Shown here piece by piece: positions 1 through 37,537 of a stretch of DNA of 37,537 nt. The position numbers were made by a program, and so were the translations under genes. The notes below the pieces were generated by a model. It was not told the DNA's origin. It made no database searches and worked only from the letters and a program-made list of their open reading frames with translations. Numbering within the stretch: the first letter of the stretch is position 1; each line of letters begins with the position of its first letter. Origin of the DNA: Actinomycetota bacterium. GTDB lineage: Bacteria > Actinomycetota > Actinomycetes > JAKEEW01. The stretch is from assembly GCA_046725875.1 (NCBI GenBank), contig JBKOZJ010000099.1, forward strand, positions 1 to 37,537, read 5' to 3'.

Positions 1-336
1 CTCCTCGGCCTTGCGATGCATCCACCTGACCACGAATCTACGCACCGAATTTCTGGCTCGGCCCACTCCGCCGGGATGCCCTCAGTTCTGGATATTGGTA
101 ACGGTTCGGTCACAGAAGGCCTCCCTACCAACCGACACGGCGAACGGCGGCGAATCGAGTCCGGCGGAGGCGAACGCCCCGCCGACCGCATCGGGCGGGC
201 AGGTGCGAGGCGCCGGCACCGTCCCGCCCGGCGCGGTGATCACGGATCGGCCTGGTCACCGAGGTCGAGGATCTGCCGTGCAAATCAGCGGCTTCGAGGC
301 TTGGTCCGTGCGCGAATCGCCTGGAAGGGGGCACTC

Positions 337-895
337 GTGACCCCCCGTAAGCTCATCCGCCCGCGCTCGCATGCCGCGGCCGGGCTCGCTCTGGCCGCGG
401 CGGCCATGATCGCGGCAGCCGCGCTTCCCGCTCTGCAACCGGGCCCCGGCAGCGCGACAGCACCGGCAGCCGCCTACTGCGGGTCGACGCTGGGGTCGTC
501 GCACTCGCAGCCGTCGGGGGGCTCAGCGCCATCGCGATCCGCCAGCAGGACCGGTGGTCGCCAGGGCGCCCGCCCGGGGCCGAATCGCTCGCCGTGACCA
601 TCGAGCCCGCCGGTGGTTCTCCCGCGCGTACCTCCGACCCCGTACTCCTCGTCACCCTTCCGGCGTGACCTCCCCGTCAGAGGTCTCGGCCGCTTTGTCG
701 AGCCGGTCCATGACCATGATCATCCCGGTTGCCTCATCGTTGCCCGCCAGCGGCGATACCGTGACCCTTATGGTCAGCGCTCGACCACGGCGCCTCTACG
801 CCGCCGGCGGACGCGACCACGACGACGATGTCCACGCCCGCCTTGGTGATCCACAGTCAGCCCTTGCCCCGGCGAGACCCTCGGAAGCAGGGTGA
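337..895 (+). pseudogene. Possible frameshifted membrane/secreted protein gene (pieces in several frames)
   Basis: GTG at 337 follows GGAAGGGGG. The hydrophobic N-terminus (AAAGLALAAAAMIAAAALPAL) stops at 597, but GC3-rich protein-like text continues in a second frame (LLRVDAGVVALAAVGGLSAIAIRQQ...PVLLVTL) and a third (SGVTSPSEVSAALSS...TVTLMVSA). Confidence 0.3.
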
Positions 896-930
896 CGTGC
901 GGGCGGCACTAGATGGGGCCTTGGCGGCGT

Positions 931-1674
931 TCATGGCAACGAGCCATCGCTTCCGACCCGAGGCAATAGACACCAGACAACCTTGCCTCCGTCGACGGTG
1001 GGGAGAACACCCCAGTCGGCGGAGAGCCGCTCCAAGGTGGAGAGCCCGGTCGGACGACTTATCCGAGGCACCCCGCGGCGGATCCGAGGCAGTTGCGGGG
1101 AGCTGTCCTTGACCGAGATGCGCAGTCCGCGGTTTGACAGCGTCCCCCGCACCTCGACCGTACTCGAATTCGTGTGCTGGACAACGTTGCCGACGAGCTC
1201 GGTCACCGCGATCGCTGCGTCGGGGGAAAGCTCGTCTATCTGCCATTCACAGCATATCCGCTCCACGAACCGGCGAGCCGCTCGGCACGCGAACGGACCA
1301 GCCGCGACCGCGGCGGAATCGACGCGAACGGCGGGCCGCCGGTCAAGATGTCGGGCAGCATCAGCAACGGACGGATAGACGGGCAGCCGTTCTGCGACCC
1401 GCAACCGCATCAAGCGGTCAAGGAGATCGCCGTCATGTGCGACCAGAAGGATCGACGTCTCCGGCCACGACTGGGCCATGTCCGCCATCAGCAGAAGGAC
1501 GCTGAGACCGGTGCCGACCGGGGTGATGTCACCCAGATCGCAGATGATTCCGGGCGGTTGATCGGCGAGCGCCTTCCCCATGGATTCGCGCAGACGGACG
1601 GCGCCAGTCGGGTCTAGCTGGCCGACTGGCGTCAGCACAATGGACCTGTCACCAATGGTGCGGTTTACGATCAT
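931..1674 (-). CDS. STAS (anti-anti-sigma) + RsbW-like HATPase_c_2 (anti-sigma) fusion protein
   Basis: N-half is STAS-like (VLTPVGQLD, IICDLGDI). C-half has ARRFV...AAIAVTELVGNVVQH (N-box), LRISVKD and WGV...GGKVVW, typical of RsbW-like proteins. GGAGG at 1686-1690. Confidence 0.8.
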   Translation of the reverse strand: MIVNRTIGDRSIVLTPVGQLDPTGAVRLRESMGKALADQPPGIICDLGDITPVGTGLSVLLLMADMAQSWPETSILLVAHDGDLLDRLMRLRVAERLPVYPSVADAARHLDRRPAVRVDSAAVAAGPFACRAARRFVERICCEWQIDELSPDAAIAVTELVGNVVQHTNSSTVEVRGTLSNRGLRISVKDSSPQLPRIRRGVPRISRPTGLSTLERLSADWGVLPTVDGGKVVWCLLPRVGSDGSLP

Positions 1675-1836
1675 GAGCCATGCCGCCTCCGATGCTAACT
1701 CAGCGACCTACCCATTTAGCTGTGAAAGCACCCGGACCGGGCATCAAATTCGCGGGGGACGGGCGGCGAATTATCGGAGTACGCTCAACGGGCACTGTTG
1801 GGACCAGCTGTGCAGAGCCCGAGCTGCGAGGCCACC

Positions 1837-2179
1837 ATGAGCGCGGACCAGGTCCTCCACGAGAGCCACACTTGCCGGATTCTTGAAGACCAGTAATCCG
1901 CGCGGTCTGAAGCTCTATGGCAGCATCGACATCGCCGCCCGGTCGGTACTGGAACACAACCTCAAAGCCGCGCTCCGCGAAGACGGCGACCTCTATGTCG
2001 ATCTGTCCGAACTCGAGTTCATCGACGTCGGAGGAATGCGTGCTCTCCTGGACGCCGCGGCCTACCTTCGGGTCGATGGATGGTGGCTCTACCTAGTCAG
2101 CCCGACCCTGACCGTCCTCCGGATCATCAGGATCTGCCAGGACACGGCCGCGAACAACATCACCGTTGTCCCTGCCTAA
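1837..2179 (+). CDS. STAS-domain anti-anti-sigma-like protein, apparent +1 frameshift near 1881-1884
   Basis: ORF 1883-2179 has GLKLYGSID and VDLSELEFIDVGGMRALL. An upstream ATG (1837, after GAGG) gives MSADQVLHESHTCRIL, which joins naturally to KTSNPRG only with a 1-nt shift. Confidence 0.7.
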
Positions 2180-2228
2180 CTCCGGCGACCATCTGCCCGA
2201 ACAGAAGGGTGGGGGCTAGCGTCCCTCG

Positions 2229-4709
2229 CTAACGACGCGGTTGCCGCTCGCGCTCCGACTCGCCGGGCGCGACGGGTACGTCCTCACCCGGCTCGTGCTG
2301 TTGCGGGACCTCACCGTCCTTCGGCACCTCGCGAGCCGCTGGAGTTGGTCCGCCATCCGGTGCGGTGCCGGCCGCGACCGGGATTTCTGGCGCCTCCGCA
2401 CTGACCGCCACGCTGCGGCGCTTCGAGAACCAGATCGCCCCGATGATCACCAGGAGCGCGATCGCCGTTACCACTGCCCGTACGGTATCGCTCTTGTCGT
2501 CGCCCACGCTGTACTGGACGATCGCGGTGACGATCAGCAGCGAGACCAGGTTCATGACCTTGATCAGCGGGTTGATTGCGGGGCCGGCGGTGTCCTTGAA
2601 CGGGTCGCCCACCGTGTCGCCGATTACGGTCGCCGCGTGGGCCTCGGACCCCTTGCCGCCGTAGTTGCCGTCTTCGACGAGCTTTTTTGCGTTGTCCCAG
2701 GCTCCGCCGGAATTCGCGAGGAAGACCGCCATCAGCGTGCCGGTGGCGATCGCGCCAACCAGATAGGAGCCGAGCGCCCCAACGCCGAGCCCGAACCCGA
2801 CTGCGATCGGCGCCATTACGGCCAGCAGGCCGGGGGTGATCAGCTCACGGAGCGAGTCCTTCGTGCATATGTCCACGACCCGGCCATACTCCGGACGTCC
2901 CGTGCCTTCCCAGATTCCGGGGATCTCCTTGAATTGGCGGCGCACTTCGAAGACGACCGCGCCGGCCGCCCTCGACACCGCGTTGATCGCCAGCCCGGAG
3001 AAGAGGAACACGACCGCGGCCCCGACGAGCACCGCCACCAGGTTCTTCGGGTCGGCCACGTTAAGGATGCCGTTGTACTGGAGGAGGTTGGCGACAGTGT
3101 TGTCACCCTCCCCCACCGTGCCCACGTCCCCGACCGCCTCTCTAATCGACCCAGTGAACGAGCCGAACAGCGCTGTGGCAGCCAGCACCGCGGTAGCGAT
3201 CGCGATGCCTTTTGTGATCGCCTTGGTCGTATTGCCGATCGCATCGAGCTTGGTCAGTACGGTGGCGCCCTCGCCGTGGACATCCCCGGACATCTCGGCG
3301 ATGCCCTGGGCGTTGTCGGAGACCGGGCCAAAGGTGTCCATCGAGACGATCACGCCGACGGTGGTGAGCAAGCCCGTGCCGGCCAGCGCGACGCAGAAGA
3401 GCGAGAGGATCGCGATGCCGCCGCCGAGGAGGTAGGCACCGAAGACGCCCGCACCGATCAGCAGGGCCGCGTAGACGGCCGACTCGAGGCCGACCGACAC
3501 ACCGGAGAGGATCACTGTGGCGGGGCCGGTGAGCGACGTTTTGGCGATGTCCTTGACCGGCCGCCGGTTCGTCTCCGTGAAGTAGCCGGTGAGCTGCATG
3601 ATCGCGGCCGCGAGGACGATGCCGATGAGTACGGACAGGACTGCGATCAGGCGGGGGTCGCCGTCCGAGGTGACAATTTCCTGGTTGGTCAGGCCCTCGA
3701 ACTCGGCGAACGAGTCGGGCAGATATGCGTACGCCGCGATGGCGACCAGAACCGCCGAGATCACCGCCGAGATGAAGAACCCGCGGTTGATCGCCGTCAT
3801 CCCGGACCGATCGCCCGGCCTGGGTGAGACGCTATAAATACCGATCACCGCGGTGAGCACGCCGATGGCCGGGACGAGTAGCGGGAAGACGAGGCCCTCG
3901 GTGCCAAAGGCAAGCTTGCCGAGGATCAGCGCCGCGACGAGCGTGACGGCATACGACTCGAAGAGGTCGGCGGCCATTCCTGCGCAGTCGCCAACGTTGT
4001 CCCCCACGTTGTCCGCGATTACCGCCGCGTTCCGCGGATCGTCTTCTGGAATGTTCTTCTCCACCTTGCCGACCAGGTCGGCGCCCACGTCGGCGGCCTT
4101 TGTGAAGATGCCGCCGCCGACCCGCATGAACATCGCCAGCATGGCCGCGCCGAAGCCGAAGCCCTCGAGGACCTTCGGCGCGTTCTCCTTGTAGATCAGG
4201 ACGACGAGCGCGGCACCGAACAGACCGAGGCCGACCGTGAACATCCCGGCCACACCGCCGGTCCGGAACGCGATCCGCGTCGCGGGCTGCGTCCCAGCCT
4301 CCTGTGCGGCGGCGGTGACCCGGACGTTGCTGCGTACGGCGAGCGACATGCCCACATAGCCGGTCAGCGCGGAGAACAGCGCCCCGACCAGGAAGAAGAT
4401 CGACCGCCCCACCCGCTCGCTCGTACTGTCCGCTGGCAGCAGGAAGAGCAGAAAGAACACGCCCGCCGCGAAGACACCGAGCGTCCGGAACTGGCGGGTG
4501 AGGTAGGCGGCCGCACCCTCCTGAATCGCCGCGGAGATCCGCTGCATGTTCGCGGTGCCTTCGCCGGCCGCGAGCACCTCGCGGACGAGGAGCACCGCCA
4601 CGAGCAGGGCGGCCAGCGCGACCGCAGCAACGACATAGAGGTAGGTCAGGTTGCTGCCGGTTAGCGATATCGACGCGCCGACCTGCGCGGTGAGGTGGGC
4701 CCCGGACAT
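2229..4709 (-). CDS. hppA: Membrane-bound pyrophosphatase, K+-independent (H+-pumping) type
   Basis: Motifs GGGIFTKAADVGADLVGKVEKNIPEDDPRN, DNVGDNVGD and GDTVGDPFKDT. GNTTKA (Lys) marks K+ independence. Many TM segments. RBS AAGGAGG before the ATG. Confidence 0.96.
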   Translation of the reverse strand: MSGAHLTAQVGASISLTGSNLTYLYVVAAVALAALLVAVLLVREVLAAGEGTANMQRISAAIQEGAAAYLTRQFRTLGVFAAGVFFLLFLLPADSTSERVGRSIFFLVGALFSALTGYVGMSLAVRSNVRVTAAAQEAGTQPATRIAFRTGGVAGMFTVGLGLFGAALVVLIYKENAPKVLEGFGFGAAMLAMFMRVGGGIFTKAADVGADLVGKVEKNIPEDDPRNAAVIADNVGDNVGDCAGMAADLFESYAVTLVAALILGKLAFGTEGLVFPLLVPAIGVLTAVIGIYSVSPRPGDRSGMTAINRGFFISAVISAVLVAIAAYAYLPDSFAEFEGLTNQEIVTSDGDPRLIAVLSVLIGIVLAAAIMQLTGYFTETNRRPVKDIAKTSLTGPATVILSGVSVGLESAVYAALLIGAGVFGAYLLGGGIAILSLFCVALAGTGLLTTVGVIVSMDTFGPVSDNAQGIAEMSGDVHGEGATVLTKLDAIGNTTKAITKGIAIATAVLAATALFGSFTGSIREAVGDVGTVGEGDNTVANLLQYNGILNVADPKNLVAVLVGAAVVFLFSGLAINAVSRAAGAVVFEVRRQFKEIPGIWEGTGRPEYGRVVDICTKDSLRELITPGLLAVMAPIAVGFGLGVGALGSYLVGAIATGTLMAVFLANSGGAWDNAKKLVEDGNYGGKGSEAHAATVIGDTVGDPFKDTAGPAINPLIKVMNLVSLLIVTAIVQYSVGDDKSDTVRAVVTAIALLVIIGAIWFSKRRSVAVSAEAPEIPVAAGTAPDGGPTPAAREVPKDGEVPQQHEPGEDVPVAPGESERERQPRR

Positions 4710-4930
4710 CCGTCCTCCTTGACGATGGGCAAGAGACCTGCCCCCAAGGTGGCCATCCGAACACGTCGGGCGACCACCCGGATCACGGGGGCTGCACTAA
4801 CGATCGCTGCGGCCCCACCGGCGCACGACGGTCAGGCCGCTGCTGGTGGGCTCCACCCCCGGCTCGCGGCCCTGCTAGTCGCCTGACAGCGCCCAAGTTG
4901 GCCGCAAACAGGGGTAGGCGTCGGAGTCTA
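4710..4930 (-). promoter_or_regulatory. hppA promoter (-10 TAGACT at 4925-4930) and ~210-nt structured 5' leader
   Basis: Sigma-A/HrdB-like -10 on the minus strand. Successive hairpins (GGGGCCGCA..TGCAGCCCC; GGTGGTC..GGCCACC; GGGCAG..TTGCCC) lie before the RBS. Confidence 0.5.
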
Positions 4931-4983
4931 CGCAGGGTGACAGACGGTAGCCAAGCTGGCGGTGCCCCGCGGACCGGATCGCC

Positions 4984-5418
4984 CTATCCCGTCACCGGGC
5001 TGGACCGGGGCAGCGGCGGCCGGACACCTGTTCGCAGACGTCCGGTCGCCGGCCAGCTCATCGTGATCTCGGACCCACCGTCCAGCTTTTCGATCTCGAG
5101 GTCGTCGACGAGCCCGGTGAGCACAGCGAGCCGGATCTCGGTCTCGACGGGTTCTTGGTCTGGAGGTTCGGGCAAGCGGTCCCTGACCGACACGATGAAC
5201 CGGCCGGGTGCGTCGGCGAATACCACGGACACCGGCACCTTGGGTGCAGCTTGCGCGTGGAGTTCGACCGCGCGGGAGCAGGCCTCGCCGACTGCAAGCC
5301 GCACCTCGTCGAGCACCGCCTCGTCGACCCCGCATTGCCGGGCGACCGCCGATGCCACCAGCCGGGCGGTACGGACATGCGCCGGCAGCGGGGTGAATTC
5401 GATCTCTACGGTCTCCAT
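4984..5418 (-). CDS. apgA: RsbW-like anti-sigma factor partner of BldG (ApgA/SCO3548-like)
   Basis: LPAHVRTARLVASAVAR...LDEVRLAVGEACSRAV. Lies directly downstream of bldG, as in Streptomyces. Confidence 0.8.
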   Translation of the reverse strand: METVEIEFTPLPAHVRTARLVASAVARQCGVDEAVLDEVRLAVGEACSRAVELHAQAAPKVPVSVVFADAPGRFIVSVRDRLPEPPDQEPVETEIRLAVLTGLVDDLEIEKLDGGSEITMSWPATGRLRTGVRPPLPRSSPVTG

Positions 5419-5427
5419 CGCGCCAGG

Positions 5428-5769
5428 TCAGTCGTCCGCCTCGACGGCCTCCTCGACAGTGCTATGGATCGGGAAGACCTTGGTCAAACCGGTGATCCTG
5501 AAGATCTTGAGAATACGCTCCTGTGTGCATACCAGCCGCAGCGATCCGTCGTGTGCCCGTACTCGCTTGAGCCCTCCGACCAGGACGCCAAGGCCGGTGG
5601 AGTCGAGGAACTCGACGCCCTCCATGTCCACGATGAGGTGGTAATTGCCGGCGGTGACGAGGTCCACCAGGCGCTCCCGGAGCTTGGGTGCGGTGTAGAC
5701 GTCAATCTCGCCCCCGATCTCGACGATGGTCCGGTCCCCTTGAGTGCGGGTGGACAGTGTCAGATCCAC
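5428..5769 (-). CDS. bldG: Anti-sigma factor antagonist BldG
   Basis: 113 aa STAS protein: [33 protein letters not shown] with the phosphoacceptor Ser, [23 protein letters not shown]. Divergent from the helicase. Confidence 0.93.
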
Positions 5770-6054
5770 GAATCCTCCATGCTTCGAGCGTCAGCCAGAC
5801 CCCATGGCATCGACCATATGCGCCGAGGCGACACGGCGGTGTGGCTGGTGCGGCGCCGGGTGGGCGACCGCCCCAGCGATTCAATCACCTAATGCCGTCG
5901 AAGGCAGACATCCCACGAAATCCTCGCTTCAGTTCCTGCGAGTCCGACCCGGGTCGAGACATCCCGGCTCCGTTCCAAAATGTTCTTGAGCGGACCGACA
6001 ACCGCGAAACCTGTCCGGCGTCCCAGTCAGGCGTGGCTGCGAGACTGGGTCGTT

Positions 6055-8433
6055 GTGATGCCCGCCTCGGCGACTCGTGCCACTAGCGCGACGACCATCC
6101 TCGATCGCCTGCTCCTGCCTTCGGGCCGCCGCGAGCGGGTGACGCACGTGGAGCACGTTCCGGCCCGGCCGGAGGTGCTGGCCGACTGGCCTAGCTGGTC
6201 ACATCCGCGCTTGGTGGACCGACTGGGCGCGATCGGCATCGAGCACCCCTGGACGCACCAGGTCAGCGCCGCCGAGCACGCTTGGGCAGGCCGTTCGGTC
6301 GTCCTGTCCGCAGGCACGTCGGCCGGCAAGTCCCTGGCCTACCTCTTGCCGGCACTCTCGGCGATCCTCGCCGCGCCGCGCGCCGCCGCAACCCCGACGG
6401 TGCTCTATGTCGCACCCACCAAGGCCCTCGCTGCAGATCAGTGGCGAGCCATCCGCGAACTCGACCTAGAAGGTCATGGCGTCCGGGCGGCCACCCTCGA
6501 CGGAGATACCACCCCGGAGGGTCGGGACTGGATCAAATCGCACGCCGGCTACGTCCTCACCAACCCCGACATGCTGCACCGGACGATTTTGCCGGGGCAC
6601 CAGCGTTGGGCGCGCCTCTTTCGCTCACTGGCCTTCGTCGTGATCGACGAGTGCCATGTCTACCGCGGAGTCTTCGGCTCGCACGTGGCGCAGGTGCTGC
6701 GCCGGTTGCGCCGGGTCGCTGCTCGGTACGGCGCCGCGCCGGTCTTCGTCCTCGCCTCCGCCACCGTCGCCGAGCCCAGCGTGTCCGCGAGCAAGCTGAC
6801 CGGGCTGCCCGTGGCGGCGGTCGCCGATGACGGTTCCCCGCGCGGCGAAACCGCCTTCGTCCTCTGGGAGCCGCCATTGACGAGGCTGTCCGGTGAGCAC
6901 GGCGCCCCGATCCGGCGCTCCGTGGTAGCCGAATCGGCCGACCTGCTCGCGGATCTCGTGGCGGACGGCGTCCGTACCGTCGCCTTCCATCGTTCCCGCC
7001 GCGGCGCCGAGATCGCCGCCCTGCTTGCCAAGCAGGCGCTCGCGCCGGTCGACCCAGACTTGGTCAACCGAGTCGCCGCCTATCGCGCGGGCTACCTCGC
7101 CGAGGAGCGGCGCGAGCTTGAACGCGCACTGCACCAGGGCGAGCTGCTGGGTCTCGCCGCCACCAGCGCCCTCGAGCTGGGGGTGGACGTGTCCGGGCTG
7201 GATGCCGTGGTTCTCGGCGGCTACCCGGGCACCCGCGCCTCGATGTGGCAGCAGGCCGGGCGGGCAGGCCGCGGCGGCCGGGACGCCCTCGCGGTCCTCG
7301 TCGCCCGGGACGACCCCCTGGACACCTACCTCGTTCATCATCCGGAGGCACTGTTCGGTGCGCCGGTCGAGGCGACCGTGCTCGACCCCGACAACCCTTA
7401 CGTCGTGGCGCCGCACCTTTGCGCTGCCGCGTGCGAGCTGCCGCTGACCGAGGCCGACCTGGAGCATTTCGGTCCGGCGGCACCGGGCCTCGTGCCCGAC
7501 CTCGAGGCCCGTGGCCTGCTGCGCCGCCGGGCGGTGGGGTGGTTCTGGACCCGGGCCGAGCGGGCGAGCGACTTGGCCGACATACGCGGAGCCGGTGCCC
7601 GACCGGTCGAGGTCGTGGAGAGCACGACCGGGCGCCTGCTCGGCACGGTCGACGCGGGCGCCGCCCACGCCACTGTTCACGACGGCGCGGTCTACCTGCA
7701 TCAGGGTGAGACATATGTCGTGGAGCGGCTGGATCTGGCCGAGGCGACCGCATTTGTGACGCCTGCCATGCCCGACTACACCACCACGGCTCGCGACATC
7801 ACCGATATCAGGGTGCTCGCGACCGAGCGCACCGAGGCGTGGCGTGCCGCTGGGCTGTGCTTCGGCACGGTCGAGGTGACCAATCAGGTCGTCTCCTACC
7901 TCCGCAAGCGGGTGATCTCGGGTGAGGTGCTCGGCGAGGAGCCGCTCGATTTGCCGCCACGCCACCTTCGGACCCGGGCCGTCTGGTGGACCTTGAGCCA
8001 GGCCCAGGTGGGGTCGCTCGACATCGAGTGGCCCGACCTTGGCGGCTGCTTGCACGCGGCAGAGCACGCGTCCATCGGCCTGCTGCCGCTCTTCGCGACC
8101 TGCGACCGGTGGGACATCGGCGGGGTGTCCACGGCGTTGCATGAGGACACCGCGCTGCCCACGGTCTTCGTGTACGACGGACAGCCGGGCGGGGCCGGTT
8201 TCGCAGAACGCGGTTTCGGTCGGGCCCGCGACTGGCTGTCCGCCACCCGCGAAGCCATCGCCGCCTGCGAGTGCGCCAGCGGCTGTCCGGCATGTGTGCA
8301 GAGTCCGAAATGCGGCAACGGCAACACGCCGCTCGACAAAGCCGGTGCCATCCGCGTGCTCGACGTCCTGCTCGCCGGCGCCCCCGCCTTATGCCCAGTA
8401 CGGGGATCAGAATCGGACAATTCGGTCCAATGA
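6055..8433 (+). CDS. DEAD/DEAH-box helicase with DUF1998 Zn domain (SftH/MrfA/Hrq1 family, Rv3649-like)
   Basis: Motifs AGTSAGKS, DECH, SAT, ALELGVD, QQAGRAGR and C-terminal CECASGCPACVQSPKC. Start uncertain (5980, 6055 or 6058). Confidence 0.92.
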   Translation: MMPASATRATSATTILDRLLLPSGRRERVTHVEHVPARPEVLADWPSWSHPRLVDRLGAIGIEHPWTHQVSAAEHAWAGRSVVLSAGTSAGKSLAYLLPALSAILAAPRAAATPTVLYVAPTKALAADQWRAIRELDLEGHGVRAATLDGDTTPEGRDWIKSHAGYVLTNPDMLHRTILPGHQRWARLFRSLAFVVIDECHVYRGVFGSHVAQVLRRLRRVAARYGAAPVFVLASATVAEPSVSASKLTGLPVAAVADDGSPRGETAFVLWEPPLTRLSGEHGAPIRRSVVAESADLLADLVADGVRTVAFHRSRRGAEIAALLAKQALAPVDPDLVNRVAAYRAGYLAEERRELERALHQGELLGLAATSALELGVDVSGLDAVVLGGYPGTRASMWQQAGRAGRGGRDALAVLVARDDPLDTYLVHHPEALFGAPVEATVLDPDNPYVVAPHLCAAACELPLTEADLEHFGPAAPGLVPDLEARGLLRRRAVGWFWTRAERASDLADIRGAGARPVEVVESTTGRLLGTVDAGAAHATVHDGAVYLHQGETYVVERLDLAEATAFVTPAMPDYTTTARDITDIRVLATERTEAWRAAGLCFGTVEVTNQVVSYLRKRVISGEVLGEEPLDLPPRHLRTRAVWWTLSQAQVGSLDIEWPDLGGCLHAAEHASIGLLPLFATCDRWDIGGVSTALHEDTALPTVFVYDGQPGGAGFAERGFGRARDWLSATREAIAACECASGCPACVQSPKCGNGNTPLDKAGAIRVLDVLLAGAPALCPVRGSESDNSVQ

Positions 8434-8629
8434 TCACGGTTACCTGGCGCCAAGCAGCGGGCACAGGGCGCACTGTGGCGGGGGGCCGAACCGCTCCGGG
8501 TTCTGTTGGCCGTCGGGCACCTCGGTTTTCTGACCTGCGACTCTCGTGTCGGCTCAGGCTGACAGGGTAGGTTTCTCGACGATCACATTTGTCGGCCCCC
8601 TGCGGAGCCGGCTGGCGTAGGAGGTCGTC

Positions 8630-9247
8630 ATGATTGTGATCGCGATCCTGCTGCTCGCTGCCATTGCGATCGTCACCGCCGGCGTGATTGCTGGATCCGA
8701 ACAGGACGCCGTCTTCGACGTGTTCGGCGAGACCGTTCACGCGTCCGGCTGGGAGATTTTCGCGCTCGGCGCCGCCTGCGGTTTCGCGCTGCCGATCGCA
8801 ATTTGGCTACTCCGCGTCAGTACCCGGCGGGCTCGGTTGCGCCATCGCGAGCAGCGCGAACTCCGTGCTGCTCATGAGAGGCAGCGCGTCGAGCTGGAGC
8901 AGCAGCGCCAGGAACTTGAAGAGGAGCGCGAGAAACGCCGCAACGGCGGCCTGGTCCGGCCGTACGTCGGCAGTGGCGCCCCGGGCGACCAATCAGCGGA
9001 CACTGGTCCCGGCGGCGGCCCGACGTCCAGCCCCGTCGGCGATCGCACGGGCGAAGGCCCGGCCGCCGAGCGCCCCGTGAGTCCGTCAGATGCGGACCGG
9101 CCTAGTGGCGAGCGCGAGCCGCCGACCGCACGGTTCGACGTACAACGGCCCGGCGTCCGCCCGTACGGCACGACGAGCAGCGGGCTCGGCCCGCCGCCGG
9201 CAGACAGCGGGGGCTTCGGAGCCTTCGACCGTCCGCCCGGCTCATAG
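8630..9247 (+). CDS. Hypothetical membrane protein (2 TM, coiled coil, Pro/Gly-rich tail)
   Basis: AGGAGG RBS, two hydrophobic segments, then an E/R/Q-rich helix (REQRELRAAHERQRVELEQQRQELEEEREKRR). Confidence 0.8.
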   Translation: MIVIAILLLAAIAIVTAGVIAGSEQDAVFDVFGETVHASGWEIFALGAACGFALPIAIWLLRVSTRRARLRHREQRELRAAHERQRVELEQQRQELEEEREKRRNGGLVRPYVGSGAPGDQSADTGPGGGPTSSPVGDRTGEGPAAERPVSPSDADRPSGEREPPTARFDVQRPGVRPYGTTSSGLGPPPADSGGFGAFDRPPGS

Positions 9248-9441
9248 CGCAGATCGTCGATCTAGTCCACTGAGCACCACACCGGCGCTGTGGACAGGCG
9301 CACCGGCACACTTCACTCGTCCAATCGGCGAGGTACGAGGCTATTCACCAAGGCATTTCCCGATCTCTACACTGACGACCAACGGCCGAGGGTGTCCCGA
9401 AGGCAGGTACTGGACGGTCCGACGCGGGGGAGGGGCACCTG

Positions 9442-11190
9442 ATGAATGCCTCAGGATCTGGCGCTGCGCGTGGGTGGCTGCTCGTCGTCGAGGGAGACCC
9501 GAAGGCGCGTCATCTAATCAGCGAGCAACTGCGGCGCCGCTACGGGGCTGATTATGACGTTGTCGCGAAGAGCTCCGGCGCGGCCGCACTCGCCACCCTG
9601 CAGTCGTTGAGAGACGAGAACGCCCAGGTTGCCGTCGTGTTGTGCGACGTTGGCGGCTCCGACCAGGTTGACGAGGACCACTTCTTCGGGCGGGTCCGGG
9701 CCCTCTATCCGGAGGCAAAGCGCGGCCTTCTGGTGGATTGGGGCGCCTGGGCCGATCCGCCGACCGCGGAAGTGATTCTGCGCCTCATGGCGCTGGGCAA
9801 GATCGATTATTACGTGCTCAAGCCGTGGCGACCTGCGGACGAATACTTTCATCGCACCATCACGGAGTTCCTGCTGGAGTGGGAGCGGGCCATCTCCCTG
9901 GTGCCGCGAGAGGTGTCCGTCATTGGCAGTCCTTCCTCGCCGCGCACTCACGAACTGCGCAGCCTGCTCGTTCGCAACGGCGTTCAACACGTCTTTCATG
10001 ACAGCGACAGCCCGATCGGCCGGCGAATGCTCGCCGAGGCGGACCAGTCCGGCACCGCATTGCCAGTCGTGCTGCTGCTCGATGGTCGGGTCCTGGTCGA
10101 TCCGACGAACGCCGAACTCGCGGATGCATATGGCGTCCGCACGCATCTCGACGGGGATGCCGACTTCGACCTGATCGTGGTCGGCGCCGGCCCGGCTGGT
10201 CTGGCAGCGGCCGTGTATGCGTCCTCCGAGGGCCTGCGCACGCTCGTCGTGGAGCGCGAGGCGATCGGCGGCCAGGCTGGCTCGAGTTCGCTGATTCGCA
10301 ACTACCTTGGCTTCTCCCGCGGGGTCAGTGGTGCCGATCTGGCCCAGCGGGCCTATCAGCAGGCATGGGTGTTCGGGACCAACTTCCTACTCATGCGCGA
10401 AGCGGTGGGACTCAGCAGCGAGCCGCGCTGGCACACCGTGGCCGCCGCGAACGGCCAGCGGGCGCGGGCTCGCGCGGTTGTTCTCGCGACCGGCGTGAGC
10501 TATCGGCGTATCGGCGTTCCGGACTTGGAGGCGCTGGTGGGCGCGGGAGTCTTCTACGGTGCGTCGGTGTGGGAGGCTCGGGCGCTGGCCGGCAAGGACG
10601 CCGTCGTTGTCGGCGGCGGCAACTCGGCCGGGCAGGCGGCCCTGCACCTCGCTCGATACGCCCGCAGCGTGACCGTTCTTGTTCGCGGGTCATCGCTGGC
10701 CGAGAGCATGTCGCAATACCTGATTGACGAGATTGCCGCAGCCGGTGTTCGAGTCGACCTGGAAACGGAGGTTGTCGATGGCGGCGGCGACGGCCGACTC
10801 GAGTGGATCAGACTGCGCGATCGCCCGTCCGGCGAGACGCGGACCGCGGAAGCCAGCGCGCTCTTCATTCTGATCGGGGCTACGCCGCATACCGCCTGGC
10901 TGCCGCCGGACATACAGCGTGACGAGTCGGGCTATCTGATCACTGGACGCGATGTCATCGCAGGCCTCCCGAGCAGGGATTGGCCGTTGCCGCGTCCGCC
11001 GCTGATGCTAGAGACCTGCGTTCCGGGCATCTTCGCTGTCGGCGACGTCCGGCATGGCTCGGTCAAGCGGGTTGCCTCGGCGGTCGGCGAGGGGTCGATC
11101 GTTGTTAGCCAGGTGCACGAGCTGCTCGCTCGTGACTCGTCCCCGGACATGTCCGCCAAGCGCCCGGCCGCGACCGAAACAGGTCGATGA
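9442..11190 (+). CDS. Receiver-domain + glutaredoxin-like + thioredoxin-reductase-like FAD/NAD(P)H oxidoreductase fusion
   Basis: REC (LLVVEGD, VLCD, YVLKPW), middle Grx-like segment, GAGPAG, GGQA, IRNYLGF, ATG, GGGNSA and GIFAVGDVR..KRVASAVGEG. No CxxC. Possible -10 TACACT at 9368-9373 and GGAGG RBS. Confidence 0.9.
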   Translation: MNASGSGAARGWLLVVEGDPKARHLISEQLRRRYGADYDVVAKSSGAAALATLQSLRDENAQVAVVLCDVGGSDQVDEDHFFGRVRALYPEAKRGLLVDWGAWADPPTAEVILRLMALGKIDYYVLKPWRPADEYFHRTITEFLLEWERAISLVPREVSVIGSPSSPRTHELRSLLVRNGVQHVFHDSDSPIGRRMLAEADQSGTALPVVLLLDGRVLVDPTNAELADAYGVRTHLDGDADFDLIVVGAGPAGLAAAVYASSEGLRTLVVEREAIGGQAGSSSLIRNYLGFSRGVSGADLAQRAYQQAWVFGTNFLLMREAVGLSSEPRWHTVAAANGQRARARAVVLATGVSYRRIGVPDLEALVGAGVFYGASVWEARALAGKDAVVVGGGNSAGQAALHLARYARSVTVLVRGSSLAESMSQYLIDEIAAAGVRVDLETEVVDGGGDGRLEWIRLRDRPSGETRTAEASALFILIGATPHTAWLPPDIQRDESGYLITGRDVIAGLPSRDWPLPRPPLMLETCVPGIFAVGDVRHGSVKRVASAVGEGSIVVSQVHELLARDSSPDMSAKRPAATETGR

Positions 11191-12536
11191 GGAGCGGCCG
11201 CCTCGCCCTGATCGTCGCCTTGGCGCTGCCCATGGCCGGCCTCGCACTGCTGATCGCTCGGCCGCGTCTCGATGTTGCCTGGGAGCACCATCCGGCTCAC
11301 TTCTGGCTTGTGCTTGCTGCCGGTGGGTTGAGTGCCGCGCTCGCCTATGCGACGGGTACGACCGCGCAGCGGCGCGGTGACGCGCGAATCTTCCTGATTT
11401 CGCTCGCATTTCTCGCGGCCGCAGGCTTTCTCGGGTTGCATGCCCTCGCGACTCCGGGCGTTCTGCTCGCCGGCCCTAACACCGGCTTCACGATCGCTCC
11501 CGCAATCGGATTGATCGTTGCGGGTGCTTTCGCCGCTGCGTCGAGCATGGAGCTTCCGCCCAGTCGAGCCCATGAGCTGATGCGTCGGTCGGGACTCGGG
11601 CGAGGTCTGCTGCTCGTCGTCCTGGTTGGGTGGGGGGTCGCGTCGGCCGCGGGCGTTCCGCCGCTCGGCAACTCGGCCCCACCCGAGCGAGCATCGGGGC
11701 CGCTGGTCGCCCTTGCCGTCGGGGCAACCGTGCTGTACGCGATCGCGGTGGCGCGTTACCTGCGCGTCCCGCGGCGTCCGGGGTCGGTCCGACTGCTGAT
11801 AGCGGTGATCTCCGCGTTCACGCTGCTTGCGGAGGCCGCGATTGCCGTAGCGGTGGGCCGTAACTGGCATGCCAGCTGGTGGGAGTGGCACCTGTTGATG
11901 CTCGCCGCCGTCACCTTGGTAGCTGCCAGTGCGCACCGCCAGTGGTACGAGGAGCGCTTCGCGGCCCTTTATTCGGAGGACACCACCGCCGGTATGCGGG
12001 AGATCAGCATCCTCTTTGCTGACCTGCAGGGCTTCACCGCATTCTCGGAGAAGCACCCGCCGCATGAGGTGACGACAATGCTGAACGAGTACTTCACGGT
12101 GGCCATCCCTCCGATCGTCGAGCGGTTTGGTGGTCAGGTCGACCGGATAATCGGGGATGCGTTGGTGGCAACGTTCAATGTTCGCGGCGATCAACCGGAT
12201 CACCCGCTGCGGGCAGCGCGCGCGGCGCTCACAGTCCAACAGATCACCGCGGAGATCGCCGGCAAGCATCAGGGCTGGCCGCGATTCCGAGTCGGGGTCA
12301 ACACCGGCGAGGCGGCCGTGGCCGTACTCGGAACGTCGGGCGGTCGCACCTTCACCGTCATCGGCGACGCGGTGAATCTCGCTGCCCGGCTGGAAGGCGC
12401 CGCACCGGTCGGGGGCGTGGTGATCGGTCCGGAAACTGCACGCCGCCTGCCCTCGGCCCGCACCGTACCGATGGGGCGGGTCCAGGTGAAAGGAAAGACA
12501 GACGCTGTCGAGATCTATCAGCTCCTCGATACCTGA
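11187..12536 (+). CDS. Membrane-anchored class III adenylate/guanylate cyclase
   Basis: About 7-8 TM segments, then ILFADLQGFT, VDRIIGDA, RVGVNTGE and TVIGDAVNLAARLE. ATGA overlap with the upstream gene. Confidence 0.92.
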   Translation: MRSGRLALIVALALPMAGLALLIARPRLDVAWEHHPAHFWLVLAAGGLSAALAYATGTTAQRRGDARIFLISLAFLAAAGFLGLHALATPGVLLAGPNTGFTIAPAIGLIVAGAFAAASSMELPPSRAHELMRRSGLGRGLLLVVLVGWGVASAAGVPPLGNSAPPERASGPLVALAVGATVLYAIAVARYLRVPRRPGSVRLLIAVISAFTLLAEAAIAVAVGRNWHASWWEWHLLMLAAVTLVAASAHRQWYEERFAALYSEDTTAGMREISILFADLQGFTAFSEKHPPHEVTTMLNEYFTVAIPPIVERFGGQVDRIIGDALVATFNVRGDQPDHPLRAARAALTVQQITAEIAGKHQGWPRFRVGVNTGEAAVAVLGTSGGRTFTVIGDAVNLAARLEGAAPVGGVVIGPETARRLPSARTVPMGRVQVKGKTDAVEIYQLLDT

Positions 12537-12593
12537 CATCCTCGCGCGGCCAAGTGGCGCTCGCGCCCGCGAATGCGGGATCACTCGTGGTCA

Positions 12594-13016
12594 TCAACTG
12601 GCGGTTGGTCCAGCGCGGGCCTGACCTGTGGCTGGACCGAGGCGAGAAAGCGGTCCTGGCAGGCTTACCTGGACGGTTACGGATGCGATCGCTCCGGCAA
12701 GCCGGCAGGACGTCAGGCGTGCGCCTTGAGCGCTCGCCACATGCGCCGCCGTTTCGCAGGCAGCGCCACCGCGCTCGAGCACATGCGCGGCCGCCGAGAG
12801 CGCGCTCAAGTCCGCTGCCGCGGCGGCGCGGTGGCGGGCGACGAGTCCCGCACCGAGGCTGACGCCCGTCATGCCAAGAAGGACGACGATTGCGATCAGC
12901 CCGAGGACATAGACGCTCCCCGATCCGCGCTCACGACTCGCCCGCGACGGGAATGACGACGAGAGCGCGGTGCTGACCGCGGCGGCGCCGCTTTTGCCGC
13001 ATCCACAACTGCGCAT
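12594..13016 (-). CDS. Rv3654c-family TadE/TadG-like pseudopilin
   Basis: ERGSGSV + hydrophobic helix, RHRAAAAADLSALSAA, paired Cys and terminal ARAGP. TAATG overlap with the upstream gene. Confidence 0.85.
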   Translation of the reverse strand: MRSCGCGKSGAAAVSTALSSSFPSRASRERGSGSVYVLGLIAIVVLLGMTGVSLGAGLVARHRAAAAADLSALSAAAHVLERGGAACETAAHVASAQGARLTSCRLAGAIASVTVQVSLPGPLSRLGPATGQARAGPTAS

Positions 13017-13456
13017 TAGCAGGACTCACCGGCGCAGCCTGGTTCCACCGCGACGGTCGCATCGGCAGACACCGTCAACGTCGGTGCCGGAACAGCCCCG
13101 CCGAAGGGGGCTGTCCTGGCGCTAACTTCGACGTGCACCAGTCCGCCGCTTTGCGTCACCGCAATGTGTGCGCCTTTCGGTGCCAGCCGGTGGCCTGCCG
13201 CCACGCTTGCCGCCACGCCATCGCCGCGCGCGGCCGCTCGGGCGGTGGCTCGGGCCGCATCGACACACCGCAGCTGCGCCGTGACCGCGAGAACGGCCCA
13301 CAGCATCAGCCCGACGACAAGCACGAGCGCCGGCAGGGCCAACGCTGTCTCAGCAACGACCATGCCCCTTTCCTGGCGGATGCGGTCTCGCCGCAGCTCG
13401 ACTTGATTTCTCCGGCGCCGGCGTCTGCGAATCTTGGCGTGGCCAAGGACAACCAT
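13016..13456 (-). CDS. tadE: TadE-family minor pilin (Rv3655c-like)
   Basis: ERG|MVVAETALALP prepilin site and QLRCVDAARATARAAARG. GGAGG before the ATG at 13456. Confidence 0.85.
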   Translation of the reverse strand: MVVLGHAKIRRRRRRRNQVELRRDRIRQERGMVVAETALALPALVLVVGLMLWAVLAVTAQLRCVDAARATARAAARGDGVAASVAAGHRLAPKGAHIAVTQSGGLVHVEVSARTAPFGGAVPAPTLTVSADATVAVEPGCAGESC

Positions 13457-13598
13457 CGACCCACCTCCCGGTCGGACTGGACTGCAGGCGCGGGAGCCCA
13501 GGCGCGACCGGCGCGCCTGGCTCCCAGTCAGTGACACGACCGAGTGGCCGCTAATTCATGCGCCTGTTGTGCGGCCATCGAGCGCTAGATCATCGCCG

Positions 13599-13949
13599 TT
13601 AGGACAGCGACGTGAGCGCGCGCTTGACGATCGAAGTGACGAGCCCGGTCACCGCGCCACCCGTCACAATCTTGTATAGGACTACCGCGAAGGCCGCTGC
13701 GGCGACCGTTCCTACCGCATACTCCGCCGTCGCCATGCCGGCCTCGCACGCCTTAGCGCGGACCCGTCGCCGGAGGGATGCACCCCCCGCCCAGTGCAAG
13801 ACGAGACAGATCGCGACTCGGCCGCCGTGCGCGGCGTTCGCCAGGAGCCGAAGCACCGCCCCGGGCCGCGAGGCGGGTGGGACCCCACGACGCAGCGCTC
13901 CCGGCATCTCGCGGATTAGCCTCCAGCATTCTTGAACCCTGCGAATCAT
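13599..13949 (-). CDS. Flp-like major pilin (DUF4244, Rv3656c-like)
   Basis: EAG|MATAEYAVGTVAAAAFAVVLYKIV Flp motif. GGAGG before the ATG at 13949. Start uncertain. Confidence 0.85.
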   Translation of the reverse strand: MIRRVQECWRLIREMPGALRRGVPPASRPGAVLRLLANAAHGGRVAICLVLHWAGGASLRRRVRAKACEAGMATAEYAVGTVAAAAFAVVLYKIVTGGAVTGLVTSIVKRALTSLS

Positions 13950-14110
13950 GGCACCTCCCCTGATCCGGCTGGCCGGCCGGCTCGGGCATCGAGCGACTTC
14001 CCGCTGCGACTGCAAGCCTTCTCTGATCCGCGCTGGTCGACTTGGTCGCTTCATTACCTGGGGACTAAGGCCGCAAATATCTCGACCCTGTGGACGGTTG
14101 GCGGCGAGGG

Positions 14111-14893
14111 TCAGATCGAAAGACTCTGGACGAGTCCGGCGACGATCGGTACCAGCCCGATCAGGACGAAGGCCGGCAGGAAGCAGAGACCGAGCGGTGC
14201 CGCCGCCCGGATCGCGACCCGGCGAGCCTCGGCCTCCGCGGCAATCCGCTCCCGCGAGCGCAGTTCGGTCGCGAGCTCCGTGAGCAGATTGACCAGAGGC
14301 GCACCCGTGTCAGCCGACCGCACGAAGGCCGCACCGAGCGATTGCAGTGGTCCCTCCGTGAGCCCGGCCCAGGTCCGGACCGGATCACCGCCAAGGCGTA
14401 GCGTCGCCACGACTCGCCGAAGCTCTCCGGCGAGCGGCTCGTTCACTGCTCCTGCCACCGCTTCGGCCGCCTGCGGCGGCAGTGCGCCGGCGGCCAGGCA
14501 CGCCGCCAGCAGCTCGGTCGCGAGCGGGAGATCCACGGCCAGCCGACGACTTCTCTGGCCGGCGGCCGAGACAGCTGTGCCGTGCAAGACGCGGCGGGTG
14601 AACACGCCGGCCGCGCAGCCGAGGAGTATGCCAAGCCCACCGCCGACCGCCGCTGCGACCAGCACTCCGATGCCGACGGCCACGATCGTCGGTGCCCGGG
14701 CAACCGTTCCCCTAAGCGAGCCGAGCCACTCAGAGCCCGGCCGGACGAGTCGGGTATCGAGGTCGCGGAAACCCTCCCGTCCGGATCGGCCCGCACGATC
14801 CACCTGATCGAGTCGGGAAGCCGCTGCTACTCGCGGCGCGAACCACACCAGCACCGCGGCACCGAGACACAGAGCGGCCGACGTCGCTGCCAT
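14111..14893 (-). CDS. tadC: TadC / type II secretion system F-family protein
   Basis: DLPLATELLAACLAAG, LRLGGDP, RSADTGAP and PLGLCFLPAFVLIGLVP. ATG at 14893 with a GAGGCGG RBS. Confidence 0.88.
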   Translation of the reverse strand: MAATSAALCLGAAVLVWFAPRVAAASRLDQVDRAGRSGREGFRDLDTRLVRPGSEWLGSLRGTVARAPTIVAVGIGVLVAAAVGGGLGILLGCAAGVFTRRVLHGTAVSAAGQRSRRLAVDLPLATELLAACLAAGALPPQAAEAVAGAVNEPLAGELRRVVATLRLGGDPVRTWAGLTEGPLQSLGAAFVRSADTGAPLVNLLTELATELRSRERIAAEAEARRVAIRAAAPLGLCFLPAFVLIGLVPIVAGLVQSLSI

Positions 14894-15000
14894 GGCTAGT
14901 CCGCCTCGGGTGGAGTGGCGGACGTCGCGGCCATGGCTAGCCCGCCTCGGGTGGAGTGGGGGATGTTGCGGCCATGGCGGGCCCGCCTCGTGCGGAGCGC
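14881..15000. repeat. Three imperfect tandem copies of a 41-bp unit containing the tadC RBS/start
   Basis: CATGG recurs at 14891, 14932 and 14973. Unit is approximately GCCATGGCTAGYCCGCCTCGGGTGGAGTGGSGGAYGTYGCG. Confidence 0.9.
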
Positions 15001-15133
15001 GGCGAAGCCCGGCCTGGTGCCGTCCCATCACGGGGACGCGAGATGCCCACCGCCAACCAAATCAGGGGGTTGGCCATCAGCGGAGTGGCAGGAGAGAGGA
15101 GGGCTGGCCCTTTCAGGTAGCCGGCGGGCCTGT

Positions 15134-15913
15134 TCATGGTCGGCCTCGCGCAAGTGCTCGGGCAGTAATGCGCGACATCCACCAGAGGCCGGCGACCTCC
15201 AGGGCTATCCCGGCCACGAGGAGCGTCCTGCCCAACGACGAGCCGAACAGAAACGGCAAGGGAGCGGCGCCCAACGCTTCTCCCATGGTGATCCCGACGA
15301 TTGGCAGCATGGCCAGCAGCCGAGTCGTCGCGCGCGGACCGGCAAGCTCCGCCGCGATGCGGCGGCGGTGCTCCTCGTCGGCGCGGAGCGAGCCGACCAG
15401 CCCCGCGGCCGCGTCGGCCAGGCCGGGACCGTGTTGCTCGGCCACCTGCCAGCAGGCTGCGAGTGCGCGTAATCCTTCCCGCCCCGGCGTCTGAGCGTCC
15501 AACCGCAGCCCGCGGAGGACGTCGCCGTCGGCCAGCGCGGATTTCACGCCACGTGGCGCACCCAGATGGTGACTGCGTCCCGCCTGGGCGAGCGCTTCAG
15601 GTGGATTCCGACCGGCCCGAAGTTCGGCGACGAGCGCCGCGCACAGCCCGATGACCTCAGCCCTGTTCTGGCTCTCGACCCGACGCGAGCCGAACGCCTT
15701 CCACCCCGTCACCCAACTCGGGTGCTCACCCGAGTCGGACGTCGAGTCAGGCCCACTGTTGGCACTGGCTCCGCGGCCTGCTGCCTGCGGTTGGGCCGGC
15801 TGCTGTACGACGGGAAGAGCGCGGTCCAACCGCACGATGGCCAGAATCCGCGTCAACCCCCCAACAGCAGCGAACGCCGCGAGCCCGAACAGGACCGCAG
15901 CCACGAGACCCAC
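15134..15913 (-). CDS. tadB: TadB / type II secretion system F-family protein
   Basis: ALVAELRAG, LAACWQVAEQHG, AELAGPRATTRLLAMLP and C-terminal TMs. Position after tadA. Confidence 0.87.
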   Translation of the reverse strand: MGLVAAVLFGLAAFAAVGGLTRILAIVRLDRALPVVQQPAQPQAAGRGASANSGPDSTSDSGEHPSWVTGWKAFGSRRVESQNRAEVIGLCAALVAELRAGRNPPEALAQAGRSHHLGAPRGVKSALADGDVLRGLRLDAQTPGREGLRALAACWQVAEQHGPGLADAAAGLVGSLRADEEHRRRIAAELAGPRATTRLLAMLPIVGITMGEALGAAPLPFLFGSSLGRTLLVAGIALEVAGLWWMSRITARALARGRP

Positions 15914-15937
15914 CTCGGAAGTCCTTCGAGCAGCACT

Positions 15938-17215
15938 TCAGAGCGGTGTGGTTGCAGGCCGAGGCGACGGCGGGACCGAGACCGGCAGCGGTCCGATCAT
16001 CTCGGCCAGCCGGCCGCCGCCCGGGCCGGCGACCGGCTCTGGCATGAACTCGACTGCAGGCACGACATGCACCAAGCCGGCCCGGGCGCGGTGTAGTACA
16101 CCGATCGACGCGACCCGACGCATTCCCTCCCGGTCTCGGGTCAAATGAACAAGGACCCGCAAGCCGGCGGCGAGCTGGCTGTGGACCGCCGCCCGATCCA
16201 GGCCGGCGGCGACGGCAAGCGCCTCCACCCGAGCGGGGACATCCACAACCGAATTGGCGTGGATCGTCCCACACCCGCCGTCGTGCCCGGTATTCAGCGC
16301 GGCGAGCAACTCGACGACTTCGCCGCCACGAACCTCGCCGACGACCAGCCGATCGGGACGCATTCGGAGGGCCTGCCTCACCAGGTCACGCAGCGCGACC
16401 ATTCCGACCCCGTCGAGGTTGCCGGGCCGGCCTTCAAGGCGTACGACATGCGGGTGATCGGGCCGCAGCTCCGATGAATCCTCCACCAGAACGATGCGCT
16501 CTCGAGCGGAGACCAGCGACAGGAGGGTCGACAGCAGCGTGGTCTTGCCGGTGCCCGTACCACCCGACACCAGGAACGCCACCCGGGCGTCCACCAGCCG
16601 GCGCAGCAGGGACGCACCCGCTGTCGCCACGGTGCCCGACTCCGCCAGCTCGCCCAGAGTGAAGCCGCGCCGGCGCGGAACCCGGAGCGAGATGCACGTC
16701 CCGCCCGGCGCGATCGGCGGGATGACCGCGTGAACCCGGACGCCGCTTGGCAGCCTCGCGTCGACGAACGGGCTCGCGTCGTCGAGCCGCCGGCCGCCGG
16801 CCGCAGCAAGACGCTGGGCGAGCCGGCGGACGGCCGCCTCGTTGGTGAACCGGACGGCAACTCGCTCCAGCCGGCTGCCGCGGTCCACCCACACCTCATC
16901 GGGCGAGTTGACCAGCACGTCGGTCACCTCCGGATCAGCGACCAGCGAGTCCAGCGGCCCGATGCCGGTCAGCTCCGGACGCAGCGCCTCGACCACGTCG
17001 AGGACCGCCGCATCACCCAGCACGCCAGCCTCCTCTCGGACGACAGCGGCAATCGCCGCCGGCGTCGCCGCCATCCCGGTCTCGACGAGGCGCATGCGTA
17101 CCCGATCGATCAGGCCAGGGTCGGCGGCACGGGAGTTCCATGACGCTCGAGCAAGCCGCTGATCTTCGGCGCCACGATCTTCGGCGCCACCGCGGGGGTG
17201 GGTTGGGGACCTCAC
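15938..17215 (-). CDS. tadA: TadA/CpaF pilus assembly ATPase
   Basis: Walker [26 protein letters not shown] and [19 protein letters not shown] overlap with ssd. Confidence 0.94.
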
Positions 17216-18438
17216 GGTGGAGGACCCTTGGTGTACGCGACGATCCGCGACATCACCTCGTCTTCGTCGGGCCAGAGATCACCGTCTGCCTGCGCCGGGC
17301 GGTCGCCCGGTGGCCGGGCCGCGGTTCCCGCCTCGGGTGCGAGAAGGGGATCGCCCGCCATCAGTGCCGGTCGCGCGCCGATGTCATCGAGTATCAGGTG
17401 ACTCAACCGGGCCAGCGGACCACGGCCACTGCCCGCCGGGGCTGAGCCCTGCTCGAGTGATTGGCCAATGCCGCGTTCGGATCGCAATTCGGCGAACAGC
17501 GGTATGCCGAGCGCCTCGGCGACTGCCCTGGGCTCGAGACTGCACGGGCCGGGCACCCGGACCACCGCCCGCACGTCGGTGACGTACCCGGACAACCGGT
17601 TGACCGCCCGCTCGCCGGCCGCGGCCGCCCTGACTTCCGCGGGTACGACGAGGAACGCGGTCGTCGACCTGGTGAGAACGGCATCGCCGGCCCGGTCGGG
17701 ATACCGTGCTACGTCTCCCACGACGATGTCGCTGACCCGGGCGGCTGCCTCGACGACGGATGCCACCGACTCGGTCGGCACGTCCCGTCCAGCCGCCCGG
17801 TCCCAAGAGACGAACCCTACGCCGCGACAGGTGGGGAGTGCGGCCCGCAGTGTGCTCCCGCTCGTCCGGCCTCGAGTGGACCGCAGAGCGGACCAGCGCA
17901 GCCCACTCTCATCCTCACCGCCGAGTACGAGTTCGATGCCACCGCCGAACGGGTCGGCGTCAACCAACACCACCTGCTGGTCTCGCCGTGCGGCGGTGAC
18001 GGCAAGAGCCGCGGCTAGTGTCGACGCGCCGGCGCCGCCCCGAGCACCTACTACGGCCACAACCGGGCCGGAACGGCCGCCGCTCTCTACCGTGTCGGCG
18101 AAGGCCGCCGCCAGCCGGGCGTCGTCGTCCGGAAGGGACAAGACAGCCGCGGCGCCTAAGGCCAGGCCGACCCGAAGGATCGCCGCGTCCACCGGACCCG
18201 ACACCGTGACGTACACCTCGGGTCGCCGCGGAAGCGAGGCTGGGTCAGCCGTCGCGGCGGCCTTGGCGCACACAACGATCATCGGGCTCGCCTGCCAAAG
18301 CCGGCGCGCGGCTCCTAGATCCGGCGCGACCTCCGGCTCGACATCGACGGCGGCAGCAAGCCGCAGCACGTCATCGAGCAGGGCCGGATCGGACGTGACG
18401 ACGAGCGGTCGCGGCTGGCTGTGTCCGACCTCACGCAC
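17212..18438 (-). CDS. ssd: Septum site-determining protein Ssd (TadZ/CpaE-like)
   Basis: Deviant Walker A GARGGAGASTLA, LVDADPFGGGIELVLG and LVVPAEVRA. First gene of the actinobacterial tad operon. Confidence 0.9.
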   Translation of the reverse strand: MREVGHSQPRPLVVTSDPALLDDVLRLAAAVDVEPEVAPDLGAARRLWQASPMIVVCAKAAATADPASLPRRPEVYVTVSGPVDAAILRVGLALGAAAVLSLPDDDARLAAAFADTVESGGRSGPVVAVVGARGGAGASTLAAALAVTAARRDQQVVLVDADPFGGGIELVLGGEDESGLRWSALRSTRGRTSGSTLRAALPTCRGVGFVSWDRAAGRDVPTESVASVVEAAARVSDIVVGDVARYPDRAGDAVLTRSTTAFLVVPAEVRAAAAGERAVNRLSGYVTDVRAVVRVPGPCSLEPRAVAEALGIPLFAELRSERGIGQSLEQGSAPAGSGRGPLARLSHLILDDIGARPALMAGDPLLAPEAGTAARPPGDRPAQADGDLWPDEDEVMSRIVAYTKGPPP

Positions 18439-18614
18439 GTAGTCGAGTGTCGGCAGCCCGGAGACCTGGTGCTAGCAGGAGCGCCTCGCCTGTGCACGAA
18501 CGGCCGGACTTTTCCGACCCTGTGGAGCGAGCTCCGGGTTGGCCGGGCCATCCACAGTCCCGCACCGCAGCACCCGCGGTTGCTGGTCGTAAGGATGGAA
18601 GGACAGCTGAACAT

Positions 18615-18716
18615 ATAGGACGACCCCCGCCGGGGGGGAGAGCGGGGGTCGTCACCACGGACCGACTCGGGGGGGAGGAGCCGGTGCCGGGCATGTGCGG
18701 CCAGCGTGGTGGCTGC
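18615..18716 (-). ncRNA. 6C RNA (Mtb B11 homologue)
   Basis: Minus strand has two hairpins with C-rich loops (ACCGGCTC-CTC+C run-GAGTCGGT; GACGACCCCCGC-TCTC+C run-GCGGGGGTCGTC). Canonical position between ssd and the HAD gene. Ends approximate. Confidence 0.9.
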
Positions 18717-18723
18717 AGGTTCC

Positions 18724-18752
18724 ATCGTCTACCCGACGGGCCATTTAGTAAA
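18724..18752 (-). promoter_or_regulatory. Putative 6C RNA promoter
   Basis: TTTACT (18752-18747), 17 bp spacer, GACGAT (18729-18724). Confidence 0.5.
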
Positions 18753-19070
18753 CCCGCCTACGGAACTGTTATCGATGAAATGGCAATAACCTGGGCCGTT
18801 CGTCCAATTACTGATGCAGCGTCAGCGAATTGTGGCGCATCGCAGATCTCGTAGGTCTCATCAGCCACTGCTGCGCCTCCTAGTCGGCGGTGTCATCCGG
18901 CCACCCGCCATGGATGGATACGTGGTAGCTCACGCCGTCCATCCACCTTCCGGCCCAGTGCGAACGCCGGGGTGGGACAGCTGCGGGCAGCGGGAAGGCG
19001 CGTGGCACGTCGCGTAACCGTCGACGCACCGTCGGCTCGCGGTCAACCGAGCCCTCTATGCTCGGCTGGT

Positions 19071-19883
19071 GTGACCGCACAGCAGCACCGGACGGCTGCC
19101 TTCTTCGATCTCGATAAGACGGTGATCGCCAAGTCAAGTGCCCTGGCGTTCAGTCGGTCGTTCTATCAGGGTGGCCTGATCAACCGGAGAGCGGTGCTAA
19201 AGAGCGCATATGCCCAGTTCGTCTACCTCGTGGGCGGTGCCGACCACGATCAGATGGAGCGGATGCGGCAGTATCTGTCGTCGCTGTCCACCGGGTGGAG
19301 CGTCGAGCAGGTAAAGGAGATCGTCGGCGAAACGCTGCATGGCCTGATCGACCCGCTGGTGTATGACGAGGCCGTCACGCTTATCGAGGAGCATCACACC
19401 GCCGGTCGCGACGTAGTCATCGTCAGCTCGTCCGGCGCGGAGATCGTCGAACCCGTCGGCGAGATGCTCGGGGTCGACCGGGTGATTGCAACTCACCTGG
19501 TCATCGAGGATGGCCGCTACACCGGCGAGATCGAGTTCTACGCCTACGGCGAGAACAAGGCGAAGGCAATCCACGAGCTGGCCACCACCGAGGGCTATGA
19601 CCTGACCCGAAGCTATGCCTACAGCGACTCGGCCACCGACCTTCCGATGCTCGAGGCGGTCGGCCACCCCTACGTGGTCAACCCGGATCGGGCGCTCCGT
19701 AAGGAAGCGGCGGCCCGAGGCTGGCCGGTCCTCGTATTCAGCAAGCCGGTGTCGTTGCGGCAGCGAGTCCCGTCGCTGTCGATGCCGAGCAAGCCCGTCC
19801 TGGCGGCGACCGCACTCGGCGCCGGAGCCGCGGCCGGGATGGTCTGGTATGCATCGCGCCGGCGCGGCGCCCGCCGCGGTTAA
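19071..19883 (+). CDS. HAD-IB family hydrolase (Rv3661/SCO3558 CicA-like)
   Basis: AAFFDLDKT, IVSSS, K in GENKA and YAYSDSATDLPML. TATGCT lies 8 nt before the GTG, suggesting a leaderless start. Confidence 0.93.
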   Translation: MTAQQHRTAAFFDLDKTVIAKSSALAFSRSFYQGGLINRRAVLKSAYAQFVYLVGGADHDQMERMRQYLSSLSTGWSVEQVKEIVGETLHGLIDPLVYDEAVTLIEEHHTAGRDVVIVSSSGAEIVEPVGEMLGVDRVIATHLVIEDGRYTGEIEFYAYGENKAKAIHELATTEGYDLTRSYAYSDSATDLPMLEAVGHPYVVNPDRALRKEAAARGWPVLVFSKPVSLRQRVPSLSMPSKPVLAATALGAGAAAGMVWYASRRRGARRG

Positions 19884-20072
19884 ATTCGCACGTTTTATTC
19901 CGCCACGGGTAAAGACCGTTGCCACAAGGAGTTCGAGGCTAGGACCATAGTCAATAGTCCGAGGCAATGAATGTGCCGTTGGCTCAATGGCTTCGACTCA
20001 ATACATTAGTTCACTGGATTTCAAGGCCACGGCGTCTCCAAGCCAGACCGTGCCCGACGGTGACTCGCGGTT

Positions 20073-20234
20073 TGATCCGCCAAGATCACGTAACTGGAGG
20101 ATGGCGGACCGCGGGCGAGCCGCAATCCTCCGGTTTGCGAAGCTTGGCGGATCAGACGGCAGCTTCGGCGGACCGCGGGCGAGCCGCAATCCTCCGGTTT
20201 GCGAAGCTTGGCGGATCAGACGGCGGCTTCGGCG
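20073..20234. repeat. REP/BIME-like composite: 64-bp tandem duplication plus an inverted partial copy
   Basis: 20103-20166 and 20167-20230 differ at 1 nt. TGATCCGCCAAG (20073-20084) is the reverse complement of CTTGGCGGATCA (20143-20154 and 20207-20218). Confidence 0.9.
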
Positions 20235-20281
20235 AACGGCCTGCCATCTCCTTATTCAGTACGGTCTGCTAGAAACCAGGT

Positions 20282-21460
20282 GTGAGGCGCATCGGGGCGG
20301 ATGAGCGGCAGGCCCGGCTCGGGATTCGCCACCTGCTGGCCAAGAGCACGCAACCCACGACCGCGGTCGAGGTCGCACGCAACATGGTGGCGCTGCACGC
20401 CACCGACCCGGCGAGCGTGTTCCTCTCCGTACGCGCGCGGACTCCAGCCATCGATATAGACGCACTCGAGCGATGCCTGTATGAAGAGCGCTCGCTCTTT
20501 CGTCTGCTTGGCATGCGACGAACGATGTTCGTCGTGCCGACCGAGCGTGTTCCGGTGATCCAGGCGGCATGCTCCAACGCGCTTGCACAAGCGCAGCGCA
20601 GCACCTATGCCGGTCTTCTGTCCAAGGCTGGAGTGGGGGATGAGACATGGCTCAAGCAGGTTGAGGAGTCCACCCATATCGCGCTGCGCCGGCGAGGCCG
20701 GGCGGCGGCATCCGAGCTATCCGCCGATGAGCCGCGGCTGCGGACTCAGATCACTCTGGCCGAGGGCAAGCCCTACGGATCCCGCCAGACGATCACCAGC
20801 TGGGTTCTCCTGCTCCTTGCCGCCGAGGGTCGGATCGGGCGCGGCCGGCCGCGCAACGGGTCGTGGTTGAGCAGCCAATGGATCTGGGAGCCCATCGACG
20901 CGTGGTTCCCGGATGGCATGGCGGTGATCCCCACCGACATTGCTCGGGCCGAGCTGGTCCGGTCGTGGCTGGCGACCTTCGGGCCGGGTACGGTGGCCGA
21001 CCTGCGCTGGTGGACCGGATGGAACGCTGGGCCCGTCAAGACGGCACTCGCGTCGCTGGGCGCTGCCGAGGCAGATCTCGACGGTGAGCCGGGTTACCTG
21101 CTGCCCGACGACCTCGAACCCGTCGCCGCGCCCGAGCCATGGGTTGCCCTCCTCCCGGCGCTCGATCCGACACCCATGGGCTGGTCGCGCCGCGAGTTCT
21201 ACCTGGGGCCGCACGCGCCGGCGCTGTTCGACCGGGGCGGCAACGTGGCGCCGACGGTGTGGAGCGACGGGCGGATCATCGGCGGTTGGGCGCAGCGTGC
21301 CGATGGCGAGATCGTCTGGCGACTCCTGGAGGAAGTAAGCACGGATACCCAGGCCGCTGTGGCAGCCGAGGCGGCCCGGCTCGCTGACTGGCTGGGCCCG
21401 GTCCGGCTCGCTCCGCGGACCCGGCTGCGCCCGCCGTTGGAGCGCGAGTTGGTCTCCTGA
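20282..21460 (+). CDS. AlkZ/HTH_42 winged-helix DNA glycosylase family (HATD-motif, AZL2-like clade)
   Basis: VALHATDPASVFLS, LGMRRTMFVV, WLATFGPGTVADLRWWTG, LLPALDPTPMG and DGRIIGGW. Confidence 0.88.
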   Translation: MRRIGADERQARLGIRHLLAKSTQPTTAVEVARNMVALHATDPASVFLSVRARTPAIDIDALERCLYEERSLFRLLGMRRTMFVVPTERVPVIQAACSNALAQAQRSTYAGLLSKAGVGDETWLKQVEESTHIALRRRGRAAASELSADEPRLRTQITLAEGKPYGSRQTITSWVLLLLAAEGRIGRGRPRNGSWLSSQWIWEPIDAWFPDGMAVIPTDIARAELVRSWLATFGPGTVADLRWWTGWNAGPVKTALASLGAAEADLDGEPGYLLPDDLEPVAAPEPWVALLPALDPTPMGWSRREFYLGPHAPALFDRGGNVAPTVWSDGRIIGGWAQRADGEIVWRLLEEVSTDTQAAVAAEAARLADWLGPVRLAPRTRLRPPLERELVS

Positions 21461-21471
21461 CTGCTGCGGAC

Positions 21472-21658
21472 GTGCGGGCGGCGCCCCCTGCATGGGACGC
21501 CGCCGGCTGGCACGTAGGCCGGGCTACCAAGCGTGCACCGTCAATTTCGTCGGAGCAGGTCAAGCCTGTCACGACGGGCCCTTTCGCGGGTCGGTCGCGC
21601 GTGGGTGTCCCGACTTCCGTGTGTCGGTCCTTCAGGGCTCTGCACCCCTCCGGGCCGT
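21472..21658 (-). ncRNA. Ms1 / scr3559 / MTS2823-like RNA polymerase-binding RNA
   Basis: Minus strand begins ACGGCCCG, contains CACCCACGCG and GCACGCTTGGTAGCCCGG..TGCCAGC, which I recognise from Ms1 homologues, and ends in a GC hairpin. Clear upstream promoter and no credible ORF. Confidence 0.8.
21477..21504. terminator. GC-rich hairpin at the 3' end of the Ms1-like RNA, possibly also terminating the AlkZ-like gene
   Basis: GGCGGCGCCCC-CTGCAT-GGGACGCCGCC, 17 nt past the AlkZ-like stop. Confidence 0.6.
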
Positions 21659-21664
21659 ACCTGC

Positions 21665-21693
21665 TTTGTACGTCCGAACGGCCGCTCTGTGAA
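21665..21693 (-). promoter_or_regulatory. Promoter of the Ms1-like RNA
   Basis: TTCACA (21693-21688), 17 bp spacer, TACAAA (21670-21665). Confidence 0.65.
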
Positions 21694-21817
21694 GCCCTAG
21701 ACCATGATCTTTACTTCTGGCGGCGCTCCACACCCGACGGCCGGAATGTCTGGCTGCCCCACCGGCCACCACAGTCGCAGCTACCCAGAGAGGCATGCAC
21801 AAAGCCACCAAACAGGC

Positions 21818-22852
21818 TCACGACGACATCCGCTGCGCCAGCCAAGCGAGCGATAGCGGATAGCGGTAGTCAATCGCCATGTGGGTGGCGTCGAAGAGCT
21901 CGAAATAGACCCGGTCGTCCGGTACGCCGGCCTTCGCAACGGCCTTGCGGAAGGCCTCGGCGCCGAGGTCGAGGAAGAACTCGTCCCGCGTGCCGGCGTC
22001 GATCCAGATCGCCCGCATCGACCGCAGCGCCTCCGCATACGGCGGCTTGCCGGCCATGACCACCGGATCCCAGTCCACCCAGCGCTGCCAGATCTCCGGA
22101 ATCGGCTTCCCGAACTCGTCGAAGGGGAGATTTACCGTGCCATCCTCGTCGGCGGAGTAGGCGGCGGAGCATCCGTACCACATGATGAGGTCGCCGTCGG
22201 TCTCCTTCGACATGGGAACCCGGGACCGGAAGTCCTTGAGGAAGTTCTCGATCGACCGGTCGTAGTCGTCCCGCAGCGTCCGCGCGGTCTTCGGCATCAT
22301 CGCGATATAGAGCGCTTCGAAGAGCGCGTCGCCGGCGTGGGTCGCGAAGGCGCCGAACAGGTCCGGCCGGAGCATCGGCGTGATCATCGCGCCATAGCCG
22401 CCGCTGGACTTGCCGGAGATCGCGCGATGGTCGCGATCGGCCTGGGTGCGGTAGTGCGCATCAACCCACGGCACGATCTCCTCGCAGATGTACGTGTGGT
22501 AAAGCCCGGTACCCGGCGAGTCCACGTATTGACTGCCGCCGTAGGCCGTCCATGCGTCGATGTAGACCACGATGACCGGGGGCGCGTCGCCGCGGGCAAA
22601 GACGGCGTCGGCCGTCTCGGGGAACGGCTGCCGGAACGCGGTGCGGTTCCGCCACATCTCGACATGGCCGGTGTAGCCCTGAATCACGTACACCACCGGA
22701 TAACGGCGCGCGGGTTCGTCGTCGTAGCCCGGTGGCGCATAGACCAGCAGCGGGCGCTCCCACGGGTCCCCGAGCGGGTTGTCGCGCAGCACCTCCGAGG
22801 CGATGACATGGTGGTCGAGACGGCCGGCGAGTTGGGTGGACCACGGCAGCAT
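21818..22852 (-). CDS. Enterochelin-esterase-like alpha/beta hydrolase
   Basis: LVYAPPGYD, YPVVYVIQG, nucleophile elbow GKSSGG, DAGTRDE and ATHMAI. GGAGG before the ATG at 22852. Confidence 0.88.
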   Translation of the reverse strand: MLPWSTQLAGRLDHHVIASEVLRDNPLGDPWERPLLVYAPPGYDDEPARRYPVVYVIQGYTGHVEMWRNRTAFRQPFPETADAVFARGDAPPVIVVYIDAWTAYGGSQYVDSPGTGLYHTYICEEIVPWVDAHYRTQADRDHRAISGKSSGGYGAMITPMLRPDLFGAFATHAGDALFEALYIAMMPKTARTLRDDYDRSIENFLKDFRSRVPMSKETDGDLIMWYGCSAAYSADEDGTVNLPFDEFGKPIPEIWQRWVDWDPVVMAGKPPYAEALRSMRAIWIDAGTRDEFFLDLGAEAFRKAVAKAGVPDDRVYFELFDATHMAIDYRYPLSLAWLAQRMSS

Positions 22853-22961
22853 GGGCGGGCTCCTCCATCGAGGCGTTTCGGTGAGCGGATACCTGCGCGA
22901 CGATAGTTGAGCCTGCGCAAGCGGGAACGCGCAGGCTTCCCGATGCGTACCAGCGAGCGAG

Positions 22962-23939
22962 ATGCCCGAGCAGATCCCGTATTTCGAGCTCGACATGAGC
23001 GCGCCCGACCCGGAGCCGGAGCAGACCGGCGACCGCCGGCGGCGACTGCGCCTCGGCCCGAGGGCTCGGCTCTGGTTGGCCATACTCACCGCCCTAGCCG
23101 TGGGCGCCGCTCTCGGCGGACTAGGTGTACGGAAAGAGCGCGACGCCGCCGCCACCCGCGAGGCACGGAACACCATCTCGCTCGCCGCGACGGTGGGCAG
23201 CAACGGCTATGACCCGACAGGCCGGGCCGACGCGTTCCCGGTCAACGTGCGGATCTACAACGCGGGTCCAAAACGTGTCCGCGTCCTCGACGCAACTCTG
23301 TCGGTTCCCGGCTTCCACCCTGGTCTGTCGAGCGCGGGTACGACGGACGTTGAACCCCAGAAGTGGTCACTCATCACAGTCGCGCTCGGCTTGCCCAACT
23401 GTTCGGAGACTGCTGCCGGACCGCCAACGCTGGAGATCCTTGCGCAGACCTCGGCGGGAACGAGGCGCAGGACCTCCGTGCCGGCCGTGGACGCGGGCGG
23501 CAGCCTCCCCTCGATCAGGGACTCGACATGTATGGGCCCACCCGGCATTCTCGGGGCCGTCGACCTCTCGGTGCACCCTCCGCTGTCGTTCGCGGAGCGT
23601 TCGGGCCGCCCGGTGCTCCGGGTGACGCTGGACGCGTCGGTCCAGGTCCTCGGCCGAGACAACCGACAGGCCATGATCAGTGGAGAGGGCCGGACGGATC
23701 TGCTTCGCACTCGCCCCGTGGAGTCCTACCCGGTGCGGATAGCGCCGCCGAGCCAGGTATCGGGCGAGGTGGAGCTGTCGATCATCAGTTGCCGACGGCC
23801 TCTCGGGGACTACGGGGAGGACGACCTCCAGATACCGATAAGGGTCAGCAGCGACGCCGGCGAGAGCACCCTTCGCGCCTGGGCGAGCCCGGCCGTATAT
23901 GTGGGGATCACCGAGCTCTATCACCGCACCTGCGATTAG
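22962..23939 (+). CDS. Hypothetical membrane-anchored exported protein
   Basis: Arg-rich patch, single TM (LWLAILTALAVGAALGGLG) and a beta-rich ectodomain with 4 Cys. Confidence 0.7.
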   Translation: MPEQIPYFELDMSAPDPEPEQTGDRRRRLRLGPRARLWLAILTALAVGAALGGLGVRKERDAAATREARNTISLAATVGSNGYDPTGRADAFPVNVRIYNAGPKRVRVLDATLSVPGFHPGLSSAGTTDVEPQKWSLITVALGLPNCSETAAGPPTLEILAQTSAGTRRRTSVPAVDAGGSLPSIRDSTCMGPPGILGAVDLSVHPPLSFAERSGRPVLRVTLDASVQVLGRDNRQAMISGEGRTDLLRTRPVESYPVRIAPPSQVSGEVELSIISCRRPLGDYGEDDLQIPIRVSSDAGESTLRAWASPAVYVGITELYHRTCD

Positions 23940-24042
23940 CCACTGGCTGCGGCAGAAATAGGAGTAGAAGTGGTCCGAGTTGCAAGTTTCTAGGTCGTTT
24001 GCTGGATCCCCGACGACTTGTGCTCGTGTTCTGTCCGCGGCC

Positions 24043-24711
24043 TCAGCTCGGGACCGCGTTGCGGCGGGCGACCGTAAGACCGTCGGACACCGGCAGCATG
24101 ACGAGCTCGACGCGGCCGTCGGCCGCGGCGTGGTCGTTAAATGTACGGACAGCCTCTGTGTCCGCGTCGTCCGCTGATGGGTCCACGACCCGACCGCCCC
24201 ATAGCACGTTGTCGACGACGATCACACCGCCGCTGCGCATCCGGGGCACCAGCTCTTCCCAGTAGTCGATGTAGCCGCCCTTGTCCGCGTCGATGAAGGC
24301 GAGGTCGACGTGCGGCCGGTCGGTTAGCTCCTGCAGGGTCTCCAGTGCCGGGCCAAGGCGGAGCTCGATGCGCTTGTCCAGCCCTGCGCTCTTCCAATAA
24401 CGCCGCGCGATTGCCGTCCACTCCTCGCTGACATCGCAGCACAGGAGCTGACCCCGGGGCGAAAGGCCACGCGCGATGCAGATCGACGAGTAGCCCGTGA
24501 AGGTGCCGACTTCGACGGCGAACCGCGCCCCGACCATCTGAGTGATCATGGTCAGCAACTGTCCCTGCTCGGCGCCGATTTGCATTCTGGCCGCCCGCCC
24601 GAGGGCGGCAGTCTCCTCGACAAGCGCAAGTTGGATCTTGTCCGGCCGGGTGCTGTGATCGACAAGGTACTGCTGAAGCTCGTCGCTGAGGCCCAGACTC
24701 CTCCGTGTCAT
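24043..24711 (-). CDS. SAM-dependent O-methyltransferase (CCoAOMT/COMT-like)
   Basis: MQIGAEQG, VEVGTFTGYS, FIDADK and VVDNVLWGG. Confidence 0.93.
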   Translation of the reverse strand: MTRRSLGLSDELQQYLVDHSTRPDKIQLALVEETAALGRAARMQIGAEQGQLLTMITQMVGARFAVEVGTFTGYSSICIARGLSPRGQLLCCDVSEEWTAIARRYWKSAGLDKRIELRLGPALETLQELTDRPHVDLAFIDADKGGYIDYWEELVPRMRSGGVIVVDNVLWGGRVVDPSADDADTEAVRTFNDHAAADGRVELVMLPVSDGLTVARRNAVPS

Positions 24712-24893
24712 GGCATTACACGTTAACCGGCAGCCCCCCGGCGGATCGAGCGCCCGCTCGCTGACCGACTCCTCGGTTATGGACCTAATCGCGGAGAGGC
24801 TCCCCACCACCAGTTCCGAGGAGTAGAACCTGGCGCGCCCAAGCGAGTGTACGCAAGCGTGTGGAGTGCAGGGATATGGCAGGCTGAGCGACC

Positions 24894-25802
24894 ATGTGGG
24901 TCCCCGACGCGTCGGTCGTACAGGTCGATGGCCCCTGGACGCATCGAGCGATCGCCGCCAACGGTGCCCGCTTCCACATTGCCGAGCTCGGTCAGGGACC
25001 GCTCGTCTTGATGTTGCACGGCTTTCCCGAGTTCTGGTGGGCGTGGCGGCATCAGCTCGTGGAGATCGCCGACGCCGGCTATCGAGCGGTGGCGATCGAC
25101 TTGCGCGGCTACGGCGCGAGCGACAAGCCGCCGCGCGGCTACGACCCGTTCACCATCACCGGCGACATAGCCGCAGTGATCAAGTCGCTCGGTGAGCGAG
25201 CGGCGGTCGTGGTCGGGCACGACTGGGGCGCCTACGTGGCCTGGTCTCTCGCGGTATCGCACGCCCCGGTCGTACGCGGGCTGGCGGCGATCTCCATGCC
25301 GCACCCGCGGCGGCTGCGGCACGCTCTCACCTTCGAGCGCCGGCAGATCGGTGCGGCCGCCCTGCTCCTTGCATTGCAGCTGCCCTGGCTCCCCGAGCGA
25401 CGGTTCGTGCAAGAGAAGGGGGAGTACGTCGAGCGGCTCTTGCACGCCTGGTCCGCGCCTGGCTGGCCGGACGACGAGTCGGTCACGCGATATCGGGAGG
25501 CGATCCAGATCCCCGGGGTCGCGCACTGCGCGACCGAGTACTTCCGGTGGGCGGCCCGGTCTATCCCGCGACCCGACGGGATCCGGTTCGCATACCGAAT
25601 GCGTACGCCGATCACGGCCCCGGTGCTGCACCTGCACGGCCGGCTCGACCCGTGGATCCTGCCGTCGAGCGCCCAGGGCTCCGGGCAGTACGTCGAGGGT
25701 CCGTTCCGGTGGCGCCTTTTCGCGGAAGCGGGGCATTTCCCGCACGAGGAGATTCCCGACGCCGTCACCGCCGAGCTGCTCAGCTTCCTCGCCACGCTGT
25801 GA
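24894..25802 (+). CDS. Alpha/beta-fold epoxide hydrolase (EphE/Rv3670-like)
   Basis: HGFPEFWWAWR, DLRGYGASDKP, GHDWGA and GHFPHEE. Confidence 0.92.
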   Translation: MWVPDASVVQVDGPWTHRAIAANGARFHIAELGQGPLVLMLHGFPEFWWAWRHQLVEIADAGYRAVAIDLRGYGASDKPPRGYDPFTITGDIAAVIKSLGERAAVVVGHDWGAYVAWSLAVSHAPVVRGLAAISMPHPRRLRHALTFERRQIGAAALLLALQLPWLPERRFVQEKGEYVERLLHAWSAPGWPDDESVTRYREAIQIPGVAHCATEYFRWAARSIPRPDGIRFAYRMRTPITAPVLHLHGRLDPWILPSSAQGSGQYVEGPFRWRLFAEAGHFPHEEIPDAVTAELLSFLATL

Positions 25803-25887
25803 GGCTGATAGACCGAGACGAGTAGGTCTTGACCGAGGTCACGCGTCGCCGACGACAACCGACTCAGTGCAGGCCCTGCTCGTCGAG

Positions 25888-26361
25888 TTACCTGATAAGC
25901 CGCGGCGGTGGCGGCGGTTGCGTGGTTCCGGATTCGATGCGCTCGGCCGCCGACGTCGCCCACTCGACCAGCCCGGGTACGTCGATGCCGTGCGGAGGGT
26001 CGGCCGTCCACGGCGAGATCCGGTCGGCGGCCCGGCGCAGCAGGCGAGCGGCACCGACGGTGTTGCCACGCTGAGCATGGGTCACGCCGACCGCGAGCTG
26101 TGCCAGCCCACGCCAGAGATCCCGCTCCTCGTCCGGCACCACCGACTTCCAGGTGCCTTCCAGTACTTCGTGGGCTTGAAAGGCCCGCCCGCCATCGAGC
26201 AGCCGCTGTGCCTCGGCGAGCGACTGCGCGGGTGGAAGCGCGAGGTCATCGGGGAGCGCCTCGACGCCGGGCCTGTCGTGGGGGAGCGGGCGGCCGTAGT
26301 CGTCGCGCGGCCGCGCATTGCGCGGCCGTCCCGCGGTATCCCGATCTCGATCCGTCGTCAT
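25888..26361 (-). CDS. DUF309 family protein
   Basis: RPRNARPRD..GRPLP, FQAHEVLEGTWK and GLAQLAVGVTH. Confidence 0.85.
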   Translation of the reverse strand: MTTDRDRDTAGRPRNARPRDDYGRPLPHDRPGVEALPDDLALPPAQSLAEAQRLLDGGRAFQAHEVLEGTWKSVVPDEERDLWRGLAQLAVGVTHAQRGNTVGAARLLRRAADRISPWTADPPHGIDVPGLVEWATSAAERIESGTTQPPPPPRLIR

Positions 26362-26387
26362 CGAGCACCTCGTGATCGCCAGAGCGC

Positions 26388-27569
26388 CTAAGCGCATTGG
26401 CCCGTTGGAATTCGTGCCGTGGCGTCCTCGCCCGCCTGAGCGTCGTCGCGTACCTGATCTGCGGTTAGCGCGTAGCCGGTGTCGTCGTCGTCCAGCGACT
26501 TAGCGAAGATGACCCCGTAAACGTCGCCGGCGGGCGACAGCAGTGGTCCACCCGAGTTCCCGGGCTCCACCTGCCCGAAGATCGAGAAGACCTCCCTGGT
26601 CACAGTGTTCTGCTCGTAGATATTCGGGCCGCGAGCCATGATCTCGTCCCGGATGCGGGCCGACCGAGCGGTGAACGGACCGTTGCGTGGATACCCCGCG
26701 ATCACCGCTGAGTCCTGCCGCGACCCGCCGCCGTCGAAGGACAGGTCGTCCAGCGGCAGCCCAGGAACATAAAGAACCGCGACGTCCAGATCGGGGTCGA
26801 AGAGGACGACCCGGGCCGAGTACTCCTGACCCTCGCCGGTGTACACAACCCGCGGCTCGCGAACACCGGCCACCACGTGCGCGTTCGTCATGACCCGTTC
26901 GGGTCCGTACACGAAGCCGGAGCCCTCGATGGCCCGCCCACAGGACAGCGCGGTACCCATGATCTTCACGATCGAGTCCCGGGCCCGGCGCACGGCGAGG
27001 CTGTTCGCCGCCTTCGGATCCGGCGGCCGGACCGGGGTGATGCGCTCGTCGGTGAACGGGGCGAAGACCTGCGGGAAGCCGTTCTCGTCCAGCAGGGAGG
27101 AGAAGGAGCGGTAGAGCGACTCCGCGCTGTTCGGCATGACGCGGTTGACGGCGGCAAGGACCTGCGAGTCCCGCACCGCGGGCGCGAGGGTCGGCAACGC
27201 CGACGTGGCGACTGCCGAACCCACGAACCACGCGACGATCAGCATCGATGCAACCGAGAGAACGGCCCCGCCGGTGGCGTCGGCGATTCGCGCTGGATGC
27301 CAGGTAAGGCGCTCCCGCAGTCGACGGCCGATCACGCTGGCGATCACTTGCCCGATCACGGCGAAGCCGAGGACCAGGCCGATGGCGATCAACGAGATTC
27401 CGACGTCTCGGTCCACCTGGCCGAGCAGGGCCGGCACGATGGCAAGACCGGCGAGACCGCCCCCGAGGAAACCGATGAACGACAGCGCGCCAGCCACGAA
27501 CCCCTGGCGATAGCCGGAGACGGCGAACGCCACCGCTGCGGCAATGAGCACGACGTCGAGGAGGTTCAC
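26388..27569 (-). CDS. marP: MarP-family membrane serine protease (CvpA-like TMs + trypsin domain)
   Basis: GTG start overlaps the NUDIX stop. Four TMs, TNAHVVAG, DVAVL and GNSGGPL. Confidence 0.92.
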   Translation of the reverse strand: MNLLDVVLIAAAVAFAVSGYRQGFVAGALSFIGFLGGGLAGLAIVPALLGQVDRDVGISLIAIGLVLGFAVIGQVIASVIGRRLRERLTWHPARIADATGGAVLSVASMLIVAWFVGSAVATSALPTLAPAVRDSQVLAAVNRVMPNSAESLYRSFSSLLDENGFPQVFAPFTDERITPVRPPDPKAANSLAVRRARDSIVKIMGTALSCGRAIEGSGFVYGPERVMTNAHVVAGVREPRVVYTGEGQEYSARVVLFDPDLDVAVLYVPGLPLDDLSFDGGGSRQDSAVIAGYPRNGPFTARSARIRDEIMARGPNIYEQNTVTREVFSIFGQVEPGNSGGPLLSPAGDVYGVIFAKSLDDDDTGYALTADQVRDDAQAGEDATARIPTGQCA

Positions 27570-28282
27570 CGGACGGTCTCCGGGAGGTCGACCACGCGGG
27601 TGGCGTCCCACGGCCGCTCCCAGCCGACGAACCAGAGCAAGCGGTCGATCAGCCCGGCGGTGAACCCCCAAACGAACAGACCGCGTACGGTGAATCCCGG
27701 TCCGATGTAGCCGCTCGGATGACGGACCCGCACCCGGTTCGCCGGATCGGTCAGCTCGGCGATCGGCACCCGATGAACCGACGCGACCTCGGCCGGATCG
27801 ACGACGCTCACCGACGACGGCTCCCGCCACCAGCCGAGGACGGGCGTCACGGCGTGGTTGCTGTGCGGCAGCCAGAGTGTCGGCAGCGTCGCAAACACCT
27901 CGACACCGCCGGGCTCGAGCCCGGTCTCCTCGCTCGCCTCGCGCAGGGCGGCGGCGATCGGCCCGCCGTCCGTGGGTTCGACCTGCCCACCGGGGAATGC
28001 GGGGTGGCCGGCGTGGCTACGCATGTCGTGCGCCCGCTCGATCAGCAGCAGGTCCGGCCCGTGCCCACCCTCGGCGAGCAGGATGAGTACGGCCGAGTCA
28101 CGGGCGCCGTCGTCCGGTGGGAGGAACCGCGACAAATCCCTCGGACGGATCCGCGCGGCGGCATCGGCAACCGGCTGGAGCCAGCTCGGCAACGCCGATC
28201 CGCTGATCGCACCCGCGGATGTGTCGGCGCCGTCGGCCGTCCTGGCCGCTGGGTCGCCGCGCCCGCCTGCGCCGTCCGTCAC
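27566..28282 (-). CDS. CoA pyrophosphatase (NUDIX, Rv3672c-like)
   Basis: SAVLILL, RSHAGHPAFPGG, AALREASEETGL and WGFTAG. Confidence 0.92.
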   Translation of the reverse strand: MTDGAGGRGDPAARTADGADTSAGAISGSALPSWLQPVADAAARIRPRDLSRFLPPDDGARDSAVLILLAEGGHGPDLLLIERAHDMRSHAGHPAFPGGQVEPTDGGPIAAALREASEETGLEPGGVEVFATLPTLWLPHSNHAVTPVLGWWREPSSVSVVDPAEVASVHRVPIAELTDPANRVRVRHPSGYIGPGFTVRGLFVWGFTAGLIDRLLWFVGWERPWDATRVVDLPETVR

Positions 28283-28300
28283 GTTACGCGCATACCTCCG

Positions 28301-29053
28301 CTAGTCCGCGACGGCGTCGTCGGCGAGCTGGCTGGCCGGGCGCAGCAGCTTGCGAGCCACCTCCGGATCGGTTGGACCCTCGCCGTAGGACGGGCACCAA
28401 CGAGCAACGGGACAAGCCCCGCACGCGGGCTTGCGGGCGTGGCAGACCCGGCGGCCGTGCCAGATGAGCCGGTGCGACAGCATGGTCCACTCGGACTTCG
28501 GAAACAGCGAGCCGACCTCGGTCTCGATCTTGACGGGATCGGTTTGCTTGGTCCAGCCGAAGCGCTTGGCCAACCGGGCGAAGTGGGTGTCCACCGTAAT
28601 TCCTGGCACCCCACAGGCATTTCCCAGCACTACGTTCGCGGTCTTCCGGCCGACCCCGGGCAGCGTCACGAGGTCGTCCATCCGGCACGGAACCGCACCC
28701 TCGAACCGCTCGGTGAGGGCCTGGCCGAGCTTGATCAACGACGTCGCTTTGTTGTGGTAGAACCCGGTCGACTGGATGATCGTTTCAACCTCTGTGCGAT
28801 CAGCGGCGGCGTAGTCGGCCGCGGTCGGATACTTCGCGAACAGTGTTGGCGTGACCATGTTCACCCGGATGTCGGTGGTCTGCGCCGACAAGATCGTCGC
28901 GACCAGCAGCTCGAGCGGGCAGGCGAAATTGAGCTCGGTGTGCGCATCCGGATAGGCCAGGGCGAGCTCACGGTTGATCCGTCTCGCCCGCCGTACCAGC
29001 GCGACCCGCGACTCGGGGGTGCGGACGCGCGGTTTGCGCGTTCGGGGAGGCAC
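28301..29053 (-). CDS. nth: Endonuclease III
   Basis: [13 protein letters not shown], HhH motif [12 protein letters not shown] and 4Fe-4S motif [17 protein letters not shown]. Confidence 0.96.
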
Positions 29054-29249
29054 GCGACAAGACTACGTGCCGGCACTGATGGCCGGGCGCCGGCAAGGCG
29101 AAACCCGAACTCCGCGCAGCCGCACAACCCCCGCTCTCTCTGGTCGTACGCTGCAGCCCGGGGTTGGTGCGGCGGGGCGATGATCGGCGACAATGGTGGC
29201 GCCGGACCCTGACTGGCGCGTCGGGTCGGTGCTTGCCGAGGAGGTTGCC

Positions 29250-29945
29250 GTGGGCGAGCGACCAAGCCTTGGGGATGTGCTGCGGCGTGCTCCGCTCTTC
29301 GCCGTTCTCGATGCGGAGTCGGCTGCCTCGCTGCGCAAGACGATGGCCGAGGTGCACCTCCGTCGCGGCGACATTCTCTTCCACGAAGGAGACCCGGGCG
29401 ACCGGGTCTACATCGTTACCGAGGGAAAGATCAAGCTCGGTCGCACCGCCCCCGATGGTCGCGAGAACCTCCTTGGCGTGCTCGGGCCGGGGGAGACCTT
29501 CGGCGAGGTGTCTCTGTTCGACCCCGGTCCGCGAACGGCCACGGCGACGGCGGTCACCGACGCCACGCTGCTCGGGCTCGGAAATGCCGATCTGCAGCCC
29601 TGGTTGACCGAGCGTCCCGAGGTGGCCAAGGGGCTGCTCCAGCAGGTGGCCCACCGGCTGCGCCACGCCAACGAAATCATGGCCGACCTCGTCTTCCAGG
29701 ACGTGCCGGGCCGGGTCGCGAAGGCCCTGCTCGATCTCGCCGCCCGGTTTGGCACACCGGCCCCGGCCGCCGGCATCCACGTCCACCATGACCTAACCCA
29801 AGAGGAGCTCGCCCAGCTCGTCGGCGCGTCGCGGGAGACCGTCAACAAGGCGCTCGCCGATTTCGTGAGCCGCGGCTGGATCCGCCTGGAGGCCCGCGCA
29901 GTCGTGCTCCTCGACGTCGATCGCCTCCAACAACGCGCCCGCTGA
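29250..29945 (+). CDS. crp: cAMP receptor protein (Crp/GlxR)
   Basis: FGEVSLFDPGPRTATA cNMP pocket and HTH LTQEELAQLVGASRETVNKAL. GAGGAGG before the GTG at 29250. Confidence 0.95.
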   Translation: MGERPSLGDVLRRAPLFAVLDAESAASLRKTMAEVHLRRGDILFHEGDPGDRVYIVTEGKIKLGRTAPDGRENLLGVLGPGETFGEVSLFDPGPRTATATAVTDATLLGLGNADLQPWLTERPEVAKGLLQQVAHRLRHANEIMADLVFQDVPGRVAKALLDLAARFGTPAPAAGIHVHHDLTQEELAQLVGASRETVNKALADFVSRGWIRLEARAVVLLDVDRLQQRAR

Positions 29946-29959
29946 TTCGGCCACTGGCT

Positions 29960-30784
29960 TCAGTCCCGCCCCGCACGGAGGTAGTCGACCTGGGCCCGGA
30001 CGGAGAGCTCGGCGGCGGGCCAGAGGGATTGGTCGACGTCGGCGTAGACGCGGCGGACGACGTCGGCCGGTGTCTGGTCGCCGGCCGCCAGCGCCTCCGC
30101 CACCTGGGCCAGTCGTTCCGCGCGATGTGCGAGGTAGTAGTCGATCGCCGCCACCGCCTGATCCTCGAGAACCGGGCCGTGGCCGGGGAGCACGGTCACC
30201 ACCGCCCCGGACTCGGCCAGTGCCCGCAACCGGCGAAGTGACGCGAGGTAGTCCGCGAGCCGCCCTTCCGGCCAGGCGACCACCGTCGTTCCCCGGCCGA
30301 GGATGGTGTCCCCGGTCAGCACTGCGCGGTCGGCTGGCACGACGAAGGACAACGAGTCGGCCGTGTGCCCGGGCGTACTCACTACCCGCACCTCCAGGCC
30401 ATCCATCACCACGACGTCACCATCGCCCAGCCCCTGTGATCCGAGCCGATGCGCGGGATCGAGAGCACGCACCGGGACGCCCCCGGCCAGCTCGGCGAAC
30501 CGCGCGGCGCCCTCGGCATGGTCGGCGTGCCCGTGGGTGAGCAGGACGGCGCCGATCACGCAGCCACGTGACTGGGACGCGCTGATCACCGCGCTCAAGT
30601 GACCCTCGTTCAGTGGCCCTGGATCGACCGCCACCGACCGGCGCGCGCCCGGCTCGGCGAGCACCCAGGTGTTCGTGCCGTCGAGCGTCATCGGCCCCGG
30701 GTTCGGTGCGCGGACGCGCGTGGCACGTCCTTGCCTGGTAACGCCGGGGGGCGGAGCCATCGGCCGGTTGTCTCGCTCGGTCAT
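29960..30784 (-). CDS. MBL-fold metallo-hydrolase (Rv3677c-like)
   Basis: APNPGPMTLDGTNTW, THGHADH, TPGHTADS and LPGHG. ATGA overlap with the upstream NUDIX. Confidence 0.92.
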   Translation of the reverse strand: MTERDNRPMAPPPGVTRQGRATRVRAPNPGPMTLDGTNTWVLAEPGARRSVAVDPGPLNEGHLSAVISASQSRGCVIGAVLLTHGHADHAEGAARFAELAGGVPVRALDPAHRLGSQGLGDGDVVVMDGLEVRVVSTPGHTADSLSFVVPADRAVLTGDTILGRGTTVVAWPEGRLADYLASLRRLRALAESGAVVTVLPGHGPVLEDQAVAAIDYYLAHRAERLAQVAEALAAGDQTPADVVRRVYADVDQSLWPAAELSVRAQVDYLRAGRD

Positions 30785-31704
30785 CCACTCCACCCTGGCT
30801 CGCCCGGAAGAACGAGGTGTACGGAATCGGCGTCCACAACCGGTTGCGGAGTGATCGGCCGTACCGTCCGCTGCGCTGCAGCCGCGAAAGCCGCGGCGAC
30901 CGAGTTGCATGTCGCGAGTTCCCGGAAAGTGACCGCGGTGGGCGGCAGCATTGAGATCTCACCGCGGGCCAGCCGGCTCAACGCCTCGGCCGGCCTCAGC
31001 CAGCCCGCGTGCTCGGCCTCCCCCGATACGTCGCGCGCTTGCTGGCCGGGCGGAAGGGCGGCGAGGAAGAACCTAGTGTCGTAGCGGCGGGGCTCGAACC
31101 GCGGCGTGATCCAATGTGCCCAGAGCGCGAGCTTGTCGGTACGGAGAACGAGCCCGCGCCGTTCGGCGAAGTCGGCGAACGCCAGCTCCTTGGCGACCAG
31201 CGCCACCCGGTCGGCCTCCCACGTGGTGCCGGCTGGATCAGGGCTGGACGCCGCCTCGGAATCGGCGAGGAGAACACCGGCCTCTTCGAAGGTTTCCCGG
31301 ATCGCGGCACACAGCAGCGCCGGTGCCTCCGCTTCTGCCGAGATGCCGAGGCGGCTCGCCCAGTCGGCCATCGACGGACCGGCCCAGCGGACGCCCGGAT
31401 CAGTGTCCCGCGGGTCGACCGCGCCGCCGGGGAACGCGTACATCCCTCCGGCGAAGGCCATCGACCGCGCCCGCTTGAGTGCGTACACCTCGAGGCCGGC
31501 GGGCCGCTCGCGGACCAGCATGACGGTGGCGGCTGGACGCGGGACCACCTCGGTGGCCTGGCCCGCGATGAACTGGCGCGCCCGCTCGGCCAGCGGAGGT
31601 GGGAGGATGCGCAGCGATCGGGCCACGGCCGCGTCGGCCACCGCCTCAGATATCACCTGGTCCGCGCGCTCCCGGCTAGATAGCGCCTTGTATGCCGCCC
31701 GCAT
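30781..31704 (-). CDS. NUDIX hydrolase (Nudt19-like)
   Basis: PRPAATVML, FPGGAVD, AAIRETFEEAGVLL and WITP..RRYDTRFF. Start uncertain. Confidence 0.88.
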   Translation of the reverse strand: MRAAYKALSSRERADQVISEAVADAAVARSLRILPPPLAERARQFIAGQATEVVPRPAATVMLVRERPAGLEVYALKRARSMAFAGGMYAFPGGAVDPRDTDPGVRWAGPSMADWASRLGISAEAEAPALLCAAIRETFEEAGVLLADSEAASSPDPAGTTWEADRVALVAKELAFADFAERRGLVLRTDKLALWAHWITPRFEPRRYDTRFFLAALPPGQQARDVSGEAEHAGWLRPAEALSRLARGEISMLPPTAVTFRELATCNSVAAAFAAAAQRTVRPITPQPVVDADSVHLVLPGEPGWSG

Positions 31705-32170
31705 CGGGGGTGGCGACCTCCACGATCACCTCGACCTCTACCGGCGCGTCGAGCGGGAGGACGGCCACCCCAACCGCGCTGCGCGCGTGCCTGCCGGCCT
31801 TGCCGAAGACCTCGCCGAGCAGCTCGCTCGCGCCGTTGACCACCGCGGGCTGCTCGGTGAACCAGGGCGCGCTGGCGACGAAGCCGACGACCTTGACCAC
31901 TCGGGTCACCGCGGCGAGGTCGCCGACCACGGACTTGATCGCGGCGAGCGCGTTGAGCGCGCACTGCCGCGCGTAGGTCTTGGCATCCTCCGGATAGAGC
32001 TCGTCGCCGACCTTCCCGGTCGCCGGGAGCTGTCCGTCCACGAACGGGAGCTGACCAGATGTGTAGACGTAGGAGCCGGTGCGCACCGCCGGGACGTAGG
32101 CAGCGACCGGCGCCGCGACGGGCGGAAGCGTGAGCCCGAGCTCGGCCAACCTCTTCTCCGGCGCGCTCAT
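31676..32170 (-). CDS. RidA/YjgF family protein (Rv3678c-like)
   Basis: YTSGQLP, VVKVVGFVAS, NGASEL and HARSAVGVAVLPLDAPVEVE. Confidence 0.92.
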   Translation of the reverse strand: MSAPEKRLAELGLTLPPVAAPVAAYVPAVRTGSYVYTSGQLPFVDGQLPATGKVGDELYPEDAKTYARQCALNALAAIKSVVGDLAAVTRVVKVVGFVASAPWFTEQPAVVNGASELLGEVFGKAGRHARSAVGVAVLPLDAPVEVEVIVEVATPDAGGIQGAI

Positions 32171-32181
32171 CGGCCCGTTCA

Positions 32182-32337
32182 TCAGGAAAGCTCGCGCTTC
32201 ATGTAGGCGACGAGCTGCTCGCCGCTCGGCCCAGGCACCACCTGGACGAGTTCCCAGCCGTCGGCGCCCCATTGGTCGAGGATCTGCTTCGTCGCGTGGA
32301 CGAGCAGCGGCACCGTCGCGTACTCCCACTTCGCCAT
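32182..32337 (-). CDS. DUF4177 small protein (Rv3678A-like)
   Basis: MAKWEYATVPLLVHATKQILDQWGADGWELV. TAAGCT lies 8 nt upstream, suggesting a leaderless start. Confidence 0.9.
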   Translation of the reverse strand: MAKWEYATVPLLVHATKQILDQWGADGWELVQVVPGPSGEQLVAYMKRELS

Positions 32338-32447
32338 AGCAGCGGAGCTTAGCCCGTCGCGGGCGCTCGGCTCGCGCACCTGGACTGGAGGCCGGCTGCG
32401 GTGTTCGGCCGAGCAGCTGCCCAGGCTGGCCGAGCCGCGCAGGTAGC

Positions 32448-33425
32448 GTGGCTGGGATGGGTCCTCGACTGCATGTGGTGAGCGGCAAGGGCGGCACCGG
32501 GAAGACCACGGTGGCCGCCGCGCTCGCGCTAAGCCTTGCCTCGGACGGGAATCGTACCTTGCTCTGCGAGGTCGAGGACCGCCAAGGGATCGCTCAGCTG
32601 TTCGACCTCCCGCCGCTGTCGTACAAAGAGCGCAAGATCGCCGTCGCCCCCGGTCACGGCGAGGTTTTCGGACTTGCCATCGACGCCGAGGCCGCGCTGC
32701 TCGAGTATCTCGACTTGTTCTACAAGCTCGGCCGCGCGGGCCGGACCCTCGACAAGATCGGCGCGATCGACTTCGCGACCACGGTCGCGCCAGGCCTGCG
32801 CGATGTACTCCTCACCGGGAAGGCGTACGAGGCGACCCGGCGGCGCGACAAGCACGGTTCGCTCGTTTATGACGCAGTCGTGCTTGATGCCCCGCCGACC
32901 GGCCGGATCGGGCGGTTCTTGAATGTCAACACCGAGGTCGCCGGGCTGGCCCGAGTCGGCCCCGTCCACCGGCACGCCGGCTCGATCGCAAGGTTCGTAC
33001 GGTCCCGGGCGACCGCGGTCCATCTCGTCACGCTGCTGGAAGAGATGCCGGTGCAGGAGACCGTCGATGCCTGTGCGGAGCTCACCGCCCGCGGACTCCA
33101 CGTCGGCGCCGTGGTGGTGAACATGGTCCGGGAGCCGGTGCTTCTGCCGGGTCTGCTCCGGCGGGCCGCGGCCGGAAAGCTCGACCGCGCCGCGGTGGCG
33201 GCCGGGCTCGGCGCAGCCGGGCTCGACCCGGTCGACGACCTGTTGACCGCGCTGCTGGCCGAGGCGTCCGACCACGCCCAGCGCGTCATCCTCGAGCAGA
33301 CCGAGCGGAAGGCGCTGGTCGAGCTCGGGCGGCCGACCTTCGAGCTGCCCCTGCTCACCGACGGGGTCGACCTCGGGGGTTTGTACGGGCTGGCCGCGCA
33401 TCTGTCGGACCTCGGAGGCTACTGA
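32448..33425 (+). CDS. ArsA/GET3-like ATPase (Rv3679-like)
   Basis: SGKGGTGKTT, LDAPPTG and LLEEMPVQET. Confidence 0.9.
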   Translation: MAGMGPRLHVVSGKGGTGKTTVAAALALSLASDGNRTLLCEVEDRQGIAQLFDLPPLSYKERKIAVAPGHGEVFGLAIDAEAALLEYLDLFYKLGRAGRTLDKIGAIDFATTVAPGLRDVLLTGKAYEATRRRDKHGSLVYDAVVLDAPPTGRIGRFLNVNTEVAGLARVGPVHRHAGSIARFVRSRATAVHLVTLLEEMPVQETVDACAELTARGLHVGAVVVNMVREPVLLPGLLRRAAAGKLDRAAVAAGLGAAGLDPVDDLLTALLAEASDHAQRVILEQTERKALVELGRPTFELPLLTDGVDLGGLYGLAAHLSDLGGY

Positions 33426-33460
33426 ACAACCATGTCAAATATCCTCTCGGGCCCGGTGGC

Positions 33461-34642
33461 ATGACTACACAAGCACCGGCACCGCCCGCCCCTCGCGACC
33501 CGTCCGGGCCGTCCCGGTCACCGTCGCGCCGGCTGGACTTCGACGCGCTCGTCGGTAACCCAAAGACCCGGGTGGTCGTCTGCTGCGGCTCGGGCGGCGT
33601 CGGCAAGACGACCGTCGCAGCCGCCCTGGCCGTCCGGGCGGCCGATCTGGGGCGGACGGTGGCCGTACTGACCATCGACCCGGCGCGCCGCCTGGCCCAG
33701 TCGCTGGGCCTCAGCCACCTCGACAACACGCCTCGCGAGGTGCCCGGATTCGAGGAGCGAGCGGGCCGGCTCGACGCGATGATGCTGGACATGAAGCGGA
33801 CGTTCGACGAGATCGTCTTGACCCATGCCGAGCCACGGCGGGCCCAGCAGATCCTCGCCAACCCCTTCTACCAGTCGCTGTCCTCGAGCTTCGCCGGTAC
33901 GCAGGAGTACATGGCGATGGAGAAGCTGGGCCAGCTGGTCGAGGAGGATCGCTGGGACCTGATCGTGGTCGATACCCCGCCGTCCCGCTCCGCGCTCGAC
34001 TTCCTCGATGCCCCGAAGCGGCTCGGCTCCTTCCTCGACGGGCGGCTCATCCGCATGCTCACCGCCCCGGCGCGAGCCGGGGGATCGGTGGTCGGGCGGA
34101 TGGTGTCCGTCGGCTTCGACGTGGTCTCCGGAGCGCTCAACCGAATCCTCGGCAAGTCGCTGATCGGGGACGTCCAGACCTTCGTGGCGGCCTTCGACAC
34201 GATGTTCGGCGGGTTCCGCGAGCGGGCGGAGCGCACCTACCGGCGGCTGGCCGCTCCGGGCACATCGTTCCTCGTCGTGGCCACTGCGGAGCCCGATGCG
34301 CTGCGCGAGGCCACCTATTTCGTGGAGCGCTTGCACGAGGAGCGGATGGCGCTGGCCGGCCTCGTACTAAACCGGGTGGCGCATAGCACCTATCCGGCAC
34401 TCCGGGCTGGACGGGCAGCAATGGCGGCCGAGAAGCTGCGGGTCGACGGCGGGCACCGATTGGCCGCGGCGGTCCTCCAGCTGCACTCGGAGCGAATGGA
34501 TGCGGTAGCCCACGACCGCAGGATGCGAGACCGGTTCTCCGCTGCGCACCCACACATTCCGATCGCGGAGATCTCGCAGCGCCCGGTGGACGTACGCGAC
34601 CTGCCTGCGCTACGCGATCTCGCTGCGTCGGCGCGGAAGTAA
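33461..34642 (+). CDS. ArsA/GET3-like ATPase (Rv3680-like)
   Basis: CCGSGGVGKTT, TIDPARRLAQSLG, GTQEYMAMEKL and VDTPPS. Confidence 0.92.
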   Translation: MTTQAPAPPAPRDPSGPSRSPSRRLDFDALVGNPKTRVVVCCGSGGVGKTTVAAALAVRAADLGRTVAVLTIDPARRLAQSLGLSHLDNTPREVPGFEERAGRLDAMMLDMKRTFDEIVLTHAEPRRAQQILANPFYQSLSSSFAGTQEYMAMEKLGQLVEEDRWDLIVVDTPPSRSALDFLDAPKRLGSFLDGRLIRMLTAPARAGGSVVGRMVSVGFDVVSGALNRILGKSLIGDVQTFVAAFDTMFGGFRERAERTYRRLAAPGTSFLVVATAEPDALREATYFVERLHEERMALAGLVLNRVAHSTYPALRAGRAAMAAEKLRVDGGHRLAAAVLQLHSERMDAVAHDRRMRDRFSAAHPHIPIAEISQRPVDVRDLPALRDLAASARK

Positions 34643-34655
34643 CCGGCCCGGTGGG

Positions 34656-34955
34656 TCAGGTTTGGACTGGCTCGAGCTCCCGCAGGTAGCTGTCCCGGGC
34701 GGACTCGAGCAGCGCCCGCCACGATTGGACATTGGGCCGCTGGCGGAGCAGCGCACGCCGCTCCCGCTCGGTCATCCCACCCCATACGCCCCACTCGGTC
34801 CGATGATCCAGGGCGTCGGCAAGGCACTCGGTGCGCACCGGGCAGCGCATGCATACGCCTTTAGCGCGGTTCTGCCCGGCGCCGGCCACGAACAACTGAT
34901 CCGGGTCACCTGCTCGACAAGCGGCGTCGTTGACCCAGTCCGCCTTCCACGTCAT
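34656..34955 (-). CDS. wblA: WhiB-family Fe-S regulator WblA/WhiB4
   Basis: AAC..DPDQLFV.GA.QNRAK..CMRCPVRTECLADALD..WGVWGGMTERERR. Divergent from ponA2. Confidence 0.93.
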   Translation of the reverse strand: MTWKADWVNDAACRAGDPDQLFVAGAGQNRAKGVCMRCPVRTECLADALDHRTEWGVWGGMTERERRALLRQRPNVQSWRALLESARDSYLRELEPVQT

Positions 34956-35167
34956 CAGTTGCCTCCCCCTCGCTCGGAGCCGACGCCGAAACTGATGTCG
35001 TTCCGGAAAGCTACGGAATGATCACGGGCCGGTGGCAGCCCCCGATAGGCCCAATCTCGTATGACCCGATCGGGCTATTCCCGGACTATCGAGCAGCGCC
35101 GCCCTGGCTTTTCTGATCCTCCGGACGTTCGACGGTCGATATCGCGGGCCGACTAAGGTCGACCCCT

Positions 35168-37537
35168 ATGGGTAGCGAGCGGAGGGTGAGCGATGTTGTC
35201 CGGCGGGTACGGGATTCCGCCACCGACGGGTCTCGCTCGGGGTTGGAAACGCTGCGTAAGCTCGGCCGTGTGGAGTACGGCTCGCGGTCGCGGCGGCGGG
35301 CGGGAGCAAAACTCCTGCTTGTGCTCGTCGCGGCCGCGGCTGCCGGCGGTCTGATCGCCTCGCTGCTCGTCCTCCCGTTCGTCGGCGGTCTTGGGCTGGT
35401 CGCGAAGTCCGCGGCCGAGGACTTCGAGGGCCGATCGGCGAATTTCGACCTGCCGCCGCTGGCTTTGCCTAGCAAGATTCTCGACGAGGACGGGAAGGTA
35501 ATCGCAACCTTCTACACCCAGAACCGCATCTTTGTGCCGCTAGAGAAGATCGACCCGGTAATGCGGGACGCGATCCTGGCGATCGAGGACGCCCGCTTCT
35601 ACGAGCACGGCGCCTTGGACCCGCATGGGACGATTCGAGCGCTCGTCACTAACCTGCGGGCCGGCGGAGTCGAGCAAGGTGCGTCCTCGCTCACCCAGCA
35701 GCTTGTCAAAAACGTGCTGATCCAGCAGGCGGGCGACGACAAGAAGGCGATCGACGAGGCCCGCGCCGAGACGCTCGAGCGCAAGCTGCAGGAGCTGCGC
35801 TATGCGGTTGAGCTGGAGAAGAAGTACACCAAGGACCAGATCTTCCAGTCCTATCTCAACATCGCCTATTTCGGTAGCGGCGCCTACGGCGTAGGAGCCG
35901 CGGCGCGCTATTACTTCGGCACTAAGGCCGACAAGTTGAACTTGGCGCAGGCGGCGCTGCTGGCCGGGATCGTCAAGAACCCGTGGTTGTACGACCCGAC
36001 CAACGGCAGCACGGCCGCGCAGAAGAAACAGTTCCGGGCCAACGCGCTGGAACGCCGCAATACTGTGCTCGACCGGATGGTCGAGCTCAAGATGATCGCA
36101 CCGCGGGTCGCGGCCGCGACCAAGAAGAAGCGACTCAACCTCCATCTGCACCCCACGCCGAACGGCTGCTACTCGTCGACGGTGTCGGCGCCCTTGTTCT
36201 GCCAGTACGTACAGAAGATCCTGCTGAGCGACCCGGCCTTCGGCAAGACCGCGAACGACCGGCGGAAGCTGCTGAACAATGGCGGCTTGACCATCCGGAC
36301 GACCCTCAACTCCAGGGCCCAGAAGGGCGCCGACGAGGCGATCGCGGAGAGGGTGTACCCGACCGATGACACAATCGCCGCGCTTGCCATGGTGGAGCCG
36401 GGAACAGGCGCGGTACGGGCCCTTTCTCAAAGCAAGGCGCTAGGGCTCGGTGGCTCGATCGAGGAGACCGACCTCAACTTCACCGTCGACCAGGAGTATG
36501 GCGGCTCGTCGGGCTTCCAACCCGGTTCGTCCATGAAGGCCTTCACCGCTGCCGCTGCCATCGAGAAGGGCATCCGGGCCAACCACACCATCAACGTGCC
36601 GTATCTTCTGCCCTCCTCGTCGCTGGGGATGCAGCGAAACTGCCAGGGCGGGAAGGTCTTCGCTGACTGGGATCCCGGCTCCCAAAACGAGAATCCCGAG
36701 GAGAACGGGCGCTACACCATGGTGCGAGCGTTCGATGACTCGGTGAACAACTACTTCATCAAGTTGACCGATGAGGTTGGGCTGTGCCCCGTCGTCGAGA
36801 TGGCCGAGCGGCTCGGGGTGCACCGCGCTGACATCGTCACCGAGGCTGACCTTCCGGACAAGAAGAAACCGGAGAGTGAATGGACCGAGGATCAGAAGCG
36901 GGTTGCCGAACTAGGCCTCAAGGTTGGACAGCGGTTCCCGTTGAAGCAGATCTACAGCTTCACGCTTGGGAGCAACGAGGTCGCACCGCTGACGATGGCG
37001 ACCGCGTATGCGACGTTCGCCGCCCGCGGCATCTACTGCCAGCCTTACGCCATACAGAGCGTCTTTCGAGGCGGGAAGCGGCTCGCGGTCCCGCACCACA
37101 GCTGCGAGAGGAAAATAAGCACCAAAGTCGCTGACGCGATGAACTATCTCTTCCAGGACGTGATCAAGAACGGAACGGCCGCCGGGAACGCCCTCGACGG
37201 CGGTCGTCCGGCCGGCGGAAAGACTGGTACCACCGACTACAAAGCCCACGGCGTCTGGTTCATCGGCTTTACCCCGCAGTTGAGCACCGCGGTGGTCGCC
37301 GGCGACCCACAATGCGACGGAAGCGTCGACGACTGCACGCTGAATGGTCGAGTTATCGGCGGTCACTACTTCGACACCGTGTTCGGTGCGACAGTCCCGG
37401 CACCGATCTGGAAGGCCACGATGGATTACGCCCTGGAGGGCGAGCCGTTCAAGAACTTCAAGCGGCCGGACTGGAAGTACATCGTCGGCGACCAGAACAC
37501 GGTGCCCGACCTCTCCGGTCGGCAGGTTGACGACGCG
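35168..37537 (+). CDS. ponA2: Class A penicillin-binding protein PonA2 (GT51 + transpeptidase + start of PASTA), truncated by the window end
   Basis: Missing from the ORF track because it has no stop in the window. Manual translation gives a TM, AIEDARFYEHG, GASSLTQQ, RKLQE, GSSMK (SxxK), SVN, KTGT and terminal TVPDLSG. Confidence 0.94.
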   Translation, partial: MGSERRVSDVVRRVRDSATDGSRSGLETLRKLGRVEYGSRSRRRAGAKLLLVLVAAAAAGGLIASLLVLPFVGGLGLVAKSAAEDFEGRSANFDLPPLALPSKILDEDGKVIATFYTQNRIFVPLEKIDPVMRDAILAIEDARFYEHGALDPHGTIRALVTNLRAGGVEQGASSLTQQLVKNVLIQQAGDDKKAIDEARAETLERKLQELRYAVELEKKYTKDQIFQSYLNIAYFGSGAYGVGAAARYYFGTKADKLNLAQAALLAGIVKNPWLYDPTNGSTAAQKKQFRANALERRNTVLDRMVELKMIAPRVAAATKKKRLNLHLHPTPNGCYSSTVSAPLFCQYVQKILLSDPAFGKTANDRRKLLNNGGLTIRTTLNSRAQKGADEAIAERVYPTDDTIAALAMVEPGTGAVRALSQSKALGLGGSIEETDLNFTVDQEYGGSSGFQPGSSMKAFTAAAAIEKGIRANHTINVPYLLPSSSLGMQRNCQGGKVFADWDPGSQNENPEENGRYTMVRAFDDSVNNYFIKLTDEVGLCPVVEMAERLGVHRADIVTEADLPDKKKPESEWTEDQKRVAELGLKVGQRFPLKQIYSFTLGSNEVAPLTMATAYATFAARGIYCQPYAIQSVFRGGKRLAVPHHSCERKISTKVADAMNYLFQDVIKNGTAAGNALDGGRPAGGKTGTTDYKAHGVWFIGFTPQLSTAVVAGDPQCDGSVDDCTLNGRVIGGHYFDTVFGATVPAPIWKATMDYALEGEPFKNFKRPDWKYIVGDQNTVPDLSGRQVDDA

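What the first reader, a model, noticed from the sequence alone, without database searches (positions are those of the whole stretch)
9442..12536. Candidate redox-to-cyclic-nucleotide system: orphan REC-TrxR-like flavoprotein coupled to a membrane class III cyclase
Seen: the two genes overlap by ATGA, share a putative promoter (TACACT at 9368) and have no histidine kinase nearby. Known: actinobacterial REC-TrxB fusions usually sit beside a histidine kinase, and class III cyclases feed Crp, which is encoded at 29250. Inference: the flavoprotein passes electrons or redox state from NAD(P)H to the cyclase membrane domain, or binds it directly, linking redox status to cNMP and perhaps to Tad pilus or wblA control. 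This is the best candidate for an undescribed system in the window.
Basis: partly seen in the sequence, partly recalled or inferred. Interest (0 to 1): 0.75.

Follow-up and report, generated by a model that had tools for sequence, protein, structure and literature searches.

The report
Flavoprotein–membrane cyclase signalling gene pair
Two overlapping genes, a cysteine-less thioredoxin-reductase-like flavoprotein with a receiver domain and an eight-helix membrane nucleotide cyclase, form a gene pair that recurs across actinobacteria, and the flavoprotein family is tied to cyclic-nucleotide signalling in three separate ways, so it is probably a new enzymatic arm of that signalling.

Summary
Genes 9442..11190 and 11187..12536 are co-directional and overlap by ATGA.

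- **Gene 1** has a receiver-like domain, a glutaredoxin-like fold and a TrxR-like FAD/NAD(P)H module. The CxxC disulfide is absent in 81 of 81 relatives.
- **Gene 2** is an 8-TM domain with invariant outward-facing His38/His85/His235, joined to a class III cyclase. The catalytic residues are intact, but Arg replaces the substrate Lys.

The pair recurs. Of the 80 best flavoprotein loci from species genomes, 24 carry the same 8-TM cyclase immediately downstream, with varied flanks. Nine more carry a soluble cyclase directly upstream, one carries a remnant of it, and two carry other cyclase types.

Sister clades replace the cyclase with a cNMP-binding histidine kinase (5 of 6 inspected, also found fused), or replace the receiver with a cNMP-binding domain.

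So functional coupling is well supported. I read the flavoprotein as the regulated output of cNMP signalling (about 0.5). The reverse reading, a redox sensor controlling the cyclase, stays a live rival (about 0.3). I found no paper describing this link. I rate it a new variant of a known kind, interest 0.62.

The parts
9368..9373 (+). TACACT, a candidate -10 hexamer (TANNNT type) 68 bp upstream of the start codon
   Evidence: Present. It is the only TANNNT in the 194-bp intergenic region, where 0.24 is expected. The consensus scan found no -35/-10 pair. Function not shown.
9426..9435 (+). Shine-Dalgarno-like GGGGGAGGGG, ending 6 nt before the ATG
   Evidence: Read directly from the sequence.
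9442..11190 (+). Flavoprotein gene (582 aa): receiver-like, glutaredoxin-like and Cys-less TrxR-like domains
   Evidence: ORF. Pfam Pyr_redox_2, E 2e-33. Full-length relatives at 61-77% identity. AlphaFold model with mean pLDDT 77.4.
9472..9894 (+). Receiver-like domain (residues 11-151) with Glu17, Asp19, Asp69 and Lys127 present; the Thr/Ser of strand 4 is replaced by the invariant WGAW motif
   Evidence: The model shows (beta-alpha)5 order. A family profile hits solved receivers (HupR1, E 1e-7). Pfam is below cut-off for this protein. Asp69 is kept in 49 of 81 family members.
9913..10128 (+). Glutaredoxin/thioredoxin-like fold (residues 158-229) without cysteines; SPSS occupies the place where a CxxC would sit
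   Evidence: Secondary-structure order b-a-b-a-b-b-a. Weak profile hit to a solved glutaredoxin (2lqo, E 0.032). The best Foldseek hits are intact AhpF, aligned over 524-555 columns. The CxxC placement is judged by eye from the alignment.
10162..11136 (+). TrxR-like FAD/NAD(P)H module (residues 241-565). GxGxxG and GGGNSAG are kept; GASVWE stands in place of the redox-active CxxC
   Evidence: Alignment to solved TrxRs. TIGR01292 scores 195.6 bits against a cut-off of 343. No Cys at the aligned positions in 81 of 81.
11187..12536 (+). Membrane class III cyclase gene (449 aa); its start overlaps the flavoprotein stop (ATGA)
   Evidence: Full-length relatives at 60-79% identity. AlphaFold model with mean pLDDT 80.1.
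11187..11954 (+). 8-TM sensor-like domain (residues 1-256), remotely MASE3-like. Near-invariant residues: His38, Asp65, Arg67, His85, Thr89, Trp227, Trp231, Trp232, Trp234, His235
   Evidence: Hydropathy. Eight long helices in the model. The listed residues are conserved in 70 of 71 diverse representatives, except Asp65 in 69 of 71. MASE3 scores only 14.2 bits against a cut-off of 31. The domain family has 1104 clusters at E<=1e-3.
11994..12533 (+). Class III cyclase catalytic domain (residues 270-449): Asp279, Asp324, Asn397 and Arg401 are kept, Arg320 stands in place of the substrate Lys, and Thr373 is present
   Evidence: Pfam. Alignments to the solved cyclases CyaB and Cya2. The four catalytic residues are invariant in A2. 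In flavoprotein-linked orthologues: Asp/Asp/Asn/Arg in 22 of 22 and Arg320 in 19 of 22. The residue roles are recalled from the class III literature.
29193..29945 (+). Crp-family regulator, the only cNMP-binding domain in the window. It is a possible reader of the cyclase product; no link is shown
   Evidence: cNMP_binding plus HTH_Crp_2. It is the only window hit to cNMP-binding queries.

Best explanation
The two genes are a conserved cyclic-nucleotide signalling module.

- **The cyclase.** It is a dimeric class III cyclase controlled by an 8-TM sensor domain. Invariant His38/His85/His235, with Asp65, Arg67 and a Trp-rich motif, lie at the outer membrane face and probably bind a metal or small ligand. 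Its product is a cNMP of unproven identity, because Arg replaces the adenine-specifying Lys.
- **The flavoprotein.** It is not a disulfide reductase. It is a Cys-less NAD(P)H/FAD oxidoreductase module placed behind a regulatory N-terminal domain.
- **Three links to cNMP.** Across its superfamily the same module is wired to cNMP in three interchangeable ways: (1) a cNMP-binding domain fused in front of it; (2) a receiver in front of it plus a cNMP-binding histidine kinase encoded next to it or fused to it; (3) a receiver in front of it plus a cyclase encoded next to it, which is the window's arrangement.
- **Inferred mechanism.** The flavoprotein is the enzymatic output of the pathway that the cyclase starts. 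The signal would reach its receiver either by phosphorylation of Asp69 from an unlinked cNMP-binding kinase or by direct contact with the cyclase catalytic domain.

Shown: the domain anatomy, the missing CxxC, the recurrence of the pair, the adjacency to several cyclase types, and the cNMP-binding relatives. Inferred: the direction of signalling, the route to the receiver, the ligand of the 8-TM domain, the product and the electron acceptor.
For: **Recurrence of the pair**
- 24 of the 80 best flavoprotein loci carry the 8-TM cyclase immediately downstream, 23 of them on the same strand (591 relatives were found).
- In 21 of those 23 a start codon lies within about -8 to +84 bp of the flavoprotein stop.
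- The hosts include Jiangella, Kribbella, Nocardioides, Pedococcus and Agromyces, plus Mycobacteriales, Thermoleophilaceae and Solirubrobacteraceae MAGs.
- The upstream neighbours differ between loci.
- On the flavoprotein tree the label needs 7 changes, against a shuffled mean of 15; 0 of 500 shuffles were as low.

**Other cyclase types**
- 9 of 80 loci carry a roughly 287-aa soluble cyclase directly upstream on the same strand, and 1 carries an internally deleted remnant of it.
- 2 of 80 carry other cyclases directly upstream. L059, with a 4-bp overlap, and L055 nest inside the main 8-TM-cyclase clade.
- 44 of 80 loci hold a cyclase catalytic domain, or in L053 the remnant of one, within 8 kb.

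**Output-domain grammar**
- 14 of 29 longer relatives are fusions of receiver, TrxR-like module and HATPase_c, and 11 of those 14 also carry cNMP_binding. The domain order is REC, Pyr_redox_2, cNMP_binding, HATPase_c.
- In 5 of 6 inspected plasmid-borne receiver-type relatives, from four phyla, a cNMP_binding + HATPase_c gene follows directly.
- Relatives with a cNMP-binding domain in place of the receiver share residues 160-576 at 46% identity.

**Other points**
- No CxxC in 81 of 81.
- Asp69 is kept in 21 of 25 flavoproteins linked to the 8-TM cyclase.
- The catalytic residues are intact in 22 of 22 linked cyclases.
- Of 60 long representatives of the 8-TM domain, 35 carry a cyclase domain and 1 carries a SpoIIE phosphatase domain, as expected of a sensor module.
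Against: - The window's flavoprotein has no cNMP-binding domain, and the window holds no cNMP-binding kinase. The relay from cNMP to the receiver is therefore hypothetical.
- Gene adjacency fits the opposite direction equally well.
- 36 of 80 relatives have no cyclase within 8 kb.
- In the clade linked to the soluble cyclase, the phospho-acceptor is Ala in 9 of 10, so phosphorelay cannot be the general route.
- No flavoprotein-cyclase fusion was found: 0 of 29 longer relatives and 0 of 60 long 8-TM representatives.
- The reverse conditional, how many 8-TM cyclases lack the flavoprotein, was not sampled.
- No activity, cofactor, product or binding was measured.
Confidence: 0.5

Rival explanations
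1. Redox-to-cNMP. The flavoprotein senses the NAD(P)H/NAD(P)+ ratio, oxygen or another oxidant through its FAD. It then modulates the cyclase by protein contact, with its receiver as an extra phospho-input, so that cNMP reports redox state.
For: - The adjacency data fit equally well: 24 of 80, plus 9 of 80, plus 2 of 80.
- The common element among the three partner cyclase types is the catalytic domain, a plausible docking target.
- In the fused relatives the flavin module lies N-terminal to the kinase core, where sensor domains usually sit.
- The loss of the disulfide suits a sensor as well as it suits an enzyme.
Against: - Relatives made only of a cNMP-binding domain plus the same flavin module have no downstream signalling domain, so there the flavin module must be the output.
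- The fused proteins look like fusions of an adjacent response-regulator and kinase gene pair.
- The cyclases already carry their own N-terminal sensor domains.
- Electron transfer to the 8-TM domain specifically is disfavoured by the soluble partners and by the outward-facing His cluster.
Confidence: 0.3
2. Co-transcription without a signalling link. The two proteins work in the same physiological response, for example a stress response, but neither regulates the other.
For: - 36 of 80 flavoprotein relatives have no cyclase within 8 kb.
- No fusion of the two was found.
- Passages in two papers report induction of the S. coelicolor 'trxB3' gene (SCO7298) by sulfane sulfur and by acid shock. 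Its kinship to the window protein was not checked here.
Against: - Independent adjacency to three cyclase architectures, with partner swaps inside one clade, is hard to explain without a functional link.
- So are the cNMP-binding domains in sister clades.
Confidence: 0.12
3. A Pycsar-like anti-phage pair, with a cyclase that makes a signal on infection and the flavoprotein as the effector.
For: - The cyclase domain matches PADLOC PycC models (best E 2.2e-22).
- The substrate-specifying Lys is replaced (Arg in the window; Gln, Arg, Lys and His among representatives).
Against: - PycC models are class III homologues, so the match is expected; Pfam Guanylate_cyc scores higher (85 bits).
- The flavoprotein matches no defence model.
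- The window context is a conserved housekeeping region: helicase, Tad-like secretion genes, Nth, Crp, WhiB and a PBP.
- The cyclase carries an 8-TM sensor domain.
- Both proteins are highly conserved (60-79% identity across families).
Confidence: 0.03

Closest known systems
Low-molecular-weight thioredoxin reductase (TrxB) and the C-terminal module of AhpF
   Same: The two-domain FAD/NAD(P)H fold. Solved TrxRs are the best sequence hits (E 6e-40). Foldseek's best hits are AhpF and TrxR. The GxGxxG and GGGNSAG motifs are kept. As in AhpF, a thioredoxin-like fold precedes the reductase.
   Different: There is no redox-active CxxC in the NADPH domain and no Cys in the thioredoxin-like fold. Scores fall below the curated cut-offs of TIGR01292, TIGR03140 and TIGR03143. 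A receiver is added at the N-terminus.
TrxR-type ferredoxin-NADP+ reductases (Cys-less TrxR-like flavoenzymes; PDB 3ab1, 5xhu, 6gar)
   Same: The TrxR fold without the disulfide, which makes flavin-only chemistry plausible. They are matched at E 7e-15 to 5e-12.
   Different: They are more distant than the true TrxRs, and they have no receiver or glutaredoxin-like domains. No ferredoxin partner is evident in the window.
'TrxB-type' response regulators paired with histidine kinases (listed for S. coelicolor as SCO7298/SCO7297), and the sister clade found here
   Same: The same architecture, a receiver followed by a TrxR-like module. The class is catalogued in a review table (passages only). The sister clade is 42-45% identical over 95% or more of the protein.
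   Different: In the sister clade the next gene is a cNMP_binding + HATPase_c kinase (5 of 6 inspected), or the two are fused. In the window's clade the neighbour is a cyclase or nothing, and 0 of 116 immediate neighbours is a kinase. SCO7298 itself was not compared by sequence.
'Cyclic nucleotide-binding domain-containing thioredoxin-disulfide reductase' (NCBI product name, for example on Rhodococcus plasmids)
   Same: It shares the glutaredoxin-like plus TrxR-like module, residues 160-576 at 46% identity. It also lacks the CxxC at the TrxR site.
   Different: Its N-terminal regulatory domain is cNMP_binding instead of a receiver. In the example inspected its neighbours are trxA and a UBP-type zinc-finger gene.
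Membrane class III adenylyl cyclases with sensor-type membrane domains (for example Rv1625c/Cya, PDB 7yzi/7yzk) and P. aeruginosa CyaB
   Same: A polytopic membrane domain directly joined to a class III catalytic domain. The catalytic domain is closest to CyaB (3r5g, E 2e-19; Foldseek E 2e-12).
   Different: It has eight helices rather than six and a different, remotely MASE3-like family with an invariant His/Trp signature. Arg stands in place of the substrate Lys. It has a dedicated flavoprotein neighbour.
Pycsar (cyclase plus effector defence pairs)
   Same: The two-gene logic of a class III-type cyclase with a partner protein. PycC models are matched.
   Different: There is no cNMP-binding, TIR or TM effector, no defence context, and the cyclase carries a sensor membrane domain.

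Membership tests
Thioredoxin-disulfide reductase (TrxB, TIGR01292) | Redox-active CxxC in the NADPH domain | tested here: not met
   GASVWE aligns to the CAVC of solved TrxRs. No Cys at these positions in 81 of 81 family members. The protein has only Cys68 and Cys526, and neither is conserved.
Thioredoxin-disulfide reductase (TrxB, TIGR01292) | Score at or above the curated family cut-off | tested here: not met
   195.6 bits against a cut-off of 343.45.
Thioredoxin-disulfide reductase (TrxB, TIGR01292) | FAD and NAD(P)H dinucleotide-binding motifs and the two-domain fold | tested here: met
   Pyr_redox_2 covers residues 242-551 over the full profile. GxGxxG and GGGNSAGQ are invariant. Foldseek to TrxRs gives target-normalised TM up to 0.78.
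Response-regulator receiver domain (PF00072) | Pfam gathering score | tested here: not met
   13.8 bits against 30.2, E 0.068. Many relatives do carry PF00072.
Response-regulator receiver domain (PF00072) | (beta-alpha)5 fold and profile similarity to solved receivers | tested here: met
   The model's secondary-structure order over residues 11-151. The family profile hits HupR1 at E 1e-7 and further receivers.
Response-regulator receiver domain (PF00072) | Phospho-acceptor Asp, acidic pair, and Lys of strand 5 | tested here: met
   Asp69, Glu17/Asp19 and Lys127 are present in the window protein. In the family, Asp69 is kept in 49 of 81 (21 of 25 linked to the 8-TM cyclase, 1 of 10 linked to the soluble cyclase). 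The assignment of positions is by alignment and recall.
Response-regulator receiver domain (PF00072) | Conserved Thr/Ser at the end of strand 4 | tested here: not met
   The family has LLVxWGAW here, with Trp100 in 71 of 81, and no Thr/Ser. The equivalence of positions was judged from the HupR1 alignment.
Class III nucleotidyl cyclase (PF00211) | Catalytic domain above the gathering score, two metal-binding Asp, and the transition-state Asn and Arg | tested here: met
   85 bits against 21.9. Asp279, Asp324, Asn397 and Arg401 are invariant in A2 and present in 22 of 22 linked orthologues. The residue roles are recalled.
Class III nucleotidyl cyclase, adenylyl-specific | Substrate-specifying Lys, with Asp or Thr at the second position | tested here: not met
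   Arg320 aligns to the Lys of CyaB, is invariant in A2 and is Arg in 19 of 22 linked orthologues. The second position is Thr or Ser. The product is therefore not assignable.
MASE3 membrane-associated sensor domain (PF17159) | Pfam gathering score | tested here: not met
   14.2 bits against 31. Two relatives reach 29 bits. The Atlas lists MASE3/MASE4 clusters at 0.85-0.88, which are leads only. Remote kinship is possible.
cNMP-sensing two-component pair (receiver-TrxR-like protein plus cNMP_binding-HATPase_c kinase) of the sister clade | Kinase gene adjacent to the flavoprotein or fused to it | tested here: not met
   No such gene in the window. 0 of 116 immediate neighbours in the 80 loci carry a kinase domain. 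Kinase-like hits lie within 8 kb in 4 of 80 loci, and none is adjacent.
Pycsar defence system | Effector with a cNMP-binding domain joined to a TM or TIR domain, and a defence-island context | tested here: not met
   The flavoprotein matches no PADLOC model. The window has a housekeeping context.

The most novel reading that the evidence does not exclude
The Cys-less glutaredoxin-like plus TrxR-like flavoproteins, whether fronted by a receiver or by a cNMP-binding domain, are a widespread and uncharacterised class of cyclic-nucleotide-controlled NAD(P)H-flavin oxidoreductases. They would be a new enzymatic effector class for cNMP signalling in bacteria. In the window's version this enzyme is hard-wired to an 8-TM cyclase that reads an extracytoplasmic metal or ligand through a three-His site. 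That cyclase may make a nucleotide other than cAMP, because Arg replaces the adenine-binding Lys.
Probability: 0.35. Interest if true: 0.8.

Novelty: new variant of a known kind. Interest (0 to 1): 0.62.

Why it matters
The known readers of bacterial cNMPs are mostly transcription factors, together with some kinases, acetyltransferases and channels. If the flavoprotein reading is right, cNMP would control a flavin oxidoreductase directly or through a short relay. That would link second-messenger signalling to redox metabolism.

The family is large. Databases name these proteins 'FAD-dependent oxidoreductase' or 'thioredoxin reductase', and the second name is chemically wrong for a protein without the disulfide.

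The work also defines an 8-TM sensor family with an invariant His/Trp signature, holding 1104 clusters, that mostly drives cyclases. Both proteins can be tested with ordinary assays.

Tried and rejected
- **Complex prediction.** The whole flavoprotein was folded with cyclase residues 252-449, using my own alignments. It gave no verdict (score 0.01 against a mark of 0.32). This is neither support nor evidence against binding.
- **Rosetta-stone fusion of flavoprotein and cyclase.** None was found among 29 longer relatives or among the 60 long 8-TM representatives scanned. This is weak evidence, because long proteins crowd the word search.
- **Reverse sampling (cyclase to flavoprotein).** A plasmid tblastn with the cyclase gave 7 records, all covering the catalytic domain only and none covering 80% of the query. 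The only hint is that 8 longest-contig lengths are shared between the two lists of 119 relatives.
- **'Cupin-like' label for the N-terminal domain of the soluble cyclase.** I dropped it, because Pfam gave no match at E<=1.
- **Riboswitch or other RNA family in 8400-12800.** None at E<=1.
- **Sigma-70 promoter consensus.** None found.
- **Terminator-like sites.** The three found do not exceed the shuffles.
- **Fold search of the 8-TM domain alone.** This was not possible. The whole-model search is dominated by the catalytic domain, and Rv1625c aligns poorly (rmsd 20.7).
- **Literature.** Six searches found no paper linking receiver-TrxR-like or cNMP-binding-TrxR-like flavoproteins to cyclases. 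The library lacks most subscription journals.

Full report
**What is there**

The window has about 68% G+C. It carries two co-directional ORFs, 9442..11190 (582 aa) and 11187..12536 (449 aa), and their stop and start share ATGA. TACACT sits at 9368. It is the only TANNNT in the 194-bp upstream spacer, where 0.24 is expected. The exact hexamer is not rarer than chance, and a consensus scan found no sigma-70-type promoter. No Rfam family matches 8400-12800.

The surroundings form a region of the type conserved in actinobacteria:
- H+-pyrophosphatase, STAS and anti-sigma genes, and a DECH helicase (TIGR03817);
- a Tad-like secretion locus;
- endonuclease III, Crp (29193..29945), two ArsA-like ATPases, WhiB (34656..34955) and a PBP.

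No classical histidine kinase is present. The nearest named relatives of both proteins are from Jiangella and from Jiangellaceae or Actinomycetes MAGs.

**The flavoprotein**

Pfam sees only the pyridine-nucleotide oxidoreductase module, residues 242-551. Solved thioredoxin reductases are the best sequence matches (E 6e-40), and AhpF and TrxR are the best fold matches.

The protein is not a disulfide reductase, for these reasons:
- Where TrxRs have CAVC, this protein has GASVWE.
- None of 81 family members has a Cys at these positions.
- The two cysteines of the window protein, Cys68 and Cys526, are not conserved.
- It scores far below the curated cut-offs for TrxB and AhpF.

The N-terminal 150 residues fail Pfam's receiver threshold. 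However, they fold as (beta-alpha)5 in the model, and a family profile hits solved receivers (HupR1, E 1e-7). Asp69, the acidic pair and Lys127 are present, but the strand-4 Thr/Ser is replaced by a near-invariant WGAW motif.

Residues 158-229 have the secondary-structure order of a glutaredoxin fold, a weak profile hit to a glutaredoxin (E 0.032), and no cysteine.

**The cyclase**

About eight hydrophobic helices precede a class III catalytic domain (E 6.5e-24). That domain is closest to P. aeruginosa CyaB and to Cya2. The two metal-binding Asp and the transition-state Asn and Arg are invariant. The Lys that specifies adenine in CyaB is an invariant Arg. The residue roles are recalled from the literature, so the product is open.

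The membrane domain defines a family of 1104 clusters at E<=1e-3. Of the 60 long representatives scanned:
- 35 carry a cyclase domain, 4 of them with a GAF domain in between;
- 1 carries a SpoIIE phosphatase domain;
- 2 carry GAF only;
- 22 have no Pfam family at E<=1e-6.

It therefore behaves as a sensor module. It is at best remotely MASE3-like. In 71 diverse members His38, His85, His235, Arg67, Thr89, Trp227, Trp231, Trp232 and Trp234 are kept in 70, and Asp65 in 69. By the positive-inside rule these His and Trp residues lie at the outer face; this topology is my inference.

**Does the pair recur?**

A scan of one genome per species with the flavoprotein profile returned 591 relatives, of which the 80 best were kept (51-70% identity).

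The 8-TM cyclase lies immediately downstream in 24 of the 80, on the same strand in 23 and convergent in L016. Two of the 24 are cut by contig ends. Six of the loci without a cyclase hit have less than 1 kb of downstream sequence. In 21 of the 23 same-strand pairs a start codon lies within about -8 to +84 bp of the flavoprotein stop.

The linked cyclases keep the catalytic residues in 22 of 22 and Arg320 in 19 of 22. The upstream neighbours differ from locus to locus, including RF-1, an M4 peptidase, MFS, GAF-ANTAR and glyoxalase, so the pair moves as a unit.

The hosts span Jiangella, Kribbella, Nocardioides, Pedococcus and Agromyces, a Mycobacteriales MAG and Thermoleophilia MAGs. On the flavoprotein tree the label needs 7 changes, against a shuffled mean of 15; 0 of 500 shuffles were as low.

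**An unexpected extension**

The flavoprotein is also adjacent to other cyclase types:
- In 9 of 80 loci, mostly Gaiellaceae, a roughly 287-aa cyclase lies directly upstream on the same strand. It has no predicted TM helix, and its N-terminal domain has no Pfam match.
- One further locus, L053, holds an internally deleted remnant of that cyclase.
- L059 has a different cyclase overlapping the flavoprotein start by 4 bp, and L041 has another just upstream.
- L059 and L055, the latter with a divergent NB-ARC cyclase, nest inside the main 8-TM-cyclase clade. This shows partner swapping that still keeps a cyclase.

In all, 44 of 80 loci hold a cyclase catalytic domain, or in L053 the remnant of one, within 8 kb. 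None of the 116 immediate neighbours scanned carries a kinase domain. Kinase-like sequence lies within 8 kb in 4 of 80 loci and is never adjacent.

**Sister clades point to the direction of signalling**

- Among 29 longer relatives, 14 are fusions of receiver, TrxR-like module and HATPase_c, and 11 of these also carry cNMP_binding. The domain order is REC, Pyr_redox_2, cNMP_binding, HATPase_c.
- On plasmids and secondary replicons, receiver-type relatives at 42-45% identity are followed directly by a homologous cNMP_binding + HATPase_c gene in 5 of 6 inspected: Streptomyces, Deinococcus, Tsukamurella, Caballeronia and Gloeothece. In the sixth, Nostoc, a transposase intervenes.
- Other relatives keep the glutaredoxin-like plus TrxR-like module at 46% identity but carry a cNMP-binding domain in place of the receiver. 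They also lack the CxxC.

A module whose N-terminal regulatory domain swaps between a receiver and a cNMP-binding domain is, by ordinary domain grammar, an output. I therefore favour cNMP acting on the flavoprotein, with the window's cyclase as the source. The relay in this clade is unknown. Asp69 is kept in 21 of 25 flavoproteins linked to the 8-TM cyclase, but it is Ala in 9 of 10 linked to the soluble cyclase.

**Rivals and limits**

I give that 0.3. Electron transfer to the membrane domain in particular is disfavoured by the soluble partners and by the outward-facing His cluster. A Pycsar-like reading is unlikely.

The limits are these:
- The reverse conditional, cyclases that lack the flavoprotein, was not sampled. 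Eight shared longest-contig lengths between the lists are only a hint.
- Complex prediction gave no verdict.
- Nothing was measured experimentally.

**Literature**

- A review table lists a 'TrxB'-type response regulator, SCO7298, paired with the kinase SCO7297 in S. coelicolor (PMC9739842, passages only).
- Two papers call SCO7298 a putative thioredoxin reductase, or trxB3. One reports induction by sulfane sulfur (PMC9952706) and the other by acid shock (PMC2631018); I saw passages only.
- I did not compare SCO7298 with the window protein.
- Six searches found no description of a link between these flavoproteins and cyclases or cNMP.

**Verdict**

- This is a new variant of a known kind, a second-messenger cyclase with a dedicated partner.
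- Interest is 0.62.

Noticed in passing
L046:7113-7973, L044:2833-3693, L031:2972-3841, L026:7126-7986, L064:7147-7971, L074:7126-7956 and others: A roughly 287-aa soluble class III cyclase lies directly upstream of the flavoprotein in 9 of 80 loci, mostly Gaiellaceae. It has a conserved N-terminal domain of about 120 aa with no Pfam match. L053:7549-7980 holds an internally deleted remnant of it.
   Followed up: partly
L082:7110-7463, L084:6137-6487, L083:3271-3537; protein P0408 residues 582-644: A UBP-type zinc-finger protein recurs next to the cNMP-binding kinase and next to the cNMP-binding TrxR-like gene. In one relative it is fused between the flavin module and the cNMP-binding domain.
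   Followed up: no
window 11187-12536 and proteins P0241-P0390: The residue at the substrate-specifying Lys position of the 8-TM cyclase family varies. In the 28 representatives that could be scored out of 150, it is Gln in 12, Arg in 6, Lys in 6, His in 2, Asn in 1 and Ser in 1. This suggests varied or unusual nucleotide specificity.
   Followed up: partly
L003:9851-11749: In one relative, from a MAG labelled Alphaproteobacteria, a GGDEF-EAL protein sits downstream of the flavoprotein where the cyclase sits in the window.
   Followed up: no
L034:2949-3380, L036:9671-10084, L040:9671-10123, L070:9681-10067, L014:9674-10093: A small SnoaL_2 or DUF1348 protein recurs convergently, often with a 4-bp overlap, downstream of flavoproteins that are not linked to a cyclase in Solirubrobacterales and Thermoleophilia MAGs.
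   Followed up: no
L007:6024-7574; protein P0098 (986 aa): A second flavoprotein of the Pyr_redox_2 + Pyr_redox_dim type lies directly upstream of the receiver-TrxR-like gene in L007. A 986-aa relative carrying both domain sets suggests a fusion or a merged gene call.
   Followed up: no
window 8630-9247: A 205-aa ORF between the helicase and the flavoprotein has one N-terminal TM helix, a charged coiled-coil-like stretch and a Pro/Gly-rich tail. No family matches above threshold, and it is not conserved beside the pair in other loci.
   Followed up: partly
window 5980-8433 and 12594-18438: A DECH helicase of the 'helicase/secretion neighbourhood' family (TIGR03817, 1212.8 bits) lies near a Tad-like locus (T2SSE, two T2SSF genes, DUF4244). 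The flavoprotein-cyclase pair sits between them.
   Followed up: no
window 1883-2179, 4984-5418, 5428-5769: Two STAS-domain proteins and an RsbW-like anti-sigma kinase (HATPase_c_2) flank an H+-pyrophosphatase gene (2229-4709). This looks like a partner-switching module unrelated to the finding.
   Followed up: no
L010:5799-7943, L014:5312-7774, L055:4976-7654, L062:5209-7419, L076:5206-7881, L080:6493-7932: STAND-type NTPases (AAA_16 or NB-ARC, often with TPR repeats) recur as upstream neighbours of the flavoprotein. The one in L055 also carries a cyclase domain.
   Followed up: no
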